Shown here: positions 1 to 56,334 of the stretch, in pieces
How positions within the stretch are numbered: position 1 is the first letter of the stretch
How the letters are laid out: each line of letters starts with the position of its first letter
Assembly (NCBI GenBank): GCA_026989935.1
Contig: JALSIN010000305.1
Coordinates: 1 to 56,334, forward strand
DNA length: 56,334 nt
Source of the DNA: Polyangiaceae bacterium
GTDB taxonomy: Bacteria > Myxococcota_A > Polyangia > Nannocystales > Nannocystaceae
Direction: 5' to 3'
Program-made: the position numbers and the translations under genes
Notes under the pieces: model-generated
What the model saw: the letters and a program-made list of their open reading frames with translations, nothing else
Database searches by the model: none
Told to the model about the DNA's origin: nothing

Positions 1-512
1 TGGAGATGGCCGTGGCCGTGCTGTGCGATCTGGGGATCGGCCGCGGCCGCGCCCGGATCGCCGTGGGCCTCGGCGGCTACCTGCTGGGCCTGCCGTCGGC
101 CCGGTCCCTCGACGTGTTGGGCAACCAGGACTTCGTGTGGGGCGTGGGGCTGCTGCTGTCGGGGCTGCTCGTGGCCGCGGTCGTCGTGCGGTTTTCCGTG
201 GCGCGCCTTTTTCGGGAGGTCCTGGACCCGATCGCGGGGGACCTGCGCTGGCGGGGGACGTTGGCCTTCCTCCTGCGGGTCGGGATCTTCGCCCAGGGCG
301 CCATCCTGCTCGGCTGGTGGATGGACCGGGCCGCCTCCGACTTCGCCACCGGCCCCTGGTGGGACCCGACGGACCCGTACGGGGTCGCCACGTGCCTGCT
401 GCAGTGGGCCGTGGCCGCCGTGCTCGCATTCGCACTCGGGCGGGGGACCGCCCGCCGGCAGGCCGCCCGGGAGGCGACAGGGACGGACGAGGGCCCGCGG
501 CCGATCCCGTAG
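1..512 (+). CDS. 3' end of a polytopic membrane protein gene, open at the window edge; possibly the C-terminus of an SNF-type Na+-dependent transporter
   Basis: The frame is open from nt 3 to the TAG at 510-512. The product is a series of hydrophobic helices (VWGVGLLLSGLLVAAVVV, LAFLLRVGIFAQGAILLGWW, CLLQWAVAAVLAFALG). The family assignment rests on resemblance only. Confidence 0.6.
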   Translation, partial: EMAVAVLCDLGIGRGRARIAVGLGGYLLGLPSARSLDVLGNQDFVWGVGLLLSGLLVAAVVVRFSVARLFREVLDPIAGDLRWRGTLAFLLRVGIFAQGAILLGWWMDRAASDFATGPWWDPTDPYGVATCLLQWAVAAVLAFALGRGTARRQAAREATGTDEGPRPIP

Positions 513-529
513 TCGGGGCGCCGCGGGGA

Positions 530-1582
530 TCAGGCGGGCGCGGGCTCGGGCGCCATCGGCGGCGGCGCGACGGGCGGGCGCAGGCTCGCGAACCCGATGA
601 CGCCACCGTCGCGCTGCAGCCGCCGCACGAGCTCGGCCTGGCCCTCGGCGTGGTAGCTCGATCGCACGAGCGGGCCGCTTTCGACGTGCTGGATCCCCTG
701 CGCTCGCGCAAACTCGGCCAGCGCCTCGAACTCCTCGGGGTGGACGTACCGCGCCACGGGCAGGTGCTTGCGAGACGGTTGCAGGTACTGGCCGAGCGTC
801 AGGATCGAAAGCCCCAGGTCGGCCACCTGCCGGATCACCTCGCGGACCTCGTCCGGCGTCTCACCGAGCCCGAGCATGAGCCCCGTCTTCGTGAGGGCCC
901 CCCGCGCCCGGGCGTGGCGCAGGACCGCGAAGCTGCGATCGTATCGCGCCTGCACCCGGACCTGCCGTGAAAGGCGCGGGACCGTCTCCAGGTTGTGCGC
1001 GAAGACGTCGGGGCCCGCGTCCAGCACGGTGTCCACGTCCTCGATCCGACCCTTGAAGTCCCCCGTGAGCACCTCGACGGTCATCCACGGGGCCGCCCGG
1101 TGGCACGCGTGCAGGGTCGCAGCCCAGTGGGCCGCGCCCCCGTCGCGAAGGTCGTCGCGATCGACCGAGGTGATCACCGTGTGGGTGAGCCGAAGCTCCG
1201 CGAGCATCGCCGCCACGTGCTCGGGTTCGCTCGGGTCCGGGGGCGCGGGGCGGCCCGTGGCCACGTCGCAAAAGCGGCACGAGCGCGTGCAGACGTCGCC
1301 GAGGATCATGATCGTCAGCGCCCGGTGGTTCCAGCACTCGCCGATGTTCGGGCACGACGCGCTCTGGCACACCGTGTGGAGGCCGAGCTGCCGCACGCGG
1401 CGGAGGATCCGGTTGTAGCCTTCCCCGCCGGGGAAACGCGCGCGGATCCACGCCGGGTGTCGCCGGCGGCCGGCGGGGGCGGGGGCGTTCGGGTCCACGA
1501 CGGGCAGGTGGCGCGGCACGGCGCTGGCATACCACGACCCGGGGGCCCGAGCACGCCGGCCGGCGGGGGGCTTCGCCCGCAC
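530..1582 (-). CDS. lipA: lipoyl synthase (radical SAM)
   Basis: Contains HTVCQSASCPNIGECWNHR (auxiliary cluster motif) and the radical SAM motif CTRSCRFC, with LipA-like sequence throughout. The start at 1582 is GTG, and the N-terminal ~40 aa are Arg/Pro-rich, so the true start may lie further downstream. Confidence 0.93.
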   Translation of the reverse strand: MRAKPPAGRRARAPGSWYASAVPRHLPVVDPNAPAPAGRRRHPAWIRARFPGGEGYNRILRRVRQLGLHTVCQSASCPNIGECWNHRALTIMILGDVCTRSCRFCDVATGRPAPPDPSEPEHVAAMLAELRLTHTVITSVDRDDLRDGGAAHWAATLHACHRAAPWMTVEVLTGDFKGRIEDVDTVLDAGPDVFAHNLETVPRLSRQVRVQARYDRSFAVLRHARARGALTKTGLMLGLGETPDEVREVIRQVADLGLSILTLGQYLQPSRKHLPVARYVHPEEFEALAEFARAQGIQHVESGPLVRSSYHAEGQAELVRRLQRDGGVIGFASLRPPVAPPPMAPEPAPA

Positions 1583-1615
1583 CCATGGAGCCCCCGTAGC
1601 CCGGACGCGACGCGG

Positions 1616-3694
1616 TCAGCCCGGGATGATCGAGCAGAAGTCGCCGATACACTGCGCATTCGGATCACAGCAATCCGAAGCGTCGTCGCATGCGTCGCCG
1701 AGCATCGAGCAGGTATCGGGCTTGTCGCCGCAGACCATCCCGCCCATTCCGTCGTCCACGCAAAAGCCCCCGCAGCACTCGAACCCCGCCTCGCAGGCCT
1801 CGCCCAGGTCCTTGCACGGGCTCAGCGCCCAGTTGCCGCGCATGTTGTGGTTGTCGATTTCCTGTCCCGGCAGCCAGAAGGCGGGGTGGCTCGGGTCCAC
1901 GCCCGGGGTGGGGTTGGCGTCGATGGCCGCGACCCAAAGCTGTTTGCGGCGGGAGTTTACGTTCTGGTCGGTCAGGATGTTGCCGTACTGCCGCTCCGAG
2001 ACGAACACCACCCAGAAGTAGCCGCCCGCGGCGACCGGCATGAAGGTGGGCTCGTAGTTGGCCGACTGCTGATCCACCGGGATCGCCCCCATGCCGTTGG
2101 CGAGCGAAAGCTCCATCTGCGCCGAGCCGTCGAGGTTCGTGATCCACAACTCGCCCTGGGCACCCCGGGTGCGCGCCTGGGTCGCCCGCATGAAGGCGAT
2201 CCACTGCGAGTCCGGCGCGAAGGTGGGGTAGGTGACCGTGGGCCGCGACGGATCGTTCGTCGCGACCTGGACGATATCGGTAAACTGCGGCGTGATGAGG
2301 TCCACCGTGGCGAGCCAGAGGGTCGATTGCGTAAAGTCCAGGCCGTTGCCGTCCGTGCGCACGGAAAAGGCCACTTTCTCGCCATCGGGGGACCAGGCCG
2401 GGTGCGCGGGCGCGCCTGGATCGGGTGGATCGAGCAGCGCAAGCTGCGTGGTGCTGTCGTAGGTGGACAGCACCAGCGAGCCCAGCGTGTTGAACGTACC
2501 GTCCGACCAGTGGCGCCAGATCACATAGGCCCCGTCGGGCGAGATCGCCTGGAAACCCGACGACGCCCCCGAGGCGAACAGGTTGACGCCGGTGGACGCC
2601 TCGAACGTGCCCCAGGGGCTTGCGCCGCCGTTGAAGGAGGCGACGATGCGGTTGCCGTCGCGTGAGACGCTGTGGCACGCGATGCACGTCACCCCCGGTG
2701 GAGGCTGCAAGAAGGTCTCCGGCGCGCTCGCACCCGGCGTGATCCGCACCACGCTGCCGTTGTTGACCTCCCAGTAGTATATGATCCCCGTCAGGTTCGC
2801 ATCGGCGACGTTCCAGTAGGTGATCTTCGGCAGGTAGGCCGTCCCCCCGTCGTAGCGCTGGACGCTGACCTTGACCTCGCCCACCACCGAGTCCGTCAGC
2901 TTGAGCCAGGCGTCCACCGGCATCACCGGCAGCGTGTACCGCGACGGCGGGTCCACCGTCTGCCAGCCCTCGAACTCGAACGTGTCGGCCTCCAGGTGCA
3001 CGTAGTAGAGATCGCCCGCGTTGCCGCCGTTCCATTGCAGGACGGGACCCGTGATGCCGCGCGGGAACACCGTCTGGTCGTAGGGGTACAGCCACTGCAT
3101 CGACGGGTCGGGGTCGATGGCGCCGCCGAAGACCTGCTTGACCGCGGGGTCCACACCCTCCGGGTCGTCGGTGACGTGGTACTTGATCGTGGCCGAGGTG
3201 GTCGCCTGCATCCCGTTCCAGGTGAAGGTGACCGTGCCCACCCCGCCCGCGTCCCCCTTGACCGTGAGCACGCCCATGGTCGGGTCCATGTCGGCCAGGT
3301 CGAAGCGGTCGAAGTCCCACGAGCCGTAGATCTGCTGCTTCGTGTCGTCCGCCTTGACGCCGTACGCGGTGAAGGCAAGCGGCGGTGGGAGCTGGCCGTC
3401 GAGGATCTCGAGGACGGGGTCGGCCGGCTCGATCTCGATGGCGACGTACTCGGGCTCGGGCGGCAGGTCGAGCCCGACGGTGGCACTGCCGGCCGACGTC
3501 GAGCCCGTCGAGCCGGCCGTGCCCGTGGCCGTCGTCGTGGGACCGAGGGTGGTCGTGCCCTGGCTGTCGCCCCCGGAAGTCCGACCGTCGCCGCCGCTGC
3601 AGGCCGCGAGAGCGAACGCCACGAGGCACGGCGCCAGACGGCGGCGGCACGCGGTTCGGGAGGGTTCCATCGAAGTCGAAGACATCTTCCGCAT
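1616..3694 (-). CDS. secreted lipoprotein with TolB-like beta-propeller repeats, a single CxxCH motif and a Cys-rich C-terminal knot
   Basis: Lipobox LVAFALAAC-SGG is followed by a G/S/T linker. TolB/WD40-like strands are present (WSPDGEKVAFSV, ISPDGAYVIW, FAPDSQWIAFM). CIACH is encoded at 2672-2686. The last ~65 aa hold 12 Cys (CKDLGEACEAGFECCGGFCVDD...CCDPNAQCIGDFCSIIPG). Confidence 0.85.
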   Translation of the reverse strand: MRKMSSTSMEPSRTACRRRLAPCLVAFALAACSGGDGRTSGGDSQGTTTLGPTTTATGTAGSTGSTSAGSATVGLDLPPEPEYVAIEIEPADPVLEILDGQLPPPLAFTAYGVKADDTKQQIYGSWDFDRFDLADMDPTMGVLTVKGDAGGVGTVTFTWNGMQATTSATIKYHVTDDPEGVDPAVKQVFGGAIDPDPSMQWLYPYDQTVFPRGITGPVLQWNGGNAGDLYYVHLEADTFEFEGWQTVDPPSRYTLPVMPVDAWLKLTDSVVGEVKVSVQRYDGGTAYLPKITYWNVADANLTGIIYYWEVNNGSVVRITPGASAPETFLQPPPGVTCIACHSVSRDGNRIVASFNGGASPWGTFEASTGVNLFASGASSGFQAISPDGAYVIWRHWSDGTFNTLGSLVLSTYDSTTQLALLDPPDPGAPAHPAWSPDGEKVAFSVRTDGNGLDFTQSTLWLATVDLITPQFTDIVQVATNDPSRPTVTYPTFAPDSQWIAFMRATQARTRGAQGELWITNLDGSAQMELSLANGMGAIPVDQQSANYEPTFMPVAAGGYFWVVFVSERQYGNILTDQNVNSRRKQLWVAAIDANPTPGVDPSHPAFWLPGQEIDNHNMRGNWALSPCKDLGEACEAGFECCGGFCVDDGMGGMVCGDKPDTCSMLGDACDDASDCCDPNAQCIGDFCSIIPG

Positions 3695-4063
3695 CGACCG
3701 GATCTTAGCACGGCATCACGACGCGGGGGCCGTTTCCGGTCGGCCGGGGGCAGCCCCGGCGCCGACCGGGGAGACCCTCGAACCGTGGGGGCGACCTCCG
3801 CGTCCACGTGCAGGAGGATCCGGCGCCCGGTCCCGGGGTCGGCCGCCGGACCCACGGGCCGTGCCCGGGGCGTCGCGGGGTGGGCCGTCCGGGTTTTTCC
3901 TTCCGGTCCGCCCGGCGGTTCCCTCGGGGACGTAAGGACCGCTGCGAAACCCCCGCTGCGAGGCCGCGCCTGGGCCGCTTGGGCGCGATCCACCGCCGGG
4001 CCGGGCCGCGGCGGGGCCCTCGGGTTGCGCCCGGCGGCGCCCAGCGCGATCCTTGCAGCCGAC

Positions 4064-4669
4064 GTGACCGACGCCCCCCCGCCCACACCCGGCCCCGCCC
4101 GGCGGCTGCCGGTGCTGTCCGAACCGCCCCGCGCCCCGGCGCCCGCCCACGTGGTCGTGCGCCTTCGGGTCAACGGCCGGCCCGTGGTGACCGCCGTGCC
4201 CGCGCACCACACCCTCCTCGAACTCTTGCGCGAAACCCTCGACCTTACCGGCTCGAAGCAGGGGTGCGACAAGGGAGACTGCGGGGCGTGCACGGTCCAG
4301 GTGGACGGGGTGCCGCGTCTTGCGTGCCTGACCCTCGCGGTCATGGCCGAGGGGTGCGACGTGCGCACGGTCGAGGGGCTCGCCGACGGCTTCGACGGCG
4401 CGCACCCGCTGCAGGACGCCTTCGACCGCTACGACGCCGCGCAGTGTGGGTTCTGTACGCCGGGGATCCTGATGGCGGCCGAGGCCCTGTTGCGGGCGGC
4501 CGGGCGGCCGGTGACCCACGAGGAGGTCCGCGAGGCGCTGGCGGGCAACCTGTGCCGCTGCACCGGGTACACGAAGATCCTGGACGCCGTGGTGGACGCC
4601 AGCCGCGCCCTGTACCCGGGGACCATGCCGGGGGCGGCCCAGGAAGGGAGCGGGACCGATGCCGGATGA
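4064..4669 (+). CDS. xanthine dehydrogenase family [2Fe-2S] small subunit
   Basis: Contains GCDKGDCGACTV and CGFCTPG...CRCTGY, the two 2Fe-2S motifs of CoxS/HcrC-type subunits. The start is inferred as the in-frame GTG at 4064 (no ATG is available). The stop overlaps the next gene's ATG region. Confidence 0.9.
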   Translation: MTDAPPPTPGPARRLPVLSEPPRAPAPAHVVVRLRVNGRPVVTAVPAHHTLLELLRETLDLTGSKQGCDKGDCGACTVQVDGVPRLACLTLAVMAEGCDVRTVEGLADGFDGAHPLQDAFDRYDAAQCGFCTPGILMAAEALLRAAGRPVTHEEVREALAGNLCRCTGYTKILDAVVDASRALYPGTMPGAAQEGSGTDAG

Positions 4670-7100
4670 CCCCAAGAAGCCGGGTGGGATCGTCCGACCC
4701 GGCGCGGACGTGGACCTCGACGCCCCGCAGGTGGCCCGCGGCCAGTGGCTCGACGGCCCGCCCAGCATCGTCGGCCGGACCCACCGCAAGGTGGGCGCGA
4801 TGGACCGCATGCAGGGGATCGCCCGCTACACGGACGACCGCAAGCTGCCGGGGATGCTGCACGCCAAGCTCAAGCGTTCCCCGCACGCCCACGCGCGCAT
4901 CGTCGCGATCGACACCTCGAAGGCGCTGGCGATGGACGGCGTGTTTGCGGTGATCACGGGCCGCGACCTGCCCGAGCCCTACGGCATCATCCCCTGGACG
5001 AAGGACGAGACGGCCCTTTGCGTCGAAAAGGCGCTGTTCGTGGGCGATCCGGTGGCGGCCGTGGCCGCCGTGGACGAGGACACGGCCATCGCCGCGTGCG
5101 ACGCCATCGAGGTCACCTACGAGGTGCTCGAACCGATCTTCGACCCGGAGGAGGCCATCTTCCGCGGCGACGAGAACAAGATCAACCCCTTCGCCCGGCG
5201 CGGCAACCTCACCAAGCACGTGCACCTCGAGTTCGGCGACGTGGACGCGGCCATGGCGGCGGCCGACCTGGTGGTCGAGGGCGAGTACTACTTCGAGGGC
5301 ACCACGCACGCCGCCATCGAGCCCCACTGCGCGCTCGCCCACTACGGGGCGGACGGGATCCTCACCGTCTGGTCGGCCACCCAGGTCACCCACTACCTCC
5401 ACCGGGAGCTTGCCCGGGTGCTGGGCGTGCCCGCCAACCGGATCCGCGTGATCCAGCCACCCCTGGGGGGGGCCTTCGGCGGCAAGAGCGAGCCGTTCGA
5501 CCTGGAGTTTTGCGTGGCGAAGCTGGCGATGATCACCCGCCGACCCGTCAAGCTGCTCTACACGCGCGAGGAGGTCTTCTACAGCCACCGCGGCCGGCAC
5601 CCCATGAAGATGCGCTACCGCACCGGCTTTTCCAAGGACGGCAGGATCCTCGCCCTCGATGCCAAGACGATCCTCGACGGCGGCGCCTACGCCAGCTTCG
5701 GGTTGGTGACGACCTACTACTCCGGGCAGCTCGTGTGCGCGCCGTACGAGGTGGCAACCTACCGCTTCGATTCGTCGCGGGCCTACACGAACAAGCCGGC
5801 CTGCGGTCCCAAGCGCGGGCACGGCAGCGTGCAGCCGCGTTTCGCCATGGAGGTGCAGCTCGACAAGGCGGCCGAGGCCCTCGGGATCGATCCCATCGAG
5901 CTGAGGCGCCGCAACCACATGGGGGAGAACCGGGTGACGGTCAACGGGTTTCGGGTGGGGAGCAACGGGTTCCTCGAGTGTCTCGACGCGGTCGAGCGGG
6001 CCTCGAACTGGAAGGAAAAGCGCGCACACCTGCCCTACGGTCGCGGGGTCGGCGTGGCCGGCAGCACGTACATCTCCGGTACGAACTACCCCATCTACCC
6101 CAACGACATGCCCCAGGCGGCCGTCCAGATCTGCCTGGATCGCAGCGGGCGGGCGAGGGTGTTCTCGGGGGCCAACGACATCGGACAGGGCAGCGACACG
6201 ATGCTCGCCGTGCTCGTCGCGGAGGAACTGGGGCTTCGTCTCGAGGACGTACGGGTCCTTTCGGCCGACACGGACCTTTGCCCGGTGGATCTGGGGGCCT
6301 ACAGCAGCCGCGTGACCTTGATGGTCGGCAACGCCTGTCTGCAGGCCGCCCGGCGCCTTCGGCGGAAGGTCCAGACCTCGGTGGCGAAGCGCTGGGAGAT
6401 CCCCCGCCGGCGCGTGACGCTGGCGGGCGGGGAGGCCCTGGACCTGGAGGACCCGACGCGGCGCGTGCCCATGGCCGAGGCGATCGCCTGGGCCGAGGCG
6501 GACCACGGTCTGCTCGGCGAGGTGGGCTCGTACAACACGCCCAAGGATCGCCACGGGGACTACCGGGGCGGGACCATCGGCGCGTCGCCGGCCTACTCCT
6601 TCACGGCCCACGTGGCCGAGGTGGCCGTGGATCCGGAGACGGGGATCGTGACGGTCGAGACGATCTGGGTGGCGCACGACTGCGGCACGTGCCTGAGCCG
6701 GCGCGTGGTCGAGGGGCAGATGGAGGGGTCGGCCTACATGGGGTTCGGGGAGGCGATCATGGAGCAGCACCGGGTCGATCCGGCGCACGGCGGGGTGCAC
6801 GCCGGCCCGAGCCTGCTCGACTACCGGATCCCGACGACCCTGGACACTCCCCGCATCGAGGCCCACGTGGTGGAGGCGCCGGACCCGAACGGCCCCTACG
6901 GCGCCAAGGAGGCCGGTGAGGGGCCGTTGCATCCGTCGATCCCGGCCATCGCCAACGCCATCTACGACGCCGTCGGGGTACGCATGGACGCCATGCCGTT
7001 TTCGCCGCCGCGGGTGCTCGAGGCGCTGGAGGCCCGCCGGGCGGCGGAGGCGGCGGACGCCGTGCCCCCGTGGAAGGCGGACCGAAGGGGGGAGGGCTAG
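4659..7100 (+). CDS. xanthine dehydrogenase family molybdopterin-binding large subunit
   Basis: 813 aa. The N-terminal a/b-hammerhead region reads GIARYTDDRKLPGMLHAKLKRSPHAHARIVAID. GGAFGGK and later Moco-domain sequence are present. It overlaps the small-subunit gene by 11 nt (4659-4669), consistent with translational coupling. Confidence 0.92.
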   Translation: MPDDPKKPGGIVRPGADVDLDAPQVARGQWLDGPPSIVGRTHRKVGAMDRMQGIARYTDDRKLPGMLHAKLKRSPHAHARIVAIDTSKALAMDGVFAVITGRDLPEPYGIIPWTKDETALCVEKALFVGDPVAAVAAVDEDTAIAACDAIEVTYEVLEPIFDPEEAIFRGDENKINPFARRGNLTKHVHLEFGDVDAAMAAADLVVEGEYYFEGTTHAAIEPHCALAHYGADGILTVWSATQVTHYLHRELARVLGVPANRIRVIQPPLGGAFGGKSEPFDLEFCVAKLAMITRRPVKLLYTREEVFYSHRGRHPMKMRYRTGFSKDGRILALDAKTILDGGAYASFGLVTTYYSGQLVCAPYEVATYRFDSSRAYTNKPACGPKRGHGSVQPRFAMEVQLDKAAEALGIDPIELRRRNHMGENRVTVNGFRVGSNGFLECLDAVERASNWKEKRAHLPYGRGVGVAGSTYISGTNYPIYPNDMPQAAVQICLDRSGRARVFSGANDIGQGSDTMLAVLVAEELGLRLEDVRVLSADTDLCPVDLGAYSSRVTLMVGNACLQAARRLRRKVQTSVAKRWEIPRRRVTLAGGEALDLEDPTRRVPMAEAIAWAEADHGLLGEVGSYNTPKDRHGDYRGGTIGASPAYSFTAHVAEVAVDPETGIVTVETIWVAHDCGTCLSRRVVEGQMEGSAYMGFGEAIMEQHRVDPAHGGVHAGPSLLDYRIPTTLDTPRIEAHVVEAPDPNGPYGAKEAGEGPLHPSIPAIANAIYDAVGVRMDAMPFSPPRVLEALEARRAAEAADAVPPWKADRRGEG

Positions 7101-7104
7101 GACC

Positions 7105-8115
7105 ATGCTGCGGCTTCCCACCTTCGAGGTCGTCCAGCCGACCGCGCTCGAGGCCGCCCTCGAGGCCCTGGCCGAGCCGGACGCCGTCGCGGTGGCCGGC
7201 GGTACGGACCTGTTGCCGAACCTCAAGCACCGCCTCGCGTACCCGCGGCGCCTCGTGAGCCTCGCGCGCGTGGAGGGGCTTGCGCGGGCGCCCGAGGTCG
7301 AGGCGGACGGGACGCTCGTGCTGCGCGCGGGCGCCACGCTCGCGCGCGTGGCGGCGGACCGGCGCGTGCGGACCATCGCGCCGTCGCTCGCCGAGGCCGC
7401 CGGGCGGGTCGCAAGCCCCCTCATCCGCAACATGGCGACCATCGGCGGCAACGTGAACCTCGACACGCGCTGCCGCTACGTCAACCAGACGGCCTTTTGG
7501 CGCTCGGCGATCGGCGGGTGCCTCAAGTCCGAGGGGCAGGTGTGCCACGTGGTGCCCAAGGGGCGAAACTGCGTGGCGGCCCTTTCGAGCGACACCGTGC
7601 CGGTGCTCCTTTCGCTCGATGCGCGGCTGGTGCAGCGGGCGGCGGGGGGACGCCGGCGCGAGATCGACGTGGCGTCCTACTTCCATGCCGACGGCACGGC
7701 ACACCTGCTGCGCGAGCCGGGCGAGATCACCTGGGAGATCCGGATCCCGCCCGCGGTGCAGCCCCGGCGGACGGCCTACGTCAAGTGGAGCGTGCGCGGC
7801 AGCATCGACTTCCCGCTCGTCTCCGTGGCGCTGCGGGCCGACCTGGAGGAAGACCGGGACGACGCCCCCGTCGTGGGGTGGCGCGTCGTGGCGGGGGTGC
7901 TCGGGTCGAAGCCGCGCGTGGTGAAGGTCCCTCCCGCGGCGACGGGCGCCCCGCTGGCCGACCCAGCCGTGGCCGAGGCGGTGGCCGAGGCGGTCCACCG
8001 GCAGTGCAAGCCCCTGGAGAACGTGCCCTACGAGGCCGCCTACCGCCGCAAGCTCGCGCGCGTGCTGGTCCGGCGGGCCGTCGCGCGGCTGGGGGGCCGG
8101 GACACGGCGCGGTGA
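7105..8115 (+). CDS. xanthine dehydrogenase family FAD-binding medium subunit with a four-Cys insertion (HcrB-like)
   Basis: Contains AGGTDLLPNLK and ATIGGN FAD-binding motifs. A C-x15-C-x7-C-x8-C insertion lies at residues 123/139/147/156 (nt 7471-7572). The ATG at 7105 is 4 nt after the large-subunit stop. Confidence 0.9.
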   Translation: MLRLPTFEVVQPTALEAALEALAEPDAVAVAGGTDLLPNLKHRLAYPRRLVSLARVEGLARAPEVEADGTLVLRAGATLARVAADRRVRTIAPSLAEAAGRVASPLIRNMATIGGNVNLDTRCRYVNQTAFWRSAIGGCLKSEGQVCHVVPKGRNCVAALSSDTVPVLLSLDARLVQRAAGGRRREIDVASYFHADGTAHLLREPGEITWEIRIPPAVQPRRTAYVKWSVRGSIDFPLVSVALRADLEEDRDDAPVVGWRVVAGVLGSKPRVVKVPPAATGAPLADPAVAEAVAEAVHRQCKPLENVPYEAAYRRKLARVLVRRAVARLGGRDTAR

Positions 8116-8163
8116 GGCGCTGTCGCAACCCGTGAAAAGTGCGTAGACTCACGGCGTTTCGTC

Positions 8164-9153
8164 ATGGCGCGCCCACTCGAGTACAACGCCACCCTGATCC
8201 GCCGGCAGGATCTGACCGATCTCCTGACGATCTTCACGATCCGTCCCGATGAGCCACCGGCGGCGGATCTCGGAGACGGTCGGTGGTTCATCCCCGGCCA
8301 GTACTTGACGATTGGACTGAATCGGGAGCCGGGGATCGATCCCGAGGGGGACGACCGGCCGCCGTCCGTGCGCCGGGCCATGTCGATCGCCTCGCCCGCC
8401 GACGAGCGCGAAGCCATCGAGCTTTACATCCGGCGCGTCACGCAGCCCACGTCCAAGCTGCCGCTGACGCCGATGCTGTGGCGCCGGCGCGAGGGCGCCC
8501 GCATGTACCTGCGACCCGTGGCGACGGGGCATTTTACGCTGCACCACACGGTGGGGGAGGACGACCGGCGGCTCAAGGTGATGGTGGCGGCCGGCACCGG
8601 GCTCGCGCCCTTCGTCTGCATCGCCCGGTCGCGGCTGCGGGCCGACCCGAAGGCGGATCTTTCCGACCTGGTGATCCTCCACGGCGCCAGCTACCCCTCC
8701 GACCTGGGCTACCGCGAGGAACTGGAGGCGATGGCGCGGACGAACGGGTTGCACTACGTCCCGACGATCTCGCGGCCGCACGAGGCACCGGACTGGCGGG
8801 GGGCGGTCGGCCGGGCAGAGGCTCACTTCACCCAGGAGGCCATCGAGGCGTTCGAGGCGCGGGTGGGGCTGCCCCCCGGCGGGCTCACCCCGAAGAACGC
8901 AGCGGTGCTCATCTGCGGGCTCAACGGCACGATCGCCAACTGCCTCGTGCGCCTGGCCGCGCGGGGGTTCGTGCCCCACCACCCGCGCCTGCGGCGGGTC
9001 CTCGGGATCCTGGAGGAGACGCCGCCGTCGGTCTTCTACGAGCAATACGACATCGAACCGCCGCTCGACGTCCAGGACGAGGACCTCATGGGGCGCCTTC
9101 GCGCCGATCTGGCGCGTGCCGGCGTGGCGCTCGGAGAACCGGTGCCCCGCTGA
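8164..9153 (+). CDS. ferredoxin--NADP+ reductase-type flavoprotein (Fpr-like)
   Basis: RAMSIAS (RxYS-type FAD motif) and MVAAGTGLAPF (NAD(P)H-binding motif) are present. Size and domain order fit bacterial FNR. Confidence 0.85.
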   Translation: MARPLEYNATLIRRQDLTDLLTIFTIRPDEPPAADLGDGRWFIPGQYLTIGLNREPGIDPEGDDRPPSVRRAMSIASPADEREAIELYIRRVTQPTSKLPLTPMLWRRREGARMYLRPVATGHFTLHHTVGEDDRRLKVMVAAGTGLAPFVCIARSRLRADPKADLSDLVILHGASYPSDLGYREELEAMARTNGLHYVPTISRPHEAPDWRGAVGRAEAHFTQEAIEAFEARVGLPPGGLTPKNAAVLICGLNGTIANCLVRLAARGFVPHHPRLRRVLGILEETPPSVFYEQYDIEPPLDVQDEDLMGRLRADLARAGVALGEPVPR

Positions 9154-9154
9154 G

Positions 9155-9186
9155 CAACCCGCGCCGGAGCCGGCGGGGTTGTTTAT
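9155..9186. terminator. hairpin between two convergent stop codons; likely an intrinsic, possibly bidirectional, terminator
   Basis: CAACCC(G)CGCCG-GAGC-CGGCGGGGTTG forms an 11-bp GC-rich stem with one bulge and a 4-nt loop. It is followed by TTTAT on the plus strand. It sits exactly between the stops at 9151-9153 (+) and 9183-9185 (-). Confidence 0.5.
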
Positions 9187-9776
9187 GAGGTGGTGACCAT
9201 GGGGGCGGGTAGGTGGGCGGTCTCGGCGTACGCAAAGAGGGTGTCGAGGCCGCCCTCGTAGATTCGCACCTCCGTGATGCTGGCGTGGGCGATGTCGAGC
9301 TTGACCCACGCCTCGAACGGAAGTCCGAGGATCGAGGCGACCAGGTAGCGGATGAGGTTGCCGTGCGTGGCGACGAAGACCAGCTCGTTGCGGCTCGGGG
9401 GGCGGAAGAAGCGGCCGCGCACGCGCTCGACCTGGTGCACCACGGCTCGCCGGACGTGGCCGGGCAGCGGCGGATCCCCGGCGGGGGGAAGCGGGATCGT
9501 CTCGTGCAAGTACGGTTTGATCCGAAGGGTGGACACGCCGGTCTCGTGGCCGACGATCTCCGCCGTCTCGCGGGCGCGGGCCCACGGGCTCGTGTAGATC
9601 CCCTCGAACGACCCGTCGTAGGATGCGAGCAGCGCGCGCAGGTGGCGCCCGAGGCGCACGGCCTGGCGCCGGCCCAGCGGGGACAGGCGGTAGGCCGGAT
9701 CGCTCGTGCGGCCGTCTCGCAGGTAGTGCCCGTGTCGCAGCAGGAGGAGGCGGCGGTGTGGGGGGGAACTCGACAT
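9183..9776 (-). CDS. histidine phosphatase family protein (phosphoglycerate mutase / SixA-like)
   Basis: LLLLRHGHY carries the catalytic RHG motif. SPWARARETA and the ATHGN second His motif are also present. Confidence 0.85.
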   Translation of the reverse strand: MSSSPPHRRLLLLRHGHYLRDGRTSDPAYRLSPLGRRQAVRLGRHLRALLASYDGSFEGIYTSPWARARETAEIVGHETGVSTLRIKPYLHETIPLPPAGDPPLPGHVRRAVVHQVERVRGRFFRPPSRNELVFVATHGNLIRYLVASILGLPFEAWVKLDIAHASITEVRIYEGGLDTLFAYAETAHLPAPMVTTS

Positions 9777-9794
9777 AGAGGAGGGCGGCGCCGA

Positions 9795-10763
9795 ATGGGG
9801 CCGCTTGGGACCCCTTCAGCATACGCCCTGGCGGCCGATGGCGCTTTCGTGGTCACGTGCGCGGCACCCACGGTCCATGAGGCGGAGCGCTACGCGCCGT
9901 TCGTACTCGCGCGCCGGGTGGTGCGCGAACTCGCGGATGGGGCGACCGGTGGTGGGATCGCCACGTTGCCCGGCCATGCCAAGACGGCGCTTTCGCTCGT
10001 TTTCGACGACGACTGTACGGCCGCGGCCCTGCTACGCCTGCTCGAACGGGATCCGATGCTGGCGGGTGCGGTGCTTCAGGCCGCCTCGACGGCCCGGTAC
10101 GCCACGGGGGCGGGACGGCCGATGACGCTGCGCGACGCGGTGCTTCGCCTGGGCGTGTTGGGGATGCGCCCGGTCCTGCTCGAGGCGATTGGTCGAGCCT
10201 ACCTGTTTCAGGGACCGGCTGCCCGGGCGGTGGCGGCGATCTTCGAGCACAGCCTGCGTGTGGCGAACGTGTGCGCCGTGCTCGCACGATTTGGTTCGTC
10301 CGCTGCCGCGACGGGCCCGTGGCAGGATGAGCGCACGCGGCAGGCGGCGTTCGCATGCGGGCTGTTCCACGACGTGGGGCGCGTCCACGTTCTGGCCGTT
10401 GCCTCATCGATCCTGCCCGCGGCGCCCGCGGCCGTCGTTGCCCGGGCGTGCGAGATTGCCCATGCCGACGTGGGTGCGGCCCTGGTCGCACGCTGGGGGT
10501 TGCCGCCCGCGGTCGTGGAGGCGGTCGAGCGCCATCACGGACTGTTCCCAGACCCGAGGATTGGGCCGCCGGTCTGGCACGCGGGGCACCTGGTGGCGCT
10601 TGCGGAGAGCTTGATTCGCACCTGGAAGCAAGGCGCGGATGGGGTTCCCGCGGGTGCGCCGGAGCGGTGGCCGGCGCCGTGGCCGATGCTGCTCGACGAA
10701 CCCGAAGGGACCGTCCGATTGCATCGCGCCCTCGAGGTGGTTCTCGGTCCTCCAAGCCCGTGA
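9795..10763 (+). CDS. HDOD domain signalling protein
   Basis: HDOD-like core: LLRLLERDPMLAGAVLQAASTARY...LRLGVLGMRPVL...GLFHDVGRVHVL...HADVGAALVARWGLPPAVVEAVERHH. I trimmed the start to the ATG at 9795 because the upstream part of ORF 9213..10763 is antisense to the phosphatase gene. The exact start is uncertain. Confidence 0.75.
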   Translation: MGPLGTPSAYALAADGAFVVTCAAPTVHEAERYAPFVLARRVVRELADGATGGGIATLPGHAKTALSLVFDDDCTAAALLRLLERDPMLAGAVLQAASTARYATGAGRPMTLRDAVLRLGVLGMRPVLLEAIGRAYLFQGPAARAVAAIFEHSLRVANVCAVLARFGSSAAATGPWQDERTRQAAFACGLFHDVGRVHVLAVASSILPAAPAAVVARACEIAHADVGAALVARWGLPPAVVEAVERHHGLFPDPRIGPPVWHAGHLVALAESLIRTWKQGADGVPAGAPERWPAPWPMLLDEPEGTVRLHRALEVVLGPPSP

Positions 10764-11092
10764 TTCACCTCGTATCAGACCGAGCAAGCCCTCGGGGCAG
10801 GGGCGGAGCGATGCCCCCGGGGGCATCGGGTGGGATACGCGCCTACATGAGGGCATCCTGGCCATGAAACGCTGTTCTTCCCGGGCTGTGGTGCCGACGC
10901 GAAGGCTTCATCACGGCGTGGGACGATTCTGGTAGATAAAGTCAACGGAGGAACACGATGCACGACAGGACCTTCTGAAGGGCCGTATGGGTCCCATGTA
11001 TCGCAGCCGGTGTCCTTTCGGTCGCCGGTTGTGCATCCGATCGGGGTGGAGGGAAGGCGTCTGGTTCGGGTGGGATCACGGCGACCGGTGGC

Positions 11093-12364
11093 TTGACCAG
11101 TGCGACCTCGGGGACCGGCACGAGTGTTGGGAGCACGAGCCAGGGGGACTCGGGCGACATCAAGTTCGACGTGGGGAACCCAGATGGCGGCGGCGGGCCG
11201 GGGGATTGCACCGGCGGCGGCGGTGGCGGCGGCGGGATGCCCGAGTTCAGTTACATCTGGATCGCGAACTCTCCAGAGGGCACGGTTTCGAAGATCGATA
11301 CCCGGACGGGGGTGGAACTCGGGCGGTACGTCACGGGGCCGGAGGCCGACCGGCAGCCGTCGCGGACGTCGGTCAATCTCGTGGGGGACGCGGTGGTGGT
11401 CAACCGCGGCAGCCAGCTCGGGGGCCCCGGGAGCATCACGATGATTGCGGCCGTCGAGGAGCGGTGCGTGGACAAGAACAACAACGGGATGATCGATACC
11501 TCCACCGGACCGGCGGACGTCAGGCCGTGGGGGCAGGACGAGTGTGTGTTGTGGAACCACTTCATTCCGTCGGTCGATTACCCCAGGGGCCCACGGCCGG
11601 TGGCCTGGGAAGGGACGGTGGACCAGGGCGGATGTGCGTTGCCGAACCCTCGCGTGTGGGTTGGATACTACGATGCAGGATCGAATACCGGAATCTTTCG
11701 CCGGCTCGACGGGGCCACCGGGCAGCAACTCGACGAGGTGACCGTGACGAACTGGTCGGGCCTCAACTTCGGACCGTACGGTGGCGCGGTCAACAAGAAC
11801 GGCGACTTCATCGTGGTCGGTTGGCAGCAAGGGCCGCTCATTCGGATCGACGCCGAGACGCTCCAGGTGGACCGCTGGGCCTTCCCGCAGCCGCCGCAGG
11901 TGCAGCAGTCCTGGTCCTACGGCATGGCCCTGGACCCGGACGGCAACGCCTGGATCGCGAGCGCCGGCTCGGCGGTCGGCTTCGACTTCGCCTCCCAGCA
12001 ATGGACGGTGATCCCCACCACGAACCAGTCCATGCGGGGGGTGATGGTGGACCGCCAGTGGCGCGCCTGGTACGCCGTGGACGGGTCGGCCTCGTTCGGT
12101 TGCGGCCTCGCCGTGGTCGATACCCAGACCAAGACCCTTCTGCAAGATCTCGTTCCGCTGCCGGGTTGCAGCACCCCGGTCGGGGTGAGCATCGACGTGG
12201 ACGGTTACGTGTGGGTCGTGGACCAGGGGGCCAACCTAGCGTTCAAGGTGGACCCGGACACCTACCAGATCGAGTTGACGGTCACCGGACTGGTCGCGCC
12301 GTACACGTACTCCGACATGACGGGCGGCGGCCTGGGCCTCGTGGTGAACCCACCCCAGGGGTGA
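11093..12364 (+). CDS. beta-propeller (NHL/Vgb-like repeat) lipoprotein whose signal-peptide region is interrupted upstream
   Basis: Repeated strands of the type GMALDPDGNAWIAS and VGVSIDVDGYVWVVDQG. In the same frame upstream, ATG 10958 (SD GGAGGA) reads MHDRTF-TGA-RAVWVPCIAAGVLSVAGC, a lipobox. See the finding at 10958-11092. Confidence 0.75.
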   Translation: MTSATSGTGTSVGSTSQGDSGDIKFDVGNPDGGGGPGDCTGGGGGGGGMPEFSYIWIANSPEGTVSKIDTRTGVELGRYVTGPEADRQPSRTSVNLVGDAVVVNRGSQLGGPGSITMIAAVEERCVDKNNNGMIDTSTGPADVRPWGQDECVLWNHFIPSVDYPRGPRPVAWEGTVDQGGCALPNPRVWVGYYDAGSNTGIFRRLDGATGQQLDEVTVTNWSGLNFGPYGGAVNKNGDFIVVGWQQGPLIRIDAETLQVDRWAFPQPPQVQQSWSYGMALDPDGNAWIASAGSAVGFDFASQQWTVIPTTNQSMRGVMVDRQWRAWYAVDGSASFGCGLAVVDTQTKTLLQDLVPLPGCSTPVGVSIDVDGYVWVVDQGANLAFKVDPDTYQIELTVTGLVAPYTYSDMTGGGLGLVVNPPQG

Positions 12365-12403
12365 GTACGACGCGCCAGGGCCAGGCAAGGTGCGCCAATG
12401 GCG

Positions 12404-12646
12404 CTATGCCGAGGGACGTCGCACGCGCATCAGCGCGGTCCGGCCGTTGACCGTCACGCTGACCGCGAGGTGGCCCACGTCCCAGCCGAACGGGCCCAGG
12501 AATCCCCACCAGGCGGCCGACTCGAGGAGTTGCCGGTGCAGAACCCGTGCTTCGGCCACGGTGCGTGCGTTCCACACGAACGCGTCCGCCGCGTCCACCG
12601 GTGGGACCTCGATGGGAGCCGTATCTTCCGTGCGCTCGATGAACAT
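12404..12646 (-). CDS. small hypothetical protein (80 aa)
   Basis: The ATG at 12646 follows a strong SD (GGGAGGAG, reverse complement of 12651-12658). The composition is not the Arg/Pro-rich noise typical of spurious frames (MFIERTEDTAPIEVPPVDAADAFVWNARTVAEARVLHRQLLESAAWWGF...). No family was recognised. Confidence 0.55.
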   Translation of the reverse strand: MFIERTEDTAPIEVPPVDAADAFVWNARTVAEARVLHRQLLESAAWWGFLGPFGWDVGHLAVSVTVNGRTALMRVRRPSA

Positions 12647-12798
12647 GCTGCTCCTCCCGACCCGTTCGACCCCGGCGATCGGGTGGTTTCCGGGGTTGGT
12701 GCGACAATTCGACGTTTTTGCTCGCCTTGTACTGAGGATCACAAAAAGTTCATCCGCAGAATGTTCGGGACGGCAGGGGGCCGGGGAGATGTCGTAGG

Positions 12799-13083
12799 AT
12801 GGTGGCAGTGTCGGCTGGAGCGAACTCCCGTGTCCTGCGATGCAACGCCTGTGGTGCGACGATCCCGGTTCGTACCTTCAAGGCGGGGCGAATCGTCTGC
12901 CCCGTCTGCGGCGCCGAACGGGGGCTGGCGACCGATCTGCTGGCGCGCCTGCGCGAGGAGGTACCACCCGACGCCGTCGCTCCGGCGGCGGCCCCCGAGG
13001 CCCGGGCACGGGTGCGCCCCGCGTTGCTCGTGATCGTGGTCGTCGTGCTGGGGGCGACCGTCTATCTCCTCGCTTTGCGGTGA
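12799..13083 (+). CDS. zinc-ribbon protein with a C-terminal transmembrane anchor (94 aa)
   Basis: CNAC-x15-CPVC forms a zinc-ribbon pair. The C-terminal hydrophobic helix is ALLVIVVVVLGATVYLLAL. It starts with ATG. Confidence 0.55.
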   Translation: MVAVSAGANSRVLRCNACGATIPVRTFKAGRIVCPVCGAERGLATDLLARLREEVPPDAVAPAAAPEARARVRPALLVIVVVVLGATVYLLALR

Positions 13084-13159
13084 AGCTCCGTGGCGTCTTC
13101 GATCACCGGCTTGTCCGAATGCGGCGCGTCCACCCGGGGCGCGGGGGCCTTTGCGTACG

Positions 13160-14371
13160 ATGAAGCGTCCCGGCGCTAGTTTGAAGGGTCGGCCGGGATT
13201 GCGACGCAAGCGGGCCCTGTCGAACCTCGAAGGTCCAATCGAGGTTTTCGGGGATCGTCTCGTGGGCGCCCTGCTGGCGCAGGCGTTCGAGCGCTGCGCG
13301 ATGGACCCGGCGAGGGCGCCTTCGATCCACGGCTTCCACACCTATCCGGCCCGCATGCACCCCCTGGCGGCCGAGGTCCTGGTGCGGGGGTTCTCGGCGC
13401 CCGGGGCGCGCGTGCTCGACCCGTTCTGCGGAGGTGGCACCGTCCTCGTCGAGGCCCTGCGGGCCGGTTGCGAGGTTGCCGGCACCGATCTTTCGCCCCT
13501 CGCGGTGCGTCTGGCCCGGGTCCGCAGCGATCCGGGCTCGGAGGGCATGCGCCGGGAACTGGTAGTGGTGGGGGAGGCCGTGGCGGCGACCGTGCGGGCC
13601 GGGGACGCACCGCGCTTCCGGATCCCGCGGCGCGAGGTCGGTTGGTACGCCCCGCACGTGCTCGCGGAGCTTTCGGCCCTGCGGGGGGCCATTGCCGGCG
13701 TCCGGCACGGCTGGGTCCGTGAGCGATTGCTTTTCGTCCTGTCTTCGCTGGTCGTCAAGGCCTCGCGCCAGCGATCGGAGACCGTCGCCAGGCGCGTGTC
13801 CAAGACGATCGCGCGCGGCGCCGTCACGCGGTGGTTCGTCGAGCGCACCCGTTCGTTGGCGGGGGCGCTCGCGGAGCTCGAGCGCGACCTCGGGGGGCGT
13901 CGCGGCGCGGGGACGGTCGCCGTCGCCGACGCGCGCACGGCCGACGAGGTGGTGGGTCGGCGCAGCATCGACCTGGTGCTCACCTCACCGCCGTACGGCG
14001 GGACGTACGACTATGCGCTGCATCATGCCCGCCGCGGTCCGTGGCTCGGTATCGACTTCGACAGACTCGCGCGTGGCGAAATCGGCGCGCGCCGGGACGG
14101 CGCCCGCACCGATCGGGCCACCTTCGACGCTCAGGTGGAGGCCTACCTGCGAGCTGCCGCCCGCACCCTCGTCCCTGGGGGGCGTGTCGTGTTGCTCGTC
14201 GGAGACGGTCGCTGGGCCGGCGAGATGATCGAGGCGCGCGCCCAGATCGAGCGGCTCGGGGCTGGGGCGGGGCTTGCGTTGCGGGCCGCCGCCCGGCAGC
14301 CGCGCCGTGACCCGTCCGGTGGCCCGCGGCGCTTCGAGTGGCTGCTCGTGCTCGAACGCGACGGCGCGTAG
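13160..14371 (+). CDS. SAM-dependent N-methyltransferase with an (S)PPY motif; DNA N6A/N4C or RNA m2G type; orphan
   Basis: VLDPFCGGGTVLVEA is SAM motif I, preceded by HTYPARMHP. LVLTSPPYGGTYDY is the catalytic motif IV. The start could be TTG 13151, ATG 13160, or a later ATG (MDPARAP). Confidence 0.75.
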   Translation: MKRPGASLKGRPGLRRKRALSNLEGPIEVFGDRLVGALLAQAFERCAMDPARAPSIHGFHTYPARMHPLAAEVLVRGFSAPGARVLDPFCGGGTVLVEALRAGCEVAGTDLSPLAVRLARVRSDPGSEGMRRELVVVGEAVAATVRAGDAPRFRIPRREVGWYAPHVLAELSALRGAIAGVRHGWVRERLLFVLSSLVVKASRQRSETVARRVSKTIARGAVTRWFVERTRSLAGALAELERDLGGRRGAGTVAVADARTADEVVGRRSIDLVLTSPPYGGTYDYALHHARRGPWLGIDFDRLARGEIGARRDGARTDRATFDAQVEAYLRAAARTLVPGGRVVLLVGDGRWAGEMIEARAQIERLGAGAGLALRAAARQPRRDPSGGPRRFEWLLVLERDGA

Positions 14372-14452
14372 AGCGGGTGCCGGCGACGTGTACCGCGGCC
14401 GCCATCGACGCAGCGTACGGTGGGCGAGATGGCCCCCGCCTGGCGTCGGCGC

Positions 14453-15451
14453 TCAACCGTCGTCGTCGAGGTGCACCGCGCCGCGCGTGAGGTGACGGCA
14501 CAGAGTGGCGACGTCGAGGTTCGCGCCGCAGACCACCAGGCCCACCGTGGCGCCTGCCAGCTCTTCGCGCAGCGGGCCGAGGATCGCGGCCGTGGCGGCG
14601 GCGCCGGCGGGTTCCACCGCGAGCTTGGCGTCCCGGGCGAGCAGGGCCATCGCCGCGCAAAGTTCGTCGTCCTCGACGCGGACCACCCGGTGGAGGTTCT
14701 CCCGGCAGATCGAGAAGGTCAGCGGGGCGGCGAACGGGGCGCCGAGGCTGTCGGCGATCGTGTCCACCCGCTCGATGGCGACGGGATGGCCGGCGGCGAG
14801 GCTGCGCGCCATGGTGTCGGCGCCGCGGGGCTCGACGCCGTAGACCCGCGCTCGCGGCAGGGCGCGGCGCACCGCCAGGCTCACGCCCGCGGCGAGGCCA
14901 CCGCCGCCGATGGGGACCACCACGGCGTCGAGGTCCGGGGCGTCGTGGACGAACTCGCGGCCCAGGGTGGCCGTGCCGGCCACGACCCATGGGCTCTCGA
15001 ACGGGTGGATGAAGGCGCGGTCTTCCTCGTCCCGTACGGTCTCGGCGCGGGTGAAGGCGGCGTGGACGTCCGGTTCGAGGATCACGTCGGCTCCGAGGCG
15101 GCGGCACCGATCCACGCGGGCCGGACTCGCGGTCCGCGGCATCACCACCTTCGCGTGGCTTCCAAGGACCCTTGCGGCATAGGCCACGGCGAGCGCGTGG
15201 TTGCCCGCGCTCACCGCCACCAGGCCCCGCCGGCGTGCTTCGGGGGCGAGGGCGAGGACCGAGGCGAGGGCGCCGCGGGGCTTGAAGCTCCCGGTCTTCT
15301 GAAAGAGTTCGAGCTTGAGGAAGATCCGCGCGCCGGCCGGGCCGCGGTTCGCCAGCTCGAGCCCCGGGTAGGCGATCGTGGGCGTACGGACGATGTAGGG
15401 CGCGATCGAGGCGGCCAACGCGTCCACCTCGGCGGGCGTGGGGACGTGCAC
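14453..15451 (-). CDS. PLP-dependent threonine/serine dehydratase family enzyme
   Basis: LELFQKTGSFKPRGA carries the PLP-lysine motif. AVSAGNHALAVAYAA and the PIGGGGLAAG glycine loop are present. GTG start. Confidence 0.88.
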   Translation of the reverse strand: MHVPTPAEVDALAASIAPYIVRTPTIAYPGLELANRGPAGARIFLKLELFQKTGSFKPRGALASVLALAPEARRRGLVAVSAGNHALAVAYAARVLGSHAKVVMPRTASPARVDRCRRLGADVILEPDVHAAFTRAETVRDEEDRAFIHPFESPWVVAGTATLGREFVHDAPDLDAVVVPIGGGGLAAGVSLAVRRALPRARVYGVEPRGADTMARSLAAGHPVAIERVDTIADSLGAPFAAPLTFSICRENLHRVVRVEDDELCAAMALLARDAKLAVEPAGAAATAAILGPLREELAGATVGLVVCGANLDVATLCRHLTRGAVHLDDDG

Positions 15452-15508
15452 AGGGCGAGCGTATCAAGCTGCCCGGCGGGCGGCGGGCCGAGGCCGACGC
15501 GCGGGCGG

Positions 15509-17143
15509 TCAGGGAGCCTCGACGGTCGAGGTCCGGTCGGGCCGCACGCGAACGGTGCGCTGCAGGAGCTTGCGCTCGGGGATGCAGACCGGGGGCCGGC
15601 ACACGACCTCGACGCGATGGCGGCCGGACGCGACCGGGCGCCCCACCAGCGGGGTGTGGCCGGCGTCGCGTCCGTCGATCCGCACTTCGGCCCAGCTGAC
15701 CCCGGGCGCCAGCACCGTGATCCGGCCGGGGCGTGCCGAACCGGCGGTGGCCGCAGGATGCTCGCGCCCGCTCGGGGCGTCGCGGGGCGCGGGACGGGGG
15801 GGGCGTCCACCGGGTTCGGGGGAGGTGGCGGGCGTGGCGGCCTGCTCGGTCGAAGTGCCGCCGGGGGTCGAGGGCGAGGGGGGCGGCGGAACGGTCCGTC
15901 GGTCCCCGGTTGGCGTTCGTTCCTCGACTTCGGCCGGCGGGGGGGGCGAATCGCCCGATCCGGCTGCCGCGGGTCCTACCGGCGGCGCGGGAGGCGTGCG
16001 CCGCGAAACGCCCATCTGGGCCGAGATCCAGACTGCGACCCCGGTCGCGAGGGTCGCACCGATCCAGGCGGCTCGTCGCCGGCGCCGGCGAACACCGGAG
16101 GGCGGCTGGTCGGGGGGGGGCGAGTCCGTGGGCGTTCGGACGGGGGTCGCGGGCAGGCGCGTGGCGAACGTTCGGGTGCGTCCCTCCGCCGTGGCGGTTG
16201 CAGGTAGCGTGGGCGGCGTGCAGGGGCCGGTACCCATCGTGGCAGTGCCGTCGCCGGCCGCGTTCGCCGCGTCCTGTGGTGCGCCGGGCAGCAAGGCGGC
16301 GAGCAGGCGGGCCACGTCGCGGTTCGTGGTCGAGGCCGCGCGGTTCGCCAGCACGGGTGCGAGGGCTTCGAGGAATGCCCCTGCATCCGCGAAACGCCGA
16401 TCGGGGTCGAGATCGATGGCACGCTCGACCACGGCGCGCAGGTCTGCGGGCAAGGGAGACAAGTCCGGGGCGGCGTAGACGCCGGCGCGCGAGAAGGCCG
16501 GCCGCAGCGTCCACAGCTCGTATAGCAGCGCGCCGATGCTGAACACGTCGGCGCGCGGGTCGGGTGCGGCCGCGCGTTGTTGCTCCGGCGCCGCATACCC
16601 GGCCGATCCCATGCGCGCACCCCGACCTGCGCGGGCGAACATCGCGATGCCGAAGTCCACGATTCGGACCTGACCGCTTCGTTCCACGAGGACGTTGCGT
16701 GGCGAGAGGTCGCGGTGCACCAGGGGGGGGCGGGTGGTGTCTCCGGCGTGCGCGTAGGCCATCCCCTCGAGGACCTGGCGCACGATGTGGAGCACCTGGG
16801 GCTGCGGCAGGGGACGGCCGGCCTTTCGGGCCGCCCCGACGAGCTGCGAAAGGGACGGGCCGTCGACGTAGGCCATCGCGATGTAGAGCACCCCGTCCTG
16901 GTCGCCGAGTTCATAGATGGGGACGATATTGCCATGAGACAGCAATACGGCCGTCTTGGCCTCCGCGGCGAACAGGTCCACGAAGCGGGGATCGCCCGAC
17001 AACTCGGGGAGGATCGTCTTGATCACCAGGCGCTGTTCGAAACCGAGGGCCCCTTCGAGGGTGGCCAGGAAGACCTCCCCCATGCCCCCGCGGGCCAGAT
17101 GGCGGACCAGGCGATACTTGCCGAACGTGCAGGGTAGGGGCAT
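15509..17143 (-). CDS. transmembrane Ser/Thr protein kinase with a C-terminal PEGA-like domain
   Basis: Hanks kinase motifs GRGGMGEVFLA, HRDLSPRNVLV, DFGIA and APE. TM helix AAWIGATLATGVAVWISA. The C-terminal beta domain reads ITVLAPGVSWAEVRIDGRDAGHTPL. I chose the start at the second ATG (MPLPCTFGKYRL). Confidence 0.9.
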   Translation of the reverse strand: MPLPCTFGKYRLVRHLARGGMGEVFLATLEGALGFEQRLVIKTILPELSGDPRFVDLFAAEAKTAVLLSHGNIVPIYELGDQDGVLYIAMAYVDGPSLSQLVGAARKAGRPLPQPQVLHIVRQVLEGMAYAHAGDTTRPPLVHRDLSPRNVLVERSGQVRIVDFGIAMFARAGRGARMGSAGYAAPEQQRAAAPDPRADVFSIGALLYELWTLRPAFSRAGVYAAPDLSPLPADLRAVVERAIDLDPDRRFADAGAFLEALAPVLANRAASTTNRDVARLLAALLPGAPQDAANAAGDGTATMGTGPCTPPTLPATATAEGRTRTFATRLPATPVRTPTDSPPPDQPPSGVRRRRRRAAWIGATLATGVAVWISAQMGVSRRTPPAPPVGPAAAGSGDSPPPPAEVEERTPTGDRRTVPPPPSPSTPGGTSTEQAATPATSPEPGGRPPRPAPRDAPSGREHPAATAGSARPGRITVLAPGVSWAEVRIDGRDAGHTPLVGRPVASGRHRVEVVCRPPVCIPERKLLQRTVRVRPDRTSTVEAP

Positions 17144-17172
17144 CGCCGGCGCCGGGGTCGCCACGAAGGACC

Positions 17173-19149
17173 ATGGTATCATCTCGCCGATGCCCGCCTT
17201 CGCGCCGGCACGCCGGCGAACCCCGCGAAGGGGGGGGCCGATCCCCGGCGGAGCGCATCGTGCCGCTCGCGGCTGCCCTGTGGCTGGCCGGCTGCGCGCA
17301 GGACGTCCGCCTGGTCGCCGTGCGTGGCTGCGGGATCGACCCGGGGCCCGATCGCTTGCGGGTGACCGTCCGGGGGGATTTTCCTGCGAATCCCGTCTTC
17401 GTCGAGGACGGGGATCGGTTGCCCGCGCTACCCGACGAGGCGCGTTTCTTGTCCGTCGAGGGGTTGTCGGGGGAGGATCCGGTGGCCGTCGGCAATTCGG
17501 GGCCCCTCGAACGCACCGGCGATGCGATCCCCGTGTACTACGCGCGCCCCGACGGATTGTGCGCAGTTCCCAGCGGCGTGCTCCCCCGGACCGGCGGTAC
17601 TACGGTCAGTACCGGCCGCGTCGCCGCATATGCCGGCGGTCGTGACGCGGAGGGATCGATGCTCGCGGACGTGGTCGTCGCGTTCGCGGACGAGGCCCGC
17701 GCTGCCGTGGTTGCGTCGTTGCCGATTCCCACGGTGGCGGGTTTTTCGGTGCCGGACGGGGCGGACGCCGCGTGGTTCGGCGGCGGGGTGGGACCGTCGG
17801 GCGTCGTCGCCAGCGCCGTTCGCGTCGATCTCTCGGACGGAGACGTGAGCGATCCGGTGCCGCTGTGGGACGGTGACCGTGTGCTGCGGATCGCCCACGC
17901 TGGCGTCGCGCCCGTGGGTGGTGGGCGCGTGGCGGTCGTGGGAGGGTGCTCGGAGGTTCTCGACGACATTTGCGATCCCAAGGCCCTCCACGGGACCACC
18001 CGGTTTTTCCGCGCGCAGGCCCAGGGGTTGGTCTGGTCGGTGGGACCACGGCTGCCCGAAGGCCGCGCCGATCCGCTCGTGGCGGTGTTCGAGGACGGGA
18101 CGTTGCTCGTGGCCGGCGGGATGGGGCCCGACGGTGCGCCGCGGCGCGACCTGTTCGTCGCGCCCGCGGGAGACTTCGTCCCCTTCGGACCCGCCCTCGA
18201 AGGGGGCCTGGCGCCGGATGAGACGCTCGTTGGGCTTGCCGCGCAAGCGCCCGCCAGCGCCGTCGTCGTGACGGACGCGGGGCGCTTCTTGTGGGTTGGT
18301 CGCGATTTCGTCGAACCGGTCACGGTGGCCGACGAGTTCCTGTCCACACCGCGGTCCGCCCGTCGCCCCGTGACCCTGCCCGGCGAACGCGTGCTCGTGG
18401 GAGACGTGATCGTGCCGTTTTCCATCGTCGGGGCGGACCTTGCGGTGGATCAGGGGGTGGGGGACGACCCTCGTTTCGTCGTGTACCCAACCCTGCGCAC
18501 ACCTGGCCCGCGTCGTTTCGACACCGATCCGGTACTGCTCGACGACGGGACCGTCGTGCTGTTCGGCGGCTTCGATGAAAACACCGAAGCCCTCGGCAGC
18601 GGCGCCTTCGTCCGGCGACTACGGCCTTCTTTGGACGGTCCGTTCGAGGCGGCCACCGCCCTGGGGGATCTGGCGGGGCGGATCGTGGCCCACGGTCCCG
18701 GGGTGCTCCTCGAACCGGGCGGGAGACTTCGTTTGCCGGCCGTCGCATCGGGGTCAGACCGGTTGTCTCGCGGGATCCACGTACGGGGAATCCGGGGAGC
18801 CAACCTCCGGCTCGAGGTCCGCGTGGCGTCGCTCCCACTGGACGGGATCCGCTTCGTCCATGCCCAAAGTCTCTGGACCGGGGTGGAGATCCGCGTGGGG
18901 CCCGGAGGAGCGCAGGCGCGGCGCGTCGGAAACGGGCCGGTGCCGACCTGCGGATCCGGGGCGGCGATCGAGGTCGGGGAGACGGTTCGCTTCGAGGTCC
19001 TCGACGCCTCCTACCGGATCCGCGTGGGCGACGCGGTACGGTACGAGTGCACCGTCGAGGAGCCCTTCGAGGGATTCGTGGGCGTGGGTGGGGCCGAAGA
19101 CGGCGAGGTCGTGCTCGAGGCGATCAAGGTGGCGAGGCTTCGTCCGTGA
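17173..19149 (+). CDS. lipoprotein with Kelch-like repeats
   Basis: Lipobox LAAALWLAGC-AQD. Recurrent GG-containing repeat strands (RVAVVGGCSE, LLVAGGMGPDG, VVLFGGFDENT). Composition is protein-like, unlike the antisense ORFs. The start is uncertain. Confidence 0.7.
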   Translation: MVSSRRCPPSRRHAGEPREGGGRSPAERIVPLAAALWLAGCAQDVRLVAVRGCGIDPGPDRLRVTVRGDFPANPVFVEDGDRLPALPDEARFLSVEGLSGEDPVAVGNSGPLERTGDAIPVYYARPDGLCAVPSGVLPRTGGTTVSTGRVAAYAGGRDAEGSMLADVVVAFADEARAAVVASLPIPTVAGFSVPDGADAAWFGGGVGPSGVVASAVRVDLSDGDVSDPVPLWDGDRVLRIAHAGVAPVGGGRVAVVGGCSEVLDDICDPKALHGTTRFFRAQAQGLVWSVGPRLPEGRADPLVAVFEDGTLLVAGGMGPDGAPRRDLFVAPAGDFVPFGPALEGGLAPDETLVGLAAQAPASAVVVTDAGRFLWVGRDFVEPVTVADEFLSTPRSARRPVTLPGERVLVGDVIVPFSIVGADLAVDQGVGDDPRFVVYPTLRTPGPRRFDTDPVLLDDGTVVLFGGFDENTEALGSGAFVRRLRPSLDGPFEAATALGDLAGRIVAHGPGVLLEPGGRLRLPAVASGSDRLSRGIHVRGIRGANLRLEVRVASLPLDGIRFVHAQSLWTGVEIRVGPGGAQARRVGNGPVPTCGSGAAIEVGETVRFEVLDASYRIRVGDAVRYECTVEEPFEGFVGVGGAEDGEVVLEAIKVARLRP

Positions 19150-21727
19150 GCGAGGCGGCGTCCCGCGCCTCACGGGCGGCGCGCTCGTGGTAGGCGACCT
19201 CGGCTTGCGGCGCCCCGCGCCGTCGCGCCGCTTCGGCGAGGCGCTCGTGAATCGCGGCCAGGGTGGCCGGGGGTTTGCGCGCACGCAGGGCCAGGCGCAG
19301 GGCGGCCTCCAGATCGGCGCGGGCGGCGTCGTGGTGGCCGAGGGCCGTCTCGGTACGGGCGAGGGACAGCCGCCAGGGGATCTCCGTGGCCTCGTCATAG
19401 CCGCGGGCACGGCGGAGGGCCAGCCCGCGGCGGTAGTACGATCGGGCCGTGGCCGGGTCGCCCCGACGGGCGGTGGCGGTGGCGAGGTTGTAGATCCACG
19501 TCGGGAGCATGGGCGCGTCGGGGCCGAGGGCGGATTCGGTGCGCGCAACCAACGCTTCGAGGGTGCGCGCCGCGTCGTCCGTACGGCCGGCGCGGGCGAG
19601 GGCGGTGGCGAGGTTGCCCGACAGCGACAGTGTGGTGGGATGGTCCGGTCCGAGCGCCTGGCTCGCGCGCGCCTGGGTCCGTTCGAGGGACGCGATCGCT
19701 TCTGCGTGGCGGCCCCGCGAACTGGCGACGACCGCAAGGGCCCCCTCGGACGCCAGTGTGGCCGGGTGCCGGGGGCCGAACCGTTTCGTGCGCAGGGCGA
19801 GCGCCCGTCGGTGGGCGGCTTCGGCTTCTTCGAGCCGTCCCGCCCGGGCGAGGACCGCGCCGAGGTTGTTCTCGAAGTCGGCGCGCACGCCGTCGCCGGC
19901 GTCCACGGCGTCGAGGAGCGTCCGGGTCTGGTCGGCCAGGTGCAGGGCCTCCTCGAAGCGCCCCTGGCTGCGGCCGAGGACGTACAGGAGCGCGGCGGCG
20001 GCGCGTGCCCGTGCCAGATCGTCCCCGCCGCGCTCGGCGGCGACCATCGCGCGGCGCAGGGACGCCTCGGCCTCACCCGGGCGCCCCAGCCGTTCGAGGG
20101 CGATGCCGAGGACCGTGCGCGCGCGGGCCTCGACCACGGGGACGGTCTCGGTCTCGGCGGCCTCCGCGGCTCCGCGGGCCAGGCGCGCCGCTTCGGCGTG
20201 GTCGCCGCTTCGCGACAGGACCCGGGCGCGCACCAGGTCACGCACGGTTTCGGCGAGCGCCCCGGTTTCGTCGGGCCCGATCCCGCCGCCCCGCGCCGTG
20301 CGGCACGACTCCGGTTGCACCAGGTCGGCGGCCACCGTGGAGACGTACGGGCGGGCCCGCGGCGGCATGGTCGCGTAGGCGTCGATGAGAGCGCGGGTCT
20401 CCAGGGTGGCGAGGGCGAGGCAGTCTGCCCCGGCCTGGTGGGGCTCCCCGAGGGCCTTTGCCACGCACTGGCCGTGGTAGCCGGCGGCGAGGGCTTCGAT
20501 GTGCTCGTCGAGGATCCGTCGCGTGACCCGATCCGAGCTCGCCGGCACGGCTTCGTCGAGGGCGCGGCGCAGTTCCACCGTAGCGGTTGCGGGGGCGCGG
20601 CAGGCGGCTGCCGGGGACGTGGCCTGGCTCGCCAAAAGGTACGCTGCGATCCCGCTGGCCGCGACGAGGGCCGAGGTCACCCCCGCGCGCCGACGGCGGA
20701 TCCTCGGGTCGCGCCGCAGGGCGGCCACGAGGGTTGCCATGTCCGGCCACCGGTCGCGCGGGTCGGGGCGCAGGCCGCGCTCGACGACGCGCCGCAGGTG
20801 GCGCGGGACGCCGCGGCCGTCCGGCGGCGGGCGGCGGCGGTCCTCGATGATCGCGAGGGCCCGCGAGAAGGCGTCATCGCCTTCGTGCGGAAAGGCGCCA
20901 AACAACGCCCAGTAGGCCGTCACGCAGAACGCGAACTGGTCCGAGGCGGCCGTGGCCGGCGCTCCCCGCAGTCTCTCGGGGGCCATGAACGCGGGGGTTC
21001 CGGCGAGGAACGCGCTCGTGGCCTGGGCACCGCGCGCCCCGCCAGCCGGTGGGCGCGTGTGGGATCGTGCGTGGGCAGCCAGGCCGAAGTCCGCCACCCG
21101 AACGCGCCCGTTGGTCCCGACGAGGACGTTGGCGGGTTTGAAGTCGCGGTGCACGATCCCGGCCGCGTGGGCGGCCGCGAGCCCGTCGCCAGCCTGCACG
21201 AGCAAGTCCACGACCTCCTCGATCGGACGGGGCCCGACCGCGAGATGCCCGGCCAGCGTCGTCCCATCGACGAATTCCATGGCGATGTACACCCGTCCTT
21301 CCACGGTGCCCACCTCGTGGACGGTGACCACGTTGGGATGGGAAAGTTTCGCGAGGGCGCGGGCCTCCTGGCGCAGACGCTCGGCTTCGGCGGCGGCGTC
21401 GTCCGACGAGACCGAGGGGGCCAGGATCTTGATCGCCACGGGGCGGTCGAGCTCGGGATCGATCGCCCGCAGGACCTGCCCCATGGCGCCTCGGCCGAGG
21501 ACGCCTTCGACCCGGAAGCGGCCGATGCTCGCCGGAAGCCCCCCCTCCGACCGCGGCGATCGGGGCGAACCGGCCGGCGGTTCCGTCCCCTCGCTCGGTG
21601 CTCCGAACAGCCGGGCATGGACGCGGGCGCGCGCGGCGTCCTCGTCGGCGGGCCGGGGCGGCGGTGCCGGCGCGGGCATGTCTTGGTCGGAGGACGGCGC
21701 CACGGCGTCCCATTCATCATGCCCCAT
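19124..21727 (-). CDS. transmembrane Ser/Thr protein kinase with a large TPR domain
   Basis: GRGAMGQVLRA, HRDFKPANVLV, DFGLA and GTPAFMAPE. TM helix VTSALVAASGIAAYLLA. About 450 aa of TPR_10/12-type repeats follow. I trimmed the start to ATG 21727 (MGHDEWD) because the longer ORF overlaps the upstream lipoprotein gene. Confidence 0.9.
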   Translation of the reverse strand: MGHDEWDAVAPSSDQDMPAPAPPPRPADEDAARARVHARLFGAPSEGTEPPAGSPRSPRSEGGLPASIGRFRVEGVLGRGAMGQVLRAIDPELDRPVAIKILAPSVSSDDAAAEAERLRQEARALAKLSHPNVVTVHEVGTVEGRVYIAMEFVDGTTLAGHLAVGPRPIEEVVDLLVQAGDGLAAAHAAGIVHRDFKPANVLVGTNGRVRVADFGLAAHARSHTRPPAGGARGAQATSAFLAGTPAFMAPERLRGAPATAASDQFAFCVTAYWALFGAFPHEGDDAFSRALAIIEDRRRPPPDGRGVPRHLRRVVERGLRPDPRDRWPDMATLVAALRRDPRIRRRRAGVTSALVAASGIAAYLLASQATSPAAACRAPATATVELRRALDEAVPASSDRVTRRILDEHIEALAAGYHGQCVAKALGEPHQAGADCLALATLETRALIDAYATMPPRARPYVSTVAADLVQPESCRTARGGGIGPDETGALAETVRDLVRARVLSRSGDHAEAARLARGAAEAAETETVPVVEARARTVLGIALERLGRPGEAEASLRRAMVAAERGGDDLARARAAAALLYVLGRSQGRFEEALHLADQTRTLLDAVDAGDGVRADFENNLGAVLARAGRLEEAEAAHRRALALRTKRFGPRHPATLASEGALAVVASSRGRHAEAIASLERTQARASQALGPDHPTTLSLSGNLATALARAGRTDDAARTLEALVARTESALGPDAPMLPTWIYNLATATARRGDPATARSYYRRGLALRRARGYDEATEIPWRLSLARTETALGHHDAARADLEAALRLALRARKPPATLAAIHERLAEAARRRGAPQAEVAYHERAAREARDAASLTDEASPP

Positions 21728-21782
21728 CGAGCCGGGGCGGGCACGGCGCGGTGCCCGGTCAATCGGTTTCCAGCAAGGGGGA

Positions 21783-22793
21783 TCAGCCGGGGGGCAGGAA
21801 CGAGGCGCAGGTGGACACGCCCGCGCCGGCGATGTGGATGCCGGTGTTCTGGTTGTAGGTGGAGAGCCCGCCGTCGTCGTTGCCGTCGAGGTCGAGCCGT
21901 GTGACCTTGCTCGTCCCCGAAAGCGGCGAGGTCTCCGTGAAAAAGTACACGTCGCCGCCCCAGAATGCGAAGGCGAACGCGTTCGTGATGTCGAGGGACA
22001 ACGACTGGCTGTCCTTTTCGGCGGCGGTGTCCTTGTCGAACTCCACGAGCTTCGCCGTGCCCGGTCCAACCGCGGCGAACCCGAACAGCCGCCCGTCGCC
22101 GGTGCCCGTGAGCTCCGCGACCGGGTAGGCGGTCGCGCCGATGACGTCGATGGCGTTCGCCACGTCGTCGTACTGGCCGAGTTCCGATCCTCCCGGTCCA
22201 AAGTTCGGGTACTCCAGGTACCGGTCGCTGTTGTAGACGAACAGCTCGTCGCAGCTGCTTTGCGGATCCGTGACGGCGTATCCCATGCCCAGGAGCCACC
22301 AGCTTTGGTTCTGGTTCACGTACGGGAGCTCTTCGCAGTTCGCCAGATCCCAAAGGGGCGCCTTGAACATCTTGCCCGTCCGCGTGGCCTGTTCGTAGTA
22401 GTTGAGCCAGGCGTATCCTTCGCGGTCGATGGCCATGGAATTGGCGGTAAAGCCCGGTGGCGCCGGGCACGAAAGGGCGCCCACCTGCGTAAAGGTGTTG
22501 GCCGGCGGATCGAAGAAGTAGACGGAAGGCGGGTTCGTGTTGAGCACGTAGATGCCGTCCATGACGTTCGTGCAGCCGCACTTGCCGTCGCCGGCCGTGT
22601 TGCCGCCGCTGGTCGCTCCGACGTCCAGAAACGGTCCGGTCGGGTTGCTCGTCCCCGCGTCACTCGATCCCACACCCCCCGCGGTCGCGGTGAGCCCCCC
22701 GCCGGTCGGTGGTCGCATGGTCTCGTTCCGGTCGGCGCACCCGACGGCGAGAAGGGGCAGCATCCACAGGGGCAAGGAACGACACGTACGCAT
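21783..22793 (-). CDS. lipoprotein of unknown function carrying the shared N-terminal module and C-terminal PPG ending
   Basis: Lipobox LPLLAVGC-ADR, G/S/T linker, PFLDVG, then GDGKCGC. It ends STCASFLPPG. It lies 55 nt upstream of the STK-TPR gene on the same strand. Confidence 0.8.
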   Translation of the reverse strand: MRTCRSLPLWMLPLLAVGCADRNETMRPPTGGGLTATAGGVGSSDAGTSNPTGPFLDVGATSGGNTAGDGKCGCTNVMDGIYVLNTNPPSVYFFDPPANTFTQVGALSCPAPPGFTANSMAIDREGYAWLNYYEQATRTGKMFKAPLWDLANCEELPYVNQNQSWWLLGMGYAVTDPQSSCDELFVYNSDRYLEYPNFGPGGSELGQYDDVANAIDVIGATAYPVAELTGTGDGRLFGFAAVGPGTAKLVEFDKDTAAEKDSQSLSLDITNAFAFAFWGGDVYFFTETSPLSGTSKVTRLDLDGNDDGGLSTYNQNTGIHIAGAGVSTCASFLPPG

Positions 22794-23059
22794 GAGGACA
22801 TGGTACGCCCGCGGCAGGCTGGAGGAAACGTCGATCGGCTGCGCCGATCACGATACGTACCCTTGCAAAGATGCGATGAGGCGCGAATCCGACAGTTGCG
22901 TCTTGCGGGTTGAAAACGCGGTTTGGGTGCGTCCCGGCCACGGGCGGTTCGCCAGGATGTACCGGCGCGGCGGGCGGTGGCGCGTCGCACCGGTGTGCCC
23001 TCCGGGCCCGTCCCCGGCGTTGCACGGCGCCGGCCGAGGCGGGATCCGGGCGGTGGCGT

Positions 23060-23725
23060 ATGATGAAACTCGTGACCGCGTCCGACGAGAGCCTGCTGGC
23101 CGCCTGGCGCGCCGGCGACACCCGCGCCGGGGAAGCCCTGTTCGCGCGGCACTTCTCTGCGGTGTACCGCTTCTTCGCCAACAAGGCCGGCGACGAGGCC
23201 GAAGACCTCGCGCAGCAGACCTTCGAGCGCTGCGTGGCGGCGTCGAGCGGCTTCGAGGGGCGCTCGACGTTTCGCACGTTCCTGTTCGGTGTGGCCCGCA
23301 ACGTACTGCGCGAGCACGTGCGCAGGCGGATGCGGCACCGGGCGCGATGGGACGACGGCGACATGCCGTCGGTGCACGACGCCGGGCTCTCGCCCGCACG
23401 GTTCGTGGTGGCAAAACGCGAGCAGCGGGTCTTGCTGGAAGCGCTGCGGCGCCTGCCCCTCGAGTACCAGATCGTGCTGGAACTGACCTTCTGGGAGCAC
23501 CTTACGGGCCGCGAACTGGCCGAGGTCCTCGGGGAGCCGGAGGGGACCGTCCGAGGGCGCCTGCGCCGGGCCCGGCGCCGTCTCGAGCGAGAACTGGCCG
23601 CCGTTGCGCAACACGAAGGGCTGCTTGCCTCGACGCGTACCGACCTCGACGGGTGGGCGGCCTCCCTGCGCGACCACCTCCGGCTGCGCCGGGCGCCTCC
23701 CGACCGCCGCGACGAACCGAGCTAG
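23060..23725 (+). CDS. ECF-type RNA polymerase sigma-70 family factor
   Basis: Region 2: AEDLAQQTFERC...FRTFLFGVARNVLREH. Region 4 HTH: LTGRELAEVLGEPEGTVRGRLRRARRRL. A ~40-aa C-terminal extension is present. The start is the ATG-ATG pair at 23060. Confidence 0.88.
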   Translation: MMKLVTASDESLLAAWRAGDTRAGEALFARHFSAVYRFFANKAGDEAEDLAQQTFERCVAASSGFEGRSTFRTFLFGVARNVLREHVRRRMRHRARWDDGDMPSVHDAGLSPARFVVAKREQRVLLEALRRLPLEYQIVLELTFWEHLTGRELAEVLGEPEGTVRGRLRRARRRLERELAAVAQHEGLLASTRTDLDGWAASLRDHLRLRRAPPDRRDEPS

Positions 23726-24210
23726 GTCGCGCGCGGGGCGTCGGGCGCTTCGCGGGTGCACGGCGTGGTCCCCGGATCCGGGGGGCAGGCGGCCAAGTGA
23801 TCGAGGCGCCAGCGCGCGGCGGGGCCGAGGGGGCGATCCCGGCGGACCACCCGGTGCATGGTGATGCGTAGCGGGGGCGGTCCGAAGGCCACCACGTCCA
23901 GCCGGACGAGCCGATCCTCGGCGAGGTCGCGGTTCACCATCCCGAGCGGGAGGTTTCCCCAGCCCAGGCCCGGCAGGAGAAGCTCGTGTTTCGTCCCCGC
24001 CTCCGCCACCCGCCAGGTGGTCGGGGACAGCACGGCCCGATCATCGTCGGGATCGTCCTTGCCTCGCCGGCCGATCACGAACTGGCACGCCGTCGCCAAC
24101 TCGTCGGTCTCCAGGGGGCGATCCGACGCGGCCAGCGGGTGGGTCGAGGCCACCACCGGGACGAGTTCGAGCTCGAAGGCGGGCAAGGCGCGAGCCATTG
24201 TCTCCGACAT
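23722..24210 (-). pseudogene. LysR-family regulator remnant: C-terminal substrate-binding half only, no HTH
   Basis: LLPGLGWGNLPLGMVNRDLAEDRLVRL...MHRVVRRDRPLGPAARWRLDHL matches the end of LysR effector domains. The ~130-150 N-terminal residues, including the wHTH, are absent, and that space is occupied by the divergent VWA gene. Confidence 0.6.
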
Positions 24211-24232
24211 GGGCGGCCGCTATCGTGGGATC

Positions 24233-25352
24233 ATGCGCATATCCAACCAAAACCGGCGGCGGTTGCGCCGGTGCATGCCCGGTGTTGCAGGATGTCTCGG
24301 ATTGGCTGTCATGTGTATTTTTTATCGGCTGTGCCGGCAACGACGAGCGTGGGGGCACGACCAACGCGGTCACCACCGTTGCCCCGACCTCGGGGGACTC
24401 GACCGCCTCGGTGGGAGACGGGACCGGGGCGACGACCGGATCGTCGGGGGCGGATTCGGGCCCGTTGTTCGACGTGGGGACGCCGGGGACCGGCGGAGGC
24501 GGGGGCGACGGCGGATCGAAGGGGTGCAAGAAGGTCGATTTCCTGTTCGTCATCGACAACTCCGGTTCCATGGGGGATGAGCAGGACTCGCTCGTCGCCA
24601 GCTTTCCCGGGTTCATCTCCACGATCCAACAGACCCTCATAGACGCCCAAGATTACCACGTGATGGTCGTGGACACCGATGCGGCGTGGGGCGGTGAGTG
24701 TGAACTTTTATGCCCACTTTGGAACAATACCTGTCCGGCGTTTCCACAGTACCCGTGCGGACAGGGGCCGCCGTCCGAGTGCGATCGTGCCCTCGGCGCC
24801 GGGGTGACCTATCCCATCGGCAACGACGCCTCGAACATGCTGTGCTCGTTCTCCACAGGCCGACGCTACATGGACAGTACGGAACCGGATCTTTCGGCCG
24901 CGTTTCAGTGTGCAGCGAAGGTCGGGACCGACGGCGACGGCGGCGAGCGTCCCATGTCGGCCATGGTCGCGGCGCTTTCGGAGGATCTGGCGCAGCCGGG
25001 GGGCTGCAACGAGGGCTTTTTGCGCGACGACGCGATCTTGGTGATCACGGTGATCACCGACGAGGAAGATGACGACTCCACGGGGAGCCCGGACGGATGG
25101 TTCGCCAACGTCGTGGCCGCCAAGGCCGGCAAGTCGGAGAACATCGTCGTCCTCGGACTCATCAACGATACCGATGCCCCCCAACCCGTCTGTGCGCCCG
25201 ACGTCCAGGATCCGGCGAAGGTGCGCTCGTTCATCGACATGTTTCCGAACAGCATCCGCGGAAGCGTGTGCGAGCCGTCGTACAACGCCTTCTTCCAGCA
25301 GGCCGTGGATCTCATCGATACGACCTGCGACGACTTCGTGCCGCCCGGTTGA
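24233..25352 (+). CDS. von Willebrand factor A (VWA) domain lipoprotein; the reading frame shifts at a T6 run inside the signal peptide
   Basis: VDFLFVIDNSGSMGDEQ is the MIDAS DxSxS motif. ATG 24233 encodes MRISNQNRRRLRRCMPGVAGCLGLAVMCIF, and after T6 (24318-24323) the main frame continues FFIGC-AGND (lipobox). The main ORF as given starts at TTG 24198 with no signal-like N-terminus. Confidence 0.8.
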
Positions 25353-26274
25353 CGGGATCCGGGGCCGGTGGAGGGTTGTCTCCACCGGCTTCGAGCGGCA
25401 CCATCGATCCCCGTCGGCCCGCGGGCAGCGCCGGTTTCGATGGTGGTCGAGGCGTGATGGACGCCGCGGGGACGTCGGGGACCTGCGGTTCGGTCGTCGG
25501 ATCGGCGCTGGCGGGTCGTGTCTCAGGCGGGGAGGGCAGGTGCAGGTGTGTCGGCACCGGATGGGCGAGGCTCGCGAGAAGGCTGCGGCGGATCGAGGCG
25601 GCGTCGCGTTCGAGTTCGTCGAGCAGCCGGCGCACGAACGTGCGGCGGTGGTCCGGCTGGCTGCCGCACAGGTCGCAGGGGACGATGGGGACGGCAAGGC
25701 CGGCCGCATAGGCCGCCACCTCGCGCTCGAAGGCCCATGCGAGCGGCCGGATCACCACGTGGCGGCCGTCGTCGCTGACGAGCCGCGGGGGCATGGCCTT
25801 GATCTGACCGGCGAAGAACTGATTCATCAGGAGCGTCTCGATGGCGTCGTCGGCGTGGTGGCCCAGCGCGATCTTGGTGGCCCCGATCTCACCGGCCACG
25901 CGGTAGAGGATCCCGCGCCGCAGACGGCTGCAGAGGGGACAGGGGGTGGCGCCTTCGGGGATCTTGGCCCGGACCACCGACAGCGTGTCCTGGAAGACGA
26001 TGCGATGGGCGAACCCGTGGGCCGCAAAGGCATCGGCCAGGGCGCCGGCATCGAAGCCAGGGTGTCCCTGGTCCACCGTGACGGCGGTCAACTCGAACGA
26101 AAACGGCAGGTGTCGCCGGTAGGCGCGCAGCAGGAACAAAAGCGCCCAGGAATCCTTGCCCCCGGAGCAGGCCACCAGGACGTGGTCGCCCGGCTCGATG
26201 AGACGGAAGGCGCGGTTGAGGCGCCGGATCCGGGCCAGGAGGCGGCGCTCGAGCCGTGCGTGGGAGGCGGTCAT
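25312..26274 (-). CDS. ttcA: tRNA 2-thiocytidine(32) synthetase (PP-loop ATPase)
   Basis: VACSGGKDS PP-loop, CPLCSRLRRG and ALGHHADD motifs. The ATG overlaps the dtd stop (ATGA). A Pro-rich ~80-aa C-terminal tail of doubtful significance overlaps the 3' end of the convergent VWA gene. Confidence 0.88.
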   Translation of the reverse strand: MTASHARLERRLLARIRRLNRAFRLIEPGDHVLVACSGGKDSWALLFLLRAYRRHLPFSFELTAVTVDQGHPGFDAGALADAFAAHGFAHRIVFQDTLSVVRAKIPEGATPCPLCSRLRRGILYRVAGEIGATKIALGHHADDAIETLLMNQFFAGQIKAMPPRLVSDDGRHVVIRPLAWAFEREVAAYAAGLAVPIVPCDLCGSQPDHRRTFVRRLLDELERDAASIRRSLLASLAHPVPTHLHLPSPPETRPASADPTTEPQVPDVPAASITPRPPSKPALPAGRRGSMVPLEAGGDNPPPAPDPVNRAARSRRRSYR

Positions 26275-26744
26275 TGGATCCGTCCGTCCCTGGCGTCGAG
26301 AACGAAGGTGACCGGGCCGTCGTTTTCGCTCGTCACGATCATCCGGGCGCCGAAGACGCCCGTCGCCACGGGCACGCCGCGGGCCGCCAGCGCGCGGGCC
26401 ACGGCTTCGTACAGCGGACGGGCCGGTTCGGGGTCCATGGCCCCATCGAACGACGGGCGTCGCCCCTTGCGCACGCTGCCGGCCAGGGTGAACTGGCTTA
26501 CCACGAGGCAGGCGCCGCCGGCGTCCAGGACGCTGCGGTCCATGGGACGCCGCCGACCGTCGGGCGCCGCCGGGCCCGGGAAGATCCGCAGGCCGGCCAC
26601 CTTGTCGGCGGTCGCCACGGCGTCGGCCTGTGTGTCCCCGCGGGCCACCCCGATGTACAACAACAGGCCGCGGTCGATGGCGCCCGCGACGGCGCCGTCC
26701 ACCTCGACCCGGGCCGAGCGTACGCGCTGGACGACCGTTCGCAT
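26271..26744 (-). CDS. dtd: D-aminoacyl-tRNA deacylase
   Basis: MRTVVQRV...VSQFTL...GRRPSF...NDGPVTF signature sequence. I set the start at the internal ATG matching the conserved N-terminus. Confidence 0.92.
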   Translation of the reverse strand: MRTVVQRVRSARVEVDGAVAGAIDRGLLLYIGVARGDTQADAVATADKVAGLRIFPGPAAPDGRRRPMDRSVLDAGGACLVVSQFTLAGSVRKGRRPSFDGAMDPEPARPLYEAVARALAARGVPVATGVFGARMIVTSENDGPVTFVLDARDGRIQ

Positions 26745-26828
26745 GGCCGCCGATGCTACCAGTTCGGCCGCGCTGCGGGGCCCCATGCGCCGCCCCCGCC
26801 CGCGCTGCTACGCTGCCGGCGCCCGCCC

Positions 26829-27473
26829 GTGCCCAGCGCTCCTCCATCGGCCCGCGACGAGGACTTCGCCTCGAAGTACACGAAGGCCGGGCCCGTCGCC
26901 TCGTGGCTCATCGACCGCTTCTTCGATGGCGTGGCGGACCTCGCGTGCCGCGTGGCGCCGGCCGAGGTGCTCGAGGTCGGATGCGGGGAGGGGTTCAGCA
27001 CGACCCGCCTGGCCCGCATCCTCGGGCCCCGGGTGCAGCTGGCCGCCGGCGACGTGGATCCGCGCCTCGCAGCGCGCGCACGGGCCCGCAACCCCGGCGT
27101 CCCGATCGCCGTGGAGTCGGCCTACGATCTCCGTCGGCCGGACGGATCGTTCGATCTGGTCGTGTGTCTGGAGGTGCTCGAACACCTCGACGACCCCGCG
27201 CGGGCCCTGGCCGAGCTGTGCCGCGTGGCCCGGCGCGCGGTGTTGGTCTCCGTGCCGCGCGAACCCCTCTGGCGCGTGCTCAACGTCGCCCGCGGCCGGT
27301 ACCTGCGCGCCGCGGGGAACACGCCCGGCCACGTGCAGCACTGGTCGCGCCGCGGATTCGTGCGGTTCGTAGGGACGCAGGCCGAGGTGCTGGCGGTTCG
27401 CACCCCGGTCCCGTGGACGCAGGTGCTCGCCCGCCCGCGGCTTGCGGCGGGCGCCTCGGAGCCGGTAGCGTAG
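26829..27473 (+). CDS. class I SAM-dependent methyltransferase
   Basis: VLEVGCGEGFST is motif I, and FDLVVCLEVLEHLDDP is the post-II/III region. The start is inferred as the in-frame GTG at 26829, since there is no ATG. Confidence 0.75.
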   Translation: MPSAPPSARDEDFASKYTKAGPVASWLIDRFFDGVADLACRVAPAEVLEVGCGEGFSTTRLARILGPRVQLAAGDVDPRLAARARARNPGVPIAVESAYDLRRPDGSFDLVVCLEVLEHLDDPARALAELCRVARRAVLVSVPREPLWRVLNVARGRYLRAAGNTPGHVQHWSRRGFVRFVGTQAEVLAVRTPVPWTQVLARPRLAAGASEPVA

Positions 27474-27494
27474 GCCCCACGCGAAGGAGCCGCT

Positions 27495-29444
<1,950 letters not shown>

Positions 29445-29518
29445 TCCTGGACCTGCCCACCCCCTCGACACTGCCCGAGCCCACCGGTGTCGTCCTCGAC
29501 GGCGCCCCGGTTCCGCGC

Positions 29519-30640
29519 GTGCTGGGACGGGCCGGGCGCAAGGGGGGGCCGGTGCTGGTGGTGTTCGGCGGGATCCACGGCAACGAACCGGCCGGCGTCC
29601 GGGCGATCCGCCGGGTGTGGCCGGAGATCGAGCGTCGGTCCGACAGCCTCCGCGGGGAGGTGGTGGCGCTGGCCGGCAACCGCGCGGCGCTGCGGGATGG
29701 GGTGCGGTTCGTCAAGCGTGACCTCAACCGCCGCTGGACCTTCGAGGGGATCGAGCGCGTGCGCTCGGCGGACCCGGCCGGACTCGCCGACGAGGATCTC
29801 GAGCAGCGCGCGATCCTCGAACGGCTCGAACCCGTGCTGGCGCACGCCCACGAACCCGTGACCGTCCTGGACCTGCACAGCATGTCGGGGACGGGCGCGC
29901 CCTTTTGCTGCATGTCGGACACCTTGCGCAACCTCCGCGTCGGGCTCGGGTTGCCGGTGCCGCTGATCCTGGGGCTCGAGGAGGTCATCGACGGCACGAT
30001 GCTCGGTTACTTGAGCGACGTGGGCCACCGGGGGATCGCCTTCGAGGGCGGCCGGCACGACGATCCGGCCACCGTGGACCATCACGAGGCGGCGATCTGG
30101 CTGGTCGTCGCGCGCACCGGCCTGCTGCCCGAGGACCAGGTCCCGGGGCTCGCCGAGCACCGGGCGCGCCTGCGCGCGGCCTGTCGGGACCTGCCCCGGG
30201 TCGTGGAGGTGCGGTACCGGCACGTGGTCCGGGAGGAGGACGACTTCGAGATGGCCCCGGGGTTTCGCAACTTTGACCCGGTGCGCAAGGGCCAGCGGCT
30301 CGCCACCGACGGGCGCGGCCCGGTGCGGGCGCCGATGTCCGGCCGGCTGCTCCTGCCGCGCTACCAGGGACAGGGGGAGGACGGCTTCTTCATCGGCCGC
30401 GTGGTGCCGCGTCCGGTCCTTCGCCTGTCGCGCGCGATCCGCCGCCTCGGGCTGGACGACGAGGTGGCGAGGCTGCCGTTCGTTACGCGCGATCCCGTCG
30501 ATCCGGATCGGCTCGTGGTCCCCCGGTCGTATCTGGTCGGCCCCGTCGTGGACCTCCTTCACCTGTGCGGTTACCGTCGGCGTCTGGACGCTGGAGACCG
30601 GGTCGTGTTCGTGCGACGCCGGCAGGACCGCTTGCTCTGA
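29519..30640 (+). CDS. succinylglutamate desuccinylase/aspartoacylase (AstE/AspA, M14-like) family deacylase
   Basis: VFGGIHGNEPAG is the zinc-ligand motif region, and VTVLDLHS is also present. GTG start; the N-terminus is short and uncertain. Confidence 0.78.
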   Translation: MLGRAGRKGGPVLVVFGGIHGNEPAGVRAIRRVWPEIERRSDSLRGEVVALAGNRAALRDGVRFVKRDLNRRWTFEGIERVRSADPAGLADEDLEQRAILERLEPVLAHAHEPVTVLDLHSMSGTGAPFCCMSDTLRNLRVGLGLPVPLILGLEEVIDGTMLGYLSDVGHRGIAFEGGRHDDPATVDHHEAAIWLVVARTGLLPEDQVPGLAEHRARLRAACRDLPRVVEVRYRHVVREEDDFEMAPGFRNFDPVRKGQRLATDGRGPVRAPMSGRLLLPRYQGQGEDGFFIGRVVPRPVLRLSRAIRRLGLDDEVARLPFVTRDPVDPDRLVVPRSYLVGPVVDLLHLCGYRRRLDAGDRVVFVRRRQDRLL

Positions 30641-30646
30641 ATCGCC

Positions 30647-32527
30647 GTGACCCGCGACGCGCACGTCGTTTCGTCCACACCGGCCCCCTCACGATGGTGG
30701 GCCGAAAATGCGGGCTTGGTGTTCGACCTTTCGAGCTACGCCATGTTCGCCGTCGCGACCTTGATCGCCGTGGCCACGTTTCGGGACTACGGGATCACGT
30801 GGGACGAGTCCTGGCACCACACCTACGGCAACTACATCTTGGAGTGGTTTCGCACCGGCTTTCGTGACCGCTCGGCCCTGAGCTACCGCGGGGATTACCT
30901 CTACGGTGGGGCGTTCGACGCACTCGCGGCATTGTTCGCCCGCCTGGTGCCGCTTCCTTGGTTCGAGGCGGTGCATCTGTTCGGGGCCCTCGTCGGGGTG
31001 CTCGGGCTCGTGGCGGTGTGGCGGCTCGGGCGGGTGCTCGCGGGCCCGGCGGCGGGGTTTGCGGCCACCGCGCTGTTGGCGGCGACGAGCGTCTACCACG
31101 GGCACACCTTCAACAATCCCAAGGACGTCCCGTTCGCGGTGGGCTACACGTTCGCGATCGCCGAACTCGTCGAGGTCGTGCGGTCGTTCCCGGTGGTCTC
31201 GCGCGGTCGATGGGTGCGGCTGGGGCTCGCCTGTGGCGCGGCGATGAGCGTGCGCATCGGGGGGATGCTCGTGTTGTGCTACTTGCTCGCGGCGGTGGTC
31301 GGCTTCACGGCGTGGGTGTTCGTGACCACGCGCAACCAGGACCTCGCCGAGGGGGTGTTCGTGCGCCTGTTTCGCGGCTTTTTGGGCGTGTGGGCCCTGG
31401 GCTGGGCGGTCATGCTCGCGTTTTGGCCCTGGGCCCAGCTCGACCCGGTTCGGCGGCCGTTCTTTGCGCTCGGGCGGATGACGCGCTTCAACCTGCACAC
31501 GCGAAAGATGCCTTTTGGCGACGAGGAGATCGCGACCTACGCCGTACCCTGGGACTACCTACCGCGTTACTTTCTGTTCAAACTGCCGGAGGTGTTGCTG
31601 CTGTTGGCAGCGATGGGGGCCGTGTTCGGGGTGCGTGCGATGGTGCGGCGGTGGAAGGCCCGTCGGGGCGGAGCGGACCTGGTGGCCGCGGGCTGTGTGC
31701 TCCTCGCGATCGCCTTCCCGCCGGTCTGGGCCGTCGTCGTGCGCTCGAACCTCTACGACGGGCTGCGACACTTCCTGTTCCTCGTCCCGATGCTCGCGGG
31801 GGTCGGTGGCGTCGCCGTGGTGGCGCTCGCCCGCCGGTTGCAGGCTGCCGCCCAGGTTCCGCCCGTGGCGCTGGCCGCCGTCTTCGTGGCATGGTGCGGC
31901 CGCGAGGTGGTCGTGATGGCCGACCTCCACCCGCACGAGTACGTCTACTTCAATCGGATCGCTGGCGGGCTACCAGGGGTCCTCGAACGCTACGACACGG
32001 ACTACTACGGCAACGGCTACCGCGAGGCCTTCGATCGGTTGCGCGACGAACTTTGGCGCACGGATCCCGAAGGCGTGTTGTCGCGCCGTTACCGCGTGGG
32101 AGGATGCATCCCCCGTTTCGTCGCCGAGGAGTACCTGCGCAGCGTGCTCGTCTGGCGCGAGCGCAACGACAAGCGGCCGCTCGACTTCTTTCTCGGCTAC
32201 CAGCGCAACAAGTGCTTCCAGCGGCACCGTCACCGGCCGATCTTCACGCAAGTGGAACGGCAGGGGGCCCCGATCGTCCTCGTGCGGGACATGCGGCGCG
32301 TGCGGCCGAAGGCGCCGGGCGAGCGCAAGGACGCCGGGGCGAATCGTCCGGCCCCGCGCCCATCGATCCGGCCGGCCCCGCAAAAGCCCGGGCGCGCCGG
32401 GAAGGGGCCGTCGCAGCCGGCCGGGCCCGTCTCCGGGCGTCCGAAGGCGGGCGCCGGGCGGGCCCCGGGAGGCGCCGGGCGAGCAGGAGCCGGCGAAGGA
32501 GCCGTGGGGGTTTCACCGCGGCCGTGA
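30647..32527 (+). CDS. GT-C fold polytopic glycosyltransferase (GT39/GT83, PMT_2/ArnT-like)
   Basis: At least 10 hydrophobic helices. An acidic WDESWHH motif lies in the first loop after TM1, comparable to the DE motif of Pmt/ArnT-type enzymes. A soluble C-terminal domain is followed by a Pro/Gly/Ala tail. It starts 6 nt after the previous stop. Confidence 0.8.
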   Translation: MTRDAHVVSSTPAPSRWWAENAGLVFDLSSYAMFAVATLIAVATFRDYGITWDESWHHTYGNYILEWFRTGFRDRSALSYRGDYLYGGAFDALAALFARLVPLPWFEAVHLFGALVGVLGLVAVWRLGRVLAGPAAGFAATALLAATSVYHGHTFNNPKDVPFAVGYTFAIAELVEVVRSFPVVSRGRWVRLGLACGAAMSVRIGGMLVLCYLLAAVVGFTAWVFVTTRNQDLAEGVFVRLFRGFLGVWALGWAVMLAFWPWAQLDPVRRPFFALGRMTRFNLHTRKMPFGDEEIATYAVPWDYLPRYFLFKLPEVLLLLAAMGAVFGVRAMVRRWKARRGGADLVAAGCVLLAIAFPPVWAVVVRSNLYDGLRHFLFLVPMLAGVGGVAVVALARRLQAAAQVPPVALAAVFVAWCGREVVVMADLHPHEYVYFNRIAGGLPGVLERYDTDYYGNGYREAFDRLRDELWRTDPEGVLSRRYRVGGCIPRFVAEEYLRSVLVWRERNDKRPLDFFLGYQRNKCFQRHRHRPIFTQVERQGAPIVLVRDMRRVRPKAPGERKDAGANRPAPRPSIRPAPQKPGRAGKGPSQPAGPVSGRPKAGAGRAPGGAGRAGAGEGAVGVSPRP

Positions 32528-32534
32528 ATCTGGC

Positions 32535-33365
32535 ATGGGAAGCGCGGTGCCCGAGACCTCCCCCCTCGAAGAAGCCCATCGCGCGCTGTCTGCGGCGCAG
32601 GGGATCCTCCTCGTGGAGGGGGCCTCGCCGCGGGAGGCGGCGCGGTACCTCGAGCGCGCGCGGGCGCTGGCCGAGCAGGCGGGCCTTTCGCCCCTCCCGC
32701 CGCCGCCCCCGGAGGCGGACGCCGCGGCGCTCGCGGCCCACGCACGCGCGCTGGCCGTGGGGATCGAGCGGGCGCGCGCGACCCCGCAGGTACGGGGGAG
32801 CCGGCGGCGGCGGCGCCTGCGCCGGGTCGGGGCCTTCCTGGCCTGGACCAGTCCCATCTGGGCGTATGCACTTCTGACCCCGTTTTCGTGGCGCGAGGGC
32901 CCCTGGCGCAGCGAGTTCTTTCCCACCAAGAGCTTCGAGGGGGAGTCCAAGGTGCGAAGGCACAGCGACATCGTCTTCAAGTGGAAGAAGGCCGCGCCGT
33001 TCAAATCGTTTCCAGAAGACGGGTTTTCGGCGCGGTTCGACACCTGCTTGGTGCTCGACGAGCCCGCCGAGCCGGTCTTCCGCCTGTCCTCGGACGACGG
33101 CTCGCGCCTGTTCGTCGATGGGCTGCTCGTGGTGGACAACTGGGGCAGCCACTCCGTGCGAGTGCGCTCGCAGTCCATCGCCCTCGATCCGGGGGTGCAC
33201 CACCTGCGGGTGGAGTACTTCGAGCACACCGGTCCCGCCGAGATCGAGCTCGATGCTTCGTTCGACGGTGACCGCCCGCGGGCGATCCCGGCCCGCCTGC
33301 TGCGGTATCCGGGAAACGAGCCGGATCCGGAGGACCCGTGCCGTGCCGTGCGCGAAGACCCGTAG
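32535..33365 (+). CDS. single-pass membrane protein with a PA14 domain
   Basis: TM helix VGAFLAWTSPIWAYALL. PA14-like sequence: WRSEFFPTKSFEG...IVFKW...DGFSARFDTCLVL...FRLSSDDGSRLFVDGLLVVDNWG...GVHHLRVEYFEHTGPAEIEL. Confidence 0.7.
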   Translation: MGSAVPETSPLEEAHRALSAAQGILLVEGASPREAARYLERARALAEQAGLSPLPPPPPEADAAALAAHARALAVGIERARATPQVRGSRRRRRLRRVGAFLAWTSPIWAYALLTPFSWREGPWRSEFFPTKSFEGESKVRRHSDIVFKWKKAAPFKSFPEDGFSARFDTCLVLDEPAEPVFRLSSDDGSRLFVDGLLVVDNWGSHSVRVRSQSIALDPGVHHLRVEYFEHTGPAEIELDASFDGDRPRAIPARLLRYPGNEPDPEDPCRAVREDP

Positions 33366-33396
33366 CCGCACGGGCAGGATTTGGTAGCCTGCGCGC

Positions 33397-34422
33397 GTGA
33401 CGGCATCGAACGCCCCCGAAAAAGCCGCCGGCGAGCCCGAGATCTCGGTCGTCGTCCCGCTTTTCAACGAGGTGGAGAGCCTCCCGATCTTACACGAGCA
33501 GCTCACGCAGAGCCTCGCCGGGATGGGCCGTCCCTACGAGATCGTCTTCGTGGACGACGGCAGCACGGACGGGTCCACCGACCGCTTGCGCGCCATCGCG
33601 GCGGCCGACCCGCACGTGCACGTGGTCTTCTTCCGGCGCAACTTCGGCAAGTCCCCGGCGCTCAACGCCGGCTTCGAGCGCGTCCGGGGCCGCATCGTGC
33701 TGACCCTCGACGCCGACCTGCAAGACGACCCGGCGCTCATTCCCCAGTTCGTCGAGCGAATCGAGGCGGGGGCGGACCTCGTGTCCGGCTGGAAGAAAAA
33801 ACGTCACGATCCGCTGGGCAAGACCCTGCCATCGAAGGTCTTCAACTTCGTGGTGCGCAAGCTTTCGGGCGTTCCGCTGCGAGACTTCAACTGTGGATTC
33901 AAGGCCTACCGCATCGAGTGCATCCGCGAGCTTTCGGTCTACGGCGGATTCCACCGCTTCTTGCCGGTGCTCGCCGGCGAACGCGGGTTTCGGGTCGAGG
34001 AACTCGTGGTGCGCCATCGCCCGCGCGAACACGGGGTCAGCAAGTTCGGCGTGCGCCGCTTCTTCGACGGATTCCTGGACCTCCTTACGGTGTTGCTCGT
34101 CACGCGCTACCGCACGCGCCCGCTGCACTTCTTCGGCATCCCGGGCAGCTTCCTGATGGCGGCGGGCCTGGGCCTGTTGGCCTATCTGTCCGTCCTGTGG
34201 GGCGTGGGGCAGCCCATCGGAACCCGCCCCCTGCTGACTTTGGGCGTCCTTTGCACCATCACGGGCTTTCAGTTCATCGGGCTCGGGCTCGTGGCCGAAC
34301 TGCTCGTGCGGACGACGATTCGGTCGAGCGAGGTATTCTCGATCCGCGAGGAGATCCTCCCGCGCGGGTTCGAGGCGGCGCAACTGGGGGCGGCGCCCCC
34401 CACGCCACCGCCCGGCGCCTGA
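33397..34422 (+). CDS. polyprenol-phosphate glycosyltransferase (GT2; DPM1/Ppm1/ArnC/GtrB-like)
   Basis: ISVVVPLFNE, VFVDDGSTDGS, LDADLQDDP, and two C-terminal TM helices typical of GtrB/ArnC-type enzymes. GTG start. Confidence 0.88.
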   Translation: MTASNAPEKAAGEPEISVVVPLFNEVESLPILHEQLTQSLAGMGRPYEIVFVDDGSTDGSTDRLRAIAAADPHVHVVFFRRNFGKSPALNAGFERVRGRIVLTLDADLQDDPALIPQFVERIEAGADLVSGWKKKRHDPLGKTLPSKVFNFVVRKLSGVPLRDFNCGFKAYRIECIRELSVYGGFHRFLPVLAGERGFRVEELVVRHRPREHGVSKFGVRRFFDGFLDLLTVLLVTRYRTRPLHFFGIPGSFLMAAGLGLLAYLSVLWGVGQPIGTRPLLTLGVLCTITGFQFIGLGLVAELLVRTTIRSSEVFSIREEILPRGFEAAQLGAAPPTPPPGA

Positions 34423-34470
34423 CGGAGCCCGCCGCTTGCGGGGAGGAGGGGCCGGTGCCAGGCTAAGGGC

Positions 34471-34977
34471 ATGACCAGGAACCTTCTTCGCATGACCCTC
34501 CTTGGCATCGTCTTCGCAACCGGGGCTTGCTCCGGGGACGACGGCGGCGGTGGGGGCACCGGCACCGGCAGCACGTCGGCTGCCTCCACGAGCTCCACCA
34601 GCACGAGTTCGTCGTCTTCCACGTCCACCTCCACCTCCACGACGAACGGTTCGACGACCACCGGTCCCACCACCGCAACCGACACCGGGACGGGCGATAC
34701 CGGGACGGGCGACACGGGCACGGGCGACACGGGCACCGGCGGCGGCACGACCGGGGGCGTCTCCCCCTGCGAGCAGTTCTGCGGCGACTACTTCGCCACC
34801 TGCGGAAACACGAACTTCAACGACTACGGAACCGAGGCCGACTGCGTGACCGCCTGCGAGGGCTGGACCGGCGACCAATTCGGCTGCCGCGAGATGCACC
34901 TCGGGCTCGTCCAGGATCCGGCCAACGACGGCCACTGCGGCCACGCCAGTCTCGACGGCGGCAACGTCTGCCCCTAG
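34471..34977 (+). CDS. small lipoprotein with a Ser/Thr/Gly-rich linker and a Cys-rich C-terminal domain
   Basis: Lipobox VFATGAC-SGDD. About 75 aa are almost exclusively S/T/G, including 4x DTGTG. The C-terminal domain has 8 Cys (CEQFCGDYFATCGN...CVTACEGW...CREMH...CGHASLDGGNVCP). Confidence 0.8.
   Translation: MTRNLLRMTLLGIVFATGACSGDDGGGGGTGTGSTSAASTSSTSTSSSSSTSTSTSTTNGSTTTGPTTATDTGTGDTGTGDTGTGDTGTGGGTTGGVSPCEQFCGDYFATCGNTNFNDYGTEADCVTACEGWTGDQFGCREMHLGLVQDPANDGHCGHASLDGGNVCP
34681..34740 (+). repeat. 4 x 15-nt in-frame tandem repeat encoding (DTGTG)4
   Basis: Read directly: gacaccgggacgggc / gataccgggacgggc / gacacgggcacgggc / gacacgggcaccggc. Confidence 0.9.
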
Positions 34978-35040
34978 GCGGGCTGGCTTCCACGTGCGCG
35001 GCCCAGGGCGTCTTCGGGCGCCTTGCGCCGCGCGCCTTCG

Positions 35041-37428
35041 TCAGGCGGCCGCCGTGTCCTCGGACGAAACGAGCGCGATCGCGAGCACCTCGTCGATGTG
35101 TTCGACATAGTGCAGCGACAGGTCGTCGCGGACGCGCGGCGGCAGGTCCACCTCGTCCTTGCGATTGCCGGCCGGGAGGATGATCGTGCGGATCCCCGCG
35201 CGGTGTGCGGCGACCAGCTTCTCCCGGATCCCCCCCACCGGGAGCACGCGCCCGCGCAGGGTCACCTCGCCGGTCATGGCGACGTCGGGCCGGACGGGAC
35301 GCCCCGAAAGCGCGGACACCAGGGCCGTTGTGACCGTCACGCCCGCGCTGGGGCCGTCCTTGGGCACGGCGCCTTTGGGCACGTGGACATGGATGTCGTG
35401 GCGGGCGAAGAGCCCCTCGTCGATCCCGAACGAGGTCGCGCGACTGCGTACGAGGCTCGTGGCCGTCTGCCCCGACTCGCGCATCACCTCACCCAGCCGC
35501 CCGGTCAGACGGATCGTGCCGTCGCCCGGCGTCGCCAGGGCCTCGACGAACAGCAGCGAGCCGCCGGCCGGGCTCCAGCCGAGCCCCGCCACGAGCCCCA
35601 CGGGCGCGTCGTCCTCCGCCCGCTCGGGGTGGAAGCGGGGCGGGCCGAGGATCCGAAGGACGTCGTCCTCACGCACCGATCGCTCGAACGGGCGCCCTTC
35701 GGCGAGGGCAACCGCGCGATCGCGCAAGATCGCCTCCAGGGCGCGGCCGAGGTCGCGCACGCCGGCCTCCCGCGTGTACCGCTCGACGAGAAGCGCCAGG
35801 ACCTCGTCGTCCACGGTCACGGCGTCAGCCGAAAGGCCGTGGTCGGTCGAAAGTGCAGGCCACAGGTGGTCCCGGGCGATGGCGATCTTGTCCTCGATCG
35901 TGTAACCGGTCATCTCCAGGATCTCGAGCCGGTCGCGCAGCACGGGTGGGATCCGATAAGGGTCGTTCGCCGTCGCGATGAACAACACCCCGGACAGGTC
36001 GTAGGGAAGCCCCAGGTAGTGGTCTTCGAAGGCGTCGTTCTGCTCCGGGTCGAGGACTTCGAGCAGGGCGCCGGCCGGGTCCCCGCGCAGGTCCGGCGCG
36101 ACCAGTTTGTCGATCTCGTCGAGCAGGATCACCGGATTCACGGTGCCGGCGCGCTTCATCGCCTGCAGGATCCGGCCGGGTAGTGCGCCGACGTACGTGC
36201 GGCGGTGGCCGCGGATCTCGGCGTCGTCGCGCACGCCACCCAGGCTGATCCGCGTGAACTTGCGCCCCATCGCCTCGGCGATGGAACGGGCGATGGAGGT
36301 CTTGCCCACGCCCGGCGGCCCGGCCAGGCACAGAATCGGGCCGCGGATCGACGGGGCGAGCTTGCGCACACTCAAGAACTCGACGACCCGCTTCTTCGCC
36401 CGGGCAAGGCCGTGGTGGCGCGCTTCGAGCAGGTGCCGGACGGCCTCGAGATCCAGCCGGTCCTCGGTTCGCTCGTCCCCCCACGGCAGGTCGGCGATCC
36501 ACTCCAGGTAGGTGCGCGCGACCTGGGCCTCGTTGCTTTGGGGGTGCATCCGTTCGAGACGGCGAACCTCCCGCTCGACCACCCCCCGCACCTCCGGGGG
36601 CAGGTCCTTTTGGCTCAGGCGCTTGGCGAGCCTGCGGTGGGGGTCGTCGCGATCGGAGATCTGACCGAGTTCCGCCTGGATGGCGCGGAGCTTGTGTCGC
36701 AACAGCGCGCGCTGCTCGTGCCGGGACAGGTGTTCCCGCACGTGTTCGTCGAGTTCGCGTTGGACCCGTAACGCGCTGATCGCCCGGCTGGTGGCCTCCA
36801 ACATGCGCCGCAGGCGCTCGGGAACGCTGGCCTCCTCCAGCAGCGAAAGGCGAGCCTGTGGTGCAAGGTCCACGTGGGCGGCCGCCAGGTCGGCGACCCG
36901 GCCCGGGCGTGTCTCGCTGGCGATGGCCGCCGCGGCTCGCTTGCGCCGGGACGTGTGCGCCTTCGCGGGGAGAGACTCGTCATAGGTCCGCAGCAGGTCC
37001 TGCAGCGCGCCCGCCATGGCGTAGGCGAGGGCGGGGTCACCGATCTTCTCGTGCAGCGTGGCGAAGCGTACCGATGCGAAACCATCGTCCGGGATCCATT
37101 CGAGCAGGTGGACTCGCCCGATGCCCCGCACGATGGCCGTGGCGCGCCCGGGCAGGCCGTCCATCACGCGAAGTAGCTCCGCGAGCACCCCCACGCGACA
37201 GACGTCGTCGAGGCCGGGGTCCTCGGTGCCGGCGTTCTTTTGCGTGGCGACGACGATCCGGGGGGGGCGCCCTTCGCTCGATGCCAGGACTCGGGCCGCG
37301 CGGACGGCCCGCAAGGAGGCGTCGCGGCCGAGCTCGACGGGCAGGATGACCCCCGGAAAGAGCACCATGTTCCGCAGGGGCAGGGCGGGGAGGGTGTTCC
37401 GGGACGGGTCCGAAGGTTCCGGCGCCAT
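35041..37428 (-). CDS. lon: ATP-dependent Lon protease (LonA)
   Basis: LON N-domain (LPALPLRNMVLFPGVILPVELGR), Walker A GPPGVGKTS, and the catalytic PKDGPSAG motif. I set the start at ATG 37428. Confidence 0.95.
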   Translation of the reverse strand: MAPEPSDPSRNTLPALPLRNMVLFPGVILPVELGRDASLRAVRAARVLASSEGRPPRIVVATQKNAGTEDPGLDDVCRVGVLAELLRVMDGLPGRATAIVRGIGRVHLLEWIPDDGFASVRFATLHEKIGDPALAYAMAGALQDLLRTYDESLPAKAHTSRRKRAAAAIASETRPGRVADLAAAHVDLAPQARLSLLEEASVPERLRRMLEATSRAISALRVQRELDEHVREHLSRHEQRALLRHKLRAIQAELGQISDRDDPHRRLAKRLSQKDLPPEVRGVVEREVRRLERMHPQSNEAQVARTYLEWIADLPWGDERTEDRLDLEAVRHLLEARHHGLARAKKRVVEFLSVRKLAPSIRGPILCLAGPPGVGKTSIARSIAEAMGRKFTRISLGGVRDDAEIRGHRRTYVGALPGRILQAMKRAGTVNPVILLDEIDKLVAPDLRGDPAGALLEVLDPEQNDAFEDHYLGLPYDLSGVLFIATANDPYRIPPVLRDRLEILEMTGYTIEDKIAIARDHLWPALSTDHGLSADAVTVDDEVLALLVERYTREAGVRDLGRALEAILRDRAVALAEGRPFERSVREDDVLRILGPPRFHPERAEDDAPVGLVAGLGWSPAGGSLLFVEALATPGDGTIRLTGRLGEVMRESGQTATSLVRSRATSFGIDEGLFARHDIHVHVPKGAVPKDGPSAGVTVTTALVSALSGRPVRPDVAMTGEVTLRGRVLPVGGIREKLVAAHRAGIRTIILPAGNRKDEVDLPPRVRDDLSLHYVEHIDEVLAIALVSSEDTAAA

Positions 37429-37493
37429 GGTCGCAAAAGCGTAGCACCCGCCGGGGATCCGGCGCGCACGGGATCTGGTACACAACCGGGGTC

Positions 37494-39389
37494 GTGCGGA
37501 CCGCTGACCATGCGTTCGACGCGCCGGCGTCGTCGTGGGCCGCCGCCCTGGGGCTCGCTGTGGGCGTGGCCATCGCGCCGGTGCTGGGCCTCGTTCCCTC
37601 CGTGGCGAGCGCGCTGCTGGCCTGGTGGGGGGGGGGCGTAGGGCTGCGCGGGGCGCGAAGATCCGGCAGCGTCGGAGGTGAGATCGCCGCAGCGGCCGCG
37701 ACCGTGGGGCTTGCCGTCGTCCTCGGCGGTGTCGCCGCCCGCCTGACCGGTGGTGTCCTCGTCGAGATCCCGGCCGCGATCTGGGGGGCGGCGGCTGCGC
37801 TCGCCGCCACCTGGGTCACGCCGGGTCGCCCGGCCATGCGGGGGGGGCTGGCGCTCGCCGCCCTGCTGGCCGGAGCGTTGGCAGGGGACGCCTTCGAACG
37901 CGAGGGGCCCGCGGCCCGGGGCCGCGCCGTGTCGGGGCCGATCTACGGCATCCACCCCTTCCAGACGACGGCGATCCGGATCGACGGCTACGGCCCGTTC
38001 GACATCCCCCTCAACGACTACGTCGAGCCCGACGCGAACCGCGGCTACGGGCCGGAGGAACTGGCCGACGCACTCGCGCTGGCCCTGCACGCCATCGCGC
38101 GCACGCACTTTGCCGACGGGCCGGCGCGGGCCCGCGCGGCGTTCGGCGGGGCGGTCGTGCGCCCGCTGCGGACGCCCGCCGTGCGCGAACGGATCGACCG
38201 CGACCCCGAGTTCGCCACGCAGCCGCGCTTCGAGGTGGTCTCCGGCACGTACGGCCCCGGTTCGAGCGTCTCGTTCGTCTGCCCGGGCCATCGCAACGAC
38301 CCGAGGGGCTTTTCGCCCACGAGCCCGATGGTCAAGATGTGTCCCGACAAGTACGCCACGGAGGCGAGCGCCGGGCTCGGCGTGACCGGTCGCTGGGCGG
38401 GGTACGCCGAGTTTCGCGGGAGCGCCCGCACGTCCCTGGCGGCGCTCGTCGGGGCCACGCGCAGCGACGACGAGGCCGGCCGTCGCGTCGTTCGGGCCGA
38501 GCGGCTCGTCTGGGCGCTCGCGGTGGGCTTCGTGATCGCCGTCGTTGCGGGCCGTCGTGGGCTGGCGGCCAGGGCGGCCCCGCTGGGGACCGCGGCGGGA
38601 TGGGGGATCGTGGGGCTCGTCGCCGTTGCGGCCGCCGGCTCGCGCTCGCTCCGGCTCGTGGCTGTCCAGCCCTTCTCCGGGAGCGACCCCGGTGTGATCG
38701 CCGCAGGGGTGGGGGTGCTCGCCGCCCTCGTTGGATCGGCCGGGTTCTCGGATCCACCGCGGGCCGGCGCCCGGCCTCGCTGGCGTGCCTGGTGGATGCC
38801 GGGGTTGCTCGTGACGGTCGCGGCCCTGTTCGCCGCGATCGATCCGCGCGCCGTGGACTGGCTGTCGCCGGGACTTGCCGCGGTTGAGGGCAACGCGCCG
38901 GGTGTGCCTCTCGTTCGCGGTCTGGCTGGCCGCGTCGCCTCGGCGCTCGGGATCGCGGTGCAGCCGGTCGAGGCAGTGGCCGGCAGCCTCGTCGTGGCCG
39001 TCTTCGTGGGCGCAGCCGCGACCGCCGGGCGCCAGGCGGTGCGGCGGCTGCGGCCGGCGGGGGCCGCGGGCGTGGCCTTCCTGTGCAGCGGTTTGGGGCT
39101 GGCGGCCGCGCTCCTGGCCGTGTTCGCCCCGCGCGCCGGCGGCGGCGCCGTCCTCGTCCCGGTGGTCGGTGGGGTGGGCGTGGCCCTCGTGGCGGCCGGT
39201 GACCGACGCGAAGGGGTGCGTGCGGGGATCGTTCGAGCGCTCCTGGCCATCCTCGCGCTCGCGGGCGTGGGGGCTCCGCTGCTGTCCGCCAGCGCCACGA
39301 GCCCCGTCACGCTCGCCGGGATCGGGCTTGGCCTCGTGCTCGTGCTGTCGGTCGCGTGGACCCGGCGGCCGACCGGCGACGGCGGTTGA
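37494..39389 (+). CDS. polytopic membrane protein of unknown function with a central soluble domain
   Basis: There are many Ala/Gly/Val/Leu helices on both sides of a ~200-aa hydrophilic domain (GPIYGIHPFQTTAIRIDGYGPFDIPLNDYVEPDANRGYGPEE...FVCPGHRNDPRGF...MCPDKY). The overlapping antisense ORFs are Arg/Pro noise. GTG start. Confidence 0.6.
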   Translation: MRTADHAFDAPASSWAAALGLAVGVAIAPVLGLVPSVASALLAWWGGGVGLRGARRSGSVGGEIAAAAATVGLAVVLGGVAARLTGGVLVEIPAAIWGAAAALAATWVTPGRPAMRGGLALAALLAGALAGDAFEREGPAARGRAVSGPIYGIHPFQTTAIRIDGYGPFDIPLNDYVEPDANRGYGPEELADALALALHAIARTHFADGPARARAAFGGAVVRPLRTPAVRERIDRDPEFATQPRFEVVSGTYGPGSSVSFVCPGHRNDPRGFSPTSPMVKMCPDKYATEASAGLGVTGRWAGYAEFRGSARTSLAALVGATRSDDEAGRRVVRAERLVWALAVGFVIAVVAGRRGLAARAAPLGTAAGWGIVGLVAVAAAGSRSLRLVAVQPFSGSDPGVIAAGVGVLAALVGSAGFSDPPRAGARPRWRAWWMPGLLVTVAALFAAIDPRAVDWLSPGLAAVEGNAPGVPLVRGLAGRVASALGIAVQPVEAVAGSLVVAVFVGAAATAGRQAVRRLRPAGAAGVAFLCSGLGLAAALLAVFAPRAGGGAVLVPVVGGVGVALVAAGDRREGVRAGIVRALLAILALAGVGAPLLSASATSPVTLAGIGLGLVLVLSVAWTRRPTGDGG

Positions 39390-39445
39390 GGGGGTGTCCC
39401 GGCGCCGGTATGATGCCGCACCCCTCGAACGAGGGTGAACCCTCC

Positions 39446-40723
39446 ATGACCGCGCTCGCTCGTCTCCCGTTCGTGCACCGACTCCTCGCCTCCGCCCTGG
39501 CCGGCTGCCTGGCGCTCTCCGCCGTACCGGCGCGCGCGGCCGAATCTGCACCGGCCGAGGCCACGCCCGCCGAGTCGGCGAAGGCCCCGGCCACGGTCTC
39601 CGGGACCGTGGCGCTGCTGCGCTTCGATGGCCCGTCCGCGGCCTCCGACATGCGATCGGGCCTCAAGGATGCCCTCTCCGCCGCCGGGTTCACGGTCAAG
39701 AGCGTGGCGCTCGACGCCAAGGGGGCGGCCAAGAAGGCCAAGTGTCGCGGCGGTGAGATGGACGAGGCGTGTCTCGAACGGCTCGGCAAGTGGCTCAACA
39801 AGTCGTCCAAGACCGCGGCGGACTTCGTGGTCTTTGGCGGCGTGGTGCCGGGCGAGCCGGCTCCGAAGGCGCGGATCGTGCTCTACGACGTCGGCCAGGG
39901 CAAGACGGTCCAGGTCGTCGAGGGCGTGCTCGACGGAGACGACCTCATCTTGCCCATCGTGATGCCCAAGGCCGCGGCGGCGGCGCTGGCCCACCACCTC
40001 GTGCCGCCGGTGCCGACGCCGGAGGAAGAAAAGATCCTCGCGACCCTCGACGAACCCGAGAAGACCGCCGAGGAGATCGAGGCCGAGAAGCGCAAGATCG
40101 CCGAAGCCGAGGCCCAGGCGGGGCAGGTCGGCGCGGGGGACGTGGACGTGTCCGGGATCCGTTACGACCTCAAGGCAGACTTCAAGGACTACTGCCGCAA
40201 CGGTCCCCGCAAGAAGCGTGCGTCCAGGGACGAGGACATCGATCCGCGCCCGTCGTGCAAGATGGGGCCGTTTTGGGGCTACTGGCAACCGCGGGCCTGG
40301 GCGTTTTTGACGCTGACGGCCGCCGGGCTCGTGACCACCGGGGTGATGTACGGGCTGGCCCTCGGGGCGCGCAAGCCCTACAAGGACGCGCTCTCGGCGG
40401 TGCAGGACTACGAAGCCATGGTCGGGGGAGACCCCTCGCGCAACCCGAACCTCGCCTGCTCGGGTGGGACCTGCTACCAGGATCTCGCCCTCGAAGTGGC
40501 CAAAAACGGCGCCCGGATGCGCAAGTTCGCCCTGGGCGGGGACGTGGCGCTGGGGGTCACGGTCCTGCTCGCCGGCGTGTTGGGGATCATCATCTACCAG
40601 GACCGCAAGTACGCAAGGGACAAACTCACCGAGGAAAAACGCCTTCGGGCCCTTTCGGGGGTCCGGGTGGCGCCGGCCCTCGGCAAGGGCTTCGCCGGCG
40701 GCATGCTCGGCTTCCGATTCTAG
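39446..40723 (+). CDS. secreted protein with a C-terminal two-helix anchor and a Gly-rich ...GFRF terminus
   Basis: Signal peptide MTALARLPFVHRLLASALAGCLALSAVPARA-AES. Coiled/charged region EEIEAEKRKIAEAEAQ. Two hydrophobic helices. It ends LGKGFAGGMLGFRF. The start could instead be ATG 39410. Confidence 0.7.
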   Translation: MTALARLPFVHRLLASALAGCLALSAVPARAAESAPAEATPAESAKAPATVSGTVALLRFDGPSAASDMRSGLKDALSAAGFTVKSVALDAKGAAKKAKCRGGEMDEACLERLGKWLNKSSKTAADFVVFGGVVPGEPAPKARIVLYDVGQGKTVQVVEGVLDGDDLILPIVMPKAAAAALAHHLVPPVPTPEEEKILATLDEPEKTAEEIEAEKRKIAEAEAQAGQVGAGDVDVSGIRYDLKADFKDYCRNGPRKKRASRDEDIDPRPSCKMGPFWGYWQPRAWAFLTLTAAGLVTTGVMYGLALGARKPYKDALSAVQDYEAMVGGDPSRNPNLACSGGTCYQDLALEVAKNGARMRKFALGGDVALGVTVLLAGVLGIIIYQDRKYARDKLTEEKRLRALSGVRVAPALGKGFAGGMLGFRF

Positions 40724-40814
40724 GGGCGCCCGCGCCGCTCCTTGTCGGCGCATCGCCCAACGGGCTTCGTGAGAGAGGGGCGAGGTTCCTCGATGGCGCT
40801 CCTGGGGCAGCGCG

Positions 40815-42005
40815 TCAGGGGCGTGTTGCCGCTGGGCGGTTCGTACGGCGACGCACGAGTCCGCCGAGGACGAGGATGGTCAGCAGGCGCGCGGGTGCGG
40901 CCGGGCCCCTCCCGGTGCGGCAGCCGCAGCCGGCGGCGCCGCCGTCCTCGTTTCCGGCACTTGAGGCGGTCGTGCCGCCCGTCCCCGCCGTGTCGCCTCC
41001 GGTCGAGCCGCTTCCGCAGCGGTCGTCGGGGGCCTCGTCACCGGGTGCGGCGGGCGTGAACATGTCGCAGAAGGTGGGCTTGAACGGCACGTTCGGATCC
41101 AGGCAGTCCGCCGTGCTCGGTCCGACCAGGCGGTAGGCGGAGAAGGTCTCGTGGGAGCGGCCCATGGGGTCTTCGATCCGCCCGAAAAATCGGACCTGCG
41201 CCTCGGCGACGGACTGGGGCCAGACGAACGGGATGTTGATGACGGGTTCGCTGGCCGGATAGCAGGCCGCGACGAGCCCCTCCATCGGCTCCTCGCCGGG
41301 CAACACGGATGTTTGCCACGAAAGGTCGAGGGTGGAGCCGGCCGGGGCGTTCGTACAAACCTTCACCTGGTATCGCTGGCTCGGATAGTACGTCGTCCCG
41401 AACCCGAGATCGACGATGTACAGGCTCGGCGGCGCCGCGTCCGGGTCCGGTCCCGAGACGATCTTGAAGGCGCCGGGGAAGGGAAACCAGGCGTTGAAGC
41501 GCCCGGCGTCCACGTAGGCGTACAGCAGGTAGGTTCCGTCGGGAAGCTGCGAGGTGTCGAAGTCGAAGCCGGCGGTCGCCTGGTCGGCCGTCACGGGCAG
41601 CGGATCGCCGAGTGCGTACCAGGTGCCGGCGAGGTCCTGGTTCTTCTCCAGGATCTGTTCGTCGGGCACGACGCCCACCTCGCAATCCGATCCCATGAAC
41701 AGGGTGGTCGCGTCGTCCACCTGCGCCTGCGAAAGCCACAGGGGCAGGACCGAGGGACGGGCCGAGAAGGCGTAGAAGTGAAGGGACTGCTCCCATCCCG
41801 GCTGGATCATGGCGAGTTGCTCGGGCGGGTGGCTGTACGCGATGTGGACGGTGGGGGCAGCGGTCTTGTCCACCACCGTGATGCAGTCGGCCGACTCGAA
41901 GTCCACGCCGACGGGCGTGGCCGCGCAGTTGCTCGCGCGGGCGGCTAAGGGGGCGGCCACGAGGGTGGTCGCAGCCGCGATGGGTGAGGCGATGCGGGCG
42001 AGCAT
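40815..42005 (-). CDS. secreted protein with a MYXO-CTERM sorting domain
   Basis: Signal peptide MLARIASPIAAATTLVAAPLAARA. The C-terminus GGAAGCGCRTGRGPAAPARLLTILVLGGLVRRR has the GCGC, hydrophobic helix, Arg cluster pattern of MYXO-CTERM. I trimmed the start to ATG 42005. Confidence 0.82.
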   Translation of the reverse strand: MLARIASPIAAATTLVAAPLAARASNCAATPVGVDFESADCITVVDKTAAPTVHIAYSHPPEQLAMIQPGWEQSLHFYAFSARPSVLPLWLSQAQVDDATTLFMGSDCEVGVVPDEQILEKNQDLAGTWYALGDPLPVTADQATAGFDFDTSQLPDGTYLLYAYVDAGRFNAWFPFPGAFKIVSGPDPDAAPPSLYIVDLGFGTTYYPSQRYQVKVCTNAPAGSTLDLSWQTSVLPGEEPMEGLVAACYPASEPVINIPFVWPQSVAEAQVRFFGRIEDPMGRSHETFSAYRLVGPSTADCLDPNVPFKPTFCDMFTPAAPGDEAPDDRCGSGSTGGDTAGTGGTTASSAGNEDGGAAGCGCRTGRGPAAPARLLTILVLGGLVRRRTNRPAATRP

Positions 42006-42212
42006 GGGCGTAAGTGTACTGCGGCGGGCCGACCGGGGCCCGCCCGTCCTGCGCCCGCTGCACTCGATCGGGGCCGTCGGCCATCCGGGGACGGCATCGC
42101 CGCGGTGCCAGGGGCCGCGGGCGGTGGAGGCTGGGGCGGCGTGCACGTATCCGGTCGCGCAAGCGCCGAGCGCAGGGGGGACCGGTGCGGCTGGGCCCGT
42201 GCCGGGGATCGG

Positions 42213-43346
42213 CTACGCGCCGCCAGCCGTTGCGCCGGCATCCTCCGCGGCCGGTTTCGTCGCGTCGCCGTCGGAACCGGCTGGTGGTGCACCGGGCGCC
42301 GGTTTGGACTCGCTCGCCTGGCCCGCCGTGTCGTCTCCTTCCGGTGCGGCTGCCGCCCCGTCGCCGTCGCCCGCGGGCTCGTCGTCCGGGCAGGCCTCGA
42401 AGCCCACGTAGTCCGGGTCGCAGGGGTCGGTGATCGCCTGCCGCTCCACCTGGACCGCCGGGGCGGTGGTGCCGTCGGCCACCTTGCGCCAGGTCACGTC
42501 CACCTTGAGGAAGGTCGTGCCCTCCTTGGGGTCGAACTTGCGCAGCTCGCCGTGCCGCTCGGCCAGGAAGGAATCCGACAGGGAGAAGAACGCCTCGGTG
42601 GTGCCGTTCCACTCGTTGCGACGGCTGCCCGCCTTCGTCGTGATGACCTCCTCGCCGCGATCGTCGAGGACGAGCTTGGCGAGCTTGCGACCGGTCTTCG
42701 GATCCTGGAAGTAGCCCTCGAAGGTGGTCTTCTTCGTGCCCTTGCGATAGCGGCCCAGCTTCCCCTTGCGTCCCTTCTTCTCCGTCTCCTCCCACGAGGC
42801 GCCCGGCTGGAGGGGCTCGCCGGGGACTTGCAAGAAGGCGTCGTCGAGGCTGTCGAGGACCCCCTGGATCACCAGGCGAAGTTCGTCGTCCACCTCCGAC
42901 GGCACGGGCGGCAAGTAGTGGACCGAGCCGTCGGCGCCCACGTTGAAGCGGATCTCCATACCCTGGACCTGGCGGACCGCCTGCTCGATGAACTCGTCCA
43001 CCGAGATGCTGATCGCACTCGGAGGCAGGGTCCACTGGATCTTGACGTTGTGGAACGTGGCGCGCACCAGGATGTCGCCCCGCTTCGGGTCCTTGCCGAG
43101 GATCTGCAGGCGCACGTCGTACTCGAGCACGCGGTTGAGGTTGCCCATGGCCCCGCTGGCCGTCTCGGCGCGGCGCACGTGCCCCTCGAAGGTGCGCCCG
43201 GGGGAGAAGTCGTAGGCAAGCCGGATGCCGCCTTCGGGGACCGTAAGCGGCTGGTACTTGGGGCCGCAGGCGGGGCCGACGGTCAGGAGCGCAAGCAGCA
43301 GACAGCGCAGCCAGTAGGCGGCGGAGGCGAGGTCGCGGGGCTTCAT
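42213..43346 (-). CDS. lipoprotein of unknown function
   Basis: Lipobox LLALLTVGPAC-GPK. The sequence is non-repetitive and protein-like, with an acidic C-terminal tail. Its ATG overlaps the stop of the upstream L,D-transpeptidase gene (ATGA). Confidence 0.78.
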   Translation of the reverse strand: MKPRDLASAAYWLRCLLLALLTVGPACGPKYQPLTVPEGGIRLAYDFSPGRTFEGHVRRAETASGAMGNLNRVLEYDVRLQILGKDPKRGDILVRATFHNVKIQWTLPPSAISISVDEFIEQAVRQVQGMEIRFNVGADGSVHYLPPVPSEVDDELRLVIQGVLDSLDDAFLQVPGEPLQPGASWEETEKKGRKGKLGRYRKGTKKTTFEGYFQDPKTGRKLAKLVLDDRGEEVITTKAGSRRNEWNGTTEAFFSLSDSFLAERHGELRKFDPKEGTTFLKVDVTWRKVADGTTAPAVQVERQAITDPCDPDYVGFEACPDDEPAGDGDGAAAAPEGDDTAGQASESKPAPGAPPAGSDGDATKPAAEDAGATAGGA

Positions 43347-45082
43347 GGCCGGCGAAGGGTAGCAGCCCCGGATGCGCCCCGGGGCCGGCCGTGGTGGACG
43401 CCGTTGCGCGGCTGCGGCTCGGCGCTTCGTGCCGCCGTTCCACCCGGAACGGGAGGCGGCGCTGCCCGGGAGGCGGCCGGGCCCGTGCGTTCCTTCCTCG
43501 GGACGACCGCGTCGGCGGCGTCCTCCGGCCGGGGGGCGGCCGGGGAGGGGCCGCCGCTGGATGCCGGACCGGGGCGCTGCGCGGCTGGCAGCGAGGCGTC
43601 ACCGACCCCCGCCCCCCTCGCCATGCCCACGTCGGACACCGTCGCGGGCGGTGGACCGGGGGGCGAGGTCGTCGGGGGTGGGATCCGTCCCGGGTTCGCG
43701 GGCGGCGTCGCCCGGCGACGTGCGAGGGCTTCTTCGGTCTTGCGCTTTTCTTCCTCTGGATCGGGCGGTCCGGGCGGCCGCTCCTGCAGGAAGCGCCGGT
43801 CTGGTCCGAGGGCGGAGTTCTCCACGTACACGAGCGGTGCGCGCTCGGGGGCGGGGAAGTAGCCCGTCCATCCGTCGGGCAGGGCGGGCCCCAGGAACCG
43901 GTAGACCCAAAGGGCCGCCGCCGGGGGCAGGTTCACGCAGCCGTGGCTGCGCCGGTGGCCGAAGCCGTCGTGCCAGTACGCGCCATGCAGAGCGTTGTGC
44001 CCCTGGAAGAACACGGACCACGGGACCTGCTGGACCATGTAGGCGTCGTCTTCGTAGGCCTGGTTGTCCATGTCGATGGTGCGGACGATGCCCCACACGG
44101 GGTAGAGGCCGCGGGGCGTCGGGTTCCTCGCCCCCGATGAGACGAGTGTCGCGAAGTAGGGGCGCCCGCCCCGGTACACCACCGCGACCTGCGTCCCGAG
44201 ATCCACGTGCACCCAGGCCGTGTGGTTCGGGTGTCCGGTGGCGGCAAGGTGCCGGACGACGGGCTCGGGTGGCCGCTCGAACAGGCGCAGCGGTGCGACA
44301 CGCCGCGCCGGGATCCAGCCCTCCGCACCGTCTTCCGTCCGAACGAGTACCATGGACTTGGCCCCGTCGTCGGCCGGGTGGCGCGCGAGGATCTGGACGA
44401 TCCCCCGGTCCTTCGTGCGGCCGGTGACCGGTGCGCGGGGCGACGGCGCCGATCGCAGGGAGACCTGCTTGCGCCGAAGGAGGGCCAGGCGCTCCGTGGC
44501 CCCCGGCTCGATCGTCGGTGGCAGGAAGATGCCGCGGAACGCCGACCCCGATCCGAGGTAGGCCACTGCATCACGTGGGATCAGGTGGCCGTGGACGTCC
44601 CGCACGTACCGTATGCCGTCGAGGGGGCGGGCGCCGACGACGGCCAGGGTCATGCCCTTTTCGAGCTGGCGGAAGGGGACGCCTTGGATGGCCGCTGCCT
44701 CGTCCTCGTAGGCCGGGGTGCCATCGGTTCGGACCAGGGCGTAGCGGAAGGGGAGCGGCTCGAACGACGGCCGCGCGGCGGGGGGCGGGTTGGAGACCGG
44801 GCGCACGTGCCCGCGGCACACGAGCCCGAACGGCCACACGGCGTACGCTCCCTTCGGACACCGCACGTCCCCGGGGTGGTGTGGGACCTCGCCGCGCACG
44901 ACGAGCACGGTGCCGCGCGCGACGGTGGCGGCCCGTACGCGCCGACCCGCGAGGTCGCGGTGCACGAACGTCTCCCGGTGGCGCGCCTCCACGTACGTCA
45001 CCTCGCTCGGCACCACTTCGGGGCCGGGCTCGAGCCAACGGACCGCGGCGAGAAAGGTGACGATCGCGAGGGAAGGGGGCAT
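43343..45082 (-). CDS. L,D-transpeptidase (YkuD domain) with N-terminal SH3-like regions and a Pro-rich tail
   Basis: The catalytic region HGAYWHDGFGHRRSHGCVNL contains the YkuD His...SHGC motif. A long Pro/Ala-rich C-terminus follows. Confidence 0.85.
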   Translation of the reverse strand: MPPSLAIVTFLAAVRWLEPGPEVVPSEVTYVEARHRETFVHRDLAGRRVRAATVARGTVLVVRGEVPHHPGDVRCPKGAYAVWPFGLVCRGHVRPVSNPPPAARPSFEPLPFRYALVRTDGTPAYEDEAAAIQGVPFRQLEKGMTLAVVGARPLDGIRYVRDVHGHLIPRDAVAYLGSGSAFRGIFLPPTIEPGATERLALLRRKQVSLRSAPSPRAPVTGRTKDRGIVQILARHPADDGAKSMVLVRTEDGAEGWIPARRVAPLRLFERPPEPVVRHLAATGHPNHTAWVHVDLGTQVAVVYRGGRPYFATLVSSGARNPTPRGLYPVWGIVRTIDMDNQAYEDDAYMVQQVPWSVFFQGHNALHGAYWHDGFGHRRSHGCVNLPPAAALWVYRFLGPALPDGWTGYFPAPERAPLVYVENSALGPDRRFLQERPPGPPDPEEEKRKTEEALARRRATPPANPGRIPPPTTSPPGPPPATVSDVGMARGAGVGDASLPAAQRPGPASSGGPSPAAPRPEDAADAVVPRKERTGPAASRAAPPPVPGGTAARSAEPQPRNGVHHGRPRGASGAATLRRP

Positions 45083-45097
45083 CGTGGACGTCCGTTT

Positions 45098-46750
45098 TCA
45101 AGACGTGTCCACCGCGGCGGATCTTCCCTCGCTGCGCCGGGGCGTTTTCCGCAGGCGAGCGGGGACCCGCAGGGCCGCCAGCCCCTTGCGCCGCGCCCAC
45201 GCCTCCTCGTCCCCGTAGCGCAGGGGGCGGGTCCCGGGGGGCAGCCCCTCGAAGGCGGCGCACCAGGCGCGGTAGCCGCCGCCGGCGCGGACCGCGGCCA
45301 CGGCGGCGTGCCCGCCCTCGCTGCCCGCGCGAGCCAGCAGGTATTCGACGTGCGCCCACTTCGGGGACTGCGGGCGGATCGACACGGTACCCCGCAACGC
45401 CCGCCGGATCCGGTCGAGACGGGCGCGGGAGGCGGCGACCCCCACGAACGGAGCCCCGTCGAGGGGCGTGTTGCGCTTGGGGACGAAGGTCGAAAACGTA
45501 AGCGTCAGCGGGACGATCGATGCAAGCTCGCGGGCAAACTCGATGAGCTCGGTCACGTCGTCGTCGGTCTCCTCGGGGGCGCCGATCATCTCGTAGACCT
45601 TGAGGCCGGAAAACCCTGCCTCGGCCACCCGCTCGGCCGCGGTTCGCAGGTGGTCCTCGCGGATCCGCCGGTCGAGCAGGGTGCGCATCCGCTCCGAGAT
45701 TCCGTCCGAGGCCACCGTGATCTGCCGGTATCCGCCCCGGCGCAGGGCCGCGAGCAGCGACGGGGTCAGGCGGTCCGCGCGCAGACTGGAGATCCCGATG
45801 CCCCGGCCGCCTTCGACGATGCGGTGGACGATCGCTTCGAGTTGGGGGTGGTCGGTGACCGCCGCCCCGACGAGCCCGACGCGCCGGGCGTCCTCGGGGA
45901 TCGTGGCGAGGACCTCATCGGCCGAAAACAAGCGCATGCCGCCGTTCGTGGTCCGGCGCATCACGCAGAAGGTGCACGGGCGGGAGCAGCCGCGTTCGGG
46001 CTCCACGAGGAACATGTCCGCAAGCTCCGTGTCGGATGTCACGATGGCGCTGCGGGCCGGGAGCATCGCGCGCGGAGCCTTCCCCACCGGCGGCAGGTCG
46101 GCGCCGTAGGGCGCGCCGACCTCGCCGAGGACCGCGTGCGAGCAGCGCTCGGCGGCGGCCAGCGCACTCGATCGGGTCGGGGCGCGCAGGAGGTCGTCGA
46201 ACAGGTCGGCCACCAGGTGTTCCGCTTCCCCGAGGACCAGCACGTCCACCAGAGGGAGCAGGGGGTAGGGGTTCGAGAAGGTCAGGGGGCCGCCCGCCAC
46301 CACGATGGGGTCGCGCTCGTGTCGGTCGCGCGCGAGCGGCGGGATCCCGGCCGCCTCCAGCAGCCGCACGACCCCGGCGAGCTCGAGTTCGTAGGCCACG
46401 GAGAGCGCCACGACACGGTGTGCCGAAAGGGGGGCGCGGCCTTCGTAGGTGAGGATCGTCGTTGGGGGCCGGGGCCATGGCAGGGCGTTTCGCCCCCACC
46501 CATCGGGCAGGAAGGCCCGGTGGGTGCAAAGGCCCGCCTCGTGCAAGGTGCGGTAGATCGTCTGGTAGCCCAGGGAGGACATCGCCACCCGGTACGGGCT
46601 CGGGTACGCCAGCGCGATCCGCGCTGGCCGTCCCAGGCCCAAGGTCCCTCGTTCGAGGGCGAGGCGGCGGTCGATGACATCGCCGACGCTGGCCCGAGGC
46701 CCCCGCGCTGCGCGCCGATCCGCGCGGCCGCGACGCCGGGAGCGGCCCAT
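45098..46750 (-). CDS. radical SAM protein of the B12-binding-like N-domain class; resembles the uncharacterised TIGR03960-type family
   Basis: The N-terminal IALAYPSPYRVAMSSLGYQTIYRTL resembles the family signature. The radical SAM motif is CSRPCTFC. Confidence 0.82.
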   Translation of the reverse strand: MGRSRRRGRADRRAARGPRASVGDVIDRRLALERGTLGLGRPARIALAYPSPYRVAMSSLGYQTIYRTLHEAGLCTHRAFLPDGWGRNALPWPRPPTTILTYEGRAPLSAHRVVALSVAYELELAGVVRLLEAAGIPPLARDRHERDPIVVAGGPLTFSNPYPLLPLVDVLVLGEAEHLVADLFDDLLRAPTRSSALAAAERCSHAVLGEVGAPYGADLPPVGKAPRAMLPARSAIVTSDTELADMFLVEPERGCSRPCTFCVMRRTTNGGMRLFSADEVLATIPEDARRVGLVGAAVTDHPQLEAIVHRIVEGGRGIGISSLRADRLTPSLLAALRRGGYRQITVASDGISERMRTLLDRRIREDHLRTAAERVAEAGFSGLKVYEMIGAPEETDDDVTELIEFARELASIVPLTLTFSTFVPKRNTPLDGAPFVGVAASRARLDRIRRALRGTVSIRPQSPKWAHVEYLLARAGSEGGHAAVAAVRAGGGYRAWCAAFEGLPPGTRPLRYGDEEAWARRKGLAALRVPARLRKTPRRSEGRSAAVDTS

Positions 46751-46753
46751 GGG

Positions 46754-47737
46754 CTAGAAGCGCACGTGGGCGCCCGCGCCGCCGCCCCCAGGCAGCCACA
46801 TGGGCCCGGCACCCACGAGCCGGAAACGACGGCGCGCCGCCTGGGCGCCGCCTTGCTTCTTCTTCTTGGCCACGCCGGCAGCCAGCAGCGCGACCCCCGT
46901 CACGAACAGGACGCCGCCGCCGACGATGAGAGAGATCCCCACGGCGTTGAGCGTGGGGAGTTCCTTCGAGTCGGCCCGAAAGACGTTGTCGTCGGCGTAG
47001 CTTCCCTCGGGGAAACCGATGGGGCCCTTGCTCGCCAGGTTCTTGAGTTCGCCGGCCTTTTTGTACGCCAGACCGAGGCTCACCGCGCCGCCCACGGCCG
47101 CCAGCCCGCCCACGGCCACCAGGGCGGCTCCACCAATGGTCAGGCCGGAGGGCCGCTTGCGTGCCTCGGCCTCACGCTCTGCGTCCGCCATGCGCTCGCG
47201 CTCCTCTCGCCGACTCTCGAGGATCGGTGCGTCCTCGTTGTCCTCGGCCCGAGGAACGGCCACCGCCGGCTGCGGCTCCGGCTGGGGCTGCGGCTCGGGT
47301 TGCGCCTGGTTCTCGGCACACTTCGTGCGTTCGATCTCGAGGAGCATCTCCTGCGCCGTCGCGCGCTCGGGGTGCTCCGGCACCAGGTCGAGGAAGCGCT
47401 GGAGGGCCTGCTTGGCCTTGAGGCAGTCGCCCGCGTAGAAGGCCGCGCTGCCGATGTTGAAGTTGAACACGTGTAGCTGCGGCGCATAGACCAGGTAGGC
47501 ATCCTCGAACTTCTGGACCGCGGTCGCGAAGTCCTCGGCCTCGACCGCGGCGGTCCCTTCTGCGAACAGCTGCTTGGCTCGTTCGAGCTTCTCCTCGTCG
47601 GTCATGCCGGCCGTGGGGTCTTGTGCGGTAGCGCCGCCGGGCGCCGGCTGGGCGAGAACCCGCACCGGCAGCGCGGCGATCGACGCCGAGAGCAGGACGG
47701 AGAGGACGGGCGAGACGCAGGGAAGGCGAACGAGCAT
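46754..47737 (-). CDS. secreted TPR-like protein with a two-helix anchor and a Gly-rich ...HVRF terminus
   Basis: Signal peptide LSVLLSASIAALPVRVLA-QPA. TPR-like helices (AKQLFAEGTAAVEAEDFATAVQKFEDAY...). A (QPEP) repeat, a charged coil, two hydrophobic helices, then KKKKQGG...RRRFRLVGAGPMWLPGGGGAGAHVRF. Confidence 0.75.
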   Translation of the reverse strand: MLVRLPCVSPVLSVLLSASIAALPVRVLAQPAPGGATAQDPTAGMTDEEKLERAKQLFAEGTAAVEAEDFATAVQKFEDAYLVYAPQLHVFNFNIGSAAFYAGDCLKAKQALQRFLDLVPEHPERATAQEMLLEIERTKCAENQAQPEPQPQPEPQPAVAVPRAEDNEDAPILESRREERERMADAEREAEARKRPSGLTIGGAALVAVGGLAAVGGAVSLGLAYKKAGELKNLASKGPIGFPEGSYADDNVFRADSKELPTLNAVGISLIVGGGVLFVTGVALLAAGVAKKKKQGGAQAARRRFRLVGAGPMWLPGGGGAGAHVRF

Positions 47738-47749
47738 GGAAAGGTGGAC

Positions 47750-48313
47750 CTATCCGAACGGGTTGACGGTCTTCGGTTTCTTGGTGGAGGTCTTCTTCTT
47801 GCGGCGTTTGCGACGCTTTCGGCGCTTCTTCTTGGGCTTTTCCGTCTTGGTCTCGGCCTTTGAGTCACTCGCGGCCTGATCGGCGCCCGCGGCGCCACCG
47901 GTGCCCTGGCCAGCCTTCGCCTCCGCGGCCTTCGCCTCGGGCGCGGGGGTCGGGGTCGGGGTCGGGGTCGGCGGCGGCGGCGTGGTCGCCGCGGGTGCGG
48001 TGGGGGGCGGCGTCGGGGGCGGAGGCGGTGGCTCGGGCCGCATGATCAACATGCCCGTGATGACGATGACGACGAGCCCCACGACCGCCGAGATCCCGAC
48101 GATGAGCCCCGTGTTGCTCTTCGCGGGGGGGGCCGCCTCGCTCGGCTGAGCCGTCGCCTCGGCCGCGGCTGGCGCCGCGGCGGGCATCGGCTCGGGCTCG
48201 GGCTCGGGCTCCGGTTCGACGGTGGGCGTCATGGCCAACTCGTCCACGAGCTGACCGAGGAGATCGTCGAACGCGTCGGCGTCTTGCTGTCTGGGCTGGT
48301 TCACGGCCGACAT
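47750..48313 (-). CDS. single-pass membrane protein with Pro-rich (EP/TP) spacers and a polybasic C-terminal tail
   Basis: ATG 48313 has GAAAGG upstream. Acidic N-terminus with EPEPEPEPEP. TM helix GLIVGISAVVGLVVIVITGMLIM. PPPPPPTPPPT...PTPTPTPTP. The tail is KPKKKRRKRRKRRKKKTSTKKPK. The layout resembles TonB/TolA-type spacers but has no recognisable C-terminal domain. Confidence 0.65.
   Translation of the reverse strand: MSAVNQPRQQDADAFDDLLGQLVDELAMTPTVEPEPEPEPEPMPAAAPAAAEATAQPSEAAPPAKSNTGLIVGISAVVGLVVIVITGMLIMRPEPPPPPPTPPPTAPAATTPPPPTPTPTPTPAPEAKAAEAKAGQGTGGAAGADQAASDSKAETKTEKPKKKRRKRRKRRKKKTSTKKPKTVNPFG
47946..47969. repeat. (GGGGTC)4 hexanucleotide tandem repeat, coding (TP)n on the minus strand
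   Basis: Read directly from the sequence; it lies inside CDS 47750..48313. Confidence 0.9.
48188..48211. repeat. (GGCTCG)3-4 hexanucleotide tandem repeat, coding (EP)n on the minus strand
   Basis: Read directly from the sequence; it lies inside CDS 47750..48313. The last unit is imperfect. Confidence 0.85.
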
Positions 48314-48559
48314 CCTTTCGTTCCGGCGAGGCAGGGCGGAGTGTAACGGTAGGAAGCACCGGGCGACAAGCGCGCGGTCGGACGAATGAGGGAGCGCATC
48401 CACCGGGGCGGCGGCCGCGGGAACGTATCGCAGGGCCGTTCGGCTGCGAAGACCCGCCACCCGCTGGCGAGGATCCGGCAACTCCCGCGTCGGGGAGGGG
48501 GCTCGCGCCGGCCGACCCGCCTCCGCGCGTGCTGCGCTGGCAGTCGCCCGCCCGGTGGG

Positions 48560-50488
48560 TTAGCGGCCCTTCTTTTTCCCCGTGGTGGTACTGGTACGCC
48601 GTTTCGAGCCTTTTTTCGGCGCCCTGGGCCCGTCCCCTGGCTCGGCGTCGAAACGCCCCACGGCCGCCACGCTGCGGCCACCCGAGAACACTCCGCTGCG
48701 CACGATCCCGAAGCGAAGCCCCAGGGAAAGGCCGACGACGAGGCGGCCGGAGTCCACCCCGACGTCGGCGGACAGCGCGATGTGGCTGCCCCGGGCGAAG
48801 GCGTAGGTGTAACCGACGTGGGCCAGCGCCCGGTAGCCGATTCCCGTGTCGTCCGGGGCGCCGTCCTGGTCGAGATCGAGATCGCGCCGGCTCACCCCGC
48901 CGCGCGCGCCGACCGAGACCTGCCCGGCGTAGTCGCTGTACTTCGTATGGAGGAATCGCGTGTAGGAGACTCCGGCGTCGGTCGAAAACCCCTTGAGCGG
49001 GCCGAGGACGTCGTAATAGAAGCGAAGGTCGGCGTCGATCTGCTGCTCCAGGTCGAGCGGCACGCCCGCGAGAAACTGCAGGAAGGGAGCGCCGTTGTGG
49101 TCGCCCTCGCGCAGGAAACGGTCCGACTGGGCGATGGCCGCGTCGAACAGAAAACCCGCGCGGACCCGGATGCCCAGGTTCCGGTCGAGATAGGACGGAT
49201 CCTCCAGGACGCTACGGATGCGGTGGACCAGGCGCGGACCCGGCTCGCGCGCCAGCAACCCGTTCGAGCGCAACACCCCGAGCACGGCCGCCAGGCGCGG
49301 AAACGTGGAGAAACGGTTCGCCCGCCGGTACACCGCCACTTGCAGGGCGCGCCGGACCGCCGGGGGGATCTCGCCCGTGAGGATGTTCTCCGATTCGAGG
49401 ACGGCCACCAGGGCGTCGATGCGCAGGTCGGCGCCGGCGGCCAGGTGGCGGCCCCAGCCCAGGCCTGCCGCCGGCACCACGTCGAGGCCGAAGCGGGTGT
49501 CGGAAAGCGCGCTCTCGTCGATGCCGGTGGCCTGCACGTCCTCGACGCGGACGGACTGCACGCGCTGGGAGATCCCGACGGATGCAAAGGCGTGAGCGTC
49601 TGTTCGTCCAAAGTAGACGTGGACCGATCCGACGCCTTCGAGGGACTGGCCGATGAACAGGGTATCGCCGTCGTCGCTGCCGTCGGAGGCCGGGACCGCC
49701 GTGATGTCCCCGTTTCGCACCCGAGCCCACAAGGTTCCGTCCGTACGAAACCCCCATCGCTGGCGCTCGTCCACGTAGCGGGCGACCACCCCCAGGCCTG
49801 CGTCGGCCAGGACCGGGTTGCCGGTCCGCGCGCCGCCCGGCGGTCGGCGCAGGGGGACGTTCGCGTCCAGGTCGAGCGAGCCCAGGACGAACGCCAGATC
49901 CCGATCGCGCGCGAGGACGTTCGTCGGCAAGGGTTTTACGTCCGAGACGTCCTCGGCGGCGTCGGGGGCCACGCTGGCGGCTCCCATGGCGCCGAGCTGG
50001 GGGCCGCCCACGCCCGCCGCGCCCGGGGCGCCCGCCGCCGCGCCGGCTCCTTCCACCCCCAAAAGGCGTGCATCGTCGCGGGGGGTGCCGCCCAGCGCCG
50101 CGATGGCGTCGGCGGCCGCCCGGCGCACGAAGGCGTCCACGCTGCGATCGGCATAGACGCGCTGCAGCGCGTCGATGGCCCGCGGATCGCCGATTTTCGC
50201 CAGCGATTCCATGGCGATGGTCAAGACGGCGTCGAATCGCTCCGTCTCGACGATACGGATGAGGGCGTCCACGGCCTTGGGGGAGCGGCTCTTGGCCAGG
50301 CGCCGGGCGGCCTCACGGCGCTTGGTCCGCCAGACCTCCTCGTCCATGCCGGTCGGACGCCGTTCCAGGAGGGCGATGTCGTCCTCGGCCGGCGCCGCGC
50401 GGACCGGGCGAGGCGCCGCGCACAACCCGAGGGTGAAGACGAAGGCGGGCAGCGCGCTGCGCCGCCGAATGAGGGTCGAGCCGGTCAT
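48560..50488 (-). CDS. secreted HEAT-repeat protein with a large beta-rich (possibly barrel) C-terminal region and a basic tail
   Basis: Signal peptide ALPAFVFTLGLCAAPRPVRA-AP. PBS-lyase/HEAT-like repeats (KSRSPKAVDALIRIVE...LAKIGDPRAIDALQRVY...AAADAIAALG). About 450 aa of alternating-pattern beta-like sequence. The tail is KKGSKRRTSTTTGKKKGR. The ATG at 50488 overlaps the upstream stop (ATGA). Confidence 0.75.
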   Translation of the reverse strand: MTGSTLIRRRSALPAFVFTLGLCAAPRPVRAAPAEDDIALLERRPTGMDEEVWRTKRREAARRLAKSRSPKAVDALIRIVETERFDAVLTIAMESLAKIGDPRAIDALQRVYADRSVDAFVRRAAADAIAALGGTPRDDARLLGVEGAGAAAGAPGAAGVGGPQLGAMGAASVAPDAAEDVSDVKPLPTNVLARDRDLAFVLGSLDLDANVPLRRPPGGARTGNPVLADAGLGVVARYVDERQRWGFRTDGTLWARVRNGDITAVPASDGSDDGDTLFIGQSLEGVGSVHVYFGRTDAHAFASVGISQRVQSVRVEDVQATGIDESALSDTRFGLDVVPAAGLGWGRHLAAGADLRIDALVAVLESENILTGEIPPAVRRALQVAVYRRANRFSTFPRLAAVLGVLRSNGLLAREPGPRLVHRIRSVLEDPSYLDRNLGIRVRAGFLFDAAIAQSDRFLREGDHNGAPFLQFLAGVPLDLEQQIDADLRFYYDVLGPLKGFSTDAGVSYTRFLHTKYSDYAGQVSVGARGGVSRRDLDLDQDGAPDDTGIGYRALAHVGYTYAFARGSHIALSADVGVDSGRLVVGLSLGLRFGIVRSGVFSGGRSVAAVGRFDAEPGDGPRAPKKGSKRRTSTTTGKKKGR

Positions 50489-50934
50489 CGAGGATCGAGG
50501 CGGCCGCACCATCCAATGATACCTTCAATGTTGTCGTTTTGCGCGTTCGGGTCGTCGGAGTCGTCGAGGGTCTCTTGCAGGTCTGGACAGGGCGTCGTCT
50601 CGATGCAGGCGAGGATGACCGTGCCGAGATCCTGGGCGGCGCGCTGCACCTGCTCGACGCAGGCGGCGAAGGGGGCGGGGGGCTCGGGCCCGGGGTCCGA
50701 CGGGTCGTCCTGGAGGAGCACGACGCCGCAGGCGGCGAGCTTCTCGCAAGCGTCCCAGGTGGAGAAACCGCCGGGATCGGGGGGATCGACCGGGCAGTCG
50801 AGGGCGAGGCCGGCGGGTTCGTCGCACGGCGTGTAGGCGCCCTGCTGCGCCCCCTGGCAGGCCGCCGCGACCACGAGCAGCGCGATCGAAAACCGCGTGC
50901 GGCGGGCGGCGAGGCGGCGGCGCGACGGGCGCAT
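50485..50934 (-). CDS. small Cys-rich acidic lipoprotein
   Basis: MRPSRRRLAARRTRFSIALLVVAAAC-QGA is a canonical lipoprotein signal. The mature part has 9 further Cys. I trimmed the start to ATG 50934 because the longer ORF would run across tRNA-Glu. Confidence 0.72.
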   Translation of the reverse strand: MRPSRRRLAARRTRFSIALLVVAAACQGAQQGAYTPCDEPAGLALDCPVDPPDPGGFSTWDACEKLAACGVVLLQDDPSDPGPEPPAPFAACVEQVQRAAQDLGTVILACIETTPCPDLQETLDDSDDPNAQNDNIEGIIGWCGRLDPR

Positions 50935-51074
50935 CGATCGGTACCGTAGCGATCCGCGGCCGGGAGCGTCAATTCGGCCGGAAGACCGCAGGGGGTTGGG
51001 GGGCGCCGCCCCCACGGCGGCCTGGCGTGCCCGCACGACGAAAGGACCGCCCGCCGGGTGGCGAGCGGCCCTCG

Positions 51075-51149
51075 TGGTGACCCCACCGGGAATCGAACCC
51101 GGGTTTTTGGGATGAGAACCCAACGTCCTAACCGCTAGACTATGGGGCC
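51075..51149 (-). tRNA. tRNA-Glu (anticodon CUC), CCA encoded
   Basis: The reverse complement reads GGCCCCATAGTCTAGCGGTTAGGACGTTGGGTTCTCATCCCAAAAACCCGGGTTCGATTCCCGGTGGGGTCA+CCA. It folds as a cloverleaf with a 7-bp acceptor stem, anticodon loop TTCTCAT and T-loop TTCGATT. Confidence 0.93.
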
Positions 51150-51177
51150 GAAAGCGCCCCCTTGCTCCGGGGCGCGG

Positions 51178-51248
51178 CTCGGGGACTAGGATTCGAACCT
51201 AGACTGGTGGGACCAGAACCCACTGTCCTACCGTTAGACGATCCCCGA
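51178..51248 (-). tRNA. tRNA-Gln (anticodon CUG)
   Basis: The reverse complement reads TCGGGGATCGTCTAACGGTAGGACAGTGGGTTCTGGTCCCACCAGTCTAGGTTCGAATCCTAGTCCCCGAG. It has the U1:A72 pair typical of tRNA-Gln, anticodon loop TTCTGGT and T-loop TTCGAAT. No CCA is encoded. Confidence 0.92.
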
Positions 51249-51368
51249 AGAAGGGAATTTCGTGCTGTTGCCTCGTGTTTGCGGGCCGGCATGGTGCCCG
51301 GCCCCGAGCCGGTTGTCAACCCCTTTTTCGGCGGGCCGCCGGCGGGCCGCGGGAGGGGGGCGGGGGCG

Positions 51369-53315
51369 ATGTGCGGTATGGTCCGGCCCATGGCCACGAT
51401 CCACGGCAGGGCTTCGCGGCGGTGCGCCGTGCAGCGGGACGGGGGCCGACCGCAGCGGGCGACGGGCGGGCGGGAGATCGCGCGGCGGGTCCGGGCCGCG
51501 GGGCGGGCGTGGGGGCTGTGGGCCGGGCTCGTCGTGGCGGCGCTCGCAAGCGGGGGGTGCCGGCAGCCTGCGCCGGGGTCGCCGTCGCCGGGGCCGTCGC
51601 AGCCTGGACCGTCCCCGTCGGCCCCCGCTGCCGACGCGAAGGCGGTGCCTGCGGGCGCCGCCGAGGGGGGCGGGCCGCGAGCCGCCGATCCCCTGGCCGT
51701 GGCCGAGGGCGGGCACGGGGCCGTCACCAGCGCGGCGCTCGACGCCACCAGGGTGGGGCTTTCGGTGCTCGAGGCCGGCGGCAACGCCGTGGACGCGGCC
51801 GTGGCGGTGGGCTTCGCCCTCGCGGTGACCCATCCCTCCGCCGGCAACCTCGGCGGCGGCGGCTTCATGGTGGTGCGCATGGCCGGCGCGCCGCCCACCA
51901 CGTTCGACTTCCGGGAGGTCGCGCCGCGGGCGGCGTCGCGGGACATGTACCTGGGCCCGGACGGCGACCCCACGGGGGACAGCCGCACCGGCCCGAAGGC
52001 GGCGGGGATCCCCGGGACCGTGGCGGGCCTTGCGCTCGCACACGCCCGTTTCGGGTCGAAGCCGTGGCGCGAACTCGTCGAGCCGGCCGTGCGCCTGGCC
52101 CGCGACGGACACGTCCTCGACACCTTCCACGCCGACGACCTGCGCCGTGGGGCCGAGGCCATGAAGAAGGCGGGCTTCGAGACCTCGGCGCGGTTCTACC
52201 TGCGTCCCGACGGCTCCTTCTACGCGCCGGGGGACCGCTGGAAGCAGCCGGTCCTCGCCGCCACCCTCGCCCGGATCGCCGACGACCCGCGCAGCTTCTA
52301 CGAGGGACCGCTGGCCGAGGCGCTCGTGCAGGGGGTCCGCGACGCCGGGGGGATCTGGTCCATCGAGGACCTGCGCGCCTACCGGGCCAAGGAGCGCCCG
52401 CCGATCCGGTTTGCCTATCGGGGCGTCGAGGTGATCACGATGGGACCGCCGTCGGCCGGCGGCGTCGTGCTGCGCGAGCTGTTCGCCGCCAGCGAGGCCC
52501 TGCGGATGTACGAGATGCCCTGGCGCAGCGTGCAGGAGGTCCACCACCACGTCGAGGCGTGCCGCCGCGTGTACGCCGACCGCAACATGCTGCTGGGTGA
52601 CCCGGACTTCGTGAAGATGCCCCTGGACCGGCTGCTCGACCCGGCCTACGTGGCTCGGCGGATGAAGGACGTGCGCCCGGACCGGGCCACGCCGTCGTCA
52701 CAGGTGGGCTCGGGCCCCCCGGCGCCCCACGAGTCCGTGGAGACCACGCACTACTCGGTCGTGGACGCGGCGGGCAACGCGGTGGCGGTCACCACCACCT
52801 TGAACCTGGGCTTCGGAAGCAAGTTCGTCGTGGCCTCCACCGGTGTCCTCTTGAACGACGAGATGGACGACTTTTCGGTCAAGCCGGGCCATCCCAACGC
52901 CTTCGGGCTCGTACAGGGGGAGCCCAACGCCATCGAGCCGCGCAAGCGGATGCTAAGCTCCATGACGCCGACGATCCTCGTCCAGGACGGCGCGTTGCGC
53001 GCCGTGCTCGGCACGCCCGGGGGGCCCACGATCACCACCACGGTGTTCCAGATCGCCCGGGCCCTGGTGGACTACGGCCGGCCGCTGCCCGAGGCGGTCG
53101 AGGCCGTGCGCGTGCATCACCAGTGGCTGCCCGACGTGGTCTTCGCCGAGGCGCGGATCCCCCCCGACCTCGAACGCGGGCTCGCGGCGCTCGGGCACGA
53201 GGTTCGCAAGCGGCGGGCCATGGGGCACGCCAACTGCATCGAGGTCCTCCCGGACGGCACGCGGCGCGCCGTGGCGGATCGGTCCCGCGACGGCGGGGCG
53301 GCGCTCGCCTACTGA
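51369..53315 (+). CDS. ggt: gamma-glutamyltransferase (lipoprotein-type signal)
   Basis: LVVAALASGGC lipobox. GGNAVDAAVA, SAGNLGGGGFMVV, and the autoprocessing/catalytic region ETTHYSVVDAAGNAVAVTTTLNLGFGS. The start could be ATG 51369, 51378 or 51390. The upstream part of the ORF covers the tRNAs and is not coding. Confidence 0.9.
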   Translation: MCGMVRPMATIHGRASRRCAVQRDGGRPQRATGGREIARRVRAAGRAWGLWAGLVVAALASGGCRQPAPGSPSPGPSQPGPSPSAPAADAKAVPAGAAEGGGPRAADPLAVAEGGHGAVTSAALDATRVGLSVLEAGGNAVDAAVAVGFALAVTHPSAGNLGGGGFMVVRMAGAPPTTFDFREVAPRAASRDMYLGPDGDPTGDSRTGPKAAGIPGTVAGLALAHARFGSKPWRELVEPAVRLARDGHVLDTFHADDLRRGAEAMKKAGFETSARFYLRPDGSFYAPGDRWKQPVLAATLARIADDPRSFYEGPLAEALVQGVRDAGGIWSIEDLRAYRAKERPPIRFAYRGVEVITMGPPSAGGVVLRELFAASEALRMYEMPWRSVQEVHHHVEACRRVYADRNMLLGDPDFVKMPLDRLLDPAYVARRMKDVRPDRATPSSQVGSGPPAPHESVETTHYSVVDAAGNAVAVTTTLNLGFGSKFVVASTGVLLNDEMDDFSVKPGHPNAFGLVQGEPNAIEPRKRMLSSMTPTILVQDGALRAVLGTPGGPTITTTVFQIARALVDYGRPLPEAVEAVRVHHQWLPDVVFAEARIPPDLERGLAALGHEVRKRRAMGHANCIEVLPDGTRRAVADRSRDGGAALAY

Positions 53316-54718
53316 CCGCCGCGGGCGAGGCGGGCGGGGGCGAGCAGTTCGTCGAGCTCGGCCGCCGGCACGAGGCCGCGTTCGAGCACCACCTCGCGGA
53401 TCGTCTTGCCCTCGGCGTGGGCCGCCTGGGCCACCTGGGCCGCCCGGTCGTAGCCGATTCGAGGCGCCAGGGCCGTCGCGAGCATCAGCGAACGCTCCAC
53501 GAGGGCCTCGCAGCGGGCGCGGTCCACCGCAAGGCCTCGCACGCAGTCCGCCTCGAACCGCTCGGACGCGCGCGCAAGCAGGGTCACGGACTCCAGGAAG
53601 GCGTCGAGCATCACGGGCATGGCGGTGTTGAGCTCGAAGAGGGAGCCGACGCCGGCCAGGTCGGCGCCGGTCACCACCGCGTCGTTGCCCAGCACGCGCG
53701 CGACCACCTGCAGGACCGACTCGCACAGCACGGGGTTGACCTTGCCCGGCATGATCGACGAGCCCGGTTGCACCGGGGGCAGGCGCACCTCGGACAGGCC
53801 GCCGCGGGGACCGGAGGCCAGCAGGCGCAGGTCGCTCGCGATCTTGGCCAGGCCCAGCGCGGCGGTCCGCAGGTGGCCGTGGGCCTCGGCGAAGGCGTCC
53901 TTGGCGGCCTGGGCGAACACGGGATTGTGCGCCTGCGAGAAGACCAGGCCGTAGCGCGCCGACATCCGCTCGAGCACGGCCGCCGCGAAGCCCGGAGGCG
54001 CCCCGAGCCCGGTCCCCACGGCGGTCCCCCCGAGGGGGACGTCGCACAGGAGACGGTCGCGCGCCCGCGCGGCGTTCGTGCAGGCGTTTCGTGCGGCGGC
54101 CGCGTACCCGAAGAAGACGTCGCGCACGAACATCGGCACCGCGTCCATCCCGTGCGTGCGACCGATCTTGACCGTATCGCCCGCGGCCCGTGCCTTGTCG
54201 TCGAGCGCCCGCGCCAGGCGGTCGAGGGCAGGGACGAGCGCCTCGTGCAAGGCCAGGGCGCACGTGATGTGCATGACCGTGGGGAAGGTGTCGTTGGAGG
54301 ACTGTCCCAGATTGACGTGATCGTTCGGGTGGACGCCGCCCGGCGCCTTCGTGACGCGGCCGTGGCCCAGCCGCTCGTTGGCGAGGGTGGCGATCACCTC
54401 GTTGACGTTCATGTGGACCGCGGTGCCCGAGCCCGTCTGGTAGACGTCCACCACGAAGTGGTCGTCGTGCCGGCCGTCGGCCACCTCCTGGGCGGCGGCC
54501 GCGATGGCGCGCGCGAGCGCGGGCGGGAGCGTGCCGAGGGCCTCGTGGGTCTGGGCGCAGGCCGCCTTGAGGGCGCCGTAGACGTGGAAGACCCGCGCGG
54601 GGAGGGGGCGGCCGGCGACGACGAGGCGGGCCGCCCGCGCGGTGCTCGCCCCGTAGAGGGCGCCGGCCGGCACGGCCATGGGCCCGAGGCTGTCGAACTC
54701 CGTGCGCGTTTCGGCCAC
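53309..54718 (-). CDS. class II fumarate hydratase / aspartate ammonia-lyase family lyase
   Basis: QTGSGTAVHMNVNEVIA, GQSSNDTFPT and the signature GSSIMPGKVNP. FVVDVYQ leans toward aspartase, but I cannot discriminate it from FumC by eye. GTG start. Confidence 0.9.
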   Translation of the reverse strand: MAETRTEFDSLGPMAVPAGALYGASTARAARLVVAGRPLPARVFHVYGALKAACAQTHEALGTLPPALARAIAAAAQEVADGRHDDHFVVDVYQTGSGTAVHMNVNEVIATLANERLGHGRVTKAPGGVHPNDHVNLGQSSNDTFPTVMHITCALALHEALVPALDRLARALDDKARAAGDTVKIGRTHGMDAVPMFVRDVFFGYAAAARNACTNAARARDRLLCDVPLGGTAVGTGLGAPPGFAAAVLERMSARYGLVFSQAHNPVFAQAAKDAFAEAHGHLRTAALGLAKIASDLRLLASGPRGGLSEVRLPPVQPGSSIMPGKVNPVLCESVLQVVARVLGNDAVVTGADLAGVGSLFELNTAMPVMLDAFLESVTLLARASERFEADCVRGLAVDRARCEALVERSLMLATALAPRIGYDRAAQVAQAAHAEGKTIREVVLERGLVPAAELDELLAPARLARGGQ

Positions 54719-54725
54719 CGCGGGC

Positions 54726-55037
54726 TCAGGCGCGCAGCCGGCCGGTGAGGATCTCGAAGAACATGACCCAGTCGCCCATCAGGGAGTACAGCGGGTACTG
54801 GAAGGTCGCCGGTCGGTTCTTCTCGAACACGAAGTGGCCCACCCAGGCGAACCCGTATCCGCACACGGGGGCGAGCAGCAACAGCCACGGGTTGCCCAGG
54901 GCGATGGCCGCCACGACGATGCCCAGCACCCCCCAGCTTCCGACGAAGTGCAGCCGGCGGCACACCGGGTGGCTGTGCTCGCTCAAGTAGAAGGGGTAGA
55001 AGTCACGAAACGTGCGATACCGGCGGGCGTCGTCCAC
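54726..55037 (-). CDS. DUF962 (Mpo1-like) small membrane protein
   Basis: FRDFYPFYLSEHSHPVCRRLHFVG followed by two hydrophobic helices. The start is inferred as the in-frame GTG at 55037. The longer ORF is Arg/Pro-rich and overlaps the upstream gene. Confidence 0.7.
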   Translation of the reverse strand: MDDARRYRTFRDFYPFYLSEHSHPVCRRLHFVGSWGVLGIVVAAIALGNPWLLLLAPVCGYGFAWVGHFVFEKNRPATFQYPLYSLMGDWVMFFEILTGRLRA

Positions 55038-55107
55038 GGCCGGAAGGATGCCCCGGGCGGCGGGCGGCGGCAAGGCGGCCCCCGGCTGGGGGGCGCGGTG
55101 TGGGCGC

Positions 55108-55770
55108 TTACAGGAACGTGCCGCCGACGACGAGGCCGAAGAAGACCTGGTGGACGCCGGCCACGTCCTGGGCGGTGGTCTTCTCACACACGCGGCGGTC
55201 GTCCTCGTCGCGGCAGGTGCGGCCGTGCGCGTTGACGAGGAAGGAAAGGCGCGCCCCGAGGAAGACGCGCCGGGCCACGAACAGGTGGACGATCGGGCCC
55301 AGGCGCATGGAAAACCCCTGCGAGAATTCCTTCGAGGCGTCGCGGCGCCGGAAGGTCTGGCGCGAAAAGCCCGGGGCCAGGTCCACGCCCAGGTCGAAGC
55401 GCCACACGGGGAGCATGGGCCGCAGGAGGGCGTAGACCCCCTGCTGGTAGGCGGTCCGGTAGCCCGGGGCGTCCACGATGTCGTAGTCGGGCCGGAACAT
55501 GCCGAAGTCGTAGGCGCCGCCGAGCAGGAAGTACTTCCATCGGAACCCGAGCTCGGCGCCGAAGGCGAAGCCCAGGCGCGTCCGCCCCGGCGCGAGATCG
55601 CCCGCGTCGTCGCGGGCGCAGCGGGCCTTGCCGGGCAGGCAGGCCGACGCCCCGAGCGACAGGGCCATATGCCCGCCCCGGCGGTCCACGTTGGGGCGCG
55701 CATTTGCCGCGGACGGCGCGAGGGCGAGCGCGAGGAACACGAAGAGGAGGCGGGCGGATCGCACGGTCAC
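55108..55770 (-). CDS. probable outer-membrane beta-barrel protein
   Basis: Signal peptide LLFVFLALALAPSAANA-RP. Alternating aromatic/aliphatic beta-strand pattern (LGFAFGAELGFRW, FLLGGAYDFGMF, VFFGLVVGGTFL). GTG start. Confidence 0.65.
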   Translation of the reverse strand: MTVRSARLLFVFLALALAPSAANARPNVDRRGGHMALSLGASACLPGKARCARDDAGDLAPGRTRLGFAFGAELGFRWKYFLLGGAYDFGMFRPDYDIVDAPGYRTAYQQGVYALLRPMLPVWRFDLGVDLAPGFSRQTFRRRDASKEFSQGFSMRLGPIVHLFVARRVFLGARLSFLVNAHGRTCRDEDDRRVCEKTTAQDVAGVHQVFFGLVVGGTFL

Positions 55771-55899
55771 CGAGCCTCTACGAAGACGCGGAGGGATCCC
55801 AAATTATTCGCGGTCCAGTCCGCGATGCGCGCTTTTGCGCACCGGTGCATCTCGGCGGCGGCGAGGCGCAGCACCGAGGCGCGTGCCGGTGGAACGACG

Positions 55900-56226
55900 C
55901 TACGGGGCCTTCGGGCCCTTGCCGCCGCCGAGGCACGGCGGTGCAGCCGGGACCGACCCCTCGCGCGCGGCGTGCTCGGCCGGGGTCACCGCGTGGATCC
56001 GCAGGGCGTGCAGGCGCGCCGCGAACTCCTCGGCCAGGACCTCTTGCACCCTGCGGTGCCGGGCGACGAGCCCCTCGCCCTCGAAGGCCTCGGACACCAC
56101 CAGCACGTGGATGTGGGTCTCGGCCCCGGGGCCCGCCGCGTGCATGTGGCTTTCGTCCTCGACGGCCAGGTGGACGGGCGCGAAGGCGGCGCGCAGCCGG
56201 TCGCGGATCCGATCGACGCGGCTCAC
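55900..56226 (-). CDS. BolA family protein
   Basis: VHLAVEDESHMHAAGPGAETHIHVLVVSEAFEGEGLVARHRRVQEVL is a typical BolA core. The GTG start overlaps the upstream stop (GTGA). Confidence 0.85.
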   Translation of the reverse strand: MSRVDRIRDRLRAAFAPVHLAVEDESHMHAAGPGAETHIHVLVVSEAFEGEGLVARHRRVQEVLAEEFAARLHALRIHAVTPAEHAAREGSVPAAPPCLGGGKGPKAP

Positions 56227-56334
56227 GGGCTCACCTCCGTTTGCGCGCGGGGCGCGTCGGGCAGGGTGCGCGCGACGACCTCCGCGATGTCGAGCACCGC
56301 CACGTCCTCGTCCTTGCCGTGGTGCTTGACCCCG
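56223..56334 (-). CDS. 3' end of an unidentified gene running off the window edge
   Basis: The open frame reads ...GVKHHGKDEDVAVLDIAEVVARTLPDAPRAQTEVSP-TGA, with the stop overlapping the bolA-family start. It is too short to assign. Confidence 0.4.
   Translation of the reverse strand, partial: GVKHHGKDEDVAVLDIAEVVARTLPDAPRAQTEVSP

What the first reader, a model, noticed from the sequence alone, without database searches (positions are those of the whole stretch)
30647..34977. Candidate Pmt/Ppm-style protein O-glycosylation cassette with its likely substrate encoded next door
Four co-directional genes are separated by 7, 31 and 48 nt. The first is a polytopic GT-C glycosyltransferase (GT39/ArnT-like, acidic WDESWHH loop motif after TM1). 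The second is a single-pass PA14 (carbohydrate-binding type) protein. The third is a GT2 polyprenol-phosphate sugar synthase (DPM1/Ppm1/ArnC/GtrB-like, with two C-terminal TMs). The fourth is a 168-aa lipoprotein whose mature N-terminus is ~75 residues of almost pure Ser/Thr/Gly. In Actinobacteria, Ppm1 makes polyprenol-P-mannose and the GT39 enzyme Pmt O-mannosylates Ser/Thr-rich linkers of Sec-exported lipoproteins. In Gram-negatives the same enzyme pair logic modifies lipid A (ArnC/ArnT) or O-antigen (GtrB/Gtr). I am not aware of a described Pmt-type protein O-glycosylation system in Myxococcota. At least four other lipoproteins in this window carry similar G/S/T linkers and could also be substrates. 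The PA14 protein inserted between the two transferases is not part of any canonical version of these pathways.
Basis: partly seen in the sequence, partly recalled or inferred. Interest (0 to 1): 0.72.

Follow-up and report, generated by a model that had tools for sequence, protein, structure and literature searches.

The report
Lipid-linked sugar transferase with lectin partner
The four genes are real, but the conserved unit is a membrane sugar-transferase paired with a sugar-binding PA14 protein and a lipid-sugar synthase; it is not a Pmt-type system, and the neighbouring lipoprotein looks like a bystander rather than a dedicated substrate.

Summary
All four ORFs, their 7/31/48-nt gaps and their domain calls are confirmed.

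**What does not hold:**
- The GT-C enzyme is not GT39 (Pmt) or GT83 (ArnT). It matches only the generic PMT_2 model, never PF02366, which E. coli ArnT hits at 211 bits. It lacks the ArnT motifs, and by fold it is no closer to Pmt than to PglB, ArnT or AftA.
- The GT2 is a polyprenyl-phosphate glycosyltransferase closest to ArnC (33% identity), not to DPM1/Ppm1.
- The Ser/Thr/Gly-linker lipoprotein recurs only in the closest relative. Similar linkers occur on other lipoproteins in the window and are not enriched near the GT-C elsewhere.

**What is conserved:**
- GT-C plus PA14 is adjacent in 28 of 31 Myxococcota-group loci, often with overlapping stop and start codons.
- The pair duplicated and co-diverged as a unit (r=0.94).
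- In orthologous loci the module is methyltransferase, GT-C, PA14, GT2, sometimes within a longer array containing an MBOAT and an epimerase.
- Alphaproteobacterial relatives sit in Arn-like amino-sugar clusters.

**Best reading:** a periplasmic Und-P-sugar glycosylation module whose acceptor is more likely an envelope glycan than a protein. The acceptor remains untested.

The parts
26829..27473 (+). Class I SAM-dependent methyltransferase. It is the orthologue of the methyltransferase that sits directly upstream of the GT-C in other Nannocystaceae-type genomes. Here the GCS2-CBS and AstE-like genes separate it from the GT-C.
   Evidence: Pfam Methyltransf_11/25/23. 39-43% identity over the full length to L088 9394-9993 and L081 9402-10004. 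Likely GTG start at 26829.
30647..32527 (+). Polytopic GT-C-fold glycosyltransferase of a distinct family that matches only PMT_2. Invariant motifs include W52-D53-E54 in the first outer loop, N157-P158-K159-D160, and Y449..T451-D452-Y453-Y454 just after the last TM helix. It has a periplasmic C-terminal domain (about 428-550) and a disordered basic tail.
32535..33365 (+). Single-pass membrane protein. It has a cytoplasmic helical N-terminus, an Arg-rich stretch followed by a TM helix (about 84-114), and a periplasmic PA14 domain (124-242) with two invariant Cys (C171, C269). It is the conserved partner of the GT-C.
33397..34422 (+). Polyprenyl-phosphate glycosyltransferase (GT2, ArnC/GtrB type). 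It has a DADLQD metal/nucleotide motif, conserved R136 and R210, and two C-terminal TM helices. It is the inferred maker of the Und-P-sugar donor.
   Evidence: motif definitions from PMC12690121.
34471..34977 (+). Lineage-specific lipoprotein: signal peptide with Cys20, a 76-residue linker that is 86% S/T/G, and an 8-Cys C-terminal domain. It is probably a bystander and at most one of many possible substrates.

Best explanation
The locus encodes an extracytoplasmic glycosylation module that uses a lipid-linked monosaccharide.

**Step 1 (family membership shown, activity inferred).** The GT2 (33397-34422) transfers a sugar from a nucleotide sugar to undecaprenyl phosphate at the cytoplasmic face. 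The sugar is unknown.

**Step 2 (inferred).** The lipid-linked sugar is flipped to the periplasmic face. No flippase gene is present in the window.

**Step 3 (fold and motifs shown, activity inferred).** The GT-C enzyme (30647-32527) transfers the sugar to an acceptor on the periplasmic face, probably with the invariant D53/E54 as the catalytic pair.

**Step 4 (partnership shown by synteny and co-divergence, role inferred).** The single-pass PA14 protein (32535-33365) is a dedicated lectin-like subunit. It holds or selects the acceptor.

**Step 5 (orthology shown, role unknown).** The methyltransferase at 26829-27473 belongs to the ancestral module.

I think the acceptor is most likely a sugar residue of an envelope glycan, such as an exopolysaccharide, capsule or the LPS carbohydrate. 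The adjacent lipoprotein is a neighbour by chance.
For: **The GT2 is a polyprenyl-phosphate glycosyltransferase.**
- It aligns over its full length with ArnC structures (8e-51), GtrB (4e-27) and DPMS (9e-18).
- It carries the DADLQD motif and the conserved Arg residues (PMC12690121).

**The GT-C fold is established.** PglB, ArnT, AftA and STT3 all match at E about 1e-6.

**GT-C and PA14 form a unit.**
- A PA14 gene lies directly downstream in 31 of 80 related loci, including 28 of the 31 Myxococcota-group loci. Of the three without it, two are cut by contig ends and in L011 the GT2 follows the GT-C directly.
- Stop and start codons overlap in L081-L085 and L088.
- Pairwise identities of GT-C and PA14 partners correlate at r=0.94. 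Paralogous pairs match across genera rather than within a genome.
- Paraliomyxa carries three polytopic-GT/PA14 pairs with one GT2 and one methyltransferase.

**Pointers to a glycan acceptor.**
- The PA14 domain is closest to the polysaccharide-sensing RsgI PA14 and to glycosidase and adhesin sugar-binding PA14 domains.
- GT-C enzymes that act on polysaccharides use carbohydrate-binding modules for their acceptor (EmbC, AftD, GT136; PMC11127046).
- In three genomes the module ends a co-directional array of a second GT2, a methyltransferase, an NAD epimerase/dehydratase, an MBOAT and unknown proteins.
- Alphaproteobacterial relatives (34-38% identity) sit in clusters with a DegT aminotransferase, an epimerase/dehydratase, a GT2 and a small hydrophobic ORF.

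**The lipoprotein is not conserved with the module**.
Against: - No acceptor is identified, and no glycan-synthesis genes lie in this 56-kb window.
- No flippase is found here.
- A lectin-type domain does not by itself exclude a protein acceptor. Eukaryotic PMTs carry MIR domains (my own knowledge).
- The best Foldseek hit is PglB, a protein glycosyltransferase, although its margin over ArnT is negligible.
- S/T-rich linkers are frequent in this organism's lipoproteins. Such regions are glycosylated by GT2 plus GT-C pairs in streptococci (PMC12041528).
- The MBOAT/epimerase array could be a merely adjacent cluster.
Confidence: 0.5

Rival explanations
1. General protein O-glycosylation. The GT2 and GT-C pair glycosylates Ser/Thr-rich disordered linkers of many exported lipoproteins, with the PA14 subunit acting as a lectin that promotes dense glycosylation. 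The adjacent lipoprotein would be one of many substrates, not a dedicated one.
For: - At least three lipoproteins in the window have S/T/G linkers after the lipid-modified Cys.
- GtrB with PgtC2, and PgfS with PgfM1, do exactly this in streptococci (PMC12041528).
- The top fold hit is PglB.
- A D-E pair in the first outer loop is also a PMT feature (my own knowledge).
Against: - The enzyme belongs to neither GT39 nor the YfhO or Pgf families.
- S/T-linker lipoproteins are not enriched beside the GT-C. Eight were found in 665 kb of Myxococcota loci, fewer than the window's own density.
- Alphaproteobacterial relatives lie in amino-sugar, Arn-like clusters.
- Disordered linkers are a general lipoprotein feature (El Rayes 2021, cited in PMC12041528).
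Confidence: 0.2
2. ArnT/Rgt-type modification of lipid A or the inner LPS core. One Und-P-sugar synthase would feed one or several GT-C enzymes that decorate lipid A phosphates or core sugars.
For: - The GT2 is closest to ArnC.
- The Pfam model that matches is annotated by one source as RgtA/B/C/D-like.
- Several GT-C paralogues share one GT2, as with RgtE and RgtD/F (PMC7663294).
- Alphaproteobacterial relatives have an aminotransferase and a dehydratase, like arnB and arnA.
Against: - PF02366 does not match, and the ArnT motif YFEKP is absent in 27 of 27 members (RYA occurs by chance in two) (PMC5377068).
- hhalign against E. coli ArnT gives a probability of 0.08%.
- There is no NCBIfam ArnT hit.
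- A carbohydrate-binding partner is not known for any lipid A transferase.
- The window has no arnA, arnB or arnD homologues detected next to the module.
Confidence: 0.12
3. The PA14 protein is a trans-membrane polysaccharide sensor, like an RsgI anti-sigma factor, that regulates the transferase genes rather than taking part in catalysis.
For: - The closest solved relatives are the PA14 sensor domains of RsgI anti-sigma factors.
- The topology is the same: cytoplasmic N-terminus, one TM helix, outer PA14 domain.
Against: - The cytoplasmic part is poorly conserved, with three invariant positions, and matches no anti-sigma family.
- No sigma factor gene is adjacent. The nearest ECF sigma is 7 kb away.
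- Every GT-C paralogue has its own co-diverging PA14 gene, often translationally coupled.
Confidence: 0.05

Closest known systems
Three-component extracytoplasmic glycosylation systems (polyprenyl-phosphate GT + flippase + GT-C): GtrA/GtrB/GtrX O-antigen glucosylation, and the GT136 pentofuranose system (PMC11127046)
   Same: - A GT2 or other synthase makes a lipid-linked monosaccharide, and a GT-C uses it outside the cytoplasm.
- A carbohydrate-binding module contacts the glycan acceptor in GT136, EmbC and AftD.
   Different: - The sugar-binding module here is a separate, co-evolving single-pass PA14 protein, not a domain of the GT-C.
- No flippase gene is adjacent.
- The GT-C is a different sequence family.
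- The acceptor is unknown.
ArnC/ArnT (lipid A L-Ara4N) and RgtE/RgtA-D,F (LPS GalA)
   Same: - The GT2 is 33% identical to E. coli ArnC over its full length.
- One synthase can serve several GT-C paralogues.
- Alphaproteobacterial relatives have amino-sugar genes.
   Different: - The GT-C lacks PF02366 and the YFEKP motif of ArnT, and has no conserved RYA motif.
- The GT2 scores 174 bits against a 529-bit cut-off for the ArnC equivalog.
- A PA14 partner and a methyltransferase are present.
Ppm1/Pmt (GT39) protein O-mannosylation of Actinobacteria
   Same: - The lipid-linked sugar logic is the same.
- There is an acidic D-E pair in the first outer loop.
- S/T-rich lipoprotein linkers exist in the organism.
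   Different: - There is no PF02366 or PMT_4TMC match.
- Pmt1/2 is a distant fold hit.
- The GT2 is closer to ArnC and GtrB than to DPMS.
- No conserved substrate gene is present.
GtrB/PgtC2 and PgfS/PgfM1 glycosylation of Ser/Thr-rich disordered regions in streptococci (PMC12041528)
   Same: - A GT2 plus GT-C pair acts on extracytoplasmic S/T-rich disordered regions, including that of the lipoprotein PrsA.
- PgfS is the second-best NCBIfam hit of the GT2 (122 bits).
   Different: - Those GT-C enzymes are YfhO- or Pgf-type.
- They have no PA14 partner.
- They are from Gram-positive hosts.
- Nothing here ties the enzyme to a protein acceptor.

Membership tests
GT39 protein O-mannosyltransferase (Pmt) | Match to Pfam PF02366 (PMT) and the C-terminal PMT_4TMC domain | tested here: not met
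   Only PF13231 matches, at 30 bits. No PF02366 or PMT_4TMC match in any of 27 family members, even at E<=1.
GT39 protein O-mannosyltransferase (Pmt) | Acidic Asp-Glu pair in the first extracytoplasmic loop | tested here: met
   W52-D53-E54 is invariant in 27 sequences and lies just after TM1 in the model. The feature is shared with other GT-C families, so it does not discriminate.
GT39 protein O-mannosyltransferase (Pmt) | Closest structural neighbours are PMTs | tested here: not met
   Pmt4 ranks 25th and Pmt1/2 31st, the latter at E=9e-4 with 271 aligned columns. PglB, ArnT and AftA rank first at about 1e-6.
GT39 protein O-mannosyltransferase (Pmt) | Partner is a GDP-mannose:polyprenol-phosphate mannosyltransferase (Ppm1/DPM1 type) | tested here: inconclusive
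   The GT2 scores 176 bits against ArnC, 98 against GtrB and 68 against P. furiosus DPMS. Sugar specificity cannot be read from sequence.
GT39 protein O-mannosyltransferase (Pmt) | O-mannosylated Ser/Thr-rich substrates | not testable with these tools
   This needs glycoproteomics.
ArnT (GT83) | PF02366 match, as in E. coli ArnT | tested here: not met
   E. coli ArnT scores 211 bits on PF02366. This family scores nothing.
ArnT (GT83) | RYA and YFEKP motifs in the first periplasmic loop (PMC5377068) | tested here: not met
   YFEKP is absent in 27 of 27 members. RYA is absent in 25 of 27 and not conserved.
ArnT (GT83) | Detectable sequence relationship to ArnT | tested here: not met
   A profile search of the PDB finds no GT-C at E<=10. 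hhalign against E. coli ArnT gives a probability of 0.08%. There is no NCBIfam hit.
Polyprenyl-phosphate glycosyltransferase (ArnC/GtrB/DPMS-type GT2) | GT-A domain with a DADLQ(N/D/H) motif and conserved phosphate-binding Arg residues | tested here: met
   PF00535 at 106 bits. DADLQD is present. R136 and R210 align with ArnC R131 and R205.
Polyprenyl-phosphate glycosyltransferase (ArnC/GtrB/DPMS-type GT2) | Two C-terminal transmembrane helices | tested here: met
   The alignment with ArnC runs through residues 236-300 of the query, covering both TM helices.
ArnC equivalog (Und-P-Ara4FN synthase) | NCBIfam NF007986 score above the curated cut-off | tested here: not met
   174 bits against a cut-off of 529.
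PA14 domain | Pfam PF07691 above the gathering score, and a PA14 fold | tested here: met
   57 bits against a cut-off of 24. The model has pLDDT 93, and its best fold hits are RsgI PA14, glycosidase PA14 and adhesin PA14 domains.
Three-component extracytoplasmic glycosylation system | A dedicated flippase gene (GtrA, ArnE/F, MATE or PF03706 type) in the locus | tested here: not met
   tblastn with the small ORF of L037 and the PF03706 protein of L088 finds nothing in the window. A PF03706 gene flanks the array in L085, L087 and L088.
Bacterial lipoprotein | Signal peptide ending in a lipobox Cys | tested here: met
   MTRNLLRMTLLGIVFATGA-C20 has a basic N-region and a hydrophobic core. The L001 orthologue has LLFAPG-C. 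No dedicated predictor was available.

The most novel reading that the evidence does not exclude
The GT-C/PA14 pairs are a previously undescribed two-subunit class of periplasmic glycosyltransferase: a catalytic GT-C plus a separate lectin subunit. In marine myxobacteria they would O-glycosylate the Ser/Thr-rich linkers of lipoproteins. That would be a Gram-negative counterpart of the actinobacterial Pmt and streptococcal PgtC2/Pgf systems, built from an unrelated GT-C family.
Probability: 0.17. Interest if true: 0.7.

Novelty: new variant of a known kind. Interest (0 to 1): 0.42.

Why it matters
- If the PA14 protein is an obligatory acceptor-binding subunit, this would be a GT-C enzyme whose substrate selection is delegated to a separate, co-evolving lectin. 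That would offer a handle for finding the acceptor by pull-down.
- The GT-C family is large and carries only generic 'GT39/ArnT family' labels. At least 530 confirmed loci across Myxococcota, Alphaproteobacteria, Acidobacteriota and other phyla were found in the species-level genome set. Showing that it is neither GT39 nor GT83 corrects those labels.
- It points to an uncharacterised envelope modification in Nannocystaceae, a group known for natural products but with almost no envelope biochemistry.

Tried and rejected
1. **P0115 as a natural GT-C-PA14 fusion.** This 994-aa protein looked like a fusion. Reading the three frames of L018 shows that the GT-C frame runs through an Arg-rich, out-of-frame-looking stretch into the PA14 start. 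Another frame holds the usual K/P/A/T-rich tail followed by a stop. I treat it as a probable frameshift or assembly artefact. None of 108 PA14-partner homologues is a fusion.
2. **Sequence placement against solved GT-Cs.** phmmer and a 27-sequence profile found nothing. hhalign against E. coli ArnT found nothing. Only fold comparison works, and it does not separate PglB, ArnT and AftA.
3. **Homologues of the lipoprotein's 8-Cys domain.** None shared enough words in the protein collection. No Pfam or NCBIfam family matches.
4. **Promoter and terminator scan of 26000-35200.** It was no better than shuffled sequence and uninformative in this 72% GC genome.
5. **Methyltransferase as a cross-phylum marker.** The window's enzyme is orthologous only to the Nannocystaceae MT199 type. 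The alphaproteobacterial and Azospirillum methyltransferases share only general class I similarity.
6. **Literature searches.** Searches for a described PA14-partnered GT-C, or for a myxobacterial O-glycosylation system of this type, found none. This is absence in an open-access library, not proof.
7. **Rfam and tRNA scans.** They showed nothing in or near the locus.


Full report
**Observation**

The four ORFs exist exactly as described:
- 30647-32527 (626 aa)
- 32535-33365 (276 aa)
- 33397-34422 (341 aa)
- 34471-34977 (168 aa)

All are on the + strand and separated by 7, 31 and 48 nt. In this 72% GC window the third-position GC of all four is 0.87-0.89, the signature of real genes. An antisense ORF at 34269-34748 is a mirror image of the lipoprotein's low-complexity repeats. 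The lipoprotein reading is supported by an orthologue in the closest relative with a signal peptide, linker and Cys-rich domain.

The four genes are the 3' end of a seven-gene co-directional array with gaps of 21/74/6/7/31/48 nt:
- methyltransferase (26829-27473)
- GCS2-CBS protein (27495-29444)
- AstE/AspA-like protein (29519-30640)
- GT-C, PA14, GT2 and lipoprotein

Close spacing is therefore not evidence that the lipoprotein belongs to the transferases.

**What the genes are**

*GT-C.* It hits only Pfam PMT_2 (PF13231, 30 bits) and no NCBIfam model.
- Its AF2 model (pLDDT 80, pTM 0.82) matches only GT-C enzymes: PglB 7.8e-7, ArnT 1.1e-6, AftA 1.7e-6, then STT3, AglB, DPY19 and ALG9.
- Pmt4 ranks 25th and Pmt1/2 31st, the latter with 271 aligned columns.
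- TM-scores are about 0.4 throughout, so no solved enzyme is a close relative.
- A 27-sequence family profile finds no solved GT-C by sequence.
- None of the 27 members hits PF02366 or PMT_4TMC. E. coli ArnT hits PF02366 at 211 bits.
- The ArnT motif YFEKP (PMC5377068) is absent in all 27 members and RYA is not conserved. hhalign against E. coli ArnT is null.
- The family has its own invariant motifs. These include D47-x-G-x-T-W-D-E after TM1, N-N-P-K-D-x-P-F-A, W-P-W, Y-D-G-x-R-H, and Y449-x-T-D-Y-Y just after the last TM helix.

It is therefore a distinct GT-C family. 'GT39/ArnT-like' is true only at the fold level.

*GT2.* It is a polyprenyl-phosphate glycosyltransferase.
- It aligns over its full length with ArnC structures (8e-51), GtrB (4e-27) and DPMS (9e-18).
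- It is 33% identical to E. coli ArnC, including both C-terminal TM helices.
- It has the DADLQD motif, and R136/R210 are equivalent to ArnC R131/R205 (PMC12690121).
- It is far below the ArnC equivalog cut-off (174 against 529 bits), so the sugar is unknown.

*PA14 protein.* The model has pLDDT 93.
- It shows cytoplasmic helices, one long Arg-rich/TM helix and a PA14 sandwich.
- Its nearest structures are the polysaccharide-sensing PA14 of RsgI anti-sigma factors, glycosidase PA14 inserts and sugar-binding adhesin PA14 domains.
- Two Cys (C171, C269) are invariant. This is consistent with a periplasmic disulfide, which is my inference.

**Evidence from relatives**

The GT-C family is large. 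Scanning species-level genomes with two of its motifs gave at least 599 stretches, of which 530 were confirmed. They are mostly Nannocystaceae-type Myxococcota at 40-70% identity, and Alphaproteobacteria (Stellaceae, Azospirillum, Niveispirillum), Acidobacteriota, Latescibacterota and others at 32-38%.

In the 80 fetched loci:
- **PA14.** A PA14 gene lies directly downstream of the GT-C in 31 loci. Of the 31 Myxococcota-group loci, 28 have it. Two of the other three are cut by contig ends, and in L011 the GT2 follows directly.
- **Translational coupling.** Stop and start codons overlap in six annotated cases.
- **Paraliomyxa miuraensis.** The locus reads PA14<-DUF2079 | GT2->GT-C->PA14->methyltransferase->GT-C->PA14. 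That is three polytopic-transferase/PA14 pairs with one GT2.
- **Co-divergence.** PA14 partners track their own GT-C (r=0.94 over 28 pairs). The PA14 next to paralogue P0102 is 64% identical to the PA14 next to P0101 in another genus, but only 32% identical to the other PA14 in its own genome. The pair is therefore the unit of inheritance.
- **GT2.** A GT2 at 66% identity or more to the window's lies in 10 of the 31 loci. Those loci also share the GCS2-CBS, D-Tyr-deacylase and PP-loop neighbours.
- **Core module.** In these loci the core is methyltransferase, GT-C, PA14, GT2. The window's methyltransferase is the orthologue (39-43% identity), displaced by a local rearrangement.
- **Longer array.** In three genomes the module ends a longer co-directional array of GT2, methyltransferase, NAD epimerase/dehydratase, MBOAT and unknown proteins. 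A PF03706 flippase-like gene flanks it. None of those extra genes is in the window.
- **Alphaproteobacteria.** The GT-C sits with a methyltransferase, a GT2, a small hydrophobic ORF, a DegT aminotransferase and an epimerase/dehydratase. This is an Arn-like amino-sugar layout without PA14.

**The lipoprotein**

- Its C-terminal domain is found only in L001, the closest relative. It has no detectable homologue in the large protein collection.
- After the GT2, relatives have either nothing (L008, L029, L081, L085) or an unrelated somatomedin-B-like Cys-rich lipoprotein without an S/T linker (L088).
- In the window, at least two other lipoproteins carry S/T/G linkers: 1616-3694 on the - strand and 11093-12364 on the + strand. 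The linker is therefore a habit of this genome.
- With about three such genes in 56 kb, I estimate that chance adjacency to any given cluster is of the order of 10%.
- Across 665 kb of Myxococcota loci centred on the GT-C, only eight such lipoproteins were found. That is fewer per kb than in the window itself, although my filter misses some.

**Mechanism**

*Shown:*
- a polyprenyl-phosphate GT and a GT-C-fold enzyme are encoded together in orthologous loci;
- the GT-C has an invariant acidic pair in its first outer loop;
- a periplasmic PA14 protein is its conserved, co-diverging neighbour.

*Inferred:*
- the GT2 loads a sugar on Und-P;
- an unlinked flippase moves it;
- the GT-C transfers it to a periplasmic acceptor;
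- the PA14 subunit binds that acceptor.

I favour a glycan acceptor (confidence 0.5) for four reasons:
- carbohydrate-binding modules are the known acceptor-binding devices of polysaccharide-directed GT-Cs (PMC11127046);
- the module is embedded in sugar-modification arrays in relatives;
- several transferase/PA14 pairs share one donor synthase;
- distant relatives lie in amino-sugar clusters.

The rivals are:
- general O-glycosylation of S/T-rich linkers (0.2), which has a real precedent in streptococci (PMC12041528);
- ArnT/Rgt-like lipid A or core modification (0.12);
- a sensor role for PA14 (0.05).

**Comparison and novelty**

The system works like the three-component lipid-linked-monosaccharide pathways (Gtr, Arn, Rgt, GT136, Pgf). 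It is not a member of GT39 or GT83 by any feature tested. Its distinctive trait is the separate PA14 subunit that duplicates with the enzyme.

I found no description of this in the searchable literature. I rate it a new variant of a known kind, with moderate interest (0.42). The striking 'substrate next door' element does not survive. The conserved GT-C/PA14 pairing is a concrete, testable lead in a poorly studied group.

Noticed in passing
window 26829-27473 (+): A class I SAM methyltransferase orthologous to the one directly upstream of the GT-C in other Nannocystaceae-type genomes. Here it is separated from the GT-C by the GCS2-CBS and AstE-like genes, which indicates a local rearrangement of the ancestral methyltransferase, GT-C, PA14, GT2 module.
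   Followed up: yes
L081 2016-5023 (-); also L008, L010, L018, L025, L028, L029, L087: A second kind of polytopic membrane protein (DUF2079, about 690-750 aa) recurs near the GT-C in 8 of 31 Myxococcota loci. In Paraliomyxa (L006/L081), L010 and L029 it has its own PA14 partner gene. PA14 pairing therefore extends beyond one transferase family.
   Followed up: partly
L037 6374-13989 (and about 30 other alphaproteobacterial loci): Relatives of the GT-C at 34-38% identity lie in a conserved cluster without PA14. The order is an unknown 450-aa protein, GT-C, methyltransferase, GT2 and a small hydrophobic ORF. A DegT aminotransferase and an NAD epimerase/dehydratase lie on the opposite strand. This Arn-like amino-sugar pathway appears uncharacterised.
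   Followed up: partly
window 31991-32011 (GT-C residues 449-455): An invariant Y-x-T-D-Y-Y-(G/A) motif lies a few residues after the last TM helix. This is about the same position as the WWDYG acceptor-binding motif of PglB/STT3 (from memory), and PglB is the top fold hit.
   Followed up: no
L018 9300-10500 (protein P0115): An annotated 994-aa 'GT-C-PA14 fusion' in a Nannocystaceae MAG is probably a frameshift or read-through artefact, not a real fusion.
   Followed up: yes
window 34680-34741: A 15-nt tandem repeat (4.1 copies, 89% matches) encodes the (D-T-G-T-G)x4 part of the lipoprotein linker. The orthologue in L001 has the same repeat plus a longer (T-S)n run, so the linker length is evolving by repeat slippage.
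   Followed up: partly
window 1616-3694 (-), 11093-12364 (+), 40815-42146 (-): Two further lipoproteins have S/T/G-rich linkers directly after the lipobox Cys. One further protein has an internal S/T/G tract.
   Followed up: partly
window 37494-39389 (+): A 631-aa, Ala/Gly-rich polytopic membrane ORF with a central soluble domain and no Pfam hit lies just beyond the Lon protease gene. It failed my strict third-position GC filter, so its coding status is uncertain.
   Followed up: no
window 39567-39643 (+): ARAGORN calls a tRNA-Arg(CCG) that Rfam does not report at gathering threshold. It lies inside a high-GC3 ORF (39356-40723), so it may be a false positive. The tRNA-Glu and tRNA-Gln at 51075-51248 are supported by both tools.
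   Followed up: no
L083 6963-15649: In Enhygromyxa salina SWB007 a paralogous GT-C/PA14 pair is preceded by two trypsin-like protease genes, the nearer only 22 nt upstream. It is followed by a second PMT_2 GT-C and an unknown 268-aa protein. This context differs from the window's.
   Followed up: no
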